Shown in pieces: positions 1-64,000 of a stretch of 64,000 nt of DNA; positions within the stretch are counted from its first letter, which is position 1; each line of letters opens with the position of its first letter. A model generated the notes under the pieces. It made no database searches. It was given only the letters and a program-made list of their open reading frames with translations, and was not told the DNA's origin. The stretch is from the NCBI GenBank assembly GCA_951812625.1, contig CATOSP010000002.1:1558788-1622787 (forward strand), in the 5' to 3' direction. A program made the translations under genes and the position numbers. Origin of the DNA: an uncultured Dehalococcoidia bacterium. Lineage in GTDB: Bacteria > Chloroflexota > Dehalococcoidia > Lucifugimonadales > UBA3495.

Positions 1-1
1 T

Positions 2-973
2 GCCACGGCTTCCTACGAGGCGAGGGAATACGGTGTGCATTCGGCGATGCCGATGCGCACGGCAGTTCGGCTCTGCCCTCACGGAATTATCGTTCGCCCG
101 CGCTTCGACCGGTACCGGGAAGAGTCCCGGAAAGTTATGTCGATATTTCAAGACTTGACCGACCTAGTCGAACCCCTCTCTCTGGACGAGGCTTACCTTG
201 ACGTGACAGATGCCGTCGAGGGTGGCAATCATCCCATTTCCGTAGCCATCGGCCTCAAGCGCCGGGTCAACGACGAAACAGGTCTGACCCTTTCCGTGGG
301 TGTTGGCAACAGCAAGTCGGTCGCCAAGATCGCTTCAGACCTCCAAAAGCCCGACGGCCTCGTCGTTGTGCCAAAGGGTAGGGAGAAGGAATTCCTGGCG
401 CCTCTGGCTGTGGGCAAGTTATGGGGAATTGGGCCAAAGACCGCGTCCCGGCTCAACGCCGACGGCATCGACACCATCAGTGAGCTTGCGGCCCAGCCCT
501 TCGAATGGTTCCAGCGCCACTTCGGGCAGCGAGCTGAAGAGGTGTGGGCCAGAGCCAACGGTCGGGACTTCCGCGCGGTTCATACCCAGCGGGTGGCCAA
601 GTCCATCAGCGCTGAAACCACGTTCCCTGCCGATGTACACGACTCTGTTGAGCTCGCCGACGTGGTGACTCGGCTATCCGGCAGGGTGGCGCAACAGCTG
701 GCTTCCAAGGACCGCCAAGGTAAGACGGTCACTTTGAAGGCAAGGCTGGCCGACTTCACCACCTTCACCCGGCAGATCACCTTGCCATTTCCGACAGGCT
801 CTGAGGCCACGATAATGGAGATTGCCTTGATGCTCCTGTCCAGAGAATTGGGACAAGGCCGGTCCTTCCGTCTCCTGGGCGTGGGGGTTTCGGGCTTCGC
901 CGACTCGGGTCAGCTTGAACTGCCACTTGTGTGGGAAGGAAACGATACTAACTGGCTCGAACCGGAAACCTGA
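2..973 (+). CDS. dinB: DNA polymerase IV (Y-family), 5-prime truncated by window edge
   Basis: The frame is open to nt 2. Codons upstream of the listed Met read ATASYEAREYGVHSAMPMRTAVRLCP, followed by SLDEAYLDVTD and GVGNSKSVAKIASD. These are classic DinB motifs. Confidence 0.85.
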   Translation, partial: ATASYEAREYGVHSAMPMRTAVRLCPHGIIVRPRFDRYREESRKVMSIFQDLTDLVEPLSLDEAYLDVTDAVEGGNHPISVAIGLKRRVNDETGLTLSVGVGNSKSVAKIASDLQKPDGLVVVPKGREKEFLAPLAVGKLWGIGPKTASRLNADGIDTISELAAQPFEWFQRHFGQRAEEVWARANGRDFRAVHTQRVAKSISAETTFPADVHDSVELADVVTRLSGRVAQQLASKDRQGKTVTLKARLADFTTFTRQITLPFPTGSEATIMEIALMLLSRELGQGRSFRLLGVGVSGFADSGQLELPLVWEGNDTNWLEPET

Positions 974-983
974 TGATCGTAAG

Positions 984-1742
984 TTATCGGAACAGGTCTT
1001 TGTCAGGAGACCTGAGCAGGTCTTCATGAGTGGCGTTCTCCATTGGTTCGTACTCGTACCCTTTGATGATGGAAACGGGCACACCGTCCACCTTTCCAGT
1101 AACCAACTCCGCCATTGCCGCTAGTTCGTCAGCCACGCAGATAACCGTCGTAAACATCATGTTGCCGTGGGCGTCTTCTTGCCCAACGTAGCTCAACAGG
1201 GGGTTGAACCCGGCTACTCCGATGGCAACATTCACCGCTGCGTTCCGCCATGGTCGCCCGAAGGTATCCGAGATAATCACCGCCACATCTACACCAAGCC
1301 GCTCTTTCACCGCGTCCCGGATCCGACGCGCCGAGGCGTCGGGGTCCACTGGCAGCAGAGCCACGGTGTTAGAACCAGGGATGTTGGATGCATCGATGCC
1401 CGCGTTGGCACAGTTGAACCCATGGTAGGTTTCGCTCAGGATGACCCCTCTGTCCATGCGGACGATGCGCCTGCTTTCCCTAAGAATCAACTCGGTGTGT
1501 CGTGGGTCCCTGCGGTGACCCTCAGTAATAGCAATCGCCAGGGGCGAGGCCTCGACCCCTTCGATACTGATAACACGCCCCTCTGTCTTGGACACAATCT
1601 TCTGAGTGACGACGATAACGTCGCCATCATCTATTGCCGTCCCCTGCTCCTCTGCTGCGTCTATGAGTTGTGCCGCTAGGTCATCCCCTTCCCGTACTTC
1701 CGGCATTCCCTGGATTCCGATAACACGGACTTCGGGTGGCAT
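984..1742 (-). CDS. cofE: Coenzyme F420-0:L-glutamate ligase (stand-alone CofE, no FbiB-type C-terminal domain)
   Basis: 252-aa ORF with VVTQKIVSKTEGR, GFNCANAGIDASN and IISDTFGRPWR, as in the CofE / FbiB N-domain family. Confidence 0.85.
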   Translation of the reverse strand: MPPEVRVIGIQGMPEVREGDDLAAQLIDAAEEQGTAIDDGDVIVVTQKIVSKTEGRVISIEGVEASPLAIAITEGHRRDPRHTELILRESRRIVRMDRGVILSETYHGFNCANAGIDASNIPGSNTVALLPVDPDASARRIRDAVKERLGVDVAVIISDTFGRPWRNAAVNVAIGVAGFNPLLSYVGQEDAHGNMMFTTVICVADELAAMAELVTGKVDGVPVSIIKGYEYEPMENATHEDLLRSPDKDLFR

Positions 1743-1919
1743 AATTACCTTCCTGAATTGGATACCGCTATCGTATCACAGCAAGTCAGTCGCCGAGCGG
1801 ATCAGGCGGTGGCAGGGCAACCGAATTCAGTATATCCCGGCAATAGGTCCTATGCTACAATGCCGTTGGCCGAACGCGGGACCCCGCTTCCCAATACGCT
1901 CCAGGAGAGGATTTGTCCA

Positions 1920-2504
1920 GTGACCGCTTCTTCCGATTCTTACAGAAAGAGGGTCTACACGAAGTTTGGCGACAAGGGCGAGACCAGCTTGCTCTATGGC
2001 GGCCGGGTCTCAAAGAACAACCCGCACACCGAGGCCTACGGCATTACGGATGAGGCTGTGTCCGCCATGGGGTTGGCCCGCGCCTTCACATCTGATCGCA
2101 GAGTCCAGGACACATTGCGGGAGTTGCAGCGCGACCTGTTCACAATCGCAGCCGAGTTGGCCACGGACCCAGACAAGTACGACCTGTTCCAGGAGCACTT
2201 CGTCCCGGTGACCGCCGAGATGGTGGAAAATCTGGAAGGCACCATAGACTCACTCGAACAGAACTTCGAGATGCCCAAGGTGTTTATCCTTCCTGGCGGC
2301 TCCCCGGCGTCAGCGGCCATAGACATGGCCCGCTGCATCATCCGTACCGCAGAGCGGCGAGTTGTGGCGGTCAAGGAAGAAGGCCGGCTGACCAACGACC
2401 TGATCATCAATTACCTGAACCGACTCGGTGACCTGCTGTTTGTTCTGGCGCGGTATGAGGACCGCGACCTCCCCTACGAGCGGGCCACCGGACAGCGCGG
2501 GTAA
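1920..2504 (+). CDS. PduO-type ATP:cob(I)alamin adenosyltransferase
   Basis: The ORF spans 1758..2504 with conserved core VYTKFGDKGETSLLYGGRV...TEAYG. A GTG at 1920 follows GAGG by 9 nt and gives a typical ~194-aa protein. ATG 1860 and ATG 1758 are alternative starts. Confidence 0.8.
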   Translation: MTASSDSYRKRVYTKFGDKGETSLLYGGRVSKNNPHTEAYGITDEAVSAMGLARAFTSDRRVQDTLRELQRDLFTIAAELATDPDKYDLFQEHFVPVTAEMVENLEGTIDSLEQNFEMPKVFILPGGSPASAAIDMARCIIRTAERRVVAVKEEGRLTNDLIINYLNRLGDLLFVLARYEDRDLPYERATGQRG

Positions 2505-2510
2505 CTGGTC

Positions 2511-3161
2511 ATGTCAGACCAAGCGAAGGTCGTGGTCATTGACTACCAGTCGGGTAACATCCGCAGTGTGACCCGTGCCTTGGAATCGGTTGGCGTATCC
2601 CCGCTGATCACCGGTGACCCTTCGGAACTACCCGGCGCCGATGCAGTGGTTTTCCCTGGCGTCGGGTCTGGTCCCGCGGCAATGTCGGCTTTAGAGAGCC
2701 GGGGACTAGTGGCCCCGCTTCGTGAGTACGTGGAGTCCGGACGACCTTTCTTGGGAATTTGCCTAGGACTACAACTGCTCCTTGACCGGACCGAAGAGGG
2801 CGACGCGAATTGTCTTGGAATAATTCCCGGGAGTGTCAGACGCCTTCCCGAAGGTCTAAAAGTGCCCCACATGGGGTGGAATAGTGTTACAGTCCAGGCA
2901 GAACATGCGCTGTTGGACGGCATACCTCAGAACAGCCACTTCTACTTCGTACATAGTTACTACGCCTCCCCGTCGGAGTCGTCTTGGGTTGCGGGATCTA
3001 CTGAGTACGGAGTCCCATTCTGTAGCGTCTACGCTCACAGCAACTTGGTGGCCACCCAGTTCCACCCTGAGAAGAGCGGTCCGGTTGGGTTGGTCATTTA
3101 CAGAAACTTCCTCTCAATGATCGAAAAGTCGCGGACTAAGACACTCGGCAGCGTCGCATAG
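2511..3161 (+). CDS. hisH: Imidazole glycerol phosphate synthase, glutamine amidotransferase subunit
   Basis: VVVIDYQSGNIRSV, GVGSGPAAM, LGICLGLQLL (catalytic Cys), PHMGWNSV and QFHPEKSG. Confidence 0.9.
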   Translation: MSDQAKVVVIDYQSGNIRSVTRALESVGVSPLITGDPSELPGADAVVFPGVGSGPAAMSALESRGLVAPLREYVESGRPFLGICLGLQLLLDRTEEGDANCLGIIPGSVRRLPEGLKVPHMGWNSVTVQAEHALLDGIPQNSHFYFVHSYYASPSESSWVAGSTEYGVPFCSVYAHSNLVATQFHPEKSGPVGLVIYRNFLSMIEKSRTKTLGSVA

Positions 3162-3201
3162 CGATCGCCGCCGGGTCCATTCACCACCTTTTGGCATCGG
3201 C

Positions 3202-3936
3202 ATGGAGATAATTCCATCAATCGACTTGAAGGCAGGTCGCTGCGTCCGTCTGTACCAGGGTGATTACCAACGCGAGACTGTGTTTTCCGACGACCCGGCT
3301 ACTGTTGCCCAATCGTGGGAAGACCAGGGGGCGGTGCGTCTGCACCTGGTAGACCTTGACGGTGCGCTGGTCGGCAGTCCCACCCATTTCGAGGCGATCT
3401 CGGCCATCGTCCGCCGGTTGACTATCCCAGTCCAGGTCGGTGGTGGCATCAGGGATATGGACTCCGCCCGACGAGTGATGGAGACCGGGGCTGCAAGGCT
3501 CGTGATTGGCACCGCCGCCGTGGAGAATCCGACACTGGTGGAACGCCTATGCGATTCCTACGGAAGCGAGAGCGTCGTGGTGGCTCTCGACGCCAGAGAC
3601 GGCATGGTTTCTATTAAGGGTTGGCTGGAGCAAACTTCAGCAACTGCCACGGGCCTGGCGAAGCAGATGGCTGATCTGGGGATAGTCAGGGTTCTGTACA
3701 CTGATATATCCCGGGACGGAACTATGACCGAGCCAAACTTCGCCGCCAACGCCGAACTTGTCGGAACAACGGGTCTCGCGGTCCTGGCGTCAGGAGGCAT
3801 CGCCTCGCTCGAGCACATCCGTCGCTTAGCGTCAACCGGAGTAGAAGGAGGGATCGTTGGAAGGGCACTCTATGACGGTACGCTGGACCTGTACACTGCG
3901 ATGGAGGCTGGAGGCGGCCAGAGTGTGATTTGCTAG
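3202..3936 (+). CDS. hisA: ProFAR isomerase (1-(5-phosphoribosyl)-5-[(5-phosphoribosylamino)methylideneamino]imidazole-4-carboxamide isomerase)
   Basis: IIPSIDLKAGRCVRLYQGDY, LHLVDLDGA, VQVGGGIR and ASGGIASLEHI. Confidence 0.9.
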   Translation: MEIIPSIDLKAGRCVRLYQGDYQRETVFSDDPATVAQSWEDQGAVRLHLVDLDGALVGSPTHFEAISAIVRRLTIPVQVGGGIRDMDSARRVMETGAARLVIGTAAVENPTLVERLCDSYGSESVVVALDARDGMVSIKGWLEQTSATATGLAKQMADLGIVRVLYTDISRDGTMTEPNFAANAELVGTTGLAVLASGGIASLEHIRRLASTGVEGGIVGRALYDGTLDLYTAMEAGGGQSVIC

Positions 3937-4006
3937 CACACGTCACATTAGCACGGTGCCGGGAAATTCCCCAACTGGCGTTGTAGATTCGCTCTTGAAA
4001 CCGGCG

Positions 4007-4606
4007 CTACGTTTCGGGTTCTGCTTCCTTCGCTTGGGTGGCCTCACGGTCACGGTAGACGTACCGTTGGTTCAGGCGCTCCTCGGCAAGGGCGTACCAA
4101 TCATCGCGGAGCACTTCCATCCGGACAAAGTCATGGGAAAGACGCCTTACTTGGCGAACAGGCACGAAACCGCACTTCTCGAAGCACCTCTGAGCCCTCT
4201 TATTCCATTCCAAAGTGTGCAAGTAGACCCGTTTCAGCTTACGCTGGTCGAACATGAACTCCAGCAATGTCACGACAGCGTCGTAGCCGAAAGCATTGCT
4301 CCAGTAGTCTCGGTCGCCTAGGACGATACCTAGTTCGGCCTCCATATTAACGCTGTCCAAGTCATAGTACATGCAATTGCCGATGAACTTTCCGTCCAGC
4401 GTTTCAGTGGCGAAGTGGTGGGAACCTGGGGTGGGGTATTTGAGCTGGTCCTGATATGACTTCAGAAACCGTTCGAAAGTCATGGTTAGTGGGTAGGTGG
4501 CGTCCAATCTAGCCAGTTCGGGGTCGCAGCGCCAGATGTAGTCCTGTTCCGCGTCCTCCAGCATCTTATCTCGGAGGACTATCCGTGCACCCCGAAGTGT
4601 AACCAT
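4007..4606 (-). CDS. GNAT family N-acetyltransferase (RimJ/RimL-like)
   Basis: 199-aa ORF. The N-terminus (RGARIVLR) and C-terminal core (RVYLHTLEWNKRAQRCFEKCGF) fit the acetyltransferase fold. Its start lies 1 nt after the NUDIX stop. Confidence 0.7.
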   Translation of the reverse strand: MVTLRGARIVLRDKMLEDAEQDYIWRCDPELARLDATYPLTMTFERFLKSYQDQLKYPTPGSHHFATETLDGKFIGNCMYYDLDSVNMEAELGIVLGDRDYWSNAFGYDAVVTLLEFMFDQRKLKRVYLHTLEWNKRAQRCFEKCGFVPVRQVRRLSHDFVRMEVLRDDWYALAEERLNQRYVYRDREATQAKEAEPET

Positions 4607-4607
4607 T

Positions 4608-5126
4608 TTAACGGTCTCCTATTTGTCTCGATATGAGCTCGCCTGCCTGCCTAAGTACGCCCGCCTCGTTGGGGTAAGCAAGCGTGTCGAGGGCTTCGTC
4701 GAAGGAGAACCACTGTACTACGTCAAACTCGGGATCATGGAGGCCAGTATCACCGCCAACAGGGACCATCAGGTAAAAGTGTACAGTCTTTCGGTACTTT
4801 ACAGAATTCCCCTGGTCTGCAAACCAGTAGGTGATGCTGGAGATGGGCGCCTCCAACTCCACTTCAAGGCCCGTTTCCTCCCGTACTTCCCGCAGGGCCG
4901 TCTCCTCCAGGGTCTCCCCATGGTCGGGAGTCCCCTTCGCCAGGCTCCAGCGGAAATACTCAGGCGGAAGGCGCCCTTCCCGATCCAACCATTCTTCTTC
5001 GCCACTGGCGGTAGAGGATAGAGACCGTCCACAGAGTACGGTCTCTATTCCTTCATCTCCTCGGCGATAGACCACGCCTCCGGCCGACACGAGGGACACA
5101 ACCCTGGGCTTGGATCTCCTACCCAT
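4608..5126 (-). CDS. NUDIX hydrolase
   Basis: Nudix box GTPDHGETLEETALREVREETGLEV. Confidence 0.8.
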   Translation of the reverse strand: MGRRSKPRVVSLVSAGGVVYRRGDEGIETVLCGRSLSSTASGEEEWLDREGRLPPEYFRWSLAKGTPDHGETLEETALREVREETGLEVELEAPISSITYWFADQGNSVKYRKTVHFYLMVPVGGDTGLHDPEFDVVQWFSFDEALDTLAYPNEAGVLRQAGELISRQIGDR

Positions 5127-5262
5127 CAGTTACCTCTTGCGATGTGCCGCCCGGCCCCACACTTGCCCAAGAGCGTGTCGTTGTGCGTGTAGTAATTGAG
5201 CGTGCCACCATGTATGGAAGGTTGTCCCACCCGGCGGGACAAGTTGGCGCCATAAACGCCGT

Positions 5263-5532
5263 TCAGCAGTATCCACCGGCGATTGCCGGCACGAAGTGGA
5301 CCTCGCTGCGTGGCCCTACCTTTTCCAGCATACCCATTCTGGCCACCTCGCCATCGATGGAAACTGCCAGACTGGGCCGAATCTTGCCGCTTTCAACCAG
5401 CCTGTCCTTCACTCCGGGATATTGCAGGTCGAGTCCGTCTATCACTTGACGCACATTGGATGCCTCGATCTCGACCTGCTTGACCCCACCGGTCACCGGC
5501 TGGAGCATCGTGGGGATGAATACAGTTGCCAC
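5263..5532 (-). CDS. MoaD/ThiS/CysO-like ubiquitin-fold sulfur-carrier protein with a 2-residue extension after the Gly-Gly
   Basis: 89 aa. The IPTMLQPVTGGVKQVEI start and ...VHFVPAIAGG end resemble CysO-type carriers. The ORF continues YC-stop after the GG. Confidence 0.75.
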   Translation of the reverse strand: MATVFIPTMLQPVTGGVKQVEIEASNVRQVIDGLDLQYPGVKDRLVESGKIRPSLAVSIDGEVARMGMLEKVGPRSEVHFVPAIAGGYC

Positions 5533-5563
5533 GTCGACAGGCCCTTACACCGGATCGCGCCTG

Positions 5564-6040
5564 CTATTGCCGCATCTGCTGTCCGGCGTCCAGCACTGCG
5601 CGGACTATCTTGTCGTACCCGGTACACCGGCACAGGTTTCCAGCCAGCCAGTGGCGGACCCGGGCCTCATCGGCATCCGGTTCATTATCCAGAAGACCCT
5701 TGGAAGCGACGATGAAACCGGGGGTGCAGATGCCGCACTGCAGGGCGGCGTTTTCCAGGAAAGCCTGCTGGATCGGGTGGAGTCCCTCTGGCGTCGCCAA
5801 GCCTTCGATGGTGGTGATCTCCTTGCCTTGGGCCTCTACTCCCAAAACCAAGCAGGAATCGACGATGCGTCCGTCGAAGAGTACGGTGCAGGCGCCGCAG
5901 TTGCCATCGTTGCACCCTTCCTTGCTGCCAGTCATCCCCAGGACATCCCGGAGACATTCGAGCAAGCTCTGGCGAGGCTCGCAAAGAAAGTTAACCTCAT
6001 CACCGTTGATGGTGGTTTGTACGTGGACTAGTCCGGGCAT
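5564..6040 (-). CDS. Molybdenum hydroxylase small subunit, (2Fe-2S)-binding (CoxS/CutS/XdhC-type)
   Basis: Two cluster motifs: GCNDGNCGACTV and CGICTPG...CRCTGY. Confidence 0.85.
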   Translation of the reverse strand: MPGLVHVQTTINGDEVNFLCEPRQSLLECLRDVLGMTGSKEGCNDGNCGACTVLFDGRIVDSCLVLGVEAQGKEITTIEGLATPEGLHPIQQAFLENAALQCGICTPGFIVASKGLLDNEPDADEARVRHWLAGNLCRCTGYDKIVRAVLDAGQQMRQ

Positions 6041-6043
6041 TCT

Positions 6044-6919
6044 TTATCCCCCTCTGGCTCGTTGTACTGCGTTGTTCAGGGTGCGTCGGGTCAGGACACC
6101 TATCAGGTGCCGCCTCTGTCGGATGGTGCCACGCATATCGTCGATTGGGCTGGACGCCTCAATGGCCAACTCTGAAGCTGCCTGGATCGCCTCATCCGAA
6201 ACCGGCTTGCCTGCCAGGCTGGCGGCAGCTTCGCTTGCGAACACCGGGATAGGTGCAACCGATGCCAGCGAGATGCGAGCTGAGACGAAGTTCTGGCCCG
6301 AATCGTCCAACACCACAGAACTGCCCACACCCGCGATAGCGATATCCATTTCGTTGCGCGGTATGAAACGAAGGTAATTGGCGCCGGCGTGAGGCTGGGG
6401 CGCTGGGAAGTTGATGGAGACGAGCATCTCGTTGTTCTCCAGCACGTTCCTCCCAGGACCTGTGCAGAAGTCCTCCGCGGCCACTTGGCGGGTGCCGTTG
6501 GGTCCGGCGATGTTGCAGACGCCACCAAGGACTATCACCGGTGGGATGGAGTCGCCGCTGGGAGCGGCATTACAAAGGTTGCCACCTATGCTTGCCCTGC
6601 CCTGAATTTGGATTCCGCCGATGAGGGTAGCGGCGTCCATCAGTCCGGGATAGGCATCGGCTACAGTCTGGTTCCCATAGATCCGGTAGCAGGGCGCAGC
6701 TGCGCCCAGGGTGAGGCCGTTTTGAGGATCGTAGGAGATCTCATTTAGCTCCGGAATGCCCTTGGCATCAACTATCAGGTCGAGGCTTCGCCGGCCGCCC
6801 CTGAGTTGCACCAGGATGTCGGTTCCCCCGGCGATCATACGGGCACGGTCCCCATGTTGGGCCAGCAACCCGACGGCTTCGCTTACAGTGGTTGGTGCTG
6901 CGAAATCAATCCATTCCAA
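6044..6919 (-). CDS. Molybdenum hydroxylase medium subunit, FAD-binding (CoxM/CutM-type)
   Basis: IAGGTDILVQLR, GNLCNAAPSGD and the CO-dehydrogenase flavoprotein C-terminal pattern. TTG start preceded by AGGAGGTGG. Confidence 0.85.
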   Translation of the reverse strand: MEWIDFAAPTTVSEAVGLLAQHGDRARMIAGGTDILVQLRGGRRSLDLIVDAKGIPELNEISYDPQNGLTLGAAAPCYRIYGNQTVADAYPGLMDAATLIGGIQIQGRASIGGNLCNAAPSGDSIPPVIVLGGVCNIAGPNGTRQVAAEDFCTGPGRNVLENNEMLVSINFPAPQPHAGANYLRFIPRNEMDIAIAGVGSSVVLDDSGQNFVSARISLASVAPIPVFASEAAASLAGKPVSDEAIQAASELAIEASSPIDDMRGTIRQRRHLIGVLTRRTLNNAVQRARGG

Positions 6920-6939
6920 TTGGCCACCTCCTGTCCGGC

Positions 6940-6948
6940 ATTATAGCA
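6940..6948 (-). promoter_or_regulatory. Candidate extended -10 promoter (TGCTATAAT) for the coxM-coxS-cysO-like operon
   Basis: The minus strand reads gaTGcTATAATgccggacAGGAGGtggccaaTTG. No good -35 element was seen. Confidence 0.3.
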
Positions 6949-7000
6949 TCACATTAGGCGGGTTGGCACCTGCAATTTTCATGCTGGCCAGGTATCGTCC

Positions 7001-8326
7001 TTACCCTGCGGCTGTCGCCTGTTCCGAGGCTGTCCGCCGTGCTGGAAGGCCCGGTCTGCGAGCCAGTCCAAACACAATCGCGCTGGCAACGTAGAGGGGA
7101 ATGAAGGTGATCAACACGATGTCATAAGCACCGGTTGTATCGCGAACCCACCCACTAAATATGGGGGAAACGAAGAGGCCCACGTTGTGGAACACGCTCA
7201 TCAACCCCATGAGGCTTGCGAACTTGCTCCGGCCATAGTAATCCCCCAGCATAATCCAGTTGACGGAACTGACTCCCTCCACTACCGCCAGAGCTAAGAC
7301 AAACAGTATGACCCCAGCGTGACCGTCCAGGAGCAACAGCGCCAGCAGGCCCAGGGCACCGATGTTCAGCCCGCCGAACAATATTTTCCGCGGCGAGAGC
7401 ATTCCCCCCGCGACTCCCATGACAAACCGTAGCGGGATGGCCAGGAAGAACATGACAGACACGTAGACCGACGCCTCACTGGCCGTCAGGCCTTCTCCCT
7501 CCAGCATGGGGAATATGTGTATGATTATGGCGTTGGTTGCCGAAACGCGGGCCACGACCCCCAACAGCATCGCCCAGAAAGTGGTGGTGCGGAGAGCTTC
7601 TTTCACAGTGAAATCCGTGCTGTCTCTCAGCACGGGGCGCTGGCCACCACTCTGTGGACCGCTCTGCGCAGCAGGGGCAACGTCGCCATCCGGACGGAGC
7701 CCCATGTCCTCTGGCCTACTGCGCAAGACAAAGCTGACAGGGACTGTGAGCGCGGACACGAATATACCTACGCAAAGGAGGGTGTCCCGCCAGCCCAGGT
7801 TGGCAATGCCCAGGTGCAGCAACGGCACTACTATAGCCCCGCCTCCGGCAAAAGCGGTCATCAGAGTAGACATGGCCACCGCCTTGCGTCGGATAAACCA
7901 TTGGTTCACAGTTGCCATGAGCGTCTGGCCCAACCCAGCGGTCTTGCCGGTGGACACTATGCCTACGAAAATCACTACCAGTTGCCAGTAGCTGTCAGCA
8001 CGGGAAAGCAGGATCAACCCCACCCCGGCAATCAGGCCACCGAAAAAAATCATTGGGCGCGACCCGAATCTATCCACCATCCATCCGACTATTGGACCTC
8101 CCATCCCACCTTCGGCGCGGGCCAGGCTGAACACCAATGACATGGAGGCATAGCTGATGCCAAGGTCGCGGCGGACCGGTTCGAAGAATATGGGGAACCC
8201 GCTCGAAATTGCGCCGTTGCCAAACATCCCCTGCAGCGACGAGACAAGAACTATCCACCAGCCATAAAAGAGACGGGCAGGGCGACATGCCGCGACAATA
8301 TCATGAAGTTTGATATTGATGTTCAT
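7001..8326 (-). CDS. MFS transporter (oxalate/formate-antiporter-like)
   Basis: 441 aa with about 12 predicted hydrophobic helices and a central hydrophilic loop (RPEDMGLRPDGD). Confidence 0.8.
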   Translation of the reverse strand: MNINIKLHDIVAACRPARLFYGWWIVLVSSLQGMFGNGAISSGFPIFFEPVRRDLGISYASMSLVFSLARAEGGMGGPIVGWMVDRFGSRPMIFFGGLIAGVGLILLSRADSYWQLVVIFVGIVSTGKTAGLGQTLMATVNQWFIRRKAVAMSTLMTAFAGGGAIVVPLLHLGIANLGWRDTLLCVGIFVSALTVPVSFVLRSRPEDMGLRPDGDVAPAAQSGPQSGGQRPVLRDSTDFTVKEALRTTTFWAMLLGVVARVSATNAIIIHIFPMLEGEGLTASEASVYVSVMFFLAIPLRFVMGVAGGMLSPRKILFGGLNIGALGLLALLLLDGHAGVILFVLALAVVEGVSSVNWIMLGDYYGRSKFASLMGLMSVFHNVGLFVSPIFSGWVRDTTGAYDIVLITFIPLYVASAIVFGLARRPGLPARRTASEQATAAG

Positions 8327-8446
8327 TAATTATCGATGATATCGGTGAGGCTGGCCTTGGTCAACGTTGGAGCTTGTCTCCCGACCAACCCAATCGCTGT
8401 GCATAAGCTGGCAAGGTGTCTTTCATAATCCCTTCATAAGGACCCC

Positions 8447-9241
8447 ATGGCAGTTATGAAAAAGCCTTCGGTGCTGGAGTCAATGCTCAAACGGGACCGG
8501 TTGTTGGTAGGCGCAGGGTTAGCCGCTATATCAGCCCTGGCGTGGGTGTACCTTGCCTACGTAGCGCTAGCCCTGCAAGACATGGGAGCGGCGATGGCGA
8601 TGGCCCAGATGGGGTCATGGACCGCTAATGACTTCGCGCTCATGTTCCTCATGTGGTCCATAATGATGGTCGGGATGATGACGCCCACCGCTGCGCCGAT
8701 GATTCTCATGTTTGCGACCATCAACCGTCAGCGCCGCGAAAAAGAGGCTCCGTATGTCCCGACCGGGCTCTTCCTGTCCTCTTACCTGCTGGTGTGGACA
8801 GCGTTCGCAGCCGCGGCCACTCTCGCAAATTGGGGCCTTCACTCCAATAGCATGCTCACTTCCATGATGGGGGAGAGCTCAAGCAGGTACGTGGGCGGCG
8901 GTCTATTGGCAATGGCTGGACTCTTTCAGGTGAGTCCCATAAAGTCGGCTTGTCTCAACCATTGTCGGTCGCCAGTGTCCTTCATAGTGAACGACTGGAG
9001 AGAGGGCCATTTGGGTGCATTTGTCATGGGCTTACAGCACGGGGCCTATTGCCTGGGCTGTTGCTGGGCTCTAATGGGTCTGCTGTTCGTCCTGGGTGTG
9101 ATGAACTTACTATGGATAGCAGCCCTCGCGGTATTCGTCCTCTTGGAGAAAGCCGCACCCGGCGGGCGGGCGATCAGTTGGGTGAGTGGTCTACTGCTTC
9201 TCGCTTGGGGAGGGCTGGTGGCCTCAGATGTGTTGGGATAG
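8447..9241 (+). CDS. DUF2182-family predicted metal-binding integral membrane protein
   Basis: Polytopic membrane protein with the Met-rich segment FLMWSIMMVGMMTPTAAPMILMF typical of DUF2182. No DUF1326 partner is adjacent. Confidence 0.6.
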   Translation: MAVMKKPSVLESMLKRDRLLVGAGLAAISALAWVYLAYVALALQDMGAAMAMAQMGSWTANDFALMFLMWSIMMVGMMTPTAAPMILMFATINRQRREKEAPYVPTGLFLSSYLLVWTAFAAAATLANWGLHSNSMLTSMMGESSSRYVGGGLLAMAGLFQVSPIKSACLNHCRSPVSFIVNDWREGHLGAFVMGLQHGAYCLGCCWALMGLLFVLGVMNLLWIAALAVFVLLEKAAPGGRAISWVSGLLLLAWGGLVASDVLG

Positions 9242-9260
9242 AAGTCTGACTGAGAAGTCG

Positions 9261-9794
9261 CTAGGAGACCGCTCCCAGCACTCGCTCTATAACTTCAATC
9301 ACGGGGCCTCTACAAAGGTCGTGCCGTGTCAGGTGATCTGAAAGCGCCAGATCAATTTGCTCCGACCCAGTCCCGATCGCATTCTCCAACTGGTGGAGCA
9401 CGTCCATCCACGGCCCCTCCAGGCTACCAGGGTTCCCGGCCTCGCCATCCACATAGTCGCCCCGCCGCAAGGCTATGGCGTGGATTGCTTGTGACGGTCC
9501 GCCCCTGAAAAGGGCCAGCGTGGGCAGGGAATCCAGCGTCAGGCCAAATTCGTCGGCCAACCCCTTCACCGTAGTGGATATACCATGCTGCCCGAAAATC
9601 ATAAGATGCTGGAAAGCAGCCCCGCGTTCCCCGAAACTGCTTCGGTAGGCCCGGAAGATATCATGCGCCGGACGGTCCTCGGGGGTAACCAGGAACACCG
9701 CACAAACCGGGAAACCTGTGTCTTCACCTGATGCCAAATCACCGCGCCACCCAGAAAGCTTGTCGCGGTCGTGACTGTCAGCGTGGCTGGGCAT
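9261..9794 (-). CDS. Hypothetical protein
   Basis: 177-aa ORF with coding-like composition. I recognise no motif. Confidence 0.45.
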   Translation of the reverse strand: MPSHADSHDRDKLSGWRGDLASGEDTGFPVCAVFLVTPEDRPAHDIFRAYRSSFGERGAAFQHLMIFGQHGISTTVKGLADEFGLTLDSLPTLALFRGGPSQAIHAIALRRGDYVDGEAGNPGSLEGPWMDVLHQLENAIGTGSEQIDLALSDHLTRHDLCRGPVIEVIERVLGAVS

Positions 9795-9826
9795 ACTCTT
9801 CCTCCATACCCCATTAGAGGCAAGGG

Positions 9827-10297
9827 CTAACCGCCTCCGCCGCTGTCGAACTGAACCAGGATGCCGTCGGGGTCGTATACGAAAATGCTGTTGGTCTCGC
9901 CCTGTGCGTTGGTGAATGAGTCCAGCGGCCCGGCCAGCGAGACACCCTTGGCGATAAGCTCCTCGGTCAGTCCCTTGAGATCTTTCACGGAGAAAGAGAT
10001 GTGGCTGATCCCAACTTGGTCCAGCTTGATGGGCGTCCCGTCCGCCTCGTCCCCGGGATGGCTGGTCAACACTAGAGACGGGGTAGTATTACCCTCAGGC
10101 CCGTAGCGGACATGCACTGTCCGGCGAGTCTTACGTGCGTGCCTATAGACGTGGGGGAGCCCCCCGGTGGTCGTATCCTGCACCTGGTCAAGGGTTACTC
10201 TCATGCCAAGTATATCCTGGTAGAACTCCAGGGACTTGTCCAAGTCTCGCACACAGATAGCGATGTGGGACACTCCAGTTGCATCCATAACTATCAC
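9827..10297 (-). CDS. VOC family protein (glyoxalase/bleomycin-resistance/dioxygenase fold)
   Basis: VSHIAICVRDLDKSLEFYQDILGM and a second half-domain, ISHISFSVKDL. The start is GTG 10297 or ATG 10288. Confidence 0.75.
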   Translation of the reverse strand: MIVMDATGVSHIAICVRDLDKSLEFYQDILGMRVTLDQVQDTTTGGLPHVYRHARKTRRTVHVRYGPEGNTTPSLVLTSHPGDEADGTPIKLDQVGISHISFSVKDLKGLTEELIAKGVSLAGPLDSFTNAQGETNSIFVYDPDGILVQFDSGGGG

Positions 10298-10438
10298 TCT
10301 CTATCACACTTAATGTATAGCTGCGCCAATCCTAGCGGTGGGTTTACCCGTTGTCAAAAATGTCGTTCTCACAACCGAGTTTATACTCAGCATCTCATTG
10401 GTTCCCGCAATAATGTGATCTAAGCCGGGTATCCGAGA

Positions 10439-11356
10439 CTATGGCGTCCCGTTGGCCAGAGGCTTCAACATCGCGTATACCACATCGTTTATTGGCGTGG
10501 GTACATTGGCGGACATTCCGGCACGAACCACTGCCCCGTTCAGCGCCTCTAATTCCAGGGGGCGTCCCGCCATCGCGTCCGCGTGCATCGATGCGTGCAT
10601 CTGATCTAGCTCACCCAGTATGTAGTCTAGAGTGGTTGCTACTATGTCTGAAGGCAGATTCACGCCTGATGCCCTACCCACCGCCTCGATCTCCCTCATG
10701 CAGCCTTCGATGACACCGCGCCATTCGGGTTGGGGCATCAACTCCGCCATCGTCCGCCGGGACAGGGAAGTAACCCCGGCCATCGTGGCAATGAACAGGA
10801 ACTTGCTCCACAGGGTTTGCTGAATGTCCGATGAAAGCTCAGCCGGAATGCCCGCGTCACTCAGAGTCTTCTGGATGTATGTCCCCCGGTCTGAAGCGCC
10901 ACCGTCCGCCTCCCCGAACACGATGCGGATAACGCTTCCGGTCTGCGTCACCACCCCTGGTTCAGGGTGTCCGGCTTCTATATAAGCCGCACCCGGCATT
11001 ACCCGGGTGGCCCCCAGCGCATCCGATGCAGCGATGTAGCTGTCGACCCCATTCTGCAGGCAGAGCACCGTAGTCTCGGGACCTACCATCGGTGCCATCG
11101 CGGGTATGGCCTGCGCATTGTGATATGTCTTGACCGTCAGCAGCGCAAGGTCCTGTACACCCGCCTGTGCAGGGTCGTCAGTGGTGGGGGGCCGCACCAC
11201 GAATTCTTCATCGTCTCGGAGTACCCGTAGCCCGTTGGAAGCGATCGCCCGGAGATTGTCACCTCGCGCTATCAGCGTGACCTCATTGCCGCCACGGGCC
11301 AACATTGCCCCGAAATACCCGCCGATGCTCCCAGCTCCCATGATCCCGATGCGCAT
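10439..11356 (-). CDS. panE: 2-dehydropantoate 2-reductase (PanE/ApbA family)
   Basis: MRIGIMGAGSIGGYFGAMLARGG Rossmann start at 11356, with GAGG 8 nt upstream. The 54 codons upstream in the listed ORF look non-coding. Confidence 0.75.
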   Translation of the reverse strand: MRIGIMGAGSIGGYFGAMLARGGNEVTLIARGDNLRAIASNGLRVLRDDEEFVVRPPTTDDPAQAGVQDLALLTVKTYHNAQAIPAMAPMVGPETTVLCLQNGVDSYIAASDALGATRVMPGAAYIEAGHPEPGVVTQTGSVIRIVFGEADGGASDRGTYIQKTLSDAGIPAELSSDIQQTLWSKFLFIATMAGVTSLSRRTMAELMPQPEWRGVIEGCMREIEAVGRASGVNLPSDIVATTLDYILGELDQMHASMHADAMAGRPLELEALNGAVVRAGMSANVPTPINDVVYAMLKPLANGTP

Positions 11357-11669
11357 GACACTACCTCGCCCGCCAGACTGGCTTGACTCCGCAAGAGCTG
11401 GATTTCTGACCCAGCCCGTCGTGGACCAACATATCGTAAGAGTGGGTTGGCGGCAACCGGACTGGCGTATCCCGCCTTTAGGGATAGCGCCCGCCGTGGC
11501 CAACGCCAGCTGATTCAATAAAATGAAGTGAAGACTGCCAGGGAATCAGGTTGCCACATCATCCTTTCATCATTTCGCATTTCGCACCCTCACCGCCAAC
11601 TTGACGATGCATATAATTCTCCTTATTCTCTAGGGGCCCAGCGGCACAAATTGCTGACAGGAGCATCAG

Positions 11670-12095
11670 ATGACCCAGCAAGCAGAACTACCTCCGATTA
11701 CACCTCCCGTGCCTCAACCGGAGTCCGATTTCTACTGGGAAAAATGCAAGGAACACGAGCTTTGGCTACGCCGTTGCAAGGCCTGTGACAGCACCTACTT
11801 CTATCCTCGAGACATCAGCCCTTGTTGCTTTTCCAGGGATACAGACTGGGTCCAGAGTAGCGGCCAGGGGACCCTTCACGCTTTCGCCATCGTCCACCGC
11901 GGTCCAATTCCAGCCTTCCGTGACCGTTCGCCATACGTGGTCGCAATGGTTGAGCTGGAAGGCGGCGCTCGTATGCCTACTAACCTGGTAGACGTAGAGC
12001 CTGATCCCTCCGCCATCAAGATAGGAATGGCCGTCCAGGTCGTATTCGATGACCTGGACGACAAGATTTCTCTCCCCAAATTCCGCCCCGCCTAG
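11670..12095 (+). CDS. Zn-ribbon OB-fold protein (DUF35 family)
   Basis: CKACDSTYFYPRDISPCC zinc ribbon, followed by the OB-fold segment GTLHAFAIVHR...YVVAMVELEGG. No thiolase/SCP-x partner is adjacent. Confidence 0.75.
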   Translation: MTQQAELPPITPPVPQPESDFYWEKCKEHELWLRRCKACDSTYFYPRDISPCCFSRDTDWVQSSGQGTLHAFAIVHRGPIPAFRDRSPYVVAMVELEGGARMPTNLVDVEPDPSAIKIGMAVQVVFDDLDDKISLPKFRPA

Positions 12096-12111
12096 AATCC
12101 TGCCACCTTGG

Positions 12112-12139
12112 AGACAAAGTCCGGGAGACAGAGTCCGGG
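12112..12139. repeat. Tandem 14-nt direct repeat (AGACAAAGTCCGGG / AGACAGAGTCCGGG)
   Basis: Read directly from the sequence. 13 of 14 positions are identical and the units abut. It lies between the DUF35 stop and the SDR start. Confidence 0.6.
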
Positions 12140-12186
12140 AAGCGCTGTGAAACATCTGGTGAACTCGGTGGTCGTACCCTCGTCAA

Positions 12187-12984
12187 ATGTGCCATGTTGG
12201 TAGGGCCTGCGTGAACCTTGATGGTAAAGTAGCCATCGTCACTGGCGGAAGCCGCGGTATTGGGCGTGCTATCTGCATCGGCCTCGCCGCCCAGGGCGCG
12301 AAGGTTGTAGTAGCTGCCAGGACGGTGGTCGATGAGTCGGCAGGGTCAACCTTCGAAAGGTACGCCAGCGGGACTATTGACGATACCGCCCAGCGAATAG
12401 AGGGACAGGGCGGCACTGCACTTCCGGTGGCCTGCGATATCACCAATGTCGCCGACGTCCAGTCATTGGTGGTGAAGACTCTCGACCACTACCGCCGGAT
12501 AGACGTGGTCGTCACCAACGCTGGCATCGATTGCGAATCCCCGGTTCCCGACCTGGACGTTGACCTTCTGGACCGATGTCTAGCGGTGAACGTCCGCGGC
12601 CCTTTGTTGCTTTGCAAGTTCGCTCTTGTGCCCATGATTGCGTCGGGCAATGGTGGTTCAATCTTCTGCATCACCTCAGGTTCGGCCCGGGCCTACCGTC
12701 CCGGCCGCGTGGTGTATTCAGCCACCAAGGCGGCGCTGGAGCGCGCTTTCTTCAGTTTGGCAGAGGAAGTACGCCCTCACAACATCGCCGTCAACGTGCT
12801 TGAGCCTGGCAGGGTCGATACTTGGATGAACCGTAACGGAGACTGGCCCGGCACCGCTCACATACCCATGGTCCAACCAGACGAAATTGCCTCTTCTGCA
12901 GTGTGGCTTGCAGGCCAGACTGCAGCTACCCTCACCGGTCAGCGCGTGGCCCGTGCCGAATTCGGTACCACATGGGGCCCATAG
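12187..12984 (+). CDS. SDR family oxidoreductase
   Basis: GKVAIVTGGSRGIGRAI cofactor motif, NAG, and the catalytic YSATKAA. Confidence 0.85.
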   Translation: MCHVGRACVNLDGKVAIVTGGSRGIGRAICIGLAAQGAKVVVAARTVVDESAGSTFERYASGTIDDTAQRIEGQGGTALPVACDITNVADVQSLVVKTLDHYRRIDVVVTNAGIDCESPVPDLDVDLLDRCLAVNVRGPLLLCKFALVPMIASGNGGSIFCITSGSARAYRPGRVVYSATKAALERAFFSLAEEVRPHNIAVNVLEPGRVDTWMNRNGDWPGTAHIPMVQPDEIASSAVWLAGQTAATLTGQRVARAEFGTTWGP

Positions 12985-13090
12985 CGGACAGCCATATCCA
13001 GGAGATACCCACGTAGCTGGTAGACTTCCGGGAACGGTCACAGCTACGAAGGCATTTTGAGACCCTAACACGAAAAGGTAAGGAGACGAC

Positions 13091-13399
13091 ATGACTACAC
13101 CTCGAAGCGCAATGCAAGAAGTGGCCCCCAAGTTGGCTGAATTGACCGCCGATGTTCTGTTCGGAGACGTGTGGGAGCGGCCCGGCCTATCCAAACGGGA
13201 CCGGAGTCTGATTACAGTAGCGATCCTGACCGCACTCTATCGCACCGGCCAACTTCCGGGACACATCAACCGCGCACTGGACAACGGTCTAAGCCAAGAA
13301 GAAATCGGCGAGATCATTACCCACGTCGCCTTCTATGCGGGCTGGCCATGCGCCGCCAACGTAGCACCGATCGCCCGCCAAGTATTCGAGGAGCGCTAG
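13091..13399 (+). CDS. Carboxymuconolactone decarboxylase (CMD/AhpD-like) family protein
   Basis: LFGDVWERPGLSKRDRSLITVAIL...EEIGEIITHVAFYAGWP. RBS AAGGAG upstream. Confidence 0.8.
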   Translation: MTTPRSAMQEVAPKLAELTADVLFGDVWERPGLSKRDRSLITVAILTALYRTGQLPGHINRALDNGLSQEEIGEIITHVAFYAGWPCAANVAPIARQVFEER

Positions 13400-13437
13400 G
13401 CCCGCCGCGGAGGCTCCTAAGTTTTGGCGGAAGAGCA

Positions 13438-13470
13438 GCGGGCAAGGCACATTTTCCACACCTTGCCCGC
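13438..13470 (+). terminator. Candidate stem-loop terminator after the CMD gene
   Basis: Perfect 10-bp stem GCGGGCAAGG/CCTTGCCCGC with a 13-nt loop. The downstream T-tract is weak. Confidence 0.4.
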
Positions 13471-13533
13471 ATTCGCGTTTCAACGATCGAGGACATTACT
13501 GGCACATATTCAACTGTCGACCGGAGGTGAATC

Positions 13534-15204
13534 ATGCCCAGAATGACAGGCGGCCGTTTTCTTGCGGAGACGATGCACGGCTACGGTATCACCCACGCTT
13601 TCTTCGTTCCTGTGATCGCGCAACGGGCAATGGTGGAGATGGAGAAACTGGGTATCCGGCGGATTCTGACGCACAGTGAAAAGGCAGCAGCCTACATGGC
13701 CGACGGTTACGCCCGCGCATCCCGGGGACTCGGTATCTGCATGGCCCAGTCTGTGGGTGCGGCCAATCTGGCTGCGGGCCTTCAGGATGCTTTTCTTGCC
13801 CGCTCCCCGGTTCTGGCCATCACGGGCCGCCGTCCGCGGATAGGTTTGTTCCGGAACGCCTATCAGGAGATAGACCACTTTCCTCCGTTCGACCCGGTGA
13901 CTAAGTACAGTGTTCCTGTAGACTCCCCTGAGCAGTTCCAGTTCTTGCTCCGGCAGGCTTTCCGGGAAGCCATGACCGGGGCACCTGGTCCAGTCCATCT
14001 TGATCTTGAAGGTACGTCCGGCAACAACATTTCCGACGGCGAGGCTGACTTCGATGTAGTTGTGGAAGAAGCCTACAGGGAATACCCTTCGTACCGGCCT
14101 GAGCCAGAGGACGAGAAGGTTCGCCAGGCGGCGCGGGTGATCACTTCAGCTCAGCGGCCGGTCATCGTCGCCGGGGGAGGCGTAACCACCTCTCAGGCTC
14201 AGCGTGAGTTGGTGCAACTTGCTGAGATGATGTCCATACCCGTGGCCACATCCCTTAACGCCAAAGGCGCTATCCCCGACGACCATCCTCTTTCCGTAGG
14301 CGTAGTCGGTTCTTATTCCCGATGGTGTGCTAACCGGGTTGTGTCGGAGGCCGACCTGGTGGTGTACATCGGCAGCCACACCGGCAGCCAGGTGACCAAC
14401 GAATGGACCGTCCCCGCATCTGGAACTCCCGTAGTGCAGATCGACATAGACCCGGCGGAACTCGGCCGCTCCTATCCAGCAGAGGCAACCCTGCAGGGCG
14501 ACGCACGCGCGTCCATGAGAAAGCTTATGGACGTGATGGAACCCATTGGAGTTCGGAGTGAATGGGTAGGACGCGCTCAGCAACTAGTCAGCGAGTGGCG
14601 GGAAGAGGTCGAGCCTCTGGCCAACTCTGACGGGGTACCCATCCGGCCTGAGCGGTTGTGTAAAGAACTGACAGACTACCTGCCCTCGGACGCGGTAGTG
14701 GTCTCCGATACCGGTCACTCTGGTATCTGGACAGGGACAATGATGGACCTCAACGATCCCGGACAGGGCTACATCCGTTGCGCCGGATCCCTGGGTTGGG
14801 GTTTCCCCGGGGCGTTGGGCGCCAAGTGCGCGGTGCCCGACCGACCAGTCATCGGGTTCACGGGAGATGGCGGTTTCTGGTACCACATGTCCGAGCTTGA
14901 GACGGCCCTCCGCTACGGTATAAACGCCGTGATTGTGGTGAACAACAACCACTCCCTAAACCAGGAAAAGCACAGCAATGAGCGCATTTACGCCGGAGAG
15001 CCGGGCAATCCCGACGAACTATGGCACTTCCTGGACATCGATTTCTCCAAGATTGCTCAGTCCATCGGCTGCTTCGGCATCCGTGTCGAACACCCTGGAG
15101 ATATACAGGGTGCCTTAGAGCAGGCATTCGCATCCGGTAAACCCGCGGTCGTCGACGTGGCAACCGACATCGACGGCATAGCCCCAAGAGCTTGGGGCGG
15201 GTAG
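13534..15204 (+). CDS. Thiamine diphosphate-dependent enzyme (acetolactate synthase large-subunit-like family)
   Basis: The N-terminal Pyr domain, central domain and C-terminal PP domain are colinear. ThDP motif GDGGFWYHMSELETA...NNN. Confidence 0.85.
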   Translation: MPRMTGGRFLAETMHGYGITHAFFVPVIAQRAMVEMEKLGIRRILTHSEKAAAYMADGYARASRGLGICMAQSVGAANLAAGLQDAFLARSPVLAITGRRPRIGLFRNAYQEIDHFPPFDPVTKYSVPVDSPEQFQFLLRQAFREAMTGAPGPVHLDLEGTSGNNISDGEADFDVVVEEAYREYPSYRPEPEDEKVRQAARVITSAQRPVIVAGGGVTTSQAQRELVQLAEMMSIPVATSLNAKGAIPDDHPLSVGVVGSYSRWCANRVVSEADLVVYIGSHTGSQVTNEWTVPASGTPVVQIDIDPAELGRSYPAEATLQGDARASMRKLMDVMEPIGVRSEWVGRAQQLVSEWREEVEPLANSDGVPIRPERLCKELTDYLPSDAVVVSDTGHSGIWTGTMMDLNDPGQGYIRCAGSLGWGFPGALGAKCAVPDRPVIGFTGDGGFWYHMSELETALRYGINAVIVVNNNHSLNQEKHSNERIYAGEPGNPDELWHFLDIDFSKIAQSIGCFGIRVEHPGDIQGALEQAFASGKPAVVDVATDIDGIAPRAWGG

Positions 15205-15274
15205 GCCGTCGGAGAATATGGGCGGGGTCGCCACGGACCTCGCCGAGCCGTTTAGATTCCCCTTACTGTGGTAC

Positions 15275-15308
15275 GAGAACGCCGCTACTTGAGATAGCGG
15301 GCGTTCTC
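15275..15308. terminator. Candidate bidirectional stem-loop terminator between convergent genes
   Basis: GAGAACGCCGCTA-cttgaga-TAGCGGGCGTTCTC: a 13-bp stem with one bulged G. Confidence 0.45.
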
Positions 15309-15372
15309 GCATATTGGGCTCGATAGGGACGTCAGAGTCCCTCATGTCAGCATGGAGTGACGGTCCTTTGTC

Positions 15373-16194
15373 CTAGCCGTCGTCGGAGACACCTGCTCCA
15401 GCAACTGCTGATTGTGCCTCCGCTGTACTTCGTGTGCCCTCGATGAAACGCAGCACCTCGAAGTTGAAAATGTCCGGCTTCTCGAAATAGACGGAGTGGC
15501 CTGCCTCTGGAACCAGGAGCAGCCTCGAACCGGGGATCGCCCGCGCCCCGGCTTCGATGACTTGCGGCGGTGAAATCTGGTCGTCCTCCCCTACGAAGAA
15601 AAGCGTAGGAACGCTGAGCCTGGATAACTCTTCAGCCCCAGGGCCTCCCGCCTGACCACCCGGCAGGTCCTGACGCGGCGGATTGGTGCGCGAGATTTGT
15701 AGGTACAGGTTGGCCAGGTTCGGGTTGCGCTGCACGAACAGCGGTGAAACTGCCCGGGTCCCGATCTCGCCCGGATCAGGATGCGCTTCGCGCCACAGGT
15801 GTTGCTGCTCCAGCACCTCGGGGACATCCATACCGCCAACTGTATCCGCCATCACGAGGCTCGTCACGCGGCCCGGGTATGCCACAGCAAACCCCAGCAT
15901 AGTCCGCCCGCCCATCGACTGTGCGACCAGGTGCGCCGACTCGATGCCAATATGGTCCAGCAACCCCCGCAGGTCCTCGACGAATGACCCGGCCCCCGGC
16001 CCTCCAGGAGCGTCCAGGGAATGGCCAAACCCCCGGTGGTCAAACGTGATGCAACGGTACCGCTGAGAGAAGAAGGGTATCTGCTGCCACCAACTGAGCA
16101 GGTTTCCACCGGCTCCATGGGCGAAGACGATGGCGTCTCCCTCACCGTAGCTCTGGTAGTGAAGATCGATCCCGTTGATTCTGGCGCTGCTCAC
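15373..16194 (-). CDS. Alpha/beta hydrolase
   Basis: HGAGGN oxyanion region, nucleophile elbow AQSMGG and a C-terminal GH. Confidence 0.85.
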   Translation of the reverse strand: MSSARINGIDLHYQSYGEGDAIVFAHGAGGNLLSWWQQIPFFSQRYRCITFDHRGFGHSLDAPGGPGAGSFVEDLRGLLDHIGIESAHLVAQSMGGRTMLGFAVAYPGRVTSLVMADTVGGMDVPEVLEQQHLWREAHPDPGEIGTRAVSPLFVQRNPNLANLYLQISRTNPPRQDLPGGQAGGPGAEELSRLSVPTLFFVGEDDQISPPQVIEAGARAIPGSRLLLVPEAGHSVYFEKPDIFNFEVLRFIEGTRSTAEAQSAVAGAGVSDDG

Positions 16195-16371
16195 TTTATA
16201 CCTCCTGGATGTTTCATTGTCCTATGCGTGGCCCGATTCAGGGGATTCTACCACGGCCTGACATTTCCCCGCCCACCAGAATCCATTACCTCCGATGTAT
16301 TTGACATGCTGGTGGTAGAATAACCTACGTCGCATCAGATTCGCTAAGACTAAGATCAACAGGAGAATTCA

Positions 16372-16773
16372 ATGACATCTGGCTCATGGCCCCAAAGCGA
16401 AGCCGGCGCGCTGGCGGCGCTGGAAGGGTTCATGGCCGCGCTCAACGCGCGCGATGCCTCCGCTCTGTACGACCTGCTCCACGTGCCCCATGTCCGCATC
16501 TCCGGCAATGGCGTTGCAATCTGGGCCGACAAGACCGAACTGGAGGCTACGTATCTGCGCGACTTCTACGACCGGGCAGGGCCTGAATGGGACCATACAA
16601 TCTTGGACTCTACGGAAGTCCTGCACACTTCCGAGAAGAAGGTGCATGTCCTCATTCAGTTCACTAGGTGCGACAGTGGCGGCAATCCCATCGGAACTTT
16701 CCGTTCCCTCTGGATAATGGTCTCCGACGACGGGTGGTGGGGAGCGCAGGCCAGATCAAGCTTTGCGCCGTAG
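16372..16773 (+). CDS. NTF2-like (SnoaL/DUF4440-like) small protein
   Basis: 133 aa. The size and the pattern ALEGFMAALNARDASALYDLL...W..SD fit the NTF2 fold. This assignment is weak. Confidence 0.45.
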   Translation: MTSGSWPQSEAGALAALEGFMAALNARDASALYDLLHVPHVRISGNGVAIWADKTELEATYLRDFYDRAGPEWDHTILDSTEVLHTSEKKVHVLIQFTRCDSGGNPIGTFRSLWIMVSDDGWWGAQARSSFAP

Positions 16774-16938
16774 GAAGGATATACAGATTTCTGCAGTTGC
16801 ATCCCATGCATGGTACAAGACGGCTGCTGCCGGTGGGCGGCGGGCGGGTTTAGATGTAGAATGTCGGCGTCGAGTCTCAGACAGACTTCCAGACCCTTCC
16901 TGCCCAATCGAGCACTACCCAACACTAGGGAGGAAATC

Positions 16939-17496
16939 ATGGCTAGAACGCCCACCGTGACCCGTGAATCAGTCCCGGAAAACCAGCGCGAAGCATTCGA
17001 TGCCTACGTTCAGGAACGAGGCAGCGTGCCCACAGGCGGCCCAGGCTCGGTGATGCTCAACGCTCCGCACACGGCCCAACTGGCGCTGGGGCTGGCCCAA
17101 TACCTGCGCACTGATACATCACTCTCTCCAAGAATCAGAGAACTGGCGATGCTCGTCGCAGCCCGCGAGAACAACTGCCAGTACATTTGGAACGCCCACG
17201 CTCCGGCAGGGCGCGCCGCCGGTCTGCGGGATGAGTTCGTTGATGCCCTCCGCGACCGGAAGGAACTCCCCTCGCCGGCAGCCGACGAGGCCGCCGTGGT
17301 TGCCTATGGTCAGGAATTCTTCCGCACCCGCCGCGTCAGTCAAGACGCCTTCGATGCTGTTGTGGCCCAGTTCGGCGTTCCCGGCACCACGGAACTGACG
17401 ACCCTCATGGGCTGCTACTCCATGCTCGCATTCAACGTCAACGCTTTTGGCGTAGAGTTGCCCGAGGACCGCTCAGAAGAACCGCTGCCTATCTAG
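16939..17496 (+). CDS. Carboxymuconolactone decarboxylase (CMD) family protein
   Basis: ATG 16939 is preceded by GGGAGGAAATC. Contains the LSPRIRELAMLVAARENNCQYIWNAH motif. The listed ORF start at 16810 is probably an over-extension. Confidence 0.75.
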   Translation: MARTPTVTRESVPENQREAFDAYVQERGSVPTGGPGSVMLNAPHTAQLALGLAQYLRTDTSLSPRIRELAMLVAARENNCQYIWNAHAPAGRAAGLRDEFVDALRDRKELPSPAADEAAVVAYGQEFFRTRRVSQDAFDAVVAQFGVPGTTELTTLMGCYSMLAFNVNAFGVELPEDRSEEPLPI

Positions 17497-17591
17497 CAAT
17501 TTCCCGCGCATCTCTGCGGGATCATCAATAATGGCAAACTCTAGCCAGGCCGCTACCGGGACGATGGTCACGGGCGGCTATAGGAGGACCC

Positions 17592-18440
17592 TTGACTACA
17601 AGCACTGGAACCGCAGTGGACAAGTTTGTCCAGGTCGGCGGATTAAAGCTCCACTACCTTGACTGGGGAAATGCCACCGCGCCCCCTGTGGTAATGATTC
17701 ATGGACTGAGTGGTAACGCCCATGCCTTCGACAACCTTGCTCCGCATTTCGCACCCATGTACCACGTCGTGTCGGTGGACGTCCGAGGCCGTGGGGACAG
17801 CGATTGGGCCAAGGACGGAGACTATTCCAACGATTCATACGTCGCCGATTTGGATGGTCTGCGGGAGGCCCTGGGTTTCGAGAAGTTTTCCCTGGTGGGA
17901 ACGTCCATGGGCGGGCGCATCTCCATGACCTACGCCGGGATGTATCCCCATCGGGTAGAACGGGCCGTGCTCAACGACATCGGCCCTGAAATTGATCCCA
18001 GGGGCGGCGAGCGCATCGCCGCCAGCACTAGGGACGCTGTTACGTCTTTCACCAGTATGGACGAAGTGCTGGCATGGCACCGGGAACAGCGTCCGGGATT
18101 CAGCCTGATGACCGACGCGGAACAGCGCACCGTCGCAGGGCATGCGGTAAAATCCCAACCCCGCGGCAGGTACACGTGGAAGATGGACCCCGAGGTACGC
18201 ACCAACCCACGACGCCCCGACCCGGAACGTTCTTGGGTCCTGGTGAAGAATATCCCCTGTCCGGTCCTTCTGGTGCGCGGAGGCATCAGCGACCTGCTAT
18301 CACCCGAGACTGCTGCTCAGATGGTGCGAGAAATGCAGGATTGCAGGATGGTGGAAGTCCCCGGAGTCGGCCACGCGCCGACTTTGTCGGAGCCGGAAGC
18401 CTTCAATGCCATCAAGGAGATGTTTGCACTGGGAGACTAG
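17592..18440 (+). CDS. Alpha/beta hydrolase
   Basis: IHGLSGNAH, VDVRGRGDS, GTSMGG nucleophile elbow and GVGHAP. TTG start. Confidence 0.85.
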   Translation: MTTSTGTAVDKFVQVGGLKLHYLDWGNATAPPVVMIHGLSGNAHAFDNLAPHFAPMYHVVSVDVRGRGDSDWAKDGDYSNDSYVADLDGLREALGFEKFSLVGTSMGGRISMTYAGMYPHRVERAVLNDIGPEIDPRGGERIAASTRDAVTSFTSMDEVLAWHREQRPGFSLMTDAEQRTVAGHAVKSQPRGRYTWKMDPEVRTNPRRPDPERSWVLVKNIPCPVLLVRGGISDLLSPETAAQMVREMQDCRMVEVPGVGHAPTLSEPEAFNAIKEMFALGD

Positions 18441-18601
18441 ATCTCCCACGAGATGGGGAAGGCATTTCGGAAACGTCCCTTGGCGTAGCTTCGCCTTGGA
18501 GACGTCGCCCCACACCCGCCTGCCGGCCGGGGAGCGTAGGATAGCATCCGTCCCCCGACGGTCTCCTGCCCCAATCATGATTCCAACGCCGAGGTGGAGA
18601 G

Positions 18602-19615
18602 ATGGCCAGCCAACGCGACCCATGGCTTGCCCTTACGGTGGAAGACCCCGTGGAGCCGGGGATGCCCATCTGCGACCCGCACCACCACTTCTGGGACCGC
18701 GACGGCGACCGTTACCTGCTTGACCAGCTTGCCGAGGATGTGAGCGGCGGTCACAACATCGCCCAGACTGTCTTCATCGAGTGCCGCTCCATGTACCGGG
18801 CGCATGGCCCGGAAGAGATGCAGCCGGTAGGAGAGACCGAGTTTGTCCAGGGCCTCGCCGCCCAGAGCGCTAGCGGACAGTACGGCCCCACCTCCGTCGC
18901 CGCGGGCATCGTCTCCAACGCCAACCTGATGCTGGGCGTTGCGGTGCAGCCGGTGCTGGAGGCCCACATCGCCGCCAGCAGCAACCGCTTCCGGGGGATA
19001 CGCTTCTCCTGCGCCTGGGACGCTAGCCCGGAAATTACCTCGGGCCGCTCCAACTCCCCGGGAATGATGCAGGACTCCCGGTTCCGGGACGGGTTCGACT
19101 GCCTGCAACGTATGGGCCTCAGTTTTGACGCTCTTGTGTACCATACCCAGTTGGGCGAACTAGCTGACCTTGCCGCGGCCTTCCCCGACGCCACCATCAT
19201 CCTCAACCACATCGGCCGCCCACTCGGCGCCGGTCCCTACGCCGGGCGGCGCGACGAGGTGTTCGCAGACTGGCAGAAGGGCATTGTCGCAGTTGCCGCC
19301 CATGAAAACGTCGTGGTCAAGCTGGGTGGCTTCGGCAACCTGATTAGCGGATACGACTGGCACCAGCGGGCCATACCCCCGGCATCGGCGGAGGTGGCCC
19401 AGACCATCGAACCTTGGCTGACCTATTGCATTGAGCAATTCGGGCCCAACCGCTGCATGTTCGAGAGCAATTTCCCCGTGGACAAGGCATCATACGCCTA
19501 CACCACTGTATGGAACGCCTTCAAGCGCTTGACCAGGGACTACTCCGAGACGGAACGGGCTGCCATGTTCCAGGAAACAGCGCTTAGAGCCTATCGACTC
19601 CAGGATGGTCCATAG
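18602..19615 (+). CDS. Amidohydrolase-2 family protein (LigI/ACMSD-like metal hydrolase/decarboxylase superfamily)
   Basis: ICDPHHHFWD metal motif, ILNHIG and FESNFPVDK. Confidence 0.8.
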   Translation: MASQRDPWLALTVEDPVEPGMPICDPHHHFWDRDGDRYLLDQLAEDVSGGHNIAQTVFIECRSMYRAHGPEEMQPVGETEFVQGLAAQSASGQYGPTSVAAGIVSNANLMLGVAVQPVLEAHIAASSNRFRGIRFSCAWDASPEITSGRSNSPGMMQDSRFRDGFDCLQRMGLSFDALVYHTQLGELADLAAAFPDATIILNHIGRPLGAGPYAGRRDEVFADWQKGIVAVAAHENVVVKLGGFGNLISGYDWHQRAIPPASAEVAQTIEPWLTYCIEQFGPNRCMFESNFPVDKASYAYTTVWNAFKRLTRDYSETERAAMFQETALRAYRLQDGP

Positions 19616-19665
19616 CCCAAATAGATAGAAAGTTCGACGCAACAACGCGCCGATAGGAGGATGAA

Positions 19666-20583
19666 ATGTCACTGCAATGGGAACACGTAGCAGGACCCTT
19701 TAGCCGCCTGACCGAAGGACCGGCCTGGGATGGCCGCCGTCTGCTGTTCACCTACATACCGGCCAGCCGTATCATGGCCTACGACCCGGAGACGGGAGAG
19801 TGCACCGTCTACCGCGAGAATACCAACCACACCAATGGGCTGGCCTTCGACGCCAATGGCCGCCTCTACGGCTGCTGCTCGGGAGGGCGCTCCATCGTCC
19901 GTTTCGAGCCGGACGGCAGCACCATGACCATAGTGGACAACCTGAACGGGCAGAAGCTCAACACCCCCAACGACCTGGCCATTGACCGGCAGGGCCGCAT
20001 CTGGTTCAGCAACCCCTGGAACGCGGGTAACATCGACCCCAGCGAACAGCCGGAGATGGACGGGAGGGACATCCTCCGAGCCGACCCCCAGCCCGACGGG
20101 AGCTGGGCTTGCCAGCAGGTTACATTCGACACCACGGGGGTCAACGGCATACTGGTGTCGCCCGATGAGAAGAGCCTGTACATCATCCAGACCGACGCTG
20201 AACTCGGCGGAGTGCGTGAGCTGCGCTCATATCCCATCAATGACGACGGCTCCTTGGGTCAGTACATTGTCCTCCACCAGTTCGGCAACGACCATCGCGG
20301 CCCCCAGCGTGGCATCGACGGCATGTGCCTGGACTCCGAGGGGAACATCGTCGGCACCGCTGGCAACTACATCAGCGGGCCCGGCCCCATGATCTATGTC
20401 TGGACGCCGGAGGGCAGGGTCGTGGACACATACCCCATGCCTGTGGGCGTTGACGGGCCCACCAACTGCGCCTACGGCGACGCCGACCAGAGCAGTCTCT
20501 ACGTCACTACCATACAAGGCCACCTGCTGCGCCTGCGCAACACTGGCCGCAGAGGCTGGATCATGTGGCCCCCGGTGCGGTAG
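19666..20583 (+). CDS. SMP-30/gluconolactonase/LRE family protein
   Basis: EGPAWD, TNGLAFD, PNDLAID and DGMCLD beta-propeller repeats. Confidence 0.8.
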   Translation: MSLQWEHVAGPFSRLTEGPAWDGRRLLFTYIPASRIMAYDPETGECTVYRENTNHTNGLAFDANGRLYGCCSGGRSIVRFEPDGSTMTIVDNLNGQKLNTPNDLAIDRQGRIWFSNPWNAGNIDPSEQPEMDGRDILRADPQPDGSWACQQVTFDTTGVNGILVSPDEKSLYIIQTDAELGGVRELRSYPINDDGSLGQYIVLHQFGNDHRGPQRGIDGMCLDSEGNIVGTAGNYISGPGPMIYVWTPEGRVVDTYPMPVGVDGPTNCAYGDADQSSLYVTTIQGHLLRLRNTGRRGWIMWPPVR

Positions 20584-20633
20584 GCCGCTTCCGCCAGGAA
20601 CGATAACCGCAATGTGAACCTGGAGAGTCAACG

Positions 20634-22172
20634 ATGAAGTACGATGTTATCGTAATCGGGGCCGGGTCGGCGGGGTGCGTCGTCGCTGCCCGGCTTTCGG
20701 AAGACCCCAGCCGCTCCGTGCTGCTTCTGGAAGCCGGCCCGGACTACCCGGACTTCGAACACTACCCGGATGACCTGAAGTTCGGCTACAACGCCACGGC
20801 TTCACAGCCCGGCGCTCCCCACAACTGGTCCTTCCAGGCCCGGGGACGCCCGGAGCAGGATGAGCCGATGCCCGTGCCCCGGGGCAAGGTCGTTGGGGGC
20901 ACCAGCGCCATCAACGGGCAGGTCATCCTCCGGGGAGTGCCCGAGGACTACGACTCCTGGGCGGCCCTGGGCAATGACGAGTGGGAGTACGTGAAGATGC
21001 TTCCCTATTTCCGGAAACTGGAGACAGACACGGACATCCGGGACGACTTCCACGGCACTGACGGTCCCATCCCGGTGCGACGCTTCCAGAGGCAGGAGTG
21101 GCTGCCCTTCCAGGAAGCCTTCTACCGCGCCGCCCTCGACGCCGGGTACTCCCATGACCCGGATATGAACCACCCCGATTCCGGCGGCGTTGGCCCCGTC
21201 CCGATGAACAACCCCAATGGCATACGCATGAGCACCGGCCTGACCTACATCAACCCCAACCGCCACCGGCTCAACCTTACAGTCCGGGGCAACGTGCTGG
21301 TGCGCCGCATCCTCTTCGACGGCAACAAGGTAGAAGGGGTCGAAGTGGAAAGCGGCGGAGAGGTCTTCAAGGTCGAAACTGAACAGATTGTGCTCAGTGC
21401 CGGGGCCATTGCGTCTCCCCAGATTCTGATGCTGTCCGGCATTGGCCCCGCGGAACACCTGCGCGGTGTGGGTATACCCGTTGTCCACGACTCCCCCGGG
21501 GTTGGCAAGAACTTCAGGGACCACCCCAATGCCCCGGTGCGGATGCGGGTCAAAGAGGATTTCCTGCAAGACGCGGAGGCTCCGAGACTTCAAGCCGGGC
21601 TACGTTACACTGCCGGAGGTTCGGAGTTCCGCAACGACATGCAGATAATGCCGTCCTCTTTCTCCTTCCCCTTGGGCGGAGACCCGCTGGACGGCGAGGG
21701 TGTCCGTTTCTCCTGCATCCTTGAGCTGGCCGCAGGCAAAGGCGAGGTGACCCTGGCGTCCTCCGACCCCCACGATCAGCCTAGTCTCTACTATGGGTTT
21801 CTTGAGGAGCAGTCCGACCGGGAGCGGCTGCGCGAGGCTGTCCGAATCTGCTTCAACCTGATGGAGCACGAGGCTTTCAAGGACATCGTCGAAGGTCCCC
21901 TTACGCCAACATATGAGGACGTGGCCACCGACGATGCCCTGGACGAGTGGCTCAACAAGAACATCACTACCTCCCAGCATCTGGCCGGTACGTGCAAGAT
22001 GGGGCCTGACTCCGACCCGATGGCGGTGGTCGACCAGCATTGCCGCGTTCGTGGAGTCGAAGGGCTGCGTGTCGCCGACACGTCGGTGATGCCCGACGTG
22101 GTGCGTGCCAACACCAACACCACGGCCATAACCATCGGAGAGCGGGTGGCGGACTGGATGAAAGGCCAGTAA
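20634..22172 (+). CDS. GMC family oxidoreductase (choline/alcohol dehydrogenase-like flavoprotein)
   Basis: YDVIVIGAGSAGCVVAARLSED, GKVVGGTSAINGQV, and C-terminal HLAGTCKMG...ADTSVMP. Confidence 0.9.
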   Translation: MKYDVIVIGAGSAGCVVAARLSEDPSRSVLLLEAGPDYPDFEHYPDDLKFGYNATASQPGAPHNWSFQARGRPEQDEPMPVPRGKVVGGTSAINGQVILRGVPEDYDSWAALGNDEWEYVKMLPYFRKLETDTDIRDDFHGTDGPIPVRRFQRQEWLPFQEAFYRAALDAGYSHDPDMNHPDSGGVGPVPMNNPNGIRMSTGLTYINPNRHRLNLTVRGNVLVRRILFDGNKVEGVEVESGGEVFKVETEQIVLSAGAIASPQILMLSGIGPAEHLRGVGIPVVHDSPGVGKNFRDHPNAPVRMRVKEDFLQDAEAPRLQAGLRYTAGGSEFRNDMQIMPSSFSFPLGGDPLDGEGVRFSCILELAAGKGEVTLASSDPHDQPSLYYGFLEEQSDRERLREAVRICFNLMEHEAFKDIVEGPLTPTYEDVATDDALDEWLNKNITTSQHLAGTCKMGPDSDPMAVVDQHCRVRGVEGLRVADTSVMPDVVRANTNTTAITIGERVADWMKGQ

Positions 22173-22202
22173 CGCCCATCCCTGTGGAAGTCTGACCGGC
22201 CG

Positions 22203-22697
22203 ATGGTCCTATTTGTGCGTGGACTGGTAGGCGACCCGGGCGGCGCAGCCATCACCTCCTGGGTCGCCCACATCCTGGCTTGGTGCGTCGGGCTGTGGTT
22301 GGCCTTCGGACCCGTGTACTCAGGTGTGTCCGCGACCCCGGTTCAGGTCAACCCGGAAACCGGTCAGGTGGTCGGGCAGCAGAACTTTGAGGTGACAAGG
22401 CATACCAAGTCTCTCATCGAGTCCAATGGCCTCTGGGTGACAGGGTACTTGCTGGTCCCGTTGGCGTTGACTGGCTTGTCAGTCCTGGCGGTGCGGCTGA
22501 ACAGCGCACCGAGGGCGGTAAGGACGGGTATGCGTTGGACATCGGCAGTTGCACTTCTGGCCGCCTGCCTGGTGTCGATTCTCTCCATAGGCGTGTTCTA
22601 CCTTCCGTCGGTTATCGCCCTTTTGGTCGGGATATGCTTCCGATTGCCTCGAAGTACTGGGGCCATAGCCGGGGCAGCAAACACCGGGCGATGGTAG
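22203..22697 (+). CDS. Hypothetical integral membrane protein
   Basis: 164 aa with four hydrophobic segments. It is last in the co-directional block. Confidence 0.45.
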   Translation: MVLFVRGLVGDPGGAAITSWVAHILAWCVGLWLAFGPVYSGVSATPVQVNPETGQVVGQQNFEVTRHTKSLIESNGLWVTGYLLVPLALTGLSVLAVRLNSAPRAVRTGMRWTSAVALLAACLVSILSIGVFYLPSVIALLVGICFRLPRSTGAIAGAANTGRW

Positions 22698-22723
22698 GAC
22701 TCTGAGAATCTTGGAGGAGGTTT

Positions 22724-22799
22724 TGGCGCGCCTGGCAGGGGTCGAACCCGCAACCCCTGGGTCCGAAGCCCAGTGCTCTATCCATTGAGCTACAGGCGC
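22724..22799 (-). tRNA. tRNA-Arg (anticodon TCG), CCA encoded
   Basis: I folded it manually. Acceptor GCGCCTG/CAGGCGC, D arm GCTC-AATGGATA-GAGC, anticodon arm CTGGG-CTTCGGA-CCCAG, T arm GCGGG-TTCGACC-CCTGC, discriminator G plus CCA. Total 76 nt. Confidence 0.9.
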
Positions 22800-22814
22800 A
22801 TCAAAGGGGCCGGT

Positions 22815-22892
22815 TGGGGCGAGCGACGGGGTTCGAACCCGTGATCTCCTGTGCCACAGACAGGCGCCTTAGGCCACTTGGCTACGCTCGCC
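22815..22892 (-). tRNA. tRNA-His (anticodon GTG) with encoded G-1, CCA encoded
   Basis: Anticodon arm CCTGT-CTGTGGC-ACAGG, T arm ACGGG-TTCGAAC-CCCGT, acceptor GCGAGCG/CGCTCGC. An extra 5-prime G pairs with C73, the bacterial tRNA-His hallmark. Confidence 0.9.
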
Positions 22893-23246
22893 TCGCAAGT
22901 CAGGGGCTTGGCCTGACCAAATAATCGTAACAAAAACCCGAATGCCTTACAAGAAGCGTTCGGAGTTGGATACGAACTGCGTCCATCGGCTTCGCAGCCA
23001 GGACACTTAGCATAGTGCTGAGGTGAGACCGGAAGAGTCGCGAAGTTGAAAGACCTCGGTTTGCCTAACTAAAATAAGCCCAAGACCGTGTTCTGAGCGT
23101 ATAGAGTTGGCATCAAGAGACTCATAATCCCCTTATCCCGAAATGCTGGCGAGAGGTGGGCCTTGGACACTCACGATGCTGGACGAGCCTCGATTCGGTT
23201 CCCCATACCGATATTCTGCGGTGCGTGGTAGCAAGGGAGGTTCGGT

Positions 23247-24194
23247 TTGACGCCTTACATTGTCCGCCGCTTGCTCTGGTTACCTTGCATTCTGATCGTA
23301 GCATCATTCGTCACCTTCGTGCTCGGCCGGTTCGGGCCAGGGGACCCGGTGGAAGTGATCCTGGGCCAGTACAATAAACCGGAAGTCGTGGAGCGCATTC
23401 GAGAACAGCGAGGGTTGAACGACCCCATAATGGTGCAGTATGGGAGGTATTTGGGTCAGGTTATCCGAGGTGACTTCGGCGAGAGTTACAAGTACCGGGG
23501 GAGAGACGTGGCCGACTTGCTGAAGAAAAAAATGTGGGTATCAGCCCAACTCAATCTGGCGGCTCTGATTATTTCGTTGGGGTTGGGGATACCCATCGGT
23601 CTTTACGCAGCTCTGAGCCAAGGGACGGCAAAGGACTCAGTAGCGGTGGCAATTACGCTGTTGGGGCAGTCGTTTCCCGTGTTCCTGACTGCTCCAGCCT
23701 TGCTCATGGTATTCGCATTGAAACTGGGTATCCTCCCCACGAACGGCTGGGGAGGATTCTTTGATACCCGGATCATACTCCCGGCAATCGTCATGGGTAT
23801 TCCAGGCGTGGCCTTCTTCACACGGCTGATCCGAGCCAGCACTTTGGAGGTTATTTCCCAGGACTACGTGCGTACAGCCCGGAGCAAGGGGCTTGGGGAG
23901 AATGTAATCCGCCGCCGCCACATACTGCGCAACTCCATGATTCCAATGGTGACGGTGCTGGGACCCACTATAGCCGGCCTGGCAACCACGTCCTTCATCG
24001 TAGAGCGATATTTCGGGATCCCTGGCGTAGGGAACCTGCTGATCGAGTCGATATTTGCCCGAGATCTACCCATCATCATTGCCGTCGTGCTTATCGGTAC
24101 TAGCCTGTTCGTTCTGGCCAACCTGATAGTAGATCTGATATATCCGCTGATTGACCCGAGGATCCGCCTCACCGGGGGGCAACGTGCAGAGTGA
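23247..24194 (+). CDS. ABC transporter permease, peptide/nickel (DppB/OppB-like)
   Basis: The IVRRLLWLPCILIVASFVTFVL start, the EAA-type loop YVRTARSKGLGENVIRRRHILRN and the PLIDPRIR end. Confidence 0.85.
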   Translation: MTPYIVRRLLWLPCILIVASFVTFVLGRFGPGDPVEVILGQYNKPEVVERIREQRGLNDPIMVQYGRYLGQVIRGDFGESYKYRGRDVADLLKKKMWVSAQLNLAALIISLGLGIPIGLYAALSQGTAKDSVAVAITLLGQSFPVFLTAPALLMVFALKLGILPTNGWGGFFDTRIILPAIVMGIPGVAFFTRLIRASTLEVISQDYVRTARSKGLGENVIRRRHILRNSMIPMVTVLGPTIAGLATTSFIVERYFGIPGVGNLLIESIFARDLPIIIAVVLIGTSLFVLANLIVDLIYPLIDPRIRLTGGQRAE

Positions 24195-25146
24195 CACGCG
24201 CCTTGCGCTGGAAGCCCCTCCTCGTTCCAGTGGGAGCTACTGGTCCATATCCGTGCGGCGGTTGATGCGCAACAAGCTCGCGGTCACGTGCCTCGCAGTC
24301 ATCGTGATTCTCTATGGATCGGGGGCACTGGCGCCCCTCGTCACGTTCTACGGATACGACGACCAGAACCTTAGCGTAGCCAAGCAGGGCCCTAGCATCG
24401 AGCACCCGTTCGGGACCGACCGGCTCGGCAGGGATATGATGACCCGTATCATTTACGGTGTGCGGACCACTGTCATCATCACAGTAATCTCCCTTGTGAC
24501 CGGGAGTCTCGCCCTTGGCGTTACGCTGGGGCTTATGGCAGGGTACTTCGGGAGATGGATCGACTCAGTGATCATGCGTGCTGGTGAGGTCAGCACAGCT
24601 TTCCCGGAAATCTTCCTTATACTGATTTTCGTGTCGATGGTCAGGCCCCCGCTCAAGGAGTGGGTCCGAGGAATTGAGGGGCCGCTCGGGATAGAGATTC
24701 TCAAGCTTGGCGTGGTTGACTATTTGGTGCTCTCCCTAGGCCTCGCGATTTTCTCCTGGTTCGGCATGGCCCGACTGGTGCGCGGCCAGGTCCTTGCGGC
24801 ACGCGAAAATCAGTACATCGACGCCGCCCACGCAGCGGGTTGTCCAACTCCCAGGATTCTACTGAGGCACTTGCTACCGAACATCATGGGGCCGGTTATC
24901 GTGGTAGTGTCCGCCGGGTTGGGGGCCATAGCCGGCGCGGAGGTACTCCTTAGTTTCCTGGGCATCGGGATCCAACCGCCCACACCAAGCCTGGGGTTGA
25001 TGATGTTCGAGTACGGAAGCATCGCGGAACTGCGGGTGAACCCGCACCTGTTGCTTTTCCCGGCAGGCACCCTCACGGTGCTGCTGTTCGCCTTCAGCCT
25101 GTTGGGGGATGGAGTGAACGACGCCTTCAACCCTCGCACCAGGTAG
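24151..25146 (+). CDS. ABC transporter permease, peptide/nickel (DppC/OppC-like)
   Basis: HPFGTDRLGRDMMTRIIYG and YIDAAHAAGCPTPRILLRHLLPN. A GTG at 24184 overlaps the upstream stop and is a plausible alternative start. Confidence 0.85.
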   Translation: MTRGSASPGGNVQSDTRLALEAPPRSSGSYWSISVRRLMRNKLAVTCLAVIVILYGSGALAPLVTFYGYDDQNLSVAKQGPSIEHPFGTDRLGRDMMTRIIYGVRTTVIITVISLVTGSLALGVTLGLMAGYFGRWIDSVIMRAGEVSTAFPEIFLILIFVSMVRPPLKEWVRGIEGPLGIEILKLGVVDYLVLSLGLAIFSWFGMARLVRGQVLAARENQYIDAAHAAGCPTPRILLRHLLPNIMGPVIVVVSAGLGAIAGAEVLLSFLGIGIQPPTPSLGLMMFEYGSIAELRVNPHLLLFPAGTLTVLLFAFSLLGDGVNDAFNPRTR

Positions 25147-25164
25147 GTCCGTGGTGGTTAACTG

Positions 25165-26640
25165 TCAGTTGGCCATTCGGTTTCTGTTCCGCCTCCGCAG
25201 AATCCAGCGGGAGCAAAGGGCGGCGAAAGGCCCAGCAATCAGCAACGTCATAGTCAGGTCCGCCGAACCCTGCCCCGCTAGTGGAGCAGCGCAGCCCGTC
25301 CCGGTGCTTCCGGGACCCTCCTGACCAGGCTGGCTCGCTGGTCCGGCCACACCCTCTGGTTCTGGTGTGGCCGTGGCTGTTGGACCCGGAGTCTCGGTCT
25401 TCGTCGCCGTAGGCGTGGACTCAGTCGCCCCATCCATGCTGCCCGAGGGCGTCGGCAGCACTAGTGGTGGCAGGGACGTTGGAGTGGGTGTTGGGACCAC
25501 CGATACATCGGGTTCGGGCGTTGGCAGGGGGTCTATGCCGATATCCTCACGCCAGCGGGCGTCTAGGCCCCGCACATCGAAGCCGTAAACCTGTTCAAGG
25601 GCCTTGTCGATGTCACGTGTCTCTCCAAGGACGGCCATCAACTCGGCCATCTTGTCTTCACCTTCCCAGGAGATCATATGGTACACCACCGACGTGCCCT
25701 GACCATAGGCGACAATTATGTCGTTCGGGCTACCGCTGAAGGTGTTCAGGAACCAGAGCGGTTTGATAGTCCCGCTCTGTATGCCGCGCTGTAGTGCCGC
25801 TCCATACTGGCGTTCCTCCACTATGTTTGCATATTCGGCTAATCCCTCGTTCAGCCATGAAGGTACGTCACCCTGGATATGCCCCGTCGCTTCAGCTACC
25901 AGGAGATGCGTGAATTCGTGAGACACTGTGGATTCCACCGAGGCATCGTGGTGCACCAGCAACACGCGCTCGTCTGTGAACGCAATCCCCTGCGTGATTA
26001 GGCGCTCGCGGACTGCTTCCGCCCGGAAGGGGACAGCTGCGATCATGTCCCGGTAGTTGTCGTAGGAAACGATGGTGAAGGGTTCGTTTATCTCCACTCC
26101 GAGTACAGGCGTCATACGCTCTATCGCATGTTGGGCAGCTCCCATAACGACCTGTGCATCTGCCTCCGCATTACTGCCATAGGTGTAGACTCTTATCAGA
26201 CCCTCAGTTAGCGTGTGCCACTCGAAGCGAATGTCAGTGTACGTAAACTGTTCCCGCTGGGTCCTCAGGACGTTGTTGCCCTCGTCATGAATCTCAAAGA
26301 AGTAGCTGAGAATGGTGCCCGGTGGAATCGACCCTCCACTACCCCCGCTCTTCAGGAACGCATCGGCTTCCACTTCGGTGCCCGGCTCGAACTCCGCTAC
26401 ACGGTACGCGCTCTTGGGCTGACCACCCACGATGCGGAAACGCACCCGGATATCGTCTATCTCCTCGGCGCTCCGGGCCCTTACCTTGAATCGAATGCCG
26501 TCTGGGAACTCGCTCTTGGCCTCGGCCTCCAGCACTGTAATCGTGCGCTGACCGCCCTGTGCGTGTACTGGTTGAGTCACAGTTGCCCATGAGAGTGCTA
26601 TGATCGACATTACCGCGATGAGACTCAGTTTTTTGTTCAT
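25165..26640 (-). CDS. Secreted MA-clan zinc metallopeptidase-like protein with Pro/Thr-rich linker and C-terminal membrane anchor
   Basis: Signal peptide MNKKLSLIAVMSIIALSWATVTQPVHA-QG. HEFTH followed by WLNEGLAEY (gluzincin pattern). PT-rich region, then a Cys-containing segment, a TM helix and an RRRNRNR tail. Confidence 0.7.
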   Translation of the reverse strand: MNKKLSLIAVMSIIALSWATVTQPVHAQGGQRTITVLEAEAKSEFPDGIRFKVRARSAEEIDDIRVRFRIVGGQPKSAYRVAEFEPGTEVEADAFLKSGGSGGSIPPGTILSYFFEIHDEGNNVLRTQREQFTYTDIRFEWHTLTEGLIRVYTYGSNAEADAQVVMGAAQHAIERMTPVLGVEINEPFTIVSYDNYRDMIAAVPFRAEAVRERLITQGIAFTDERVLLVHHDASVESTVSHEFTHLLVAEATGHIQGDVPSWLNEGLAEYANIVEERQYGAALQRGIQSGTIKPLWFLNTFSGSPNDIIVAYGQGTSVVYHMISWEGEDKMAELMAVLGETRDIDKALEQVYGFDVRGLDARWREDIGIDPLPTPEPDVSVVPTPTPTSLPPLVLPTPSGSMDGATESTPTATKTETPGPTATATPEPEGVAGPASQPGQEGPGSTGTGCAAPLAGQGSADLTMTLLIAGPFAALCSRWILRRRNRNRMAN

Positions 26641-27088
26641 GTCACAAGTCTATCCCAGATACAACTTACCACGGAACCCGATGGGTGGACGATTGCGAAT
26701 CATTTTGGAGGACAGCAACGTTCCGTCCTCGTTGGTCTGGTCTACTGACACCTGGCCCCTTTTCACGCCCGGACACTTTGCCATATGATATCTCTTAAGG
26801 GAGACGGTGGGGGCGATGGCCGTTCCGGGGCGACGTGTTCCCCAAGCGCAACTCGACCAAGGCGGCGGAACGGGGGAATGCTTGCCCTCAGCTCGGGGAG
26901 AGGGTGACCGGAAATGTCCGGATATGACCGGAAAATTACATTTTCTCCTCACAAGGCAGAGATTGATCGGGGTTTGGGCATCTGCCCGGGTGGGATTGAC
27001 CCGGCTTCATCAAGGGTTGGAATCCACCGCTCTTGCATCCGCTGAACCGACCACCCGAAGCGGAATGCCGCCCGAACGGACAGGGTTC

Positions 27089-27117
27089 TTGACTCCCGGG
27101 TTAGCGGTTACTAGAAT
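27089..27117 (+). promoter_or_regulatory. Candidate sigma-70-type promoter upstream of mqnA-like gene
   Basis: TTGACT, a 17-nt spacer, then TAGAAT, about 95 nt upstream of ATG 27211. Confidence 0.35.
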
Positions 27118-27210
27118 CCCAGTTGGCGCCAGATGTCTCCAGATTGGCCCCACTATTCGTGGGGTCGGCTCCCTTCCACAAGCTGCCTATACCGGCTGTT
27201 CCTGAAGAAA

Positions 27211-27975
27211 ATGACGAATATGGCATTTCGGGTTGTACGCATCCCCGGCCTTTGTTACGAGCCGTTTTACATCGATATGGAACGCCGCGGAGTGCGGGTG
27301 GTAGACCTGCCACCGGAAGAACTTATGACGGCACTTGATGAAGGCGAAATTGATGCTGCCCCGGTAGCTTTGCCCGACTGGTTCCGAATCGAAGACCGCT
27401 TCGACCCGGTTGCCGGTTTCTGTGTATCTGCCAACAACAGGGCCGTCACAGGTGTCCTATATTCCCGGATACCCCTGGAAGAGCTTGGTGGCGCTCCCAT
27501 CGGAATAGCACAGCACGACTCAGCTTGGGTGCAATTACTTCGGGTCCTCTTGTCGGTGAAGTACGGTCAGGCTCCAGGGCTTCTAACGTCACCGCAGGAC
27601 TCACCGGAAGCCCTGCTACTGACCGGGAACGACGCGCTGCGCCGTAGACGTAGCGTCCGAGGCTATCCCCACAGATACGACCTCGGCCAGGAATGGCGAG
27701 AATGGACGCATCTACCGTTTGTTTTCTCCAGGTGGGTCGCCCGCAAGGATGCTGCCCCTCAGAATCTCGCATTGCTTGAGGATACCCTGTACGTTGGCCT
27801 GGAAGATGGAGTAGATGGGCTTTACCATCTGTCCGAGCCTAGGGATGATGTCCTGATGCTGGCTAAGGACGTCATGGCCTATATACAGGGGCTCCGCTAC
27901 TATGTGGGGCTGTCCGAACAGAAGTCCATCGACCTGTTTCGAGAATATCTGGACCGAATCAGCCCCACAGGCTGA
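27211..27975 (+). CDS. mqnA: MqnA-like chorismate dehydratase (MqnA/MqnD/SBP family, futalosine pathway)
   Basis: IPGLCYEPFY, GEIDAAPV, LLLTGNDAL and DLGQEWREWTHLPFVFSRWVARKD fit the MqnA pattern. The start is ATG 27211 or 27220. The listed 27133 start looks over-extended. Confidence 0.65.
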   Translation: MTNMAFRVVRIPGLCYEPFYIDMERRGVRVVDLPPEELMTALDEGEIDAAPVALPDWFRIEDRFDPVAGFCVSANNRAVTGVLYSRIPLEELGGAPIGIAQHDSAWVQLLRVLLSVKYGQAPGLLTSPQDSPEALLLTGNDALRRRRSVRGYPHRYDLGQEWREWTHLPFVFSRWVARKDAAPQNLALLEDTLYVGLEDGVDGLYHLSEPRDDVLMLAKDVMAYIQGLRYYVGLSEQKSIDLFREYLDRISPTG

Positions 27976-28039
27976 TCCATCTCCGCCTCGCCCTAATTCG
28001 GGCCTGCAATCTGGAGTCTTGGAACGTCTGGAGGCTGCG

Positions 28040-28903
28040 ATGGCCAAGGTAACGGACCGGTGCTTCGAGGCCACCCGTAATGACTGCTTCCTCTGCGACT
28101 TCTCGCCTCCCCGTTCTGGAGACCCCGCAACCACAGTCATCCCCGACATTCCCGCCGACTTTGTCGCCGTTGCGTATAACCCCGGGAGGGCAGTACGAAC
28201 AAACTCGTCGGTCTTGGCCGCTCATATCAAACGTCACACAGGTAGGGACGTAACCTTCACACTGGCTACGCGAGATATGAACAAGCTTGCCATCGAGTCT
28301 CTGCTGTTGGGAGCACAACTACTGGGTCTAGAGAACACGATAGTCGTGCAAGGCGACGACTTCAGCCCAAGGGATCTCGAGAGAGTCAAGCATGTGGGCG
28401 ACTATACCCCAACAGATCTCATCAAGTCGATTGCAGCGATGAACACTGGTACCGACTTCAGGGGAAGCCGGTTGCGCTCCCCGGCTGACTATTGCATCGG
28501 AGCCACTTTGGATCTCGGACGCGAACCTCTTAACGAGGTCAAGTTGGCGCGCTCAAAAGTGGACGCGGGTGCCCACTTCTTCATCACCCAACCCATCTTC
28601 GACCCCACGGATGCCCACCGTTTTCTGGATTCCTACAGAACATATTCCGGTGAGGACTTGGCGATACCGGTGTTCTTTGGCCTGCAAGTTCTGAAAGCCG
28701 AAGGGGTCCTGTTCAGTTCCGTCCCTGACTCGCCACGCTACGAATTGGGCCAGGGCCGGGGCGGGGTTGAAATCGCCCTGGAACTTTACGAACGGTTCCG
28801 CGAATCCGGTATACACAACGTCTACTTGATACCCCCCATCGCTCGCGGAGGCGCAAGGGACTACGAGGCAGCCCAGCGGTTTCTGACAGCGGCGGGGCGA
28901 TGA
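28040..28903 (+). CDS. Methylenetetrahydrofolate reductase-like (MetF family) protein
   Basis: ATG 28040 follows GGAGG. CDFSPPR, FVAVAYNP, HTGRDVTFTLATRD and IVVQGDD align with MetF motifs SFEFFPPR, FVSVTYGA, TGLEAAPHLTCID and IVALRGD. Confidence 0.65.
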   Translation: MAKVTDRCFEATRNDCFLCDFSPPRSGDPATTVIPDIPADFVAVAYNPGRAVRTNSSVLAAHIKRHTGRDVTFTLATRDMNKLAIESLLLGAQLLGLENTIVVQGDDFSPRDLERVKHVGDYTPTDLIKSIAAMNTGTDFRGSRLRSPADYCIGATLDLGREPLNEVKLARSKVDAGAHFFITQPIFDPTDAHRFLDSYRTYSGEDLAIPVFFGLQVLKAEGVLFSSVPDSPRYELGQGRGGVEIALELYERFRESGIHNVYLIPPIARGGARDYEAAQRFLTAAGR

Positions 28904-28921
28904 CGGAACGATCAGCGGATG

Positions 28922-30391
28922 TTAACCCAGGTCAATTGTGTCGGTCTGGGACATGAACGACCGCACAGCTTCCTGAGCCCGGCTGTAGTCGTAGGTGGCG
29001 AAACGCCTCTGCCGTAGCTGCACAACGTCCCCGTTGAAGAACCGCTCGTACAGCGTCTGCCGGGAGCCATACTCCGAACCCACCAAGTCCCAAGCCAGCC
29101 GGAATAGCCTTATCCTGTCGGGCGCCCCCATATTTGCCGCTTGGTAATACTTGGCTATCTCTACGGATAGAGGCCCGCTTATGTCCTTCTCCGTGGGAGT
29201 CAACATCAATCCAGAAGCGGAAAGCTGCTGCACAATCCAGATGACCCGGTCATGGGCGTCCGGGTACCAATGGCGCAGGGCTGTCCAGGGTTCGGCCGCG
29301 GGCCAGATGCCCTCCCCGTCTTGGTAGGGGGCAGCGTCAGCCTCGGCCGCCCGCATGTATGCACGCACTGTCTCGACGGTGTCGATTATCTCAGAGATTT
29401 TCTCCTGCACGTGGCTGAACCCGGTGATGCCAATGCCTTCGGCGATGCCGTGGGTGATACCCAGCACGAACTCCAGCTTGGCGATGTTCTTGACCGCCAC
29501 CTGCTGCATGTATTGACGCCACATCACCACGCGGCGCAGCGCGTCGTTGGCCAACTCAATGTCGTCGAAAGCGAATACCCGGTCCCAGGGTATGAGCACA
29601 TCATCGAACACTGCCAAGGCGTCCATCTCGTCGTACCGACCCGACAGAGGATAGTCGTATAATGACTCGCCCCGGTCGTGGGACTGGCGGCAGATGAACT
29701 TCATTCCGGGAGTGCTCACGGGGATGGAAAAGGAGATGCAATACTTCCGGTCTTCCTCAACATCTGGCCGCAGCGGCCGCACAACCGGCGCGAAAATCTC
29801 GTCCGAGAACGGAGCAAGGGTTGCCAAGAGCTTGGCCCCGCGCACGATTACCCGGTCGCTGTTGGTGTCCACCACACCGAGGGCCACATAAGGATCGGGA
29901 AGTTCTGCGATGGGCACCGCCCGGTTGACCTGCGGATGACCAAAGGTATGAGTCAAGCACAAGTCATGCTCCCGCACATGCTCATGGTACGCCAGCAGCC
30001 GCTCTTGGAACACCGAATCGTTGCGCCCGTACACCCAGGACATCTGACGCATCGCCGTAAGCTGGATGTTCACGTAGTCCGGCGTCCGTCCCAGCATCCC
30101 GAAACACGCCTCGGCCGTCACCTCCAGGGCTTTCCGGCGGCGGATGAGTTCCTCGTAAGTCTCAGGCACCAGGAAGGAGAGAGATACAGGCTTCCCGCTT
30201 GTCGGTGAAGTGAAGGTCATCCTGTCATGGAACTCCGGTGAGCACTGAAGGTCGTACAGCCCCGCCAGCGTGTGGGCCATCCGCTTGAGTTTCGGGTGAG
30301 TCGTTACGTCTGCGACGCGCTCGCCCTCCAGCCAAATCTCCCGTCCGTCTTGCAGCCCGTCCAGGAATTGCTTCCCGTTTCGCACTCCCAT
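28922..30391 (-). CDS. HpaB-family flavin-dependent monooxygenase, oxygenase component (4-hydroxyphenylacetate 3-hydroxylase family)
   Basis: 489 aa. N-terminus GKQFLDGLQDGREIWLEGERVADVTTHP is typical of HpaB/AbfD-fold proteins. No AbfD-type Fe-S Cys pattern is evident. Confidence 0.8.
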   Translation of the reverse strand: MGVRNGKQFLDGLQDGREIWLEGERVADVTTHPKLKRMAHTLAGLYDLQCSPEFHDRMTFTSPTSGKPVSLSFLVPETYEELIRRRKALEVTAEACFGMLGRTPDYVNIQLTAMRQMSWVYGRNDSVFQERLLAYHEHVREHDLCLTHTFGHPQVNRAVPIAELPDPYVALGVVDTNSDRVIVRGAKLLATLAPFSDEIFAPVVRPLRPDVEEDRKYCISFSIPVSTPGMKFICRQSHDRGESLYDYPLSGRYDEMDALAVFDDVLIPWDRVFAFDDIELANDALRRVVMWRQYMQQVAVKNIAKLEFVLGITHGIAEGIGITGFSHVQEKISEIIDTVETVRAYMRAAEADAAPYQDGEGIWPAAEPWTALRHWYPDAHDRVIWIVQQLSASGLMLTPTEKDISGPLSVEIAKYYQAANMGAPDRIRLFRLAWDLVGSEYGSRQTLYERFFNGDVVQLRQRRFATYDYSRAQEAVRSFMSQTDTIDLG

Positions 30392-30393
30392 CC

Positions 30394-31443
30394 CTATCGC
30401 ACCTTGTCCGGGGCGCAGGCGCGCATCACGGCCAGGATGGACTCGATGCCGGGGCGGGCCGCCACAACCCGCACGATAGCCGTGTCTAGCCCCTGCGACA
30501 GCTTGGCAAAAGCCTCGGCGGCCCGGTCTGCTTTGCCATAGTAACCAACCGTACTCAGCAGCTCGGGAGAAAAGGCGTCCGCCACCTCGTCACGGGAGGA
30601 CCCCTTGGTCCGCATCTCGTCCAACATAGCCAGTTCCTGGGTGAAGCCCATGCGCTCGAAGTGGGCCCGGTAGCCCAGTCCCCGCTCCCTTGTCGTTGGG
30701 ACCTGCTGGCCCAGGGCATAGCCCATCGTGGCACGGGCATATGCCAGGCGCGCAGTGTCCACGTCATCATCCACACAGATGCGGATGTACTCGACTATCT
30801 TCACTTCGGACGGGTCCCGCCCTACCCGGGCCGCGCCTTCGGCAACACGCTCCCGGCTCCACGCAATCTGCTCCGGGTTGCACCAGTTTAGGCACGCCCC
30901 GTCTGCAAGCTCCCCGGCTAACCGGAGCATCTCCGGCCCTAGTGCCCCCAGGTAAACGGGGGTCTGTGGCGGTGGGTCGATGTCAAGCTTGATACCTCGC
31001 AGCGTCACCACATCTCCCTGGTAGTTGGCTTCCTCTCCGGCAACCAGGCCTTTGACGGTTATCAAATAGTCCCGCATCATGGCCATCGCCGACAGACGGG
31101 GCAACCCCATAGACTGGCGCGACCTAGGACGATACGCCCCGCCAGAGCCAATCCCCATGCAGAACCGTCCACCGGTCAACTGGCTCAAGGTACCCCCGCT
31201 CATGGCAAAGGCGACAGGCGAGCGGTACATCACTGGCGAAACCGCAATGCCTGTGGCGATCCCCTCCGGCACCACCTCCCGGCTCGCCACCCAACGCTGG
31301 GCGCAGACTTGGAACATATCCTGCCCGCTGCCCTCGTTGGTCCAGATGCTGGTGTACCCAAGCCGGGCCGCCTCCTGGGAAAGCTTTACTTGTTCCTCCG
31401 GGGACAGCCGCAGCCCGCCATCAAGTCCTACTCCGATTTCCAT
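30394..31443 (-). CDS. LLM-class (luciferase-like) F420/flavin-dependent oxidoreductase
   Basis: MEIGVGLDGG...AARLGYTSIWTNEG, GIGSGG and LGALGPEMLRLAGELADG. Confidence 0.8.
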   Translation of the reverse strand: MEIGVGLDGGLRLSPEEQVKLSQEAARLGYTSIWTNEGSGQDMFQVCAQRWVASREVVPEGIATGIAVSPVMYRSPVAFAMSGGTLSQLTGGRFCMGIGSGGAYRPRSRQSMGLPRLSAMAMMRDYLITVKGLVAGEEANYQGDVVTLRGIKLDIDPPPQTPVYLGALGPEMLRLAGELADGACLNWCNPEQIAWSRERVAEGAARVGRDPSEVKIVEYIRICVDDDVDTARLAYARATMGYALGQQVPTTRERGLGYRAHFERMGFTQELAMLDEMRTKGSSRDEVADAFSPELLSTVGYYGKADRAAEAFAKLSQGLDTAIVRVVAARPGIESILAVMRACAPDKVR

Positions 31444-31686
31444 TCTTCACCCCTCCATGATTGGGAAGAAATTGCCCTAATTCACACCGGTGCAGTGTAT
31501 CACTCATCGCTACGAGTGAGGATTCGGAAATCCCCTGTCTTCATACTCCGGTGACCGCCATACGTTGCGCTAACAACGACGGCTGTTGCACGAGTGTCCG
31601 GTAACCGTTAATCTATCCGACGTTATGCCTGCCGCTGTGCGGATTCCGGGCACCGACATTTGAACTCTCTCGCAGGAGGTCGACCA

Positions 31687-32025
31687 ATGGGTATTTTCCG
31701 CCTCTACACCGGAGACGACGGCCAGTCCCACATCGAAGAGCTGGGTCTGCAATCCCATCCAAATCTGGCGACGATGGAAGGTTCCACCGGCGTAACCTTT
31801 AGGGAATCCCCTGCTGGCTCCTTCTCAGACTGGCATAACGCGCCCCGCCGCCAATACGTTATCACCCTGTCTGGAGAGATAGAAATTGGCCTTGGCGATG
31901 GCTCGGTCCACCGCTTCGGCCCTGGCACCGCCCTTCTGGCCGAAGACCTGACCGGTCAGGGTCATACCACGCGAAATCCGGGGACCACTCCCAGGCTGGG
32001 AGCCACTGTACGCCTCTCCGACTAG
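31687..32025 (+). CDS. Small cupin-like protein
   Basis: ATG 31687 follows GGAGG. 112 aa with a WHNAPRRQYVITLSGEIEIGLGDGSVHRFGPG beta-barrel-like segment. The assignment is tentative. Confidence 0.45.
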   Translation: MGIFRLYTGDDGQSHIEELGLQSHPNLATMEGSTGVTFRESPAGSFSDWHNAPRRQYVITLSGEIEIGLGDGSVHRFGPGTALLAEDLTGQGHTTRNPGTTPRLGATVRLSD

Positions 32026-32062
32026 GACTCCCATAGGAAATGGCGAGAGGCTTGGCACCGAG

Positions 32063-32749
32063 TCACCACCCCAACAGAACCATCTTGGCTCGCTGGAACA
32101 CTGACTCGAACATCATGGGCGTAAGCCTGCCGGTTTGGGTGTTCTGTTGGCTGGGATGATAGGAAGCGATGAGGGTCAACCCAGAAGATAGCCGACGAGT
32201 CTCGCAGTGGGCGAAATGCGGACGGGGAGAAGGCACCTCTAGTGCCATGCTGGAGCGCGCGGAGAGATAGGCATCGAAGGCGATCTTGCCCAGCGCGACG
32301 ACAGCCCGCACATTGGTCAACAGTTCCAGTTCCCGGATGAGGTAAGGCTGGCATTCCAGCCGTTCTTCCCGCGAGGGTTTGTTGGCTGGCGGGGCACACC
32401 GCAGGGCTGCGGTGATGTATGCGTCCCGCAACTCCATCCCATCGTTGCGGTGTTGGGACTCGGGGGAACTGGCGAACCCGAACTTGTGCAGGGTGGCAAA
32501 TACCCAGTCGCCGCTTCGGTCCCCAGTGAACATCCTGCCTGTGCGGTTGCCACCATGGGCCGCTGGGGCCAACCCGACGATCAGCAGGCGGGCGTTGGGG
32601 TCACCGAATGACGGCAAAGGACGCCCCCAGTATTCCCAGTCAGCGTACATGGGACGCCGCTTCTCGGCGACTGCCTCACGGTGGGCCACCAGACGGGGGC
32701 AGCGAGTACAATCTACGATAGTCTCTTGTAACGTCTTGATCTCGATCAT
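32063..32749 (-). CDS. Uracil-DNA glycosylase, family 4/5 (UdgB-like, Fe-S type)
   Basis: CTRCPRL and the GLAPAAHGGNRTGRMFTGD motif (GLAPA rather than GEAPG points to family 5). Met at 32749 is the likely start. Confidence 0.8.
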   Translation of the reverse strand: MIEIKTLQETIVDCTRCPRLVAHREAVAEKRRPMYADWEYWGRPLPSFGDPNARLLIVGLAPAAHGGNRTGRMFTGDRSGDWVFATLHKFGFASSPESQHRNDGMELRDAYITAALRCAPPANKPSREERLECQPYLIRELELLTNVRAVVALGKIAFDAYLSARSSMALEVPSPRPHFAHCETRRLSSGLTLIASYHPSQQNTQTGRLTPMMFESVFQRAKMVLLGW

Positions 32750-32874
32750 TCCGCCGAACCATCCCCAAGTCAGGCACCGAGACCACCCAGCCACCGTGCC
32801 GACCCGAATATACACGGGGCATTGCAGGGCTGCAACAACCTAATAACACCATCCATGTCCATTAGGAGACCACC

Positions 32875-33642
32875 ATGTCCACCGGCGTAACCCTTGAAGA
32901 ACAGCACGCCATCGCCACTCTGAGCATCAACGGGCGCACTCACCTGAATCTGCTCGGCCTAGCAGTCTTCCGGGACTTGACCGAACAGGTTAGTCGTTGC
33001 TGCCAGCGCGAACAGACCCACGTTGTGATCCTGAGAGGCGCAGGTGACCGAGCCTTCTCAGCCGGCGTAGACCTGCACGAGATGAAGGACCTTGCCCCCT
33101 TGGAGGCGGAGCACTTTATCCGCAGTCTCCACTCCGCCGCGCGCGGGCTGCTCACGGCATCCCTCCCTGTTGTGGCGTCAATCCACGGGGCATGTTTAGG
33201 CGGTGCACTGGAACTGGCCTTGGCCTGCGACATTCGCATCGCAGCCGAAGATTCCATCTTTGGCCTCCCGGAGGTGCGAGTGGGCCTGCCATCGGTGATA
33301 GAGGCGTCCTTGCTCCCTCACACCGTTGGCCTTGGCCGGGCGAGAGCCTTGATTCTGACAGGGGAGACCATCGGAGCGGAGGAAGCCCTCCGTATCGGGC
33401 TTGTTGATCGCGTAGTGCCTAGAAATGAGTTAGAAGATACAGCATCTGAAGCCGCACAGGCCTTCCGGTCCATGAGCCGATACGTCCTGTCGACTCAGAA
33501 AGAAGTGGTTGCCAAGTGGCTGGAAATGGGAGACGAAGAAGCTGCGGAATACAGCATCAAGGCATTCGCCCTCTGTTTCGCCACTCCCGACCCCAACGAG
33601 GCCATGAACGCTTTCCTGGAAAAGCGTCCCCCTCGGTTTTGA
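32875..33642 (+). CDS. Enoyl-CoA hydratase/isomerase (crotonase) family protein
   Basis: RAFSAGVDLHEM, IHGACLGGALELALACDIR and FGLPEVRVGLP. Confidence 0.85.
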   Translation: MSTGVTLEEQHAIATLSINGRTHLNLLGLAVFRDLTEQVSRCCQREQTHVVILRGAGDRAFSAGVDLHEMKDLAPLEAEHFIRSLHSAARGLLTASLPVVASIHGACLGGALELALACDIRIAAEDSIFGLPEVRVGLPSVIEASLLPHTVGLGRARALILTGETIGAEEALRIGLVDRVVPRNELEDTASEAAQAFRSMSRYVLSTQKEVVAKWLEMGDEEAAEYSIKAFALCFATPDPNEAMNAFLEKRPPRF

Positions 33643-33741
33643 GTGGCGTTTTCCAGTGGCAAGTATCCTGTAATTTGTCCCGGTCGGAACTGCAAGTTCA
33701 GTATTGGCATAGCTGCCAAATCATCAGGACAGGAGGGACCC

Positions 33742-34389
33742 ATGTCTGAGTCGGACCCCCTAGTTGAAATCATTCGCACCACCCGCGCCATGCGCAGGCT
33801 CAAGCCCGATCCGGTGCCAGATGAGCTCGTCCAGAAAATCTTGGAAGCCGGAGTCTGCGCCGCCAGTGGCGGGAATAGCCAGCGTTGGCGGTTCATAGTG
33901 ATCAAGGACCGGTCAATTAAGGAAAAAGTCCAGAAGTGGTATCAGAAGGCTTTCGACGAGGTGGTCGGCCCACGCTACCGCAACGCCGAGCCGCCCCCCG
34001 GCTCAAGCCCCGGCCGCTACCGCCGCCAACACGACGCCGTCCAATATCTCACCGAACATTACCATGAAGCCCCGGTCTGGATCGTCGCATGCCAGGACGA
34101 CGGCGATGCGACACCCTCCCGTTCCTCCGGCGCGTCCATTTACCCCGCCGTCCAGAACATGTTGCTCATGGCCCGCGCCCTCGGGTTGGGCGCGACCCTC
34201 ACCACCCGCCATCTACGGCACGAGAGGGAAGTTGAGGAGATTATGGGGCTGCCTCCCGGAGTTCATTCCTACGCTATCCTCCCCATTGGATATCCGATGG
34301 GGAATTTTGGCCCGGTACGTCGTGGCCACCTGTCTGACGTGGCGTTCCAGGACCGTTGGGGGGAGCCGTTCCCAGCCCCGGTCGGATAG
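33742..34389 (+). CDS. Nitroreductase family protein
   Basis: ATG 33742 follows AGGAGGG. Motifs: TTRAMRRLKPDPVPDELVQKILEAGVCAASGGNSQRWRF, and SIYPAVQNMLLMARALGLG. Confidence 0.8.
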   Translation: MSESDPLVEIIRTTRAMRRLKPDPVPDELVQKILEAGVCAASGGNSQRWRFIVIKDRSIKEKVQKWYQKAFDEVVGPRYRNAEPPPGSSPGRYRRQHDAVQYLTEHYHEAPVWIVACQDDGDATPSRSSGASIYPAVQNMLLMARALGLGATLTTRHLRHEREVEEIMGLPPGVHSYAILPIGYPMGNFGPVRRGHLSDVAFQDRWGEPFPAPVG

Positions 34390-34924
34390 CCACGCCGGTG
34401 GCTCTCACATTGCTGGCTGGGGTTCCGGTACACCGTGCTCTGAACACTGACACTTGCCTCATTCCAAGCCCGGAGTCGTCAGACTATCATGTCTTTTCGG
34501 GAAAGAGTCGGGGTAACGGCTACTGAGGGTGAATGTGTCCATCACGCGCAACCAGAGCAATACCCTGCAATGGCCAAAATGTGCGGATGGGACCGAAAAA
34601 GCAAAAATATCCTCTGCCCCAGCGCGATTCAGCGGGATTCCCATCCTTGACCGGATGAGCTTGCCCCACCAATATCAGTGGCAGAAGCAGTCGCCCTAAG
34701 GCAACAGAACTCACCAATCATATGCGGAACGCTTCAAGAACGCTTTTGTTTGTTGAAAACCCACAGTCGCTGTGCTAACTTTAGTCACTGAATGGCGGAT
34801 TTCGTCCCTCGCGTATCCGATCACGCAAAGCACCAAATGGACATCACAGGGACATCTGCCGTTCTCGCTTTCGCGGGAATCTATGTATTTCCGGTGTGAC
34901 TAAGGACTGGCTATCGGAGGCGCG

Positions 34925-36727
34925 TTGGCTGGGTTTCGATTCTCCCCGGCTACCAACCGAGCCCACGAAATAGCGTGGCGGCCTTGGGGACGTGAGGCAT
35001 TTGCCCAGGCCCAGGCGGAAGGAAAGCCCGTACTGCTTTCCATCTCCGCCGTCTGGTGCTACTGGTGCCATACCATGGACGAAACGTCCTACTCCGACCC
35101 CGACGTGCAGCGGGTACTGGCCGAAGACTTCATTGCCATCCGTGCCGACAATGACCACCGCCCTGATTTGAATACCCGGTACAACGTCGGCGGTTGGCCG
35201 ACCACTGCGTTTCTGACCGGCCACGGTGGCCTAATCGGAGGTGCAACTTACCTGCCTCCCGACCAGTTCCTGTCCATGCTTGCAGAGTTGCGCGAGGCGT
35301 ACCGGGAGGACAGACCCCAGCTTTACGACCAGGCCAGGGACCGTTTCCGCCAGTACAGGGACCGGATAGCGCGCATCTCCGCCGGTCCGGAAGTAGAGCA
35401 ATGGATAGTAGACCGGGTGAGCCGCCGCATCGCCGGGGCCTATGACGCAATCAACGGTGGCTTTGGTCTCGAGCCCAAGTTCCCCAACGCTCCAATGCTC
35501 CAGTTCGCGGCCCATCTCTACCGCACCACCGGCGAGAACTTTTACGGCGAGATGCTCAGGAAGACTCTGGGCGCCATGTTCCAGGGCCCGCTGTTTGATA
35601 CTGTAGATGGCGGGTTCTTCCGCAACGCTGGCTGCGAGGACTGGTCCGACCCGCAGATGGAAAAGCTGTTGGAGGATAACGTAGCTCTCGTCCGCGTCTA
35701 CTTGGATGCGGCCATTCTATTGGACCATGAACCCTTCCGCCAGGTGGCGTCCCGGACCATCGACTATCTACTTGCCCATCTGTACGACGGTTTGGCCAAT
35801 GGGTTCCGTGGCAGCCAGGGTGCCCACTCCGACTACTTCGCCTTGCCTCCGTCCGCACGGCAGTCGGCATCGCCTCCACCCGTGGACTCATCCTGCTATG
35901 TCAACGGCAACGCAGCGGCGGTCAGCATGTTGTTGGAAGCTGCTTGGAAGTTGCAACGCCCCGCGCTGCTGGACACCGCGTTGGGAACACTGGACATGCT
36001 CATTGCTGCGGTCGCCGGCGATGGGCTGGCCCACACTTACGGAGACAAATCACCGGAGTCAGGCGCGGCCTTCCTGAGCGACTGGACGCACTTGCTGACC
36101 GCGCTGGTGGATGCCCACTCATACACCGGGCGCCCCACATACTTGGAACATGCCAAGTCTGTGGCAGTGGAGCTCATCGACCGTTTCTTCGACGAAAACC
36201 ATGGGGGCTTCTTCGATATCGAGGCTGACCCTGACGCAATTGGCCACCTGCGGGTACGGGACAAACCCTTGCCAGAAAACGCGGCCGCCGCCGTTGGTTT
36301 GCTCAAGCTGCATCAAGCCACCGGAGACAGCGACTTCCACCAGATCGCCGGAACCGCCCTGAGCGCCTTCGAAGAGTCCTTCCATGAATACGGCGAACAC
36401 TCCGCTCCATACGGCTTGGCCGTGGACATGCTGAACAACCATCCAGTGGAGGTTGTCATAGAGGGGCTGATCGAACATCCTGACGCGCTGGCATTGCTTT
36501 CCTCTGCGGCCCGGCTCCCTTGTCCCAATCTAGTCATCAAGCCGAGTTCCGAGAATACCGGTGACTACCCGGCTGTCGCCCATGTATGCCTGGAGACTCT
36601 CTGCCTGCCCCCGGTCAGCGACCCGGACTCTCTGGCCCCGGCGGTGTTGGACATGATCTCCGGGCATAGAGGTCCATTCTCGGCAAGCCCGTTCGAAGAC
36701 ATCTTCGACCGATTGCCCGGAACGTAG
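34925..36727 (+). CDS. Thioredoxin-domain protein, DUF255/YyaL (SSP411-like) family
   Basis: The N-terminus (KPVLLSISAVWCYWCHTMDETSY) is followed by an alpha/alpha-toroid-like region. Non-ATG start. Coordinates are taken from the ORF track. Confidence 0.8.
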   Translation: MAGFRFSPATNRAHEIAWRPWGREAFAQAQAEGKPVLLSISAVWCYWCHTMDETSYSDPDVQRVLAEDFIAIRADNDHRPDLNTRYNVGGWPTTAFLTGHGGLIGGATYLPPDQFLSMLAELREAYREDRPQLYDQARDRFRQYRDRIARISAGPEVEQWIVDRVSRRIAGAYDAINGGFGLEPKFPNAPMLQFAAHLYRTTGENFYGEMLRKTLGAMFQGPLFDTVDGGFFRNAGCEDWSDPQMEKLLEDNVALVRVYLDAAILLDHEPFRQVASRTIDYLLAHLYDGLANGFRGSQGAHSDYFALPPSARQSASPPPVDSSCYVNGNAAAVSMLLEAAWKLQRPALLDTALGTLDMLIAAVAGDGLAHTYGDKSPESGAAFLSDWTHLLTALVDAHSYTGRPTYLEHAKSVAVELIDRFFDENHGGFFDIEADPDAIGHLRVRDKPLPENAAAAVGLLKLHQATGDSDFHQIAGTALSAFEESFHEYGEHSAPYGLAVDMLNNHPVEVVIEGLIEHPDALALLSSAARLPCPNLVIKPSSENTGDYPAVAHVCLETLCLPPVSDPDSLAPAVLDMISGHRGPFSASPFEDIFDRLPGT

Positions 36728-36833
36728 AGGCCAGCATCCCTTCCTGGATGTCAGAAGCGATCCATGGATCACTGGTAGAACGCCTCACTGAATGACCACC
36801 GGTGAGTAACCACCCAATTTCTGGAGGTAGCGC

Positions 36834-38624
36834 GTGCTCAAGAGCGCGAATTGTGGAGACCTTAGAGCAGGAGACGTAGACATCCAACACACCCTTGCCG
36901 GTTGGGTGGGCAGACGGCGCGATCACGGGGGAATAATCTTCGTGGACCTCCGTGACCGCTCTGGCGTCGTACAAGTGGTCTTCAACCCCGACGTTTCCCC
37001 TCTGGCTTACGAGATTGCGGAGCAGTTGCGTCCGGAATGGGTTGTGCAGGTTAGGGGCACCGTACAACGCCGCCCAGCAGGCAGCGAGAACCCGCTGATG
37101 GACACAGGAGACGTTGAGGTGGCCGCCGAGTCTGTGGAAGTCCTTAATCCCTCGCAGACTACACCCTTCTACATCACCGACGATGTCGAGGTGGATGAGA
37201 GCCTGCGGCTACGGTACCGCTACCTTGACCTGCGCCGCCCCGTGATGCAGCGCAACCTCATCATCCGCCACCAAGTGGTCAAGTACATTCGGGACTTCCT
37301 GGACGCCCGTGGATTCCTGGAAATCGAGACGCCGATACTCATTAAGAGCACCCCAGAGGGCGCGCGTGATTTCCTGGTGCCCAGCCGGATGCAGCCGGGA
37401 AACTTCTACGCCCTACCACAGTCGCCCCAGCAACTGAAGCAACTCCTCATGGTTTCCGGCATTGAAAAATACTTCCAGATCGCCCGCTGCTTCCGTGACG
37501 AGGACCTGCGCGCCGACCGCCAGTTGGAGCACACCCAGCTAGACCTCGAGATGAGCTTCGTCCAAGAAGAGGATATCCTCGCCCTGACCGAGGAGCTGTT
37601 CAGCACCATGGTCGAGACGGTCGTACCGGAGAAGAAGTTGGTGAAGCCCTTCCCAAGGCTCGCGTTCAAGGACGTGATGGACAGGTACGGGTCAGACAAG
37701 CCCGACCTGCGCTTCGGGCTGGAGATGTCCGACGTATCCGACCTAGCCTCTGAGACCGACTTCCGAGTCTTCCACTCCATACTAGGCCAGGGCGGTATCG
37801 TCAAGGGCTTCGCCGTGCCAGGCCAGGCCGGAATGACTACCTCTCAGGTTCGCGATTTGGAGCAGGTAGCCCGCGATGCCGGGGCTGCCGGCCTCAGCCA
37901 CATCCGCTTCAGGGGGGAAGACTCTCTGGAAGACATGACTGAAGAAAGCGTCCTTAGTTCGGCGGGACTCAGAATGCCCGTAGGGTGGAGCCGCCGCCTT
38001 GCTGAGCGGGTGGGGGCAGGTCCCGGGGATATGGTCCTGCTGATGGCCGGACCTGCACGCCAGGTCAACCAGTGGCTTAACGTGATGCGTCTTCATATGG
38101 GAGACAAGCTGGGACTCGCCGACCCCGACACACTGATATTCGCCTTTGTGACCCAATTCCCTCTGTTCGAATGGGACGAAGAGGCCGAGCGATGGGAGTC
38201 CTCCCACCATCCCTTCACCGCTCCCGCTCCAGGCGAGGAAAACATGCTCGACGGTGATGACCTAGGAAACATCAACGCCCGCCACTACGACCTGGTCTGC
38301 AATGGGTCGGAGTTGGCCAGCGGCAGCATCCGCATCCACCGGAGGGAGTTGCAGGAAAAGGTGTTCGAGGTTCTCGGCTACACCAGGGAGCAGGTCAATG
38401 ATCTGTTCGGCCACATTCTGCAGGCCTTTGAATACGGCGCGCCTCCCCACGGCGGCATCGCCCCCGGGATAGACCGCATTGTGGCCATACTCACTGACTC
38501 GGTATCCATCCGCGACGTCATTGCCTTCCCGAAGACCCAAACCGGTACTGACCTCCTCTTCGGCGCCCCATCCCAAGTCGACCCGGGACAACTCCGGGAG
38601 CTATCCCTCGACGTAACCCAGTAG
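36834..38624 (+). CDS. aspS: Aspartate--tRNA ligase (bacterial type)
   Basis: OB anticodon domain, class II motifs (FRDEDLRADRQ, GGIAPGIDR) and the bacterial insertion domain. 596 aa. GTG start follows GGAGG. Confidence 0.95.
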   Translation: MLKSANCGDLRAGDVDIQHTLAGWVGRRRDHGGIIFVDLRDRSGVVQVVFNPDVSPLAYEIAEQLRPEWVVQVRGTVQRRPAGSENPLMDTGDVEVAAESVEVLNPSQTTPFYITDDVEVDESLRLRYRYLDLRRPVMQRNLIIRHQVVKYIRDFLDARGFLEIETPILIKSTPEGARDFLVPSRMQPGNFYALPQSPQQLKQLLMVSGIEKYFQIARCFRDEDLRADRQLEHTQLDLEMSFVQEEDILALTEELFSTMVETVVPEKKLVKPFPRLAFKDVMDRYGSDKPDLRFGLEMSDVSDLASETDFRVFHSILGQGGIVKGFAVPGQAGMTTSQVRDLEQVARDAGAAGLSHIRFRGEDSLEDMTEESVLSSAGLRMPVGWSRRLAERVGAGPGDMVLLMAGPARQVNQWLNVMRLHMGDKLGLADPDTLIFAFVTQFPLFEWDEEAERWESSHHPFTAPAPGEENMLDGDDLGNINARHYDLVCNGSELASGSIRIHRRELQEKVFEVLGYTREQVNDLFGHILQAFEYGAPPHGGIAPGIDRIVAILTDSVSIRDVIAFPKTQTGTDLLFGAPSQVDPGQLRELSLDVTQ

Positions 38625-38671
38625 GACACCGTGTATCGCCGTCCAAGGCCGACCGCCAACCACAAAATAAC

Positions 38672-38698
38672 GAGGCCCGGGAGGAATTCCCGGGCCTC
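38672..38698. terminator. Strong GC-rich stem-loop between convergent aspS and fbp genes
   Basis: GAGGCCCGGGA-gga-ATTCCCGGGCCTC: an 11-12 bp near-perfect palindrome. A second hairpin, CCGCCG/CGGCGG, sits at 38716..38733. Confidence 0.55.
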
Positions 38699-38758
38699 CT
38701 GGAGTTCTTGAGACCCCGCCGCCGGAACGGCGGACAGGTAGCCACTTGTAGCCAGCGA

Positions 38759-39940
38759 CTAGTCGTCGGCGCTGGCCGCCTTTTCCGGGATTTCCCCGCC
38801 AGTCCCATTGCCGTCGCGGAACGCGAAGCGGTCCACGAGGTCGCCGATGCTCTGGCGGAACCCGGAGTATTCCAGTTCGCCGTAGGGGAGCATCGCCGCG
38901 CCGGACCAACCCTGGGACCGCATGGCAATGCCCTTCTCCTGGGCTTGCTGGCGAACGTAATCCCACGCCGGGTTGTCGAAAAAGTCGGCGAAGGAATCAG
39001 AGAACTCGCCTCTGGAGTTTAGGGAGAACCCAATGCAGGACACCAGCGGAAGGCAGTACATCCCGGTTACGGCGGTGTTTATGGGCACCGGCATCAGCGG
39101 CATGACGTGAGAGCCGCGGGCGTCGCCGCCGATGTAGTGGGCCTTGGCGTAGGGAGAGATAAGCTCCTCAGGCGCTGGGAAGATTCCCTGGTTGCGCACC
39201 AGCGCCACCGGGTCGTCCTTGCCGGTATAGGAGCCGGCGATGTTATGCAAGCGCGTCGCGGACACCGCCGCCGCCACCTGCCCGGAGTACCTAGACACGA
39301 TGGAGTCGATGCCGAACCGCTCGTTGTCGCGCAGCAGCACCGTAATCTTGTAGTAATCCTCGGGAGCATTGAGGGATATGAGGCTGTCTCCATCCGTGTT
39401 GTCCATATCGATGACGTTGAACGTGAACCCCTCCCCGATTCGAGGTAGCATCAGCCCGGCGCAGTACATAGGGTCGGCGAAACCAAGAAACATGGGCAGG
39501 TTATACGCGCCGGGTCCGCACTTGTCTGCGGCCAACACCATGAAGGACTCGGCTGGGCGCATCGGGTTGGTCTTTACCGGATCGTGGTCCATCTCGATCT
39601 CGGCGACCGCAGGCCCTGCGCCACGGATGTTGCCGGATGGAGCGTCAACTAGGAGATCCTGTCCTGCACCATAAAGACCGTATTGGCTGGCGATGTCGGT
39701 GGCGTGCAAGAAAGCATTCCAGGCGAACTGGTGAACGTCCGTATTGTCCGGGCCGTTGGTGTGGGAGGCGATTATGCAGATGTCGTCGCCCGTATGCCCG
39801 ACGAAACTGTCAATCAGTAGCCCACGCCGCACCGCGTCAGCAGTGTCCGACTTCACCGCATCCATCATCCGCTCAGACGGCTTGGTATGGCCACCAATCG
39901 ATCCCACGTCGGCTTTCAGTATGGACAAGGTCAGTTTCAT
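38759..39940 (-). CDS. fbp: Fructose-1,6-bisphosphate aldolase/phosphatase (class V, archaeal-type bifunctional FBP A/P)
   Basis: MKLTLSILKADVGSIGGHTKP...GHTGDDI...YGLYGAGQDLL is highly characteristic of this family. Confidence 0.9.
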   Translation of the reverse strand: MKLTLSILKADVGSIGGHTKPSERMMDAVKSDTADAVRRGLLIDSFVGHTGDDICIIASHTNGPDNTDVHQFAWNAFLHATDIASQYGLYGAGQDLLVDAPSGNIRGAGPAVAEIEMDHDPVKTNPMRPAESFMVLAADKCGPGAYNLPMFLGFADPMYCAGLMLPRIGEGFTFNVIDMDNTDGDSLISLNAPEDYYKITVLLRDNERFGIDSIVSRYSGQVAAAVSATRLHNIAGSYTGKDDPVALVRNQGIFPAPEELISPYAKAHYIGGDARGSHVMPLMPVPINTAVTGMYCLPLVSCIGFSLNSRGEFSDSFADFFDNPAWDYVRQQAQEKGIAMRSQGWSGAAMLPYGELEYSGFRQSIGDLVDRFAFRDGNGTGGEIPEKAASADD

Positions 39941-40781
39941 GGTCCCTCCTCAGCAATGTCGCCCATTTTAGGGTGGTGGAACGCTCGAAACGTTATACGC
40001 TCCGGGCAGGGGAACAGGCACTTCCTGTCGGTTGAGCACGTACGAGGCTGTGAAATAGTGGCTAATTCTAACAACGGGCACTTTGGCCTGTCAATCCAAA
40101 ACGGTGCGACGCTTATCGTACTACTAGACGCAACGATTGCTGAAAATAAGTGGGTAGGTGTGGTTATGTGAACTTATATATCGATCATACGTCGCCAATG
40201 TAGCAATTATGGATTAACGCTCTCGAGCGAAGAACAGGCTGGTGTGGAAACGTGAAGCCTTGGTATGAGAGGCAGTCGGGCACATACGCGTTGGCAGAGG
40301 GGCCGAATAATGGTATGGGCATGTCCCACTTCTGGACATTTCGAGGCTGTCGCGTTTGTCTGTTGAGCCGGAGTGAGCCATTTTATGCCGGCGGACCTCG
40401 GTCTCCGTCCGAAGGTTGGAGCGGAACCGACTTGACCATAACCTTGGTAGCAAATTACTACCGAGGTTATGACGAGAGCAGTGTGGGTAGGTGGTGTACT
40501 ACTGTCTAGGACAAGAGCAAGGCCGATCCCTGTGTGGTAGAGTCTCTCCTTCACGAAAATTGATTATGGCCATGATGGGCCAGACAAGCGAACGAAATTA
40601 GCCACATCGGTCACAATGACGGCTGACGCCAGTAATGTAATCTCCTGAATTGCTACGCTGCCACTTCTCTGGAGTAATTGTCCGGCAAGGCTTAAAGTTG
40701 TATAGTCAGTCTTGGTTACCGGGCGCCAATAACCTGACAGGGCAAGCGGGGCTAGGACAAGACGATCTGCGAGAAGCGGAC

Positions 40782-41621
40782 ATGGCAGATTTCCTGATGT
40801 ACATATCGCTGGCCCTAGTCCTCACTTGGACTATCCAGATAGCCCGTGCCAAGCACCGGAGCCCATGGCTCTGGGGCGGAATAACCGCGGGTATCATGGT
40901 AACGATGGTCCTGATGGGCGAGAACGACCCTCGAATGCTGGTCTGCATGGTGCCGATGGTCATCCTGCTGTTCCTCAAGTCTCCCCAGGCCACCACCAGT
41001 CCGTCTCCTCAAGGGGTCACCTGTGGCCGCTGTGGGTCTCTACAACCCCACGGACGTTACTACTGCACCTCATGTGGTTGGGAGTTAAAGAGGGACTTTG
41101 CCGAAGGCCCCCCCTCGGCAGAAGAGAACCCGATATCCCCCCAACAACCCGCCGACGCCTCCGAACATCCATCGGGCGGTCCCGTACCCCATGAACCGGC
41201 ACCGGCCGCGACTCCCGTAGAAGAAGTCGCCCGTCAGTCTAGTGAGTCGGCAGATCACCCAGAACCGGAAGCCCACGCCGCAACACCTCAGTCCAAGGCT
41301 CCCACTACCTCACAGGCGTCAGACCCCGAACAAACTGCTAGTACCCCGAGCCAAGAACCGCAACCGGCTCCTACCTTACCGCGCTCAGTCCTCAAGCCCA
41401 TGAGCCGGGGCGTTCCCACTGCCGTGACGATGACGGAACGTGGCAAGGGACTCGTGGAAGACGGCCGTGTCCAGGAAGGGATCGACCAATTTACCAAGGC
41501 CTTGGCCCTGGACTCATCGTACACCCTTGCCTTGGAGGCTCGGGCTGCGGCCTACGAACATCTGGGCCGCCACGCCGAGGCTGAGCAGGACCGCCGCCAG
41601 CTTGACGGTGCCAGCGCGTAA
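40782..41621 (+). CDS. Membrane-anchored zinc-ribbon / TPR-containing protein, function unknown
   Basis: Two N-terminal TM helices, a CGRCG...CTSCG zinc ribbon, a long P/E/A/T/S-rich low-complexity linker and a C-terminal TPR-like segment. Met 40782 is the likely start. Confidence 0.55.
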   Translation: MADFLMYISLALVLTWTIQIARAKHRSPWLWGGITAGIMVTMVLMGENDPRMLVCMVPMVILLFLKSPQATTSPSPQGVTCGRCGSLQPHGRYYCTSCGWELKRDFAEGPPSAEENPISPQQPADASEHPSGGPVPHEPAPAATPVEEVARQSSESADHPEPEAHAATPQSKAPTTSQASDPEQTASTPSQEPQPAPTLPRSVLKPMSRGVPTAVTMTERGKGLVEDGRVQEGIDQFTKALALDSSYTLALEARAAAYEHLGRHAEAEQDRRQLDGASA

Positions 41622-42064
41622 CTCCCTCACTGAGCAAACTCCCATCCCACCTCGACATAAGAGAATCCCCAGCCCCGTACTCCCTCCCGCACCGCACCCC
41701 GCTATCCCAGCCTTCTCGGGAATCCACACCTGCCGCGGCCAAAGGAGCACTACCTTGTCGAGACCCCAACAATGTAACCGTCCGCGTTCCAGTTCAGATA
41801 GTGCAGCCCGCCATTGTTGGCTGGTGAATCCCCTCCAAACAATATGGAGGACCGACTCACCCCGAAAGCGGGGGCGCCAGTGGCAGTTGGCACGGGCAAA
41901 TATTCAATCTTCTGGTCATTTCCGGAGGTTTTCACGCATTCCAGCGAATTGGCCAGATTGCTTATTGATGGAACCGGCGAACAGCAGCCCGCCCTTCCAA
42001 TTCGTTCAATCCCGACAACGAATCAGGAGTGTTCTGATGCGTGGAGTAGAACCGAGATCCCACG

Positions 42065-42637
42065 ATGATAGGCTTACCTGACAGTATCTTGGGGTGGGTA
42101 CAGGTCATTGTGGTCCCTTTGGGCGTTGCCGTGAATGGCATCATTGCCTTTGTAGCTGTACGTGCCATCTGGCCAAAACGACAGAAATTGGCAGCCTACC
42201 TTATCCACGAGGTTGAAAGGACATCCAACACCAGTGTCCTGCACAAGCGGTCTATTGAATTGAAAAATCTCGGGCCCCGAGATGTCGTAGAAGTAAAGGA
42301 TAGTGAAATCCCTGACAACCAGTGGCTAGGCGGATTTGCAGATGTCCTTTACCCGACCATTCACCAGCGATCGACGATCAACTACTGGGAGGAATTTTAT
42401 ATTCCAGTGGATGGGGAGGCTCGAATTCACCTGGCTGTCCCGTGGACAGCCAGCACACTGCAAAAGGAAACCGAACCCTCGGGCGACGAATTAATGGAGA
42501 CTCTGACGATCGAATACAAGCCTCTGCGTGGCAACCCTAGGCGAGCAAATGTCCCGCTGTCTTTTCTACGCTGTACAAATTCTGGATCAGCAGCCCGTGT
42601 ATCTGGCTCTCCTACACCCTTACTGCAATCGTGCTAG
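42065..42637 (+). CDS. Hypothetical protein with N-terminal TM helix
   Basis: 190-aa ORF. Third-position GC is lower than in its neighbours. I recognise no motif. Confidence 0.4.
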   Translation: MIGLPDSILGWVQVIVVPLGVAVNGIIAFVAVRAIWPKRQKLAAYLIHEVERTSNTSVLHKRSIELKNLGPRDVVEVKDSEIPDNQWLGGFADVLYPTIHQRSTINYWEEFYIPVDGEARIHLAVPWTASTLQKETEPSGDELMETLTIEYKPLRGNPRRANVPLSFLRCTNSGSAARVSGSPTPLLQSC

Positions 42638-42709
42638 GGAGGAGCCACCACATGACCCACCGACCTACCAAATGAAGCAGGAATTCCGTCAGATCGTCCG
42701 CCTGCATGG

Positions 42710-43483
42710 TTACACGGCCATGATGTGATAACCTGCGTCCACCGGGATTACCGAACCAGTGATTCCGGAGGAGAGCCCGCTGCACAAGAACAGGGCTGTC
42801 GTGGCCACCTCGTCGACCGTGATGTTACGCTTGAGGGGCGCGGTTTCGGCATGTAAGCGCTTCATGTCGCGGAAGCCGTCAATGCCCCGGGCGGCCAGGG
42901 TCTCCAACGGGCCTGCCGAGATGGCGTTGACACGCACCCCTTGAGGTCCGAATTCCGAGGCCAGTTGACGGACGCTGTGCTCCAGCGCGGCCTTGGCAGT
43001 GCCCATGACGTTGTATCCGGGGTACACCCGTTGGGACGCATGGAAGGTCAGAGTGACGACGCTACCACCATCTGGCATCAGGTCGGCGGCGTGGCGGACC
43101 AGCGGAATCAGGGAGTACGCGCTGACTTCCAGAGCGATCTGAAAGCCCTCACGGGACGTGTCGGCGAACCGCCCGGTCAGGTCCTCTCGCTGGGCGAAGG
43201 CGATGCTGTGAACCAGGAATGAAATCCCACCGAAAGTGTCCCCAACTTGCGAGAATACATCGGCAATCTGGGAGTCGTCAGTGGCGTCGCAGGGGAGAGA
43301 AATCGCGTCGTCAAGGGTATCAGCTAGCCGCGTGACTCGGCCCTTCACCCGGTCGTTCTGGTAGGTCAGGGCCAGCCGCGCCCCGGCCTCACCCAGCATT
43401 TGTGCGATGCCCCAGGCGATGCTGCGGTCGTTGGCCACTCCAAAAATTATCCCCTTCTTGCCGGTCAGGTCGATCGGATACAA
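42710..43483 (-). CDS. fabI: Enoyl-[acyl-carrier-protein] reductase (NADH)
   Basis: GKKGIIFGVANDRSIAWGIA, YNVMGTAKAALE (Tyr-x6-Lys) and VNAISAGP. Confidence 0.9.
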   Translation of the reverse strand: MYPIDLTGKKGIIFGVANDRSIAWGIAQMLGEAGARLALTYQNDRVKGRVTRLADTLDDAISLPCDATDDSQIADVFSQVGDTFGGISFLVHSIAFAQREDLTGRFADTSREGFQIALEVSAYSLIPLVRHAADLMPDGGSVVTLTFHASQRVYPGYNVMGTAKAALEHSVRQLASEFGPQGVRVNAISAGPLETLAARGIDGFRDMKRLHAETAPLKRNITVDEVATTALFLCSGLSSGITGSVIPVDAGYHIMAV

Positions 43484-43528
43484 GCGGGTCCTCCGTTACT
43501 GGCGGTCAATAGGCAGTGGCCGACCGAG

Positions 43529-44545
43529 TTACTTGAAGGCGGGGGCGACCCTTTCCATGAACGCCTCGAACTGCCTCTCTGGTTCAAAGGACGCGAATCG
43601 CACCACCAGGGTCTCCGCACCAGCCGCAACGTACTCGGCCATGCGCTCCCGGACCCGCTCCGCTCCGCCGAAGGGACCCCAGCGGGTGCCCCAGATGTTC
43701 GCGCCGTAGTAGCGGGTGAGCCAGTCCTCCGCCTCTGCCTGGGCCTTGCTCAGGTTTTCATCCATGTTGACTGTAAGGTAGAACACTGCTTCCAAAGCCG
43801 TAGGGTCTCTCCCCCGCTCTGCGGCGATAGCGCGGACCCGTTCCACCACATGCGCGTACTCGTCAGGCGTGTCGGAGATCGACATAACGCCGTCGCCCAG
43901 GCGAGCGGCACGGCGGAACTGGGTCTCCCTGGCGTCGGCGCGCCAGTGGCATGCCAGAAGGACAGGAACCCCACCAGGCTGGACGGGCCGGGGTTCCACG
44001 ACCACGTCGTTTAATTGGAAGTGCTCCCCGGAATACGTGACCGTGTCCCCTGCGCCCAGCGCCTTTACGATTTCTACCAGTTCCACCAAGCGCCGTGCCC
44101 GGAGCGAAGGGTCCACACCCGCAGCAGCCCATTCTCCACGCTGCTCCGAATTGAATGCGCCTCCTGCCCCAGCGGCGACAACCAGCCTCCCGCGGGATAT
44201 AACATCAACAGTCGCCATCGTCTGGGCCAACAGCACGGGATGGCGCAGGGCGGGTAACATTACCGCCGTGCCCAACCGGACCCTCTCGGTGGACGCCGCT
44301 ATAGCCGCAAGCGCGGCCATGGGTTCCAATCTTGGTTTAGCGGTGAGGCTGTCGCCAACCCAGACAGACTCCAGACCTGCATGTTCCGCTTGGCGCGCCA
44401 GCCTGAGAATGAGATCAGCACTGGTGGGAGGTTCATCGCGCAGCAGCAGGCCCCGCGTCGGCAGAAGGATGCCTATGTTCACCGGCTTGGTTGCCACGGC
44501 TACCTCGATAGTGATCAGGATCTGGCAGTTATCGCCTGGAGTCAA
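43529..44545 (-). CDS. LLM-class F420-dependent oxidoreductase
   Basis: VNIGILLPTRG..., AEHAGLESVWVGDS and LVVAAGAGG. TTG start 13 nt after the cofC stop. Confidence 0.8.
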   Translation of the reverse strand: MTPGDNCQILITIEVAVATKPVNIGILLPTRGLLLRDEPPTSADLILRLARQAEHAGLESVWVGDSLTAKPRLEPMAALAAIAASTERVRLGTAVMLPALRHPVLLAQTMATVDVISRGRLVVAAGAGGAFNSEQRGEWAAAGVDPSLRARRLVELVEIVKALGAGDTVTYSGEHFQLNDVVVEPRPVQPGGVPVLLACHWRADARETQFRRAARLGDGVMSISDTPDEYAHVVERVRAIAAERGRDPTALEAVFYLTVNMDENLSKAQAEAEDWLTRYYGANIWGTRWGPFGGAERVRERMAEYVAAGAETLVVRFASFEPERQFEAFMERVAPAFK

Positions 44546-44558
44546 TCGCCTCGGTTGG

Positions 44559-45224
44559 TCAGGACGGGACCTCTATGGGACCACCTGACCGCCCGCTCTC
44601 GGACAGCATTTGTTCCAAAAAGTTCGGTTCCGTCCGTTGCGCAGTGTCCAGGTCGTCGGGAACGTCCAAGTCTAATCCCAGTCCCGGGCTGTGGCAGATG
44701 GCGACAGACACTTCCAGTTCCGCGGCCCTGGCCAAGTGACGGGTGAAACTCTGAGGGCCCAGTTCCGGGCGGAATGGAATCCCACGGGGGACAAGAATAG
44801 CGTTCGTTCCTCCGTCCCGGCGGGCGGGTGCCAAGGTGATGTTGTTCTGGCGGCGGGACGCGTCAAGGACACTATGAACGTCGGCTGCTCTCAGGAACGG
44901 CAGATCGCCGGGCAGGTACAATGCGCCACGGTGCAGGTTAAATGCGAGGTCGAAGGCTCTGGACAGGGTCTCATTCAGGTCGCCACCCAGTTCCTCCATC
45001 CAGTGCCCCCCGCCAGCCTCTGCTTCCTCGCGGACCCTCTGGTCGCCGCCCACCACCCAGATTGGATCTACACCGGCACCCAGGATAGCCTCCAATACTC
45101 GGCGCAGCATCCCGATGGTCAGCTCGCCCCGCTGTCCGGGCGTCAGCCGGTCTGACAGCCGGGTCTTGCTGTCAGGCAATGGTTTCATGGGAACGATTGC
45201 GATTGCGCCGCTCGCCTGCTGCAA
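44559..45224 (-). CDS. cofC: 2-phospho-L-lactate / phosphoenolpyruvate guanylyltransferase (CofC/FbiD)
   Basis: AIVPMKPLPDSKTRL, VVGGD, LPGDLP and GGTNA. Confidence 0.8.
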   Translation of the reverse strand: MQQASGAIAIVPMKPLPDSKTRLSDRLTPGQRGELTIGMLRRVLEAILGAGVDPIWVVGGDQRVREEAEAGGGHWMEELGGDLNETLSRAFDLAFNLHRGALYLPGDLPFLRAADVHSVLDASRRQNNITLAPARRDGGTNAILVPRGIPFRPELGPQSFTRHLARAAELEVSVAICHSPGLGLDLDVPDDLDTAQRTEPNFLEQMLSESGRSGGPIEVPS

Positions 45225-45232
45225 TGTCTTAT

Positions 45233-46168
45233 TTACCCATTCGCCAAGGCGAGAATGTGGCGGGCAAGCCCGACCTTGTCGTCGTCATCGTTCATTATGA
45301 TGGACGCGACCTCCGCTTGGATTCCGATTCCTTCGATCATTGGCGCGTGGGCGGCATCTTCGTGGTCGATCAGGAAAATGTCCAGCATCTCTTCGTATTG
45401 CCGCGCCACGGCTGTACAGGATACCGCCTCCCCCAATTCCGCCATCATCTTCCCTGCCGGCCCGCGAAGCGCCGCACCTCCAACGATGGGGCTGACGCCA
45501 ACACGGATACCCCCAAAGCCCTTCATAAGGACGCGCAAGCCCGGGACTGCCAGTATCGGACCCAAGCTCAGGAACGGGTTGGACGGGCAGAAAATAACCA
45601 TCTCCGCATATTCCAGCGCTTCCAGCAGCCCCCGCGACGGGGAAGCAGAGTCTGCCCCCACGTAATTGACGGCGTTCACCTTCGGTTCGCTCTGCCAGCG
45701 GACGAAGTAGTCCTGCATGGCCAATTCACCGGAATCGGTGCTCAACGTCGTGCGCACACGATCATCGGTCATCGGAACTACTCGGTGCATGACACCCAGT
45801 TTGCGGCACAGTTCCTCAGTGGCCTCGGATAATGTGGCTCCTTCCCGGAGCAGACGGGTGCGGGTGATGTGAGTTGCCAGGTCATTGTCTCCCAGGTTGA
45901 ACCACGTCTCCGCCCCGTACTTCCCCAGCATGGAGAGAGCGTTGAATGTCTCGCCAGCCAGACCCCATCCAGTCTCAGGGTTAGCCAGCCCGGCGAGAGT
46001 GTACATCACCGTATCCAAGTCGGGAGAGACATGCAGGCCATGGAACTCTTCGTCATCCCCGGTATTGACTACGACTGTCAGCCGCTCCGGAGGCAAAATC
46101 CGGGACAGGCCCAAGACCAACTTCGCACCGCCCACTCCGCCCGCAAGGGCCAGCACATGTCCGTCCAT
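45233..46168 (-). CDS. cofD: 2-phospho-L-lactate transferase (CofD/FbiA)
   Basis: VLALAGGVGGAKL, VVNTGDD, WFNLGD and CPSNPFLSLGPIL. Confidence 0.9.
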   Translation of the reverse strand: MDGHVLALAGGVGGAKLVLGLSRILPPERLTVVVNTGDDEEFHGLHVSPDLDTVMYTLAGLANPETGWGLAGETFNALSMLGKYGAETWFNLGDNDLATHITRTRLLREGATLSEATEELCRKLGVMHRVVPMTDDRVRTTLSTDSGELAMQDYFVRWQSEPKVNAVNYVGADSASPSRGLLEALEYAEMVIFCPSNPFLSLGPILAVPGLRVLMKGFGGIRVGVSPIVGGAALRGPAGKMMAELGEAVSCTAVARQYEEMLDIFLIDHEDAAHAPMIEGIGIQAEVASIIMNDDDDKVGLARHILALANG

Positions 46169-46180
46169 ACCGGCCGCGGT

Positions 46181-47566
46181 CTAACAGGGGTCGGAGTCGG
46201 CTGCCACGCCGGAGGATGCGGCCGATGTTGCCGCTCCTTGGCCTACCCGGTTGGGATGCTCAAACCTGTAGGTATCCAGCTTCACCAGCCTGTGGTAGGA
46301 ACCGAACAACTCTTCAACGTTGTCTCCGATCACGTCCAATGGGTCCAGTTCTTCGTCATTGTCGCTGAAGACCCGTTTCGTTCCGTAGGTAGTATAGCGT
46401 TCGGCAGGGATACGTCCTGCCTGCCGGATCATCTCACGGAACTCTGCCGGACGCATCAACTGGCCGTGCTGCGCCCCGGCAGCGGTGGAAATGCTCTCGT
46501 TGATGAGGGTGCCGCCCAGGTCGTTCACCCCTGCCGTCAGCAGGATCTGAGACATCCGAGAGCCTTCCTTAACCCAGGATGCCTGCACGTTGGGAATCCA
46601 GTTGTTCAGCATGATCCGTGCGATGGCGTGAACCTTGACAACATCCATCCCGGTTGGGCCGGAGCGGACGTTGCTGACCAGGCCTTTCATGAACATTGGC
46701 GCTTCGGTATGCACAAAGCTCAAGGGCACGAATTCGGTGATACCGCCCGTCTGTTTTTGGATGTCCCGCAGCAAATCAATATGGCGAGCGATGTGCTCGT
46801 TGGTTTCCCGATGCCCGAACATGACCGTGGAGGTGGTGGGAATTCCCAACTCGTGGGCGGTGGTAATCACCTCGACCCACTGATCAACGCGGATCCGGCC
46901 TGGAGAGATTATGTCCCTCAACTCCTGATCGAGAATCTCTGCGGATGTGCCCGGAAGGCTGCCCACACCCGCAGCCTTCAACCCCTCAAGGTACTCCCGT
47001 ATGCTGCACCGGGAACGGACAGAGCCGTACAGTACCTCTTCGGGAGAAAACCCGTGGATGTGCATGTCCGGCAGTTCTTCCTTGATGGCCTCACAGAGCT
47101 TGATGTACAGGTTTCCCTCCATCTGGGGAGGCAACCCAGCCTGGATGCATACCTCAGTTGCACCGTAGTCCCAGGCTTCCCTAGCCCGGCGGATGACCTC
47201 ATTGACGGGCAACAGGTAGCCCTCTTCCTCGCGGAAGTCACGGCTGAAGGCGCAGAAGCCGCACCGCTTGATGCATACGTTGGTGAAGTTGATGTTCCGG
47301 TTCACGACGTAGGTAACGACGTCGCCAACGGCACGGCGGCGAAGTTCGTCCGCCACCAACGTCATGGCGCTGTACTCAAGACCGGCGGTCTCGAAAAGCA
47401 CGACGGCCTCATCGACGGATATGTCCTCGCCGGACAGCGCACGATCCAGGATTCTGCCCACCGCAGGGTCCAGACGACCTATCTGGGTATCGATGCTCGG
47501 AGCATCTGGTCTATTGCTATTCGTTCCCGGCATATCGTTGGACCCCTCCTCTAACGTAACCCTCAT
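46181..47566 (-). CDS. cofH: FO synthase subunit 2 (radical SAM, CofH; equals the FbiC C-terminal half)
   Basis: NRNINFTNVCIKRCGFCAF radical SAM motif. Met 47533 is an alternative start. Confidence 0.9.
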   Translation of the reverse strand: MRVTLEEGSNDMPGTNSNRPDAPSIDTQIGRLDPAVGRILDRALSGEDISVDEAVVLFETAGLEYSAMTLVADELRRRAVGDVVTYVVNRNINFTNVCIKRCGFCAFSRDFREEEGYLLPVNEVIRRAREAWDYGATEVCIQAGLPPQMEGNLYIKLCEAIKEELPDMHIHGFSPEEVLYGSVRSRCSIREYLEGLKAAGVGSLPGTSAEILDQELRDIISPGRIRVDQWVEVITTAHELGIPTTSTVMFGHRETNEHIARHIDLLRDIQKQTGGITEFVPLSFVHTEAPMFMKGLVSNVRSGPTGMDVVKVHAIARIMLNNWIPNVQASWVKEGSRMSQILLTAGVNDLGGTLINESISTAAGAQHGQLMRPAEFREMIRQAGRIPAERYTTYGTKRVFSDNDEELDPLDVIGDNVEELFGSYHRLVKLDTYRFEHPNRVGQGAATSAASSGVAADSDPC

Positions 47567-48845
47567 CGTCCGCTAAACGGGCAACTCTGGCCTTAAGCTG
47601 TGGCGGCAGGAAAGAATCGGTATCGACGAAGAATTCCGGGTATACGGGCAGCCTGGGCCGCAACTCGAACCCTTCTGCCCGGGTCCTGTCCCGTAATTCG
47701 GCGATCCCAGGCCACGGAGCTTCCGGGTTCACGTAGTCAATCGTCAGCGGGGAGATGCCACCCCAATCGTTGATACCCGCATTCAGGTAAACCTGGTAGC
47801 TGTCGGCACTCAGGTTCGGGGGTACTTGGACGTTCACACTAGACCCCAGGATCAGACGCGCAGCGGCCACGGTCCACAGCAGTTCGACGGCCTCAGCGTC
47901 CGGCTCCTCTCCCATAGGCGTGTCCGGCTTGGCACGAAAGTTCTGGACGATTACTTCCTGAATGTTGCCATACTGTTCGTGGGCCTCACGTATGGCCAGC
48001 AGTGATTCGATCCGGTCCAGCCGGGCCTCCCCTATGCCAATAAGAATGCCGGTGGTGAAAGGCAGACCCAATTCTCCGGCAAGCTCCATCGTCCGCAAAC
48101 GGACCCTTGGACGCTTGCTCGGCGCGTGTTCGTGCGGTCCGCCGACGGCATACAACCTGTCGCTTGTGCTCTCCAGCATGACGCCAACTGACGGATTGAA
48201 AGGCTGGAGAGCGGCGATCTCATGCCGACTCATTGTGCCGGGGTTGGCGTGGGGAAGCAGGTTAGTTTCTTCGAGCACCAGCTTGCAAACGTCTGTCAGA
48301 TAGCCCAGTGTGGTGCGGTAACCTCGGTGTTGCAGCCACTCACGGGCCTCCGGGTATCGCTGCTCCGGGCGTTCTCCCAAAGTGAACAGGGCCTCGGTAC
48401 AACCCAAGCGTTCTCCGGCCCTCGCGACGTCAAGCACTTGCTCCGGGGTTAGATACAGGTTTCCCTCCGCCTCGACCGGACTTTGCCGGAAGGTGCAGTA
48501 ACCGCAGAAGTCGCGGCAGAGACGGGTAAGTGGGATAAACACCTTCGGCGAAAATGTGATCGTGTTGCCCTTGCCCCGGTCGCGCAACCTCGATGCTGCA
48601 TCACACATTTCCGGTATGCGGTCATTGGGAACATCGCAAAGCACCGATGCGCTGGCGCCATCACCATCCCAGATGTTTAGAAGCACATCATCCAAACTTG
48701 GGATTGGCAGCCGTTTTTGAACTGTAGTGGAAGTTGAATCTGGAGAGTTCAAAAGGTTGCGTCTCTTTCCTTGTTGGCGCCGCACAATTTCAAACGTGTG
48801 AGGATGGCGGCTCGGGGGTTGGAACACAAAGAACAGTTGCGCCAA
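47517..48845 (-). CDS. cofG: FO synthase subunit 1 (radical SAM, CofG; equals the FbiC N-terminal half)
   Basis: ITFSPKVFIPLTRLCRDFCGYCTF. The start is uncertain: the listed ORF begins with TTG and has about 50 unconserved-looking N-terminal residues. The 3-prime end overlaps cofH by 17-50 nt. Confidence 0.85.
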   Translation of the reverse strand: MAQLFFVFQPPSRHPHTFEIVRRQQGKRRNLLNSPDSTSTTVQKRLPIPSLDDVLLNIWDGDGASASVLCDVPNDRIPEMCDAASRLRDRGKGNTITFSPKVFIPLTRLCRDFCGYCTFRQSPVEAEGNLYLTPEQVLDVARAGERLGCTEALFTLGERPEQRYPEAREWLQHRGYRTTLGYLTDVCKLVLEETNLLPHANPGTMSRHEIAALQPFNPSVGVMLESTSDRLYAVGGPHEHAPSKRPRVRLRTMELAGELGLPFTTGILIGIGEARLDRIESLLAIREAHEQYGNIQEVIVQNFRAKPDTPMGEEPDAEAVELLWTVAAARLILGSSVNVQVPPNLSADSYQVYLNAGINDWGGISPLTIDYVNPEAPWPGIAELRDRTRAEGFELRPRLPVYPEFFVDTDSFLPPQLKARVARLADDEGYVRGGVQRYAGNE

Positions 48846-48904
48846 TATTGTAGACCGTTGCCATTACCCTAGCAACTTTTGGGCTCGGAGAGAGGATCCT
48901 GGAC

Positions 48905-49954
48905 TCAGAAGCCGCTCAGCCGCGCCTGGTCGAGACGCTGGTGTGGCTGTACCGGAAGCCCCAGATATTCGTAAGCGAGGCGGGTGGCGACCCTTCCCCG
49001 TGGGGTACGATCGAGGAATCCCAACTGGATCAGGTACGGCTCCCATACATCCATTACCGTGCCCGTGTCTTCGTTCATGGAGGCCGCGAGAGTTTCCAGC
49101 CCCACCGGCCCGCCGTCGAACTTGTTTATGATACTGGAAAGCAGCCGGTGGTCCGACTGGTCCAGTCCACGCTCATCAACCTGTAGCCTGTCCAGTGCGT
49201 CCCGCGCCACCGGCCCGGTCACCCTGTTGTCCGCCATCACCAGGGCATAATCGCGCGTGCGCTTCAACAGCCGGTTGGCGATGCGTGGGGTGCCCCGGGA
49301 GCGGTGCGCGATTTCATCCAGCCCCTCCTCTTCAGCTTCCATTTCCATTATCTTCGCCGACCGCTCTACTATCAGACGCATGTCCTCGGGCTGGTAATAG
49401 TCCAGCCGAAACACGGACCCGAACCTGTCCCGCAGGGGGGCGCTGAGGAGGGAAAACCTGGTGGTGGCGCCGACCAGGGTGAAGGGATTGATACGCAGGT
49501 TTACGCTCCGTGCAGCCAGCCCCTTACCCACCATCCAGGATAGGAAGAAGTCCTCCATCGCCGAGTATAGCACCTCTTCCACCATACGTGGGAGGCGATG
49601 AATTTCGTCGATAAATAGCACACTGCCCGGTTGCAGCCCGGTCAGGATAGCAGCGATGTCGCCGGCCCGCTCGATAGCCGGGCCGGAAGTGACCCGGATT
49701 TCAACTTCCATTTCCTGGGCGATTATATGGCCCAAGGTCGTCTTGCCAAGGCCGGGAGGCCCGTAGACGACCACGTGGTCCAACGGGTCCCCACGCATCC
49801 TGGCAGCCTGAATCCCGATTGACAGGTTTTCCTTGACGTGGGGCTGCCCAACGAAGTCGTCCAAGCGCCTCGGGCGCAGCGTCAGGTCCTGATCGTCGGG
49901 CTGGGCATGACCGGAAACTAATCGTTCCTCGGAGTCGTCTTCCACACTCTGCAA
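48905..49954 (-). CDS. ruvB: Holliday junction branch-migration helicase RuvB
   Basis: [21 protein letters not shown] Walker A, and FIDEIHRL. The likely start is TTG 49954 (or GTG 49945), just after the fabF stop, with GAGGAG inside the last fabF codons. The listed 423-aa ORF overlaps fabF and is over-extended. Confidence 0.9.
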
Positions 49955-49958
49955 AAGG

Positions 49959-51209
49959 TCACTCCTCGAACTTTCGAAACACCACGCAAGCGTTCTGCCC
50001 TCCGAAGCCAAAGGCGTTGGACAGGGCCGTCCGCACGTCGACCTGCCTGGCAATGTTCGGAACGTAATCGAGATCGCAGTCCGGGTCCGGAGTCTCGTAG
50101 TTGATGGTCGGGTGGAGCATACCGGAAGTGATGGATTTGACACAGGCCGCAGCCTCCAGAGCGCCCGACGCACCAAGGGAGTGTCCGATCATCGACTTCG
50201 TGGAACTGATTGGAATGCGGTAGGCAACAGCCCCGAACAACCTCTTGATAGCGACAGTCTCCAGGGCGTCGTTCAGCGGGGTTGACGTACCGTGGGCGTT
50301 AATGTAGTCAACCTGGTCCAACTCGACCCTCGCATCCTCCAAAGCTAATCGCATCGCTTCCGCAGCGCATGTCCCTGACTCCTCCGGCTGCACTGGGTGG
50401 CCTGCGTCTGACGTGGAGCCGAATCCCGACACCTCGGCCAGTATAGTCGCGTTTCGGTCAATTGCGTGCTGCAGCTCTTCCATCACCAGCACAACTGCGC
50501 CCTCTGCTGGCACGAAACCGTCGCGCTCTGCGTCGAACGGGCGGCTGGCCCGTTCCGGGTCATCGTTACGGGTGCTCAACGCCCGCATCACGGCGAAACC
50601 GGCCAAGCCTAGCTGACTAATCCCTGCCTCCGCGCCACCGGCCAGAATCACGTCGGCGGCACCGCGCCGAATCGCTGCCAAGGCGTCGCCTATCGCCTGG
50701 TTGGAGGCAGCGCAGGCCGTGGTAGCCGTGGAGTTGAACCCCTTTGCCCCGGCAACACGGCTCACGTTGGCCGCGGCCATGTTCGGGAGAATCATTGGGA
50801 AGAAGAACGGCGACATCCTCATGCCACCCCGGCTGGCCAGCACGCGGCAATTCTCCTCCAAGGTTGGGAAACCGCCGTTGCCGTTTCCCAACACCACGCC
50901 AACACGGAATGGGTCTTCGGCCGACATGTTCAGCGCGGATTCCTCAACGGCCCTCATCGCAGCGGCCACCGCCAACTGGGAGAACCGGGCCATGCGCCGC
51001 GCCTCCCGGCTGGGCAGGTACTGGGTTGGGTCAAAGTCCCTCACCTCCCCGGAGATGCGGCAGGGGTAGTTGGTCGGGTCACACTGGGTCATCGGGCCAA
51101 TCCCGGGCTTCCCGGCAACTAGATTCTCCCAGAATGTGTCGACACCCTGGCCCAAAGGGGTTATGGCCCCGATACCGGTTACCACGACCCTAGGACGTCC
51201 CTGCGTCAC
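49959..51209 (-). CDS. fabF: Beta-ketoacyl-ACP synthase II
   Basis: [13 protein letters not shown], active-site [13 protein letters not shown] and GHSLGASG. Confidence 0.9.
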
Positions 51210-51246
51210 TCCTCCAACTCCTCCCTGCTGTAGCTCATTCGGTCCT

Positions 51247-52683
51247 TCAACTAACTCCCGTGTTACGCAAGTCAGGAGGCAGCAGGTCCGGATACAACTC
51301 CGGCTCGATCCCTAGAACAGCTTCCCGAATCTCGGCGACTAGGAAGAGCGATCCCGCGGCCAAGACCAAGTCTCCCGGACCCGCCAGGTCTTTTGCCGCG
51401 TCCAATGCCGACGCTGTGTCCCCGAGTGCCAAAGTCTCAACGCCTAGGTCTCGGAATAGTGATGCGATGTCGTTGGGCGGGACTGACCGCGGGTGGCGGG
51501 ACCGGGATGCGAACACCAAGTCTGTTTTCTCGGCTAGCTTGTCAACCATTTCCTCCACGTTCTTGTCTCTGGAGAAACCGGTCACTAGCAAGAGTCGATC
51601 GTAATCGAAATACTCCGGGATAGTGTCCAGGAGCACCTCCACCGAGTAGGGGTTATGCGCCCCATCCACGACTATCAATGGCTCACGAGACAAGACTTCC
51701 AGCCTTCCAGGCCACTGAACGCTGTTGAAACCCTCACTCAGGGCATAATCTGAAATGTCATGGTCTCGTTGCCTCAGTGCCTCGATAACTGCCAGCGCGG
51801 TGGCCGCGTTCTCCAATTGGTGCCGGCCCAACAAAGGGATTGTGAGTCGGTGCTCCACTGCTCCGTGCCTGACGCAAATCTGTTGACTGTCCATCGACGC
51901 CGATTCCAGACTCCAGGTGAAGTCCCGGTCTACCTGTACCGGGGCGATCCCCAACCTATCACAAGTGGCGAGAATCGGGGTCAATGCCTCCCGCGGTTGC
52001 GGAGCAATGACCACTGTCGCACCGGGCTTAATAATGCCCGCCTTGTCGGTCGCGATCGCATGGAGCGTGTCCCCAAGTATAGCCGTGTGATCCAGGCTGA
52101 TGGAGGTGATAACGCATACCTCCGGCTTCACCACGTTGGTCGCATCGAGTCGCCCACCGAGCCCGACCTCGATGGTCTGGAACTCGGCGTACTCCTGCGA
52201 ATAGCACTGGAATGCCATACCTGTCATGTACTCGAACAAGGTGACTGGACCCACGTCAGGTTTGTGGGTCATATGTTCCTGATGGGGCTGTAGCTGTTCC
52301 ACCAAGCCGGCAAATTCAACGGGGTTGACGGGTTCTCGCGCAAGTCTTATACGCTCGGTAAAGCTGTGTAGGTGGGGCGAAGAATATAGGCCTGTCCTGT
52401 AGCCTGCTGCGTGCAACACCGAGTCGCACATCGCGGCCGTACTTCCCTTCCCCTTGGTGCCCGTGATATGGATGGTGGGAACATTGTGGTGGGGGTTGCC
52501 AAGGTCATCGAGGAACGCTTCCATCCGAGACAGATCCTCGATCGCCTTCTGGCGGGGCCCTCTTCCGCTGGGCCTCTCATGGTCCACCAGCGAGAGGAGG
52601 TAGTCTACCGCGTCCTTGTATTCCAATTCCCACGTCCCCGTGCCCAACTGACTGGCACTGATGGCATAGCGCAGCCCAGGCAA
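51247..52683 (-). CDS. folC: Bifunctional folylpolyglutamate synthase / dihydrofolate synthase
   Basis: [12 protein letters not shown]-loop and the Mur-ligase-type central and C-terminal domains (VVDGAHNP). Confidence 0.85.
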
Positions 52684-52692
52684 GCAGCCTTG

Positions 52693-53652
52693 CTAATGGT
52701 CCCGGATAGACTTCGGCATCGACCCCATGGTGATCCCTAGCGCGCTCCAGAAATCGGCTAGCTTGATATAATCTATGTTACCTTCCAGCTTGCGCGGGGT
52801 AAAGCCAAATTCCTGCTGCACAACACCCGGTTCTGCAACGTTTCGGATGGACATCATCCGTAACTGGTCGGTGGTGACGGGGGGGCGCGGCTGCATAGCC
52901 TGGACCAGCTTCACCACTGGGTACGCTGTCCAAACTGGGATGTGAAAACGGAGTCTCCGCTTCTTCAATGCCTGGGCGACTATTGTTACCAGATCGTTAT
53001 ATGTGAGATGATCGGGCCCACCAATCTCGACAGTACGGTCTCTCAGGCTGGCCCTTTCGAGGGATAGGGCCACGCAACGGGCAACGTCCTCAACTGCGAT
53101 GGGTTGGAACCGGTTTCTACCCAATCCGATGACCGGCACGACAGGGAATACCCGCACCAGTGCTGCCAGGACGTTAAGAAATTCGTCACCATCGCCAAAC
53201 ATGATGGAGGAGCGCAAGATAGTGTATGTGAGGCCACTCTTAGCTACTTCCTGCTCGCCCTGCCATTTGCTCAACAGATACGGGTAGGACTGGTCGGGCC
53301 CGGCGCCAATGGCACTCACCTGGACAAAGTGCCGTACTTCTGCCGCCTTCGCAGCAGCGACCACGGAAGCGGTCCCTCGCCGGTTCACGAGGTCAAAGGG
53401 ACGTCCGGGCCTCCGGCGGATGGCTCCCACTAGATGCACCACCGCATCTACATCAAGAAACGCCTCAGTCAGCGCGTGACGGTCAGAGATGCTGCCATAG
53501 CAAACCTCGACTGAGCGGTCTGGGAAGATTCGCTCCCTCCCAACCGTATGCACGAGGACACGCACCTGGTGGCGTGGTTGCAGCTCGTCCACGACCCTGC
53601 GCCCTACAAACCCAGTGGCCCCAGTCACGAGTACCCTCACAACGGCCTCCAT
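52693..53652 (-). CDS. NAD(P)H-binding atypical SDR (NmrA / complex I NDUFA9-like)
   Basis: VLVTGATGFVGRRVVDEL after Met 53652. The listed 25 upstream codons are probably not translated. Confidence 0.75.
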   Translation of the reverse strand: MEAVVRVLVTGATGFVGRRVVDELQPRHQVRVLVHTVGRERIFPDRSVEVCYGSISDRHALTEAFLDVDAVVHLVGAIRRRPGRPFDLVNRRGTASVVAAAKAAEVRHFVQVSAIGAGPDQSYPYLLSKWQGEQEVAKSGLTYTILRSSIMFGDGDEFLNVLAALVRVFPVVPVIGLGRNRFQPIAVEDVARCVALSLERASLRDRTVEIGGPDHLTYNDLVTIVAQALKKRRLRFHIPVWTAYPVVKLVQAMQPRPPVTTDQLRMMSIRNVAEPGVVQQEFGFTPRKLEGNIDYIKLADFWSALGITMGSMPKSIRDH

Positions 53653-53833
53653 GTTCCGACTCCACAGATAGCAAACACCCCCAAGCAGTGTCAAGAGCCA
53701 ACGGTCAAACCTGACCAGTAACCCCATTGGCGAGGAGGAAAGCAGGCTGGATCGGCTTGTCAGATTTGGTTAGACTATCATGGGTTGCAACTGGGATAGC
53801 CACCGAGGAAATCCAGGCACAGGAACGGGATTT

Positions 53834-54775
53834 ATGGACGGATCGGACCTTAGATTCGGCATAGGCCTTACTGGAGGAGCCGCTGAAACTGCCCAACAGG
53901 CCAGGTGGCTAGAGGAGTTGGGATATGACTACCTGTCCTCCGGCGAACACTACATGAGAGGCAACCCGCCTGGTCCCACGCATACAGCTCTACCCCTGCT
54001 TGCGGTTGCTGCAGGAGCCACACAACGAATCCGTATCGCGTCAACAATCGTACTCGCGCCCTTCTACCATCCAACCATCCTTGCGAAGCTGGCCACCACC
54101 CTCGACATCGCTTCCGGGGGTAGGTTGACCCTCGGTATAGGGGTTGGCGGAGAGTACCCCGTCGAGTTCAAGGCCGCCGGCCTCAACGTGCGACAACGCG
54201 GGCGGCGCACTAACGAGTGCCTGGAGGCACTGCGGCTGCTGTGGACCGAGGATCACGTCTCATATCAGGGACGCCATTTCAAATTGGATGACGTGACCCT
54301 TTTGCCCAGGCCGACCCAACAACCCCATCCACCTGTTTGGGTGTCAGGTCGGCGTGACGCCGCCATGTCCCGGGCCGCCCGATACGGCGATGGATGGATG
54401 CCCTATTTCTACGACCCTCCCAGGTACAGGGACAGCGTGGAGAAGATTGAGGGATTTGCCTCCGATGCCGGACGGAGCCTCGACGACTTTCATTGGGCCT
54501 ACTTCCCCTACATTTCTATCCATGATTCGGTTGAGCAAGCCGCAGATGTAGCCACCAGAGCCTTGGGAGGCCGTTATCTCCGCAGTGGTGGCTTCGCGGA
54601 CATCGTGCATCGCTACTGCATTCTAGGCCCGGTTGAGATGTGCGTGGCCCGGCTCCAAGAATATATTGACGCCGGAGCCCGTCACATAATTTTCAGCGTC
54701 GCCTGCGACCGCGAAGACCGTGAGAGGCACGTCGAAACCATCGCGAAGGAGATCATCCCCCAGCTCAAAGGATAG
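53834..54775 (+). CDS. LLM-class F420-dependent oxidoreductase
   Basis: MDGSDLRFGIGL..., LEELGYDYLSSGEH and GIGVGGEYPVEF. Met 53834 is the likely start. Confidence 0.8.
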   Translation: MDGSDLRFGIGLTGGAAETAQQARWLEELGYDYLSSGEHYMRGNPPGPTHTALPLLAVAAGATQRIRIASTIVLAPFYHPTILAKLATTLDIASGGRLTLGIGVGGEYPVEFKAAGLNVRQRGRRTNECLEALRLLWTEDHVSYQGRHFKLDDVTLLPRPTQQPHPPVWVSGRRDAAMSRAARYGDGWMPYFYDPPRYRDSVEKIEGFASDAGRSLDDFHWAYFPYISIHDSVEQAADVATRALGGRYLRSGGFADIVHRYCILGPVEMCVARLQEYIDAGARHIIFSVACDREDRERHVETIAKEIIPQLKG

Positions 54776-54960
54776 CGGCGTACAGGCAATCGGACACCAA
54801 CCGGGTCCCCGGGAGGAGAGCGGCCGACCTCCATCCATGACAATCCCCACCGGAATCAACGACCAGGTATGGTTGGGGTCGCATATCGTAACTTGCACTG
54901 TTGCGTTATAATGTTACTCAGTTTGTGATAGAACTGACGGAGAATCTCCACCGCCGTCCT

Positions 54961-55001
54961 TAACCTAACACATCCACACGTTAACCTACACATCCACACG
55001 T
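54961..55001 (+). repeat. Tandem direct repeat, 21 + 20 nt (TAACCTAACACATCCACACGT / TAACCTACACATCCACACGT)
   Basis: Read directly from the sequence. The units are identical except for one extra A. The repeat ends 23 nt before the rSAM ATG and lies downstream of a perfect TATAAT at 54907..54912. Confidence 0.85.
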
Positions 55002-55024
55002 TCCGGCAGGAACAGGGAGCCACC

Positions 55025-56815
55025 ATGTCGAGAATCAAGCGGGTTATGTTAGTGCAGCCGGCTTCCGCCGGTGGGAACTTTGAATATATAGCCATACCGC
55101 GTCAGGGGATGCTGTTCTTATCCGGAGCGTTGGCTCAATGGGAAGGAACCTACCTGTACGACCGTGAGATATGGTTCGAGGACCGCTCAGGGGTCATCGA
55201 CCCTGACAGGGACCTTGACGGAGTCGACATCCTGATGGTTACGGCGCTGATCAATGAAGCCCCCCGGGGATATCAGATAGCCCGGCTGGCCAAACAGCAC
55301 CATCCCGACTTGATCACCATCGGCGGCGGGCCCCAGATGAGCCCGCTGTCGGAAGAGGCATTCGAGTATGGCCACTTCGACGTCATCGTGCAACGTGAGG
55401 GCGAGGATATCATAGGCCAGCTATGCGACGTCCTCCTCACATACCAAGGCGAAGAGCGGAACGGCTACCTGGACAAGGTCCCAGGCATCTCCTATCGGAA
55501 GGACGGCCATGTCGTCCAGACTGCCCGGCGGGGACTGGTGTCGCCCGATTTCGTGGAACTACCTGACTTTCGTTCCATCCGTGACCTGACCCCGGCCAAC
55601 CCGATGGCTGGAGGCGTGATCGAGACCGTCCGGGGGTGCACCGAGAGCTGCACTTATTGCCAAGTGATCCAGCAATTTCTGGGGTACCGCCTGGTGAGCC
55701 GTGAGACGGAGCACAAGCGGCTTGCCCATTTAAGGGAACTGGCGGACGATGGGCTGATACATTCATCCCGCAATGGCACTTTCCAAATATTCATCTCCGA
55801 CGACCTGCATCCGCCTCCGCTCAGGGCCACCAAGTTCCGCAACGAACGGCTGGAGCGGCTCAAGTCTTGGAAGGACCATACTGACGGCATGTACCTCATC
55901 TGCCAGGCTCGTGCCGAGGTCGGACAGGACCCAGAGCTGTCGGAGGCGATGTTGGACGCCAACATCAAGATGGTCTATGTCGGCGTCGAGTCGGACAACG
56001 CAGAGAACCTCCAGCTTGTCCGGAAGCGGCAAGAGCCGGGCCAAGTCCACACCGACCTGACCAGTATGAACCGCTCGGGGTTCTCGGTCGTGGCCATGAC
56101 CATAATCGGCCTGCCCTATGACACCGAGCAGAGTATCATGGAACTGGCAGACTGGGTTACGGAAATCAGTAACTACCAGACGGTCAACCTGCTGACCCCG
56201 CTGCCCGCTACCTCCAACTGGGACTCCCTTGCGCCTCTGAATGCCGACGGCGAGATTCTCCAGGAAGGGGAGATGCGTCCTTACCACCTCTATACGGGCC
56301 GCCAGTTTGTCCACTACGACGAGCGCTGGACGATGGAAGCGAGCAGGGAGCTGTTCGACAGGTATTCGGCTCGCCTCACACCGATTGATGATCTCTACCA
56401 GCGCATTTTCCGCATCCTGCGGACCTACCGGCTCAGACTGGCCGCCACGAGCAGGGACCTGGGTGACTCCATCAGCTCCCGGATCACGGAGGCGATTGAA
56501 AGCCTCCGTGGCTGGTCCGACCCGGTTTCACTCCCGGGGTCCGAGTTTTCCGACAACATCGCTGTCCGCGTCGGAGAGTTGGCTGACAGGCTACGGTCGG
56601 TCTCCCAGCCTCTTGCCAATGCTCGACGGGAAGTCGTGGACAACATTGGCCAGAGCGTCGCAGAGCTTACGGAGTCATTGAACAAGCTGTCTGGCCCGAT
56701 CGACGATGGCAAACGAGAACTGGCGGCGAACATATCGAACCGAATCACCGAAATCACCGAGTCATTGAATCGTGCAGTCACAGAAACCCGAGGAGGAAGA
56801 GTCGCCAGGGACTGA
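55025..56815 (+). CDS. B12-binding-domain (class B) radical SAM protein with C-terminal 4 x 29-aa repeat region
   Basis: N-terminal cobalamin-binding-like domain (RVMLVQP...LITIGGGPQMS). CTESCTYC (Cx3Cx2C) at aa 205-212. Repeats begin at aa 481, 510, 539 and 568. RBS GGGAG upstream. Confidence 0.85.
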   Translation: MSRIKRVMLVQPASAGGNFEYIAIPRQGMLFLSGALAQWEGTYLYDREIWFEDRSGVIDPDRDLDGVDILMVTALINEAPRGYQIARLAKQHHPDLITIGGGPQMSPLSEEAFEYGHFDVIVQREGEDIIGQLCDVLLTYQGEERNGYLDKVPGISYRKDGHVVQTARRGLVSPDFVELPDFRSIRDLTPANPMAGGVIETVRGCTESCTYCQVIQQFLGYRLVSRETEHKRLAHLRELADDGLIHSSRNGTFQIFISDDLHPPPLRATKFRNERLERLKSWKDHTDGMYLICQARAEVGQDPELSEAMLDANIKMVYVGVESDNAENLQLVRKRQEPGQVHTDLTSMNRSGFSVVAMTIIGLPYDTEQSIMELADWVTEISNYQTVNLLTPLPATSNWDSLAPLNADGEILQEGEMRPYHLYTGRQFVHYDERWTMEASRELFDRYSARLTPIDDLYQRIFRILRTYRLRLAATSRDLGDSISSRITEAIESLRGWSDPVSLPGSEFSDNIAVRVGELADRLRSVSQPLANARREVVDNIGQSVAELTESLNKLSGPIDDGKRELAANISNRITEITESLNRAVTETRGGRVARD

Positions 56816-56909
56816 ACCCAAGAGTCCAACCAGTTGACGGGCAGGTTACAGAATCGGACATTCAAGCTGGGGTGTGGGGAGGCAGAGTTTCGCCACGTGA
56901 TAAGCATCA

Positions 56910-56942
56910 GAACGGACGGTGGGCAATTCCCTTCGTCCGTTC
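56910..56942 (+). terminator. Stem-loop between rSAM gene and second fabF (possible terminator or attenuator)
   Basis: GAACGGACG / CGTCCGTTC: a perfect 9-bp stem with a 15-nt loop. No clear U-tract. Confidence 0.3.
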
Positions 56943-57094
56943 CGTATTACTGTGGCCGTCCACGATTCCCAGGGTTCGGGCAATTACTGCGGCAATGGCG
57001 ACCTGAAAATCGTGCCGGAGTGGAAAGCAGGGGCCACTACTTGGCATATGCGTGAGATGTTTGGAGGAACCCCTTAACTGAAACCGGGAATAGT

Positions 57095-58351
57095 ATGAAC
57101 GAGTTCCAACGTGTCCTGATAACTGGGATTGGAATTGTCAGCCCCCTAGGACTAGATGTGCCCTCTACTTGGCAGCGACTGGTTGAAGGCAAGTCCGGGA
57201 TCGATTACATCACAGCCTTCGACTCGACAGGGTTCGATACACAAATCGCTGGTGAGGTAAAGGGCTTCGACCCGGAGGACTACCTGGACCGCAAGGAGGC
57301 GAGACGGATGGACCGCTTCGCCCAGCTTGCCGCGGTGGCGGCCCAGGAAGCGTGCCGTCGGGCCCAACTCGATCCGCGCTCCGGTGATCCCTACCGCGTA
57401 GGAGTGATCATTGGCAGCGGCATCGGCGGGATTATCACCCTGAGCCAGCAGCAGGAAGTCTTGAGCCAACGGGGACCGAAACGGGTAAGCCCCTTCCTGA
57501 TCCCCATGATGCTCGCGGACATGGCCTCGGCCCAGGTATCGATGGTTACCGGGGCGATGGGGGCCAATTACTGCTTGGTGTCGTCGTGCTCCAGTGGCGC
57601 TGACGCTTTGGGACAGGGTTGGGAGATGGTTCGCCGGGGACAGGAGGATATCGTGCTGGCGGGTGGTAGCGAGGCACCCGTTTCCCCCATAGCCGTGGCG
57701 GGCTTCAACTCCATGCGCGCTCTGTCGAGATTCAATGAATCGCCCCAAGAGGCCAGCCGCCCTTTCGATATACAACGGGACGGGTTCGTGATGTCCGAGG
57801 GGGCCGCAGTCCTGGTGCTTGAGAGCGAGAGCAGCGCGCAACGTAGGGGGGTTTTGCCGTTGGCGGAACTTCGCGGCTACGGGGCCACATCCGACGCGCA
57901 TCACCTGACCGAGCCAGGGCCGACAGGCCAGAGCGCGGCCCGTGCCATGCTGCTAGCCCTGGAATCGTCGAGATTGGACCCTTCGCATGTGGACTATGTT
58001 AACGCCCATGGCACATCGACTCCATTGAACGACCGACAGGAGACCAAGGCAATCAAACTGGCTCTCGGGGAAGAAGCACACCGCATTCCCATAAGTTCCA
58101 CTAAGTCTATGACCGGTCACCTGCTAGGCGCAGGCGGAGCGTTGGAAGCGGCCATCTGCGTGCAGGCCCTGCTGAATGAAGCGCTGCCCCCCACGATCAA
58201 CCTCCGGGAGCGGGACCCGGAATGCGACTTGGACTACACACCCAATCAGGCCCGGCATCAGCAAGTGCGAGTGGCGATGAGCAACTCCTTCGGCTTCGGG
58301 GGACACAACTCCGTCCTAGTTTTCACCCACTCGGACTGCCCCACGCCGTAG
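57095..58351 (+). CDS. fabF: Beta-ketoacyl-ACP synthase II paralogue
   Basis: VLITGIGIVSPLG, active-site [13 protein letters not shown] and GHLLGAGG. The Cys-His-His triad is intact. Confidence 0.9.
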   Translation: MNEFQRVLITGIGIVSPLGLDVPSTWQRLVEGKSGIDYITAFDSTGFDTQIAGEVKGFDPEDYLDRKEARRMDRFAQLAAVAAQEACRRAQLDPRSGDPYRVGVIIGSGIGGIITLSQQQEVLSQRGPKRVSPFLIPMMLADMASAQVSMVTGAMGANYCLVSSCSSGADALGQGWEMVRRGQEDIVLAGGSEAPVSPIAVAGFNSMRALSRFNESPQEASRPFDIQRDGFVMSEGAAVLVLESESSAQRRGVLPLAELRGYGATSDAHHLTEPGPTGQSAARAMLLALESSRLDPSHVDYVNAHGTSTPLNDRQETKAIKLALGEEAHRIPISSTKSMTGHLLGAGGALEAAICVQALLNEALPPTINLRERDPECDLDYTPNQARHQQVRVAMSNSFGFGGHNSVLVFTHSDCPTP

Positions 58352-58369
58352 GCATAGGCGGGCCTGCTA

Positions 58370-60058
58370 ATGACCAACGCACCAGTCAAGGAGTGGGCCT
58401 TCCCGAAACCGATTAACCCATCGGAGCTTCCCGCCGACATCCCAATACCCATCAGGGAGCTGCTGGCCCGCAGGAACATCGATACTTCCGAGAAGCTGCG
58501 GTTCTTCCTTGACCCTCCACACCGCCTACCCTACGACCCTCAACGCATGACTGGTATGGACCGCGCAGTCGCAAGGCTGTACCAGGCCGTCCAGCGTGGA
58601 GAGAATGTGGGCGTATTCGGCGACTTCGACGTTGACGGCGTCACCGGCACGGCCATTATTTCCGAAGGCCTGGCGACACTCGGCATCAACGTAGTCCCTT
58701 ATCTTCCGCGCCGGTCCGAGGAGGGACACGGCCTGTCCAACAGCGCCATCGACCAGCTCATTGGACAGGGAGTGACCCTGATCATCACCGTTGATTGCGG
58801 AGTGACATCTGCCCCGGAAGTGGCTCACGCCCGGACCCTCGGCGCGGACATGATCATCACCGACCATCATTTGCCCCAGGACGAGCTTCCCAATGCGGCA
58901 GCAGTCCTGAACCCTAAACTCCCTGGCGGGACCTACCCGTTTTTCGACCTCTGCGGCGCAGGGCTGGCCTTCAAGCTGATGCAGGGCCTGTATGAATTTC
59001 ACGGCCAGCCATGGAACGTTGGGCTGCTGGAATTGGCGGCACTGGGTACGATTGCCGACCTGGTGCCGCTGGTAGACGAGAATCGGTACCTGGTACAGCG
59101 AGGTCTTACTGCCCTCTCGAACACCCGCCGCCCAGGGATGCTGGCCCTTTACCGGCGGGCGAGGGTTGATCCTGGCCACATCGATACTGAGACTGTGTCC
59201 TTCCAGATTGCCCCTCGCATCAACTCACCTGGCAGAATGGGCCATGCGATGGACAGCTATCAACTGCTGACCTGTAGTTCACAGGTTGAGGCGGAGCATC
59301 TGGCTGATCACATAGAGGACCTGAACCGGGAACGCCGTAACCAGAGCGAGGAGGCGTACCGGATTGCTCTGGAGCACGTCTCAGCGGCGGTCTCGTCAGG
59401 AACGCCCTCGATACTAATGGTTGAAGACCGCCGCATCGACGCAGGAGTGTCCGGGATTGTCGCCAGCAGGCTGGTTGAGACCTATTTCCGTCCGGCGGTG
59501 GTAGTATCAACTCGTGGAGAGAACCTGGTGGCCAGTGCCCGGAGCATTCCCGGATTTAACCTTGCCGAGGCGTTCGCCAAATTTCAGGACAGAATGGTGC
59601 GCTATGGCGGTCACGCTCAGGCTGCCGGATTCACGATTGCGAAAGACAGGTATCCTGATCTTGTGGCCAACCTCACCTCGTATGCGGATGCAATCCTGGG
59701 CCAATGGGACCTGCGTCCGACGCAGCACATCGACGTGGAGCTGGACCTCTCAGTCCTGACCGGAGATTCCCTCCAGTGGTTGTCTCTGCTGGAACCCTTC
59801 GGCCAGGGCAACCCTGCTCCTGTCTTCTTGACTCGGGGGCTGGACGTTCTCGGGTTCCGGTGGATGGGCGCGTCAAGCCAACATTTCGCACTTAACGTGG
59901 CGGGTGGAGACAGAACGTGGACCGCGCTGGGCTTCAACCTGGCCGAATCGTGGGACAAACGTGCGAAAAAGGTGGACTTGGTCTACTCCATCATAGACGA
60001 CAGGCGCCAAGGTCCCGGCGCGAAGGCCTTGCGAATACTGGACTTCCGCTCCGCCTAG
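58370..60058 (+). CDS. recJ: Single-stranded-DNA-specific exonuclease RecJ
   Basis: DHH motifs GDFDVDGVTG, ITVDCG and ITDHH, plus the DHHA1 region (GGHAQAAG). Confidence 0.9.
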   Translation: MTNAPVKEWAFPKPINPSELPADIPIPIRELLARRNIDTSEKLRFFLDPPHRLPYDPQRMTGMDRAVARLYQAVQRGENVGVFGDFDVDGVTGTAIISEGLATLGINVVPYLPRRSEEGHGLSNSAIDQLIGQGVTLIITVDCGVTSAPEVAHARTLGADMIITDHHLPQDELPNAAAVLNPKLPGGTYPFFDLCGAGLAFKLMQGLYEFHGQPWNVGLLELAALGTIADLVPLVDENRYLVQRGLTALSNTRRPGMLALYRRARVDPGHIDTETVSFQIAPRINSPGRMGHAMDSYQLLTCSSQVEAEHLADHIEDLNRERRNQSEEAYRIALEHVSAAVSSGTPSILMVEDRRIDAGVSGIVASRLVETYFRPAVVVSTRGENLVASARSIPGFNLAEAFAKFQDRMVRYGGHAQAAGFTIAKDRYPDLVANLTSYADAILGQWDLRPTQHIDVELDLSVLTGDSLQWLSLLEPFGQGNPAPVFLTRGLDVLGFRWMGASSQHFALNVAGGDRTWTALGFNLAESWDKRAKKVDLVYSIIDDRRQGPGAKALRILDFRSA

Positions 60059-60123
60059 CCATAGGGTTGGCGGAGACGACCGCGTGCCTCCGGGATCCGT
60101 TGACACTAAGATTATCCTCAGCC

Positions 60124-61026
60124 TCAGCCGGGTTCGGCCGCGCTGCTCCGCCGCTCGCCTCCCGGACCCGGCCGGACGATCTGAGCCTTGTAGACCAGCA
60201 ATGGAATGGCTATAACGATAACCAGCAGTGCCAGGACCTGTGCCTGGTTCAGCACTCCAAAGTACTCGTTTACCTCGACCCTCAGGAAGCTGAGGAAGAA
60301 CCTTCCAACGGAGTAAAGTGCACCGTACATCACGAAGAACATGCCGTGAGGACGAAGCCTATGGCGGAATGGCCAGATAATGGCCACCAGGATTAGGTCG
60401 AACAACATCTCATAGGCGACTGCTGGGTGCGATGCAGGTTGCAGGTATCCGGGGCTGTCAGGGTGGGTGTAGGTGAAGGCCCAAGGCAGGTCGGACGCCC
60501 TGGCGAAATGCTCGCCATTGATTATGTCCCCGATTCTGCCGATGGCCATCGCAACCAGAAGCGCAGGAGCTGCCACGTCGGCCAGGTGGCCAACGCCGGG
60601 TAAAGGCGCACGGTCTGGCTCCCCCATAAACCGGAAATACCGGCCCCAGGCGCTGATGAACCACTCAGAGTTGCGCACGTTTATGTAGAGTGCACCCCCG
60701 ACGAAACCTCCGAGAATTGCCCCGTATATGGCGATCCCGCCCTCCCACACGTACAACAGCCGCACGGGGTCGTGCCGGTAGATCTCACCCCAGAAGTCGA
60801 TCACGTGGACCACGCGGGCACCGATTATCCCTCCGATGATGCACCAAAGCGCCACGGAATAAACCGCGTCGGCCGACATGCCCTCTTTGCGGCCCCAGTA
60901 CACAGTCAGTACGACCGCTGTGGCCACGGCAATGAACGTGAACAACCCGTGCCAGGAGATCAGGAACGGTCCGACATCCAGCAGGATCGGATCCAGTGGA
61001 ATGCCGATGATACCGAGATTGACCAT
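60124..61026 (-). CDS. lgt: Prolipoprotein diacylglyceryl transferase
   Basis: Polytopic membrane protein with ISWHGLF, GGIIGARV, GRIGDIINGEHFA and RFFLSFLR patterns. Confidence 0.85.
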   Translation of the reverse strand: MVNLGIIGIPLDPILLDVGPFLISWHGLFTFIAVATAVVLTVYWGRKEGMSADAVYSVALWCIIGGIIGARVVHVIDFWGEIYRHDPVRLLYVWEGGIAIYGAILGGFVGGALYINVRNSEWFISAWGRYFRFMGEPDRAPLPGVGHLADVAAPALLVAMAIGRIGDIINGEHFARASDLPWAFTYTHPDSPGYLQPASHPAVAYEMLFDLILVAIIWPFRHRLRPHGMFFVMYGALYSVGRFFLSFLRVEVNEYFGVLNQAQVLALLVIVIAIPLLVYKAQIVRPGPGGERRSSAAEPG

Positions 61027-61082
61027 CAGGACTCTTGTGTACCTCCCAAGGATGATAACGGATTATTGGCCAAGAACCCCAC

Positions 61083-61952
61083 TTACCGCGGGATGTCTTG
61101 CCTCTGGCCTATTGTGCGTACACGGTATACCCGTGCGGCATACGGTTTCAAGGCATCTGCGATGCCTCCATGTTCCACTTCGGTGGTAGGGAGGCAAAAT
61201 AACGCAGGGCCTGCCCCCGAAACCATCGACACGGAAGCCACTGCCCGGGACACTTCTTTCTTCAGGTCCAGCAGACCTGGGAACAAGCCCAGGCAGACCT
61301 CTTCCAACCCGTTGTGCATCGATTCTGGTACGAACCTGCCGCCATTTAGGATTTGCAATAGTTCCTCAGTGCGCCGGCCGGTGCCGTAATTACCCGGCGT
61401 AACGCTGGAATAGACCCGTCGCGTTTTGTCCGGGATCGTCTCCCATGGGCACACCAGCGTCATGGGTAAGGACTGCAATGGAGGGACCGGGTGTACTATC
61501 TCGCCCCTTCCCGATGCAAGCGCAGTACCGCCACACAAGAAAAAGGCAACGTCGGAACCAACTCCTGCCGCAACACCTGCAAGTTCGTCAAAGGAAAAGC
61601 CTAGTCCCCACAGCAAGTCCAGCGCCAGGAGGGCAGCCGCCGCATCACTGCTGCCACCACCCAAACCCATACCTACCGGAATAACCTTGTGCAGAACGAT
61701 TCGGGCGTGTGCACGGATGCGGGCGTGCTCGGCGAGGGCTAACGCCGCCTGCCATACCAAGTTGGACTCGTTCTGGAGAGATGGATCGTCACACTCCACA
61801 GTTAGGTCCGGTCCATCCTCCACTTCCAGCCTATCGTAGAGGTCTATGGTCTGGAGTACCGACTTTATCTCGTGGAATCCATCGGTCCGCCGCCCCAGCA
61901 CTTCCAGCGTGAGGTTGATCTTAGCCGGAGCAACGATTTCCACCCTGCTCAA
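61083..61952 (-). CDS. ispE: 4-(cytidine 5'-diphospho)-2-C-methyl-D-erythritol kinase
   Basis: APAKINLTLEVLGRRTDGFHEI and the GHMP motif PVGMGLGGGSSDAAA. Confidence 0.9.
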   Translation of the reverse strand: MSRVEIVAPAKINLTLEVLGRRTDGFHEIKSVLQTIDLYDRLEVEDGPDLTVECDDPSLQNESNLVWQAALALAEHARIRAHARIVLHKVIPVGMGLGGGSSDAAAALLALDLLWGLGFSFDELAGVAAGVGSDVAFFLCGGTALASGRGEIVHPVPPLQSLPMTLVCPWETIPDKTRRVYSSVTPGNYGTGRRTEELLQILNGGRFVPESMHNGLEEVCLGLFPGLLDLKKEVSRAVASVSMVSGAGPALFCLPTTEVEHGGIADALKPYAARVYRVRTIGQRQDIPR

Positions 61953-62862
61953 CTCCAGTTCTACCTGCTTCTTCCCAACGCCGATACACCGTTCCCCATT
62001 CTTCCAGAGTCAGGGTCTCGGGTCTCCGGCGTCCATCCAGACCGATGTCCTCGAGGATTTTCCCTGCATCCGCCGCCAGGATTCCCAAGCCCTGGCTAAG
62101 GGAATTGCGCAATTGCTTGCGCGGGGCGGCGAACCCGGCTCGGACGACTTCGAAGAAGCTGTCCGGTGATCCCACTTTGAACGCCGGGCTTGTCCGCACG
62201 TCCATCCGCACCACCGAGGACGCCACTTTCGGAGCCGGGCGAAACGCCCTGGAGGGAACGTTGCAGACCAGCCTGGGGACAGCGTAGAACTGGATTGCAA
62301 CCGACAGGATACCCATCCTGCCCGGTTGAGCCACCATGGACTGAGCCACCTCCCTCTGCACCATCACCACCATTGATTCGGGCTTTGTATCAGACTCCAG
62401 GAACCGGCGTATGATGGGGCTGGCGGCATAATAGGGGAGGTTTGCCACAACACGGTAGGAACTGTCCGCGTCGACCAGGGATGCAAAGTCAACTGTGCGA
62501 GCATCGGCGTGGACGACAGTCAGGTTGGGAGGAAATTCCAGCCGGTATGGCAACTCCTTGGCAAGGGCACCGTCCATCTCTACTGCGACGACGCTGCCTG
62601 CGCTCCGCACCAGTCTGCGCGTCAACACTCCCCGCCCCGGTCCGACTTCCAGAACGACAGTATCTCGAGTGAGGTCGGCGGCGGCCACGATGCGGTCAAG
62701 TATTCGGCCGTCCGCCAGGAAATGCTGCCCCAGAGACTTCCTTGGTCTGGGTCCAGACCGTGGAAGCGGGACAAGTCCATTGGATCGAGGTGAACCCCCG
62801 GCAGCCTTGGGTTCCACGGTTAGCGGATTAGAGACCGCGCACCTCCCTTTGACGACGACCAT
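61921..62862 (-). CDS. rsmA: 16S rRNA (adenine1518/1519-N6)-dimethyltransferase
   Basis: PRKSLGQHFL, VLEVGPGRGVLT and NLPYY. The N-terminal about 40 aa are unconserved-looking, so the start is uncertain. It overlaps ispE by 32 nt. Confidence 0.9.
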   Translation of the reverse strand: MVVVKGRCAVSNPLTVEPKAAGGSPRSNGLVPLPRSGPRPRKSLGQHFLADGRILDRIVAAADLTRDTVVLEVGPGRGVLTRRLVRSAGSVVAVEMDGALAKELPYRLEFPPNLTVVHADARTVDFASLVDADSSYRVVANLPYYAASPIIRRFLESDTKPESMVVMVQREVAQSMVAQPGRMGILSVAIQFYAVPRLVCNVPSRAFRPAPKVASSVVRMDVRTSPAFKVGSPDSFFEVVRAGFAAPRKQLRNSLSQGLGILAADAGKILEDIGLDGRRRPETLTLEEWGTVYRRWEEAGRTGVEQGGNRCSG

Positions 62863-62887
62863 TGAACGTGCACCGGGCTGTGACTCG

Positions 62888-62982
62888 GGTCAGGCACTCC
62901 CACGGCACCCGCAGGAGCCTGCTTACCGTTGCTCCTTTCGGCCTGGCGGGGTTCACAAGTCTGCGCCGCGTGGGACCCAACC
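62888..62982 (-). ncRNA. ffs: Signal recognition particle RNA (small bacterial 4.5S-type)
   Basis: The minus strand reads GUGAACCCCGCCAGGCCGAAAGGAGCAACGGUAAGC. This is the conserved helix-8 core (CAGG/AGCA symmetric loop flanking a GNRA tetraloop). The flanks pair as UCCCACG/CGUGGGA, CGCAG/CUGCG and GGUUGGG/CCUGACC, giving a ~95-nt hairpin. Ends are approximate to +/-10 nt. Confidence 0.7.
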
Positions 62983-63288
62983 TTCAATATCGACGGCCCG
63001 GCACATTGGGCCAATGGAGCCGCCTGGGGGAGGCATTCAACCCCGCTATAGCGGATTGCGAGTTCAGGGCACCGCTAGCTCCCCGTCTAGCGCGGCCTCA
63101 ATAACATGGTAGGCCAGCAACCCAAGGGTGTCAAACAACCTCCCCATGCTAGTAACCGGGGAAACCCTGTCTGGAAGGTGCACTTCCGCGATACACTCGG
63201 GAGGAAGTGGTGAATACTTCGCTCACCAGCGATCGCATTGTTCCCACATCTGGCAGATGATAGAATCGCTACGAATTTGGAGGGCGCG

Positions 63289-64000
63289 ATGACGATTCGT
63301 ACCGCCGTTATCCCTGCAGCGGGGCTGGGCACACGATTCCTCCCGGCCACCAAGTCGATCCCCAAGGAGCTTATGCCCATCCTGGACAAACCCATGCTCC
63401 AGTACGTGGTAGAGGAGGCCGCCGAGGCAGGAATAGAGCGGGTCATAATCGTCACCGCGAGGGGCAAAGAATCCATCGCCGCCTACTTCCAGCCCCACGA
63501 GCATTTGGAACACCACCTTCTGGAAACCGGCGCGACCGATCTTGCAGGGAAGGTCCGGGCCGCTTCAGATCTGGCAGAGGTGTCTTTTGTAATCCAGGAA
63601 CAGCCCCTGGGTTTGGGCCACGCTGTTCTCACTGCCGAGGAGGCTGTTGACGGAGAGGGATTTGCCGTCATACTTCCGGACGACATATTTGATGCTTCCC
63701 CAGGAGTCCTCTCCCAATTGCTTATTGTGCAACAGGAGCATGGGGGTGGGGTCGTGTCGGTAGAGCAAGTTCCTTGGGAAGTGGTCAACAACTACGGCGT
63801 GGTAGAGGCGGATGCCGTGGCTGAGGATGTCCACCGCATCCGGTCACTGGTGGAAAAACCGGCCCGGGAAGATGCTCCGTCGAATCTGGCCATTGCCGGA
63901 CGCTACATCCTGCCCCCGGAGATTTTCGACTGTCTGAAGCGGACACCGCCCGGTGCGAAGGGAGAAATCCAGCTTACCGACGGCATGGCGATCCTGCTCG
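63289..64000 (+). CDS. galU: UTP--glucose-1-phosphate uridylyltransferase, 3-prime truncated by window edge
   Basis: This gene is not in the ORF track because it runs off the window. ATG 63289 follows GGAGGG. My translation reads MTIRTAVIPAAGLGTRFLPATKSIPKELMPILDKPMLQYVVEEA, the canonical GalU N-terminus. Confidence 0.85.
   Translation, partial: MTIRTAVIPAAGLGTRFLPATKSIPKELMPILDKPMLQYVVEEAAEAGIERVIIVTARGKESIAAYFQPHEHLEHHLLETGATDLAGKVRAASDLAEVSFVIQEQPLGLGHAVLTAEEAVDGEGFAVILPDDIFDASPGVLSQLLIVQQEHGGGVVSVEQVPWEVVNNYGVVEADAVAEDVHRIRSLVEKPAREDAPSNLAIAGRYILPPEIFDCLKRTPPGAKGEIQLTDGMAILL

Follow-up and report, generated by a model that had tools for sequence, protein, structure and literature searches.

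A cobalamin-type radical SAM enzyme with a repetitive C-terminal tail, encoded beside FabF in SAR202 and related Dehalococcoidia, as a candidate for fatty acyl modification

The window analyzed here, a 64,000-nucleotide stretch of DNA from an uncultured Dehalococcoidia bacterium, encodes a radical SAM (rSAM) enzyme that ends in tandem repeats and is followed by a gene for FabF (KAS II; Table 1), raising the question of what such an enzyme modifies and how it reaches its substrate. The first-pass annotation had proposed a lipid-tailoring module with the repeat tail as its membrane tether. The reading favored here, at somewhat under an even chance, is that of a peripheral-membrane cobalamin-type rSAM enzyme modifying fatty acyl chains.

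Table 1. Features of the rSAM-fabF locus and the paralogous fabF in the window.
Feature	Position	Strand	Evidence
rSAM gene, 596 aa, ATG start	55025..56815	+	ORF list
N-terminal Rossmann-like domain, cobalamin-binding type, aa 1-195	55025..55609	+	Pfam PF02310, AF2, Foldseek
Radical SAM core, aa 199-378	55619..56158	+	Pfam PF04055
CTESCTYC (CxxxCxxC motif, radical SAM [4Fe-4S] cluster), aa 205-212	55637..55660	+	Sequence, alignments
Basic amphipathic C-terminal helix, aa 451-477, LTPIDDLYQRIFRILRTYRLRLAATSR	56375..56455	+	Hydrophobic moment, HeliQuest, AF2
Tail repeat 1, aa 481-509	56465..56551	+	Self-offset score, AF2
Tail repeat 2, aa 510-538, with the best-conserved tail motif LRSVSQPLANARRE	56552..56638	+	Repeat comparison
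Tail repeat 3, aa 539-567	56639..56725	+	Repeat comparison
Tail repeat 4, aa 568-596, least conserved copy	56726..56812	+	Repeat comparison
Hairpin in rSAM-fabF gap, lineage-specific	56910..56942	+	RNAfold, -20 kcal/mol
FabF (KAS II) gene, fabF2, conserved downstream partner of rSAM	57095..58351	+	TIGR03150
Paralogous FabF gene, fabF1, 53% identical to fabF2	49959..51209	-	TIGR03150, 571 bits

A class-B-type architecture had been assigned to the open reading frame at the outset, and both a Rossmann-type N-domain and a radical SAM core were present, with CTESCTYC confirmed in the sequence at the position first given. The protein belonged to the radical SAM enzymes by Pfam Radical_SAM (PF04055), which was covered over its full length (model positions 1-166) at 44.4 bits against a cut-off of 29.5, and C205, C209, and C212 were invariant in alignments of 83 and 150 sequences. 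Reading of the sequence gave five cysteines in total and no auxiliary-cluster cysteines in the protein. The B12-binding model PF02310 matched aa 66-130 with 30.3 bits, slightly below its cut-off of 32.1. The AlphaFold2 (AF2) model reached pLDDT >90 over most of aa 1-460, including an N-domain of strands alternating with helices (pLDDT >90). When searched against the PDB with Foldseek, the model most closely matched AprD4 (top), MgmA, CysS, OxsB, TokK, and TsrM, with target-normalized TM-scores of 0.41-0.70 for the class-B entries MgmA, TokK, TsrM, OxsB, and CysS. AprD4 is not known to use cobalamin, although the fold of its N-domain is the same, so the fold of the rSAM is no proof of cobalamin binding. 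Cobalamin use in the host is plausible, given the cobalamin adenosyltransferase gene at 1758..2504 of the window.

Homologues with E ≤1e-10 numbered 1374, and the top 120 were 73-99% identical and 568-622 aa long (mostly 596-600 aa). In a representative library, family members scored at least 226 bits before a sharp fall to generic class-B enzymes at ~105 bits and 30% identity; only 33 representatives lay below 1e-30, after which scores were ~105 bits. By these similarity scores the rSAM is a member of an uncharacterized, sharply delimited family in marine SAR202 bacteria and related Dehalococcoidia, where the family is part of a conserved gene set. Archaeal-type homologues also belonged to it, and these adjoined cysS and fibrillarin, or L7Ae. 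Candidate assignments to curated class-B subfamilies (MgmA, HpnJ, HpnR, BchE, PhpK, ApyD, KedN5, and ladderane) were rejected as all were below the NCBIfam cut-offs: the best score was that of TIGR04014 (MgmA; 64.3 bits against 360), and the other NCBIfam class-B families gave 19-59 bits against cut-offs of 251-750. Placement in a clade of BchE or antibiotic methylases had been named as grounds for abandoning a lipid role, and BchE, HpnJ/HpnR, PhpK, and the RiPP/antibiotic methylases all scored below 65 bits against cut-offs of 250-750, and the rSAM grouped with none of them. The rSAM likewise had no sequence link to any characterized lipid-modifying rSAM among HpnR, HpnJ, and the ladderane family TIGR04072 (19-59 bits against 360-650). 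No description of this rSAM type was found in the curated class-B families or in papers.

The downstream gene was correctly recognized at first pass as a complete FabF with a Cys-His-His triad, as it passed the FabF equivalog TIGR03150 (589.9 bits against 493.75) with C165, H305, and H342 intact. It had also been taken for a specialized second KAS II beside a housekeeping fabF elsewhere, and this was not supported. Both paralogs passed the equivalog and gave ~450 bits each to Bacillus subtilis FabF (4ls5 for fabF2), comparisons in which fabF2 was indistinguishable from a canonical housekeeping FabF. The fabF2 product has the canonical GSGIGG pocket and VSSCSSG around the active Cys; in the fabF1 product the Cys lies within the usual TTACAAS, and the pocket is an unusual GNGNGGF, conserved in fabF1 orthologues. 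On the pocket motif and on orthology, the picture of a specialized fabF2 and a housekeeping fabF1 may be the wrong way round. The rSAM-adjacent fabF genes were mutual orthologues (58-64% identical, versus 51-55% to fabF1), and fabF2 was orthologous to the rSAM-adjacent fabF of tail-less relatives, several with acpS and yjeF upstream. The remaining fatty acid gene annotated initially, fabI at 42710..43483, had FabI models as all of its best matches, but every one fell below its cut-off.

In 49 of 49 species genomes the rSAM gene was followed by a co-directional fabF, even where upstream synteny was lost. Among loci pooled from genomes and metagenomes, with sufficient flank for the tail-bearing ones, a co-directional fabF within 700 nt was found at 87/87 tail-bearing loci, but at only 10/22 short-form loci; both archaeal-type contigs lacked the adjacency, and two of the 12 short-form ORFs without an adjacent fabF look truncated. 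Absence of the pair from relatives, which the first-pass annotation would have taken as a refutation, was seen only in part. The order acpS-yjeF-rSAM-fabF-recJ was present in tail-less lineages with a GC content of 0.63-0.69. The rSAM-fabF gap, 279 nt in the window, ranged over 28-428 nt (median 130 nt) across tail-bearing loci. Its hairpin, with a 10-pair outer stem by RNAfold, is not terminator-like: it has no U-tract, was not called by the terminator scan, which returned no consensus terminator in the gap of the window, and was confined to the two closest genomes (L001 and L002). An initial caution that hairpin and gap might separate the transcripts was right in that both exist, but the one is lineage-specific and the other can be as short as 28 nt elsewhere.

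Inherited gene order within one class could explain much of this adjacency since the unrelated recJ was also syntenic, in 49/62 four-repeat loci and nearly as much as fabF. At locus L056, fabF and recJ stay together and the rSAM gene is divergent and apart from both. The neighborhood consists entirely of housekeeping genes (recJ, lgt, ispE-like, ksgA, folC, and ruvB, with fusA in relatives). One possible explanation, on the unlikely side, is that synteny was inherited without functional coupling, the enzyme having a non-lipid housekeeping target (protein, RNA, or cofactor intermediate) and the tail being a straight helical bundle for partner binding or oligomerization. Such a target would suit the housekeeping surroundings, the synteny of recJ, and the translation and RNA genes beside the archaeal-type homologues, and the nearest solved sequence relative is a protein methylase, MgmA (9ccb at 48 bits, TIGR04014 at 64 bits). 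Nevertheless, the rSAM-fabF pair persists where other neighbors differ, with gaps down to 28 nt, and a basic amphipathic helix conserved in bacterial members argues against a non-lipid target.

No other part of the protein equals the hydrophobic moment of this helix (aa 451-477; 0.64), which also carries a net charge of up to +6 and has a HeliQuest lipid-binding discriminant (D) of 1.1-2.3. AF2 placed it at 454-475, directly N-terminal of the tail repeats. The helix was conserved family-wide, in tail-less and archaeal members as well, but its basic character is limited to the bacterial members (D 1.1-1.9), the two archaeal members giving D values of 0.46 and 0.77. It is proposed as the primary membrane or substrate-interface helix.

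The four tail repeats begin at the residues first annotated, and the repeat is real: offsets 29 and 58 gave BLOSUM62 self-offset scores of 1.247 and 0.81, respectively, and none of 2000 shuffles reached the tail score (maximum over offsets 10-59, mean -0.22 ± 0.12, highest 0.40). Their description as exact is true of the period only, since the copies share just 6-11 of 29 residues (21-38%) and, at the DNA level, 26-45 of 87 bases; no 87-bp DNA repeat was reported for the region by Tandem Repeats Finder. The hydrophobic periodicity was 3.60 residues (power 162 versus 52 ± 11 in shuffles), with the hydrophobic stripe in phase through all repeats, and long-tail variants, made of 11-mer repeats, peaked at 3.65-3.70 and at ~11 residues. 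A canonical heptad coiled coil, which expects 3.5, was rejected on these values. With a deeper alignment, AF2 modeled the tail as four helices (block-mean pLDDT 59-85) with short loops between them. Purifying selection acts on the tail, which has virtually no indels, and its copy number among sister clades is 0, 1, 2, 4, 6, or more, with a period that also varies. Tail homologues were not found in other protein families, nor was any known domain with a non-lipid role matched; a match of that kind was what the first-pass annotation had regarded as counting against it.

The tail is a helical, amphipathic repeat, as first suspected, and longer-tail family members carry a precomputed assignment to Pfam Apolipoprotein (PF01442). 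It shares with apolipoproteins, alpha-synuclein, and perilipin-type 11-mers the tandem amphipathic helices punctuated by Pro/Gly and an in-phase periodicity of ~3.6-3.67; it differs from them in being acidic, aromatic-poor, fused to an enzyme, and of 29-residue period, and in scoring 17.4 bits against the PF01442 gathering cut-off of 90, below membership. As a membrane tether the tail fared less well, being amphipathic but net acidic (-4) with two aromatics in 116 residues, a narrow hydrophobic stripe, and low HeliQuest discriminants (-0.13 to 0.69), so that the helix at aa 451-477 is the more convincing anchor candidate for the membrane. Acidity, the narrow stripe, and four helices on short loops would also suit the helical bundle considered above; the periodicity of 3.60-3.70 departs from a heptad, and wide variation in copy number and period among sister clades would be unusual for a domain binding a specific partner. 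A phasin-, LEA-, or perilipin-like coat that targets a PHA or lipid granule or serves in stress protection, instead of the cytoplasmic membrane, is highly improbable: it draws on the 11-mer long variants and on weak similarity to the Apolipoprotein, ApoLp-III, and HsbA models, but these matches were all far below the cut-offs and granule-related genes are absent nearby.

Comparison with known systems places the favored reading, a membrane-associated enzyme acting on fatty acyl chains, among several precedents. The archaeal Gmm, Cgm/Saci_1785, Pgm, Ted, and GrsA/B have the Rossmann-like N-domain and radical SAM core in common with the rSAM and act on unactivated carbons in the hydrocarbon chains of membrane lipids, and in Grs models a C-terminal helix is thought to bind the substrate (PMC13459092). 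Their relation to the rSAM is only the generic class-B one, outside the family at no more than ~105 bits and 30% identity, they have no tandem-repeat tail or FabF neighbor described, and the substrate of the rSAM would instead be a bacterial fatty acyl chain. Ladderane clusters contain B12-rSAM genes together with FabF homologues (PMC13459092), and those of anammox bacteria resemble the locus in keeping a cobalamin-type rSAM gene with KAS II and ACP-related genes. Unlike them, the locus lacks a dedicated ACP, FabZ, and a phytoene-desaturase-like gene, its FabF is canonical, and TIGR04072 reached just 19.2 of the 360 bits required. The hopanoid enzymes HpnP/HpnR and HpnJ are also class-B rSAMs modifying membrane lipids, but HpnR scored 50.8 bits against 650 and HpnJ 59.2 against 577.6, and the locus holds no hopanoid genes. 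CysS and TokK/ThnK are cobalamin-dependent rSAM methylases, with CysS and TokK among the best structural matches, and the CysS and TokK crystal structures contain pantetheinylated substrates, giving a class-B rSAM on a carrier-linked substrate a precedent; they differ in their 13-17% identity, secondary-metabolite clusters, non-fatty-acid substrates, and lack of a repeat tail. At the sequence level, MgmA, the methyl-coenzyme M reductase glutamine C-methyltransferase, was the top hit both among solved structures (9ccb, 48 bits) and in NCBIfam (TIGR04014). Nothing in the window points to methyl-coenzyme M reductase: its genes are those of ordinary bacterial housekeeping, and aerobic heterotrophy is the lifestyle of the sole SAR202 in culture.

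In the mechanism proposed, the [4Fe-4S] cluster on CTESCTYC would split SAM to yield a 5'-deoxyadenosyl radical, which would take hydrogen off an unactivated carbon in a substrate that is hydrophobic and aliphatic. This substrate would most likely be a fatty acyl chain, on ACP or in a membrane lipid, because the rSAM gene is kept immediately before the gene for a FabF orthologue, and in relatives it lies close to acpS. The enzyme would work at the cytoplasmic membrane face, docked by the basic helix at aa 451-477, which in SAR202 would be lengthened by fast-evolving, copy-variable amphipathic repeats (here 4 x 29 aa, eight turns each) with an in-phase hydrophobic stripe along the tail as in apolipoprotein 11-mer repeats. 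Cobalamin held in the Rossmann-like N-domain would most likely give the methyl for C-methylation, with desaturation or cyclization as alternatives. That the enzyme acts on lipid but is no methylase is distinctly doubtful; it would then be a desaturase, a cyclase, or a C-C coupling enzyme (cf. Ted, Grs), or a cobalamin-independent, AprD4-like enzyme on a lipid or head-group precursor. AprD4 as top Foldseek match and the sub-threshold B12-binding score would fit such a reading, and within the archaeal Gmm/Cgm group, close homologues catalyze either methylation or desaturation. However, no observation prefers desaturation, cyclization, or coupling over methylation, auxiliary-cluster cysteines are absent, and cultured SAR202 is rich in methyl-branched fatty acids, with unusual cyclic or coupled ones unreported.

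The fatty acids of cultured SAR202 include 54.4% 10-methyl C16:0 (as summed feature 9) and 20.2% 10-methyl C18:0, whose strain JH545 yielded no detectable monounsaturated fatty acid; Dehalococcoides mccartyi has 25.8% 10-methyl C16:0 and Tepidiforma 90.4% branched C19:0. The known routes to 10-methyl C16/C18, the kind of product dominant in cultured SAR202, are BfaAB and TmpBA, in which a SAM methyltransferase acts on a delta-9 (or delta-11) olefin and a reductase follows; this enzyme family is unrelated to radical SAM enzymes. A more specific proposal, and a doubtful one, is that the rSAM family is an unrecognized cobalamin-dependent fatty-acyl C-methylase that sets the mid-chain methyl branch of Dehalococcoidia fatty acids onto a saturated chain, in association with its conserved FabF neighbor and with a new, expandable, apolipoprotein-like repeat anchor keeping it at the membrane. 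If true, direct methylation of a saturated chain would bypass the olefin-dependent BfaAB/TmpBA chemistry, and the rSAM is a candidate for the enzyme behind the abundant mid-chain methyl-branched fatty acids of the SAR202 group.

The gene product rSAM, a 596-residue protein encoded ahead of a co-directional fabF gene (fabF2), is read here, with a confidence falling slightly short of even, as a peripheral-membrane cobalamin-type enzyme that would modify a fatty acyl (aliphatic) chain, with C-methylation the most probable reaction. It carried a Radical_SAM domain at aa 199-378 (Pfam, 44.4 bits; cut-off 29.5) with the motif CTESCTYC, and a B12-binding domain at aa 66-130 that scored 30.3 bits, slightly below the Pfam cut-off of 32.1. 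Residues 1-460 were mostly modeled at pLDDT >90 (AlphaFold2, two different alignments), and the solved structures closest to the model (Foldseek) were AprD4, MgmA, CysS, OxsB, TokK, and TsrM. The class-B radical SAM architecture proposed in the first-pass annotation was thus confirmed at the level of the predicted fold, and we infer that rSAM binds cobalamin. A lipid substrate with other chemistry, or a reaction without cobalamin, is considered rather improbable.

A search of 5.8 billion proteins yielded 1374 rSAM relatives at E<=1e-10, the best 120 of which shared 73-99% identity with lengths of 568-622 aa (mostly 596-600 aa); the named relatives among these 120 were from SAR202 cluster, Dehalococcoidia, or Chloroflexota metagenome-assembled genomes. 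Of the 1.84 billion representatives in a 50%-identity library, only 33 reached <1e-30. Scores dropped abruptly from rSAM family members (at least 226 bits) to generic class-B enzymes (~105 bits, ~30% identity). Among known NCBIfam subfamilies the best match was the MgmA-type TIGR04014 (64 bits versus a cut-off of 360), and identification as BchE, HpnJ/HpnR, PhpK, a RiPP methylase, or the ladderane radical SAM enzyme was likewise rejected with all scores far under the cut-offs. Because the score drop is sharp and no NCBIfam subfamily came near its cut-off, rSAM is a distinct, uncharacterized family within the class-B-type radical SAM enzymes; within the literature library searched, no paper connected SAR202 with radical SAM enzymes. 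The nearest relatives outside Chloroflexota were on two short archaeal-looking contigs, where P0125 (49-51% identity; contig GC 0.40) had cysS on one side and a fibrillarin-like methyltransferase on the other and P0133 (32-36% identity) adjoined a ribosomal protein L7Ae gene, suggesting inter-domain transfer of the family. In a further lineage (L058), a second B12-binding/radical SAM paralogue of 446 aa was located ~2.4 kb upstream of a tail-less rSAM, which had no fabF beside it and was followed by a family III CoA-transferase gene.

The C-terminal tail of rSAM consists of repeats starting at aa 481, 510, 539, and 568. Its BLOSUM62 self-similarity was 1.247 at offset 29 and 0.81 at offset 58 with every other offset <=0.43, while the best-offset score in 2000 shuffles averaged -0.22 +/- 0.12 and was never above 0.40. 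The repeats of the first-pass annotation were therefore retained, with "exact" applying to the 29-residue period and not to the copies, which share only 6-11 of 29 residues. No 87-bp repeat was reported by Tandem Repeats Finder, rejecting a DNA-level tandem repeat and indicating that the repeats are old and diverged and not a product of recent slippage. Neither was a known domain recognized, as aa 456-596 matched only coil-like models below threshold (Pfam, E<=10). Apolipoprotein PF01442, precomputed in Pfam on the long forms and two ~590-aa forms, scored 17.4 bits on the window's own tail (cut-off 90). A profile built from 13 tails gave 63 matches among 5.8 billion proteins, and the seven inspected, including all on long contigs, were without exception C-terminal fragments of the rSAM family. 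The tail was consequently rejected as a module common to other proteins; within the reach of these searches, the repeat anchor occurs in this family alone.

A tail that could be aligned to the 4 x 29 array of the window was present in 43 of 49 species-level genomes with indels almost absent; one of the 43 (L044) had a short deletion within repeat 1, and in L004, outside the 43, the reading frame was broken. Sequence change has been faster in the tail than in the core, with 42-62% identity in most of the 43 genomes versus 74-82%, and its best-conserved element was LRSVSQPLANxRRE at the repeat 2/3 junction. Sister-clade versions had no tail (489-513 aa, often with a GEAVPVRV end), one repeat (L056, 512 aa), two repeats (~540 aa), four ~26-aa units (P0313), or long arrays on an 11-residue unit (P0121 and P0363; 636-684 aa), such that copy number across the family was 0, 1, 2, 4, 6, or more. 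A conserved G-E-A-(V/I)-P-V-R-V C-terminus was observed in tail-less members (L053, L055, L059, L060, L063, and others) and was missing from tail-bearing SAR202 forms. In addition, a C-terminal family fragment (P0418) was deposited under the sponge Geodia barretti, which fits SAR202 as sponge symbionts. Sponges of this kind are known for mid-chain-branched fatty acids.

The hydrophobicity of the tail displayed a single dominant Fourier peak at 3.60 residues (power 162; shuffles 52 +/- 11, at most 94), and as 29 residues equal eight turns, the apolar stripe keeps its register from one end of the tail to the other; the long variants peaked at 3.65 and ~11 residues. This is the periodicity of apolipoprotein/synuclein-type repeats or straight helical bundles and not that of a heptad coiled coil (3.5). 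That the tail functions in a granule coat or in stress protection is regarded as very improbable. AlphaFold2 with a deeper alignment modeled four tail helices (481-496, 509-531, 535-555, and 563-595); across aa 481-590, block-mean pLDDT was 59-85. Hydrophobic moments were 0.43-0.59 in the repeat helices and 0.38 at one flanking window, mean hydrophobicity of the helices was low, and the tail had a net charge of -4 and just two aromatic residues. Within rSAM, amphipathic and basic character was strongest in the aa 451-477 helix directly before the tail (moment 0.64, charge up to +6), the equivalent of which was kept in tail-less and archaeal members and was basic in the bacterial ones. The C-terminal amphipathic helices may dock rSAM at the membrane, for which precedents are the archaeal lipid B12-radical SAM enzyme Cgm, predicted to be membrane-bound via its C-terminus, and the archaeal desaturase Ted, like Cgm a predicted peripheral membrane protein. 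In models of Grs, a C-terminal helix is thought to bind substrate (PMC13459092).

The gene following rSAM encodes a complete FabF with an intact Cys-His-His triad, and the 279-nt gap and hairpin between the two genes were both present as first described. The hairpin lacked a U-tract and was confined to the two closest genomes; an intrinsic terminator was rejected given this lack of conservation and the absence of any terminator call. An Rfam scan of the window gave only an SRP RNA and two tRNAs, all away from the pair, with no riboswitch or further RNA family beside it. Across loci the median gap was 130 nt and the shortest 28 nt. A co-directional fabF orthologue followed rSAM in 49/49 species genomes. 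In the pooled set (49 species genomes, 80 metagenome loci, and contigs fetched by exact protein look-up), the adjacency, counted as a co-directional fabF within 700 nt at loci with enough flank, was kept in all 87 tail-bearing loci (two-repeat 7/7, four-repeat 79/79, and long form 1/1) and in only 10/22 short forms, where truncated ORFs were two of the 12 misses. An adjacent fabF was missing in L053/L062, L058, L067, L072, L120, L135, and the archaeal-type contigs, while in L056 fabF and recJ were together with rSAM divergent and apart. As a further caveat on the adjacency, recJ, a gene of unrelated function, lies downstream at 49 of the 62 four-repeat loci. In several tail-less lineages (GC 0.63-0.69) the order was acpS-yjeF-rSAM-fabF, usually then recJ. 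Inherited synteny around an enzyme with a non-lipid substrate, its tail serving protein-protein contacts, is a possible, if unlikely, explanation.

The first-pass annotation had further taken fabF2 as a second KAS II beside a housekeeping-looking fabF1, an assignment that scores, orthology, and the pocket motif did not uphold. Both proteins were above the FabF equivalog cut-off and each scored ~450 bits to Bacillus subtilis FabF, while identity to the fabF beside rSAM in distant relatives was 58-64% for fabF2 versus 51-55% for fabF1. The canonical GSGIGG motif was retained in fabF2, whereas fabF1 and all 39 orthologues found in the examined loci had GNGNGGF in place of the usual GSGIGG(L/I), at a site that we take to be the acyl pocket, near Ile108 of Escherichia coli FabF. 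These motifs suggest that fabF1, and not fabF2, has an altered chain-length or substrate preference. Around the active-site cysteine, the SAR202 fabF2 genes had the unusual sequence VSSCSSG. The longest ruvB ORF overlapped fabF1 by 218 nt; since the RuvB model match starts only at aa 92, the gene probably begins further downstream, which would make the overlap an ORF-listing artifact.

The window was otherwise ordinary core genome including folC, ruvB, F420 biosynthesis genes, lgt, ksgA, and SRP RNA (see table). A fab operon was rejected as the window held merely dispersed fabI and two fabF genes, with acpP, fabD, fabG, fabH, fabZ, and cfa-like genes absent among the annotated ORFs. In most SAR202 genomes, a luciferase-like F420-dependent oxidoreductase gene was immediately upstream of rSAM. 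The FBPase_3 class has been found chiefly in archaea and in deep-branching bacterial lineages, and the pairing of HpaB with a luciferase-like monooxygenase is typical of the expanded oxygenase repertoire of SAR202.

Features of the window and of related loci (window coordinates unless a locus is named)
Feature	Position	Strand	Details
cofE	984..1742	-	F420-0:gamma-glutamyl ligase
PduO-type cobalamin adenosyltransferase	1758..2504	+	PF01923, 169.6 bits
Two adjacent tRNA genes	22727..22891	-	Rfam
HpaB-type 4-hydroxyphenylacetate 3-hydroxylase	28922..31443	-	adjoining another luciferase-like monooxygenase
Fructose-1,6-bisphosphatase, FBPase_3 type	38759..39940	-	PF01950, 445 bits
Luciferase-like F420-dependent oxidoreductase	43529..44545	-	flanks cof region
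cofC, cofD, cofH, cofG	44559..48845	-	in a row; F420 biosynthesis
ruvB, longest ORF	48905..50176	-	
fabF1	49959..51209	-	
Luciferase-like F420-dependent oxidoreductase	53780..54775	+	flanks cof region
rSAM	55025..56815	+	596-aa ORF
CxxxCxxC motif CTESCTYC	aa 205-212 of rSAM		
Hairpin	56910..56942		
fabF2	57095..58351	+	TIGR03150, 589.9 bits (cut-off 493.75); C165, H305, H342
Bacterial large SRP RNA	62835..63095	-	Rfam, 172.7 bits
Archaeal-type family member	L050 2496..3980		contig with archaeal marker genes
Archaeal-type family member	L051 938..2587		contig with archaeal marker genes
Second B12-binding/radical SAM paralogue	L058 3232..4572		446 aa

The first-pass reading of a lipid-tailoring module with the tail as membrane tether was partly supported, in its fold, repeat, and fabF adjacency and not in its assignment of fabF2 as the second copy. 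In the proposed fatty acyl modification, rSAM would work in a functional tie with FabF and ACP-dependent synthesis. Precedents are the ladderane clusters, in which a B12-radical SAM enzyme is paired with FabF homologues (PMC13459092), and CysS and TokK, crystallized with pantetheinylated substrates. Beside these is counted the PduO-type adenosyltransferase gene of the window, which indicates that cobalamin is processed in this organism.

In the dark ocean, SAR202 ranks with the most abundant groups of bacteria, yet a single lineage is in culture. About three quarters of the fatty acids of that isolate were reported as mid-chain methyl-branched (PMC10444878), including summed feature 9 (10-methyl C16:0 and/or C17:1 w9c; 54.4%) and 10-methyl C18:0 (20.2%) with monounsaturated fatty acids undetected, and the same source gives 25.8% 10-methyl C16:0 for D. 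mccartyi and 90.4% branched C19:0 for Tepidiforma bonchosmolovskayae (PMC10444878, Supplementary Table 4). The 10-methyl C16:0 is also listed for Tepidiforma flava, and 12-methyl C18:0 is present in Nitrolancea. The known 10-methyl fatty acid routes, BfaAB and TmpBA from actinomycetes and proteobacteria, require an olefin (PMC7791843). With no monounsaturated precursor detected and olefin-dependent known routes, the question is how Dehalococcoidia make their branched lipids, for which the conserved and FabF-linked rSAM is, on circumstantial evidence, a candidate gene; as a specific candidate, it opens this question to direct experiment. If true, radical SAM methylation of lipid tails, so far of hopanoids and archaeal ether lipids, would extend to the ordinary fatty acids of bacteria. 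Methyl-branched fatty acids serve as biomarkers in sponges and sediments, and their reading there would be affected. Whatever rSAM acts on, its tail offers a clear case from nature of an enzyme gaining a variable-copy amphipathic repeat array and bears on how peripheral membrane enzymes evolve anchors. rSAM is of interest chiefly because its proposed connection with methyl-branched lipids, in a clade abundant worldwide, can be tested.
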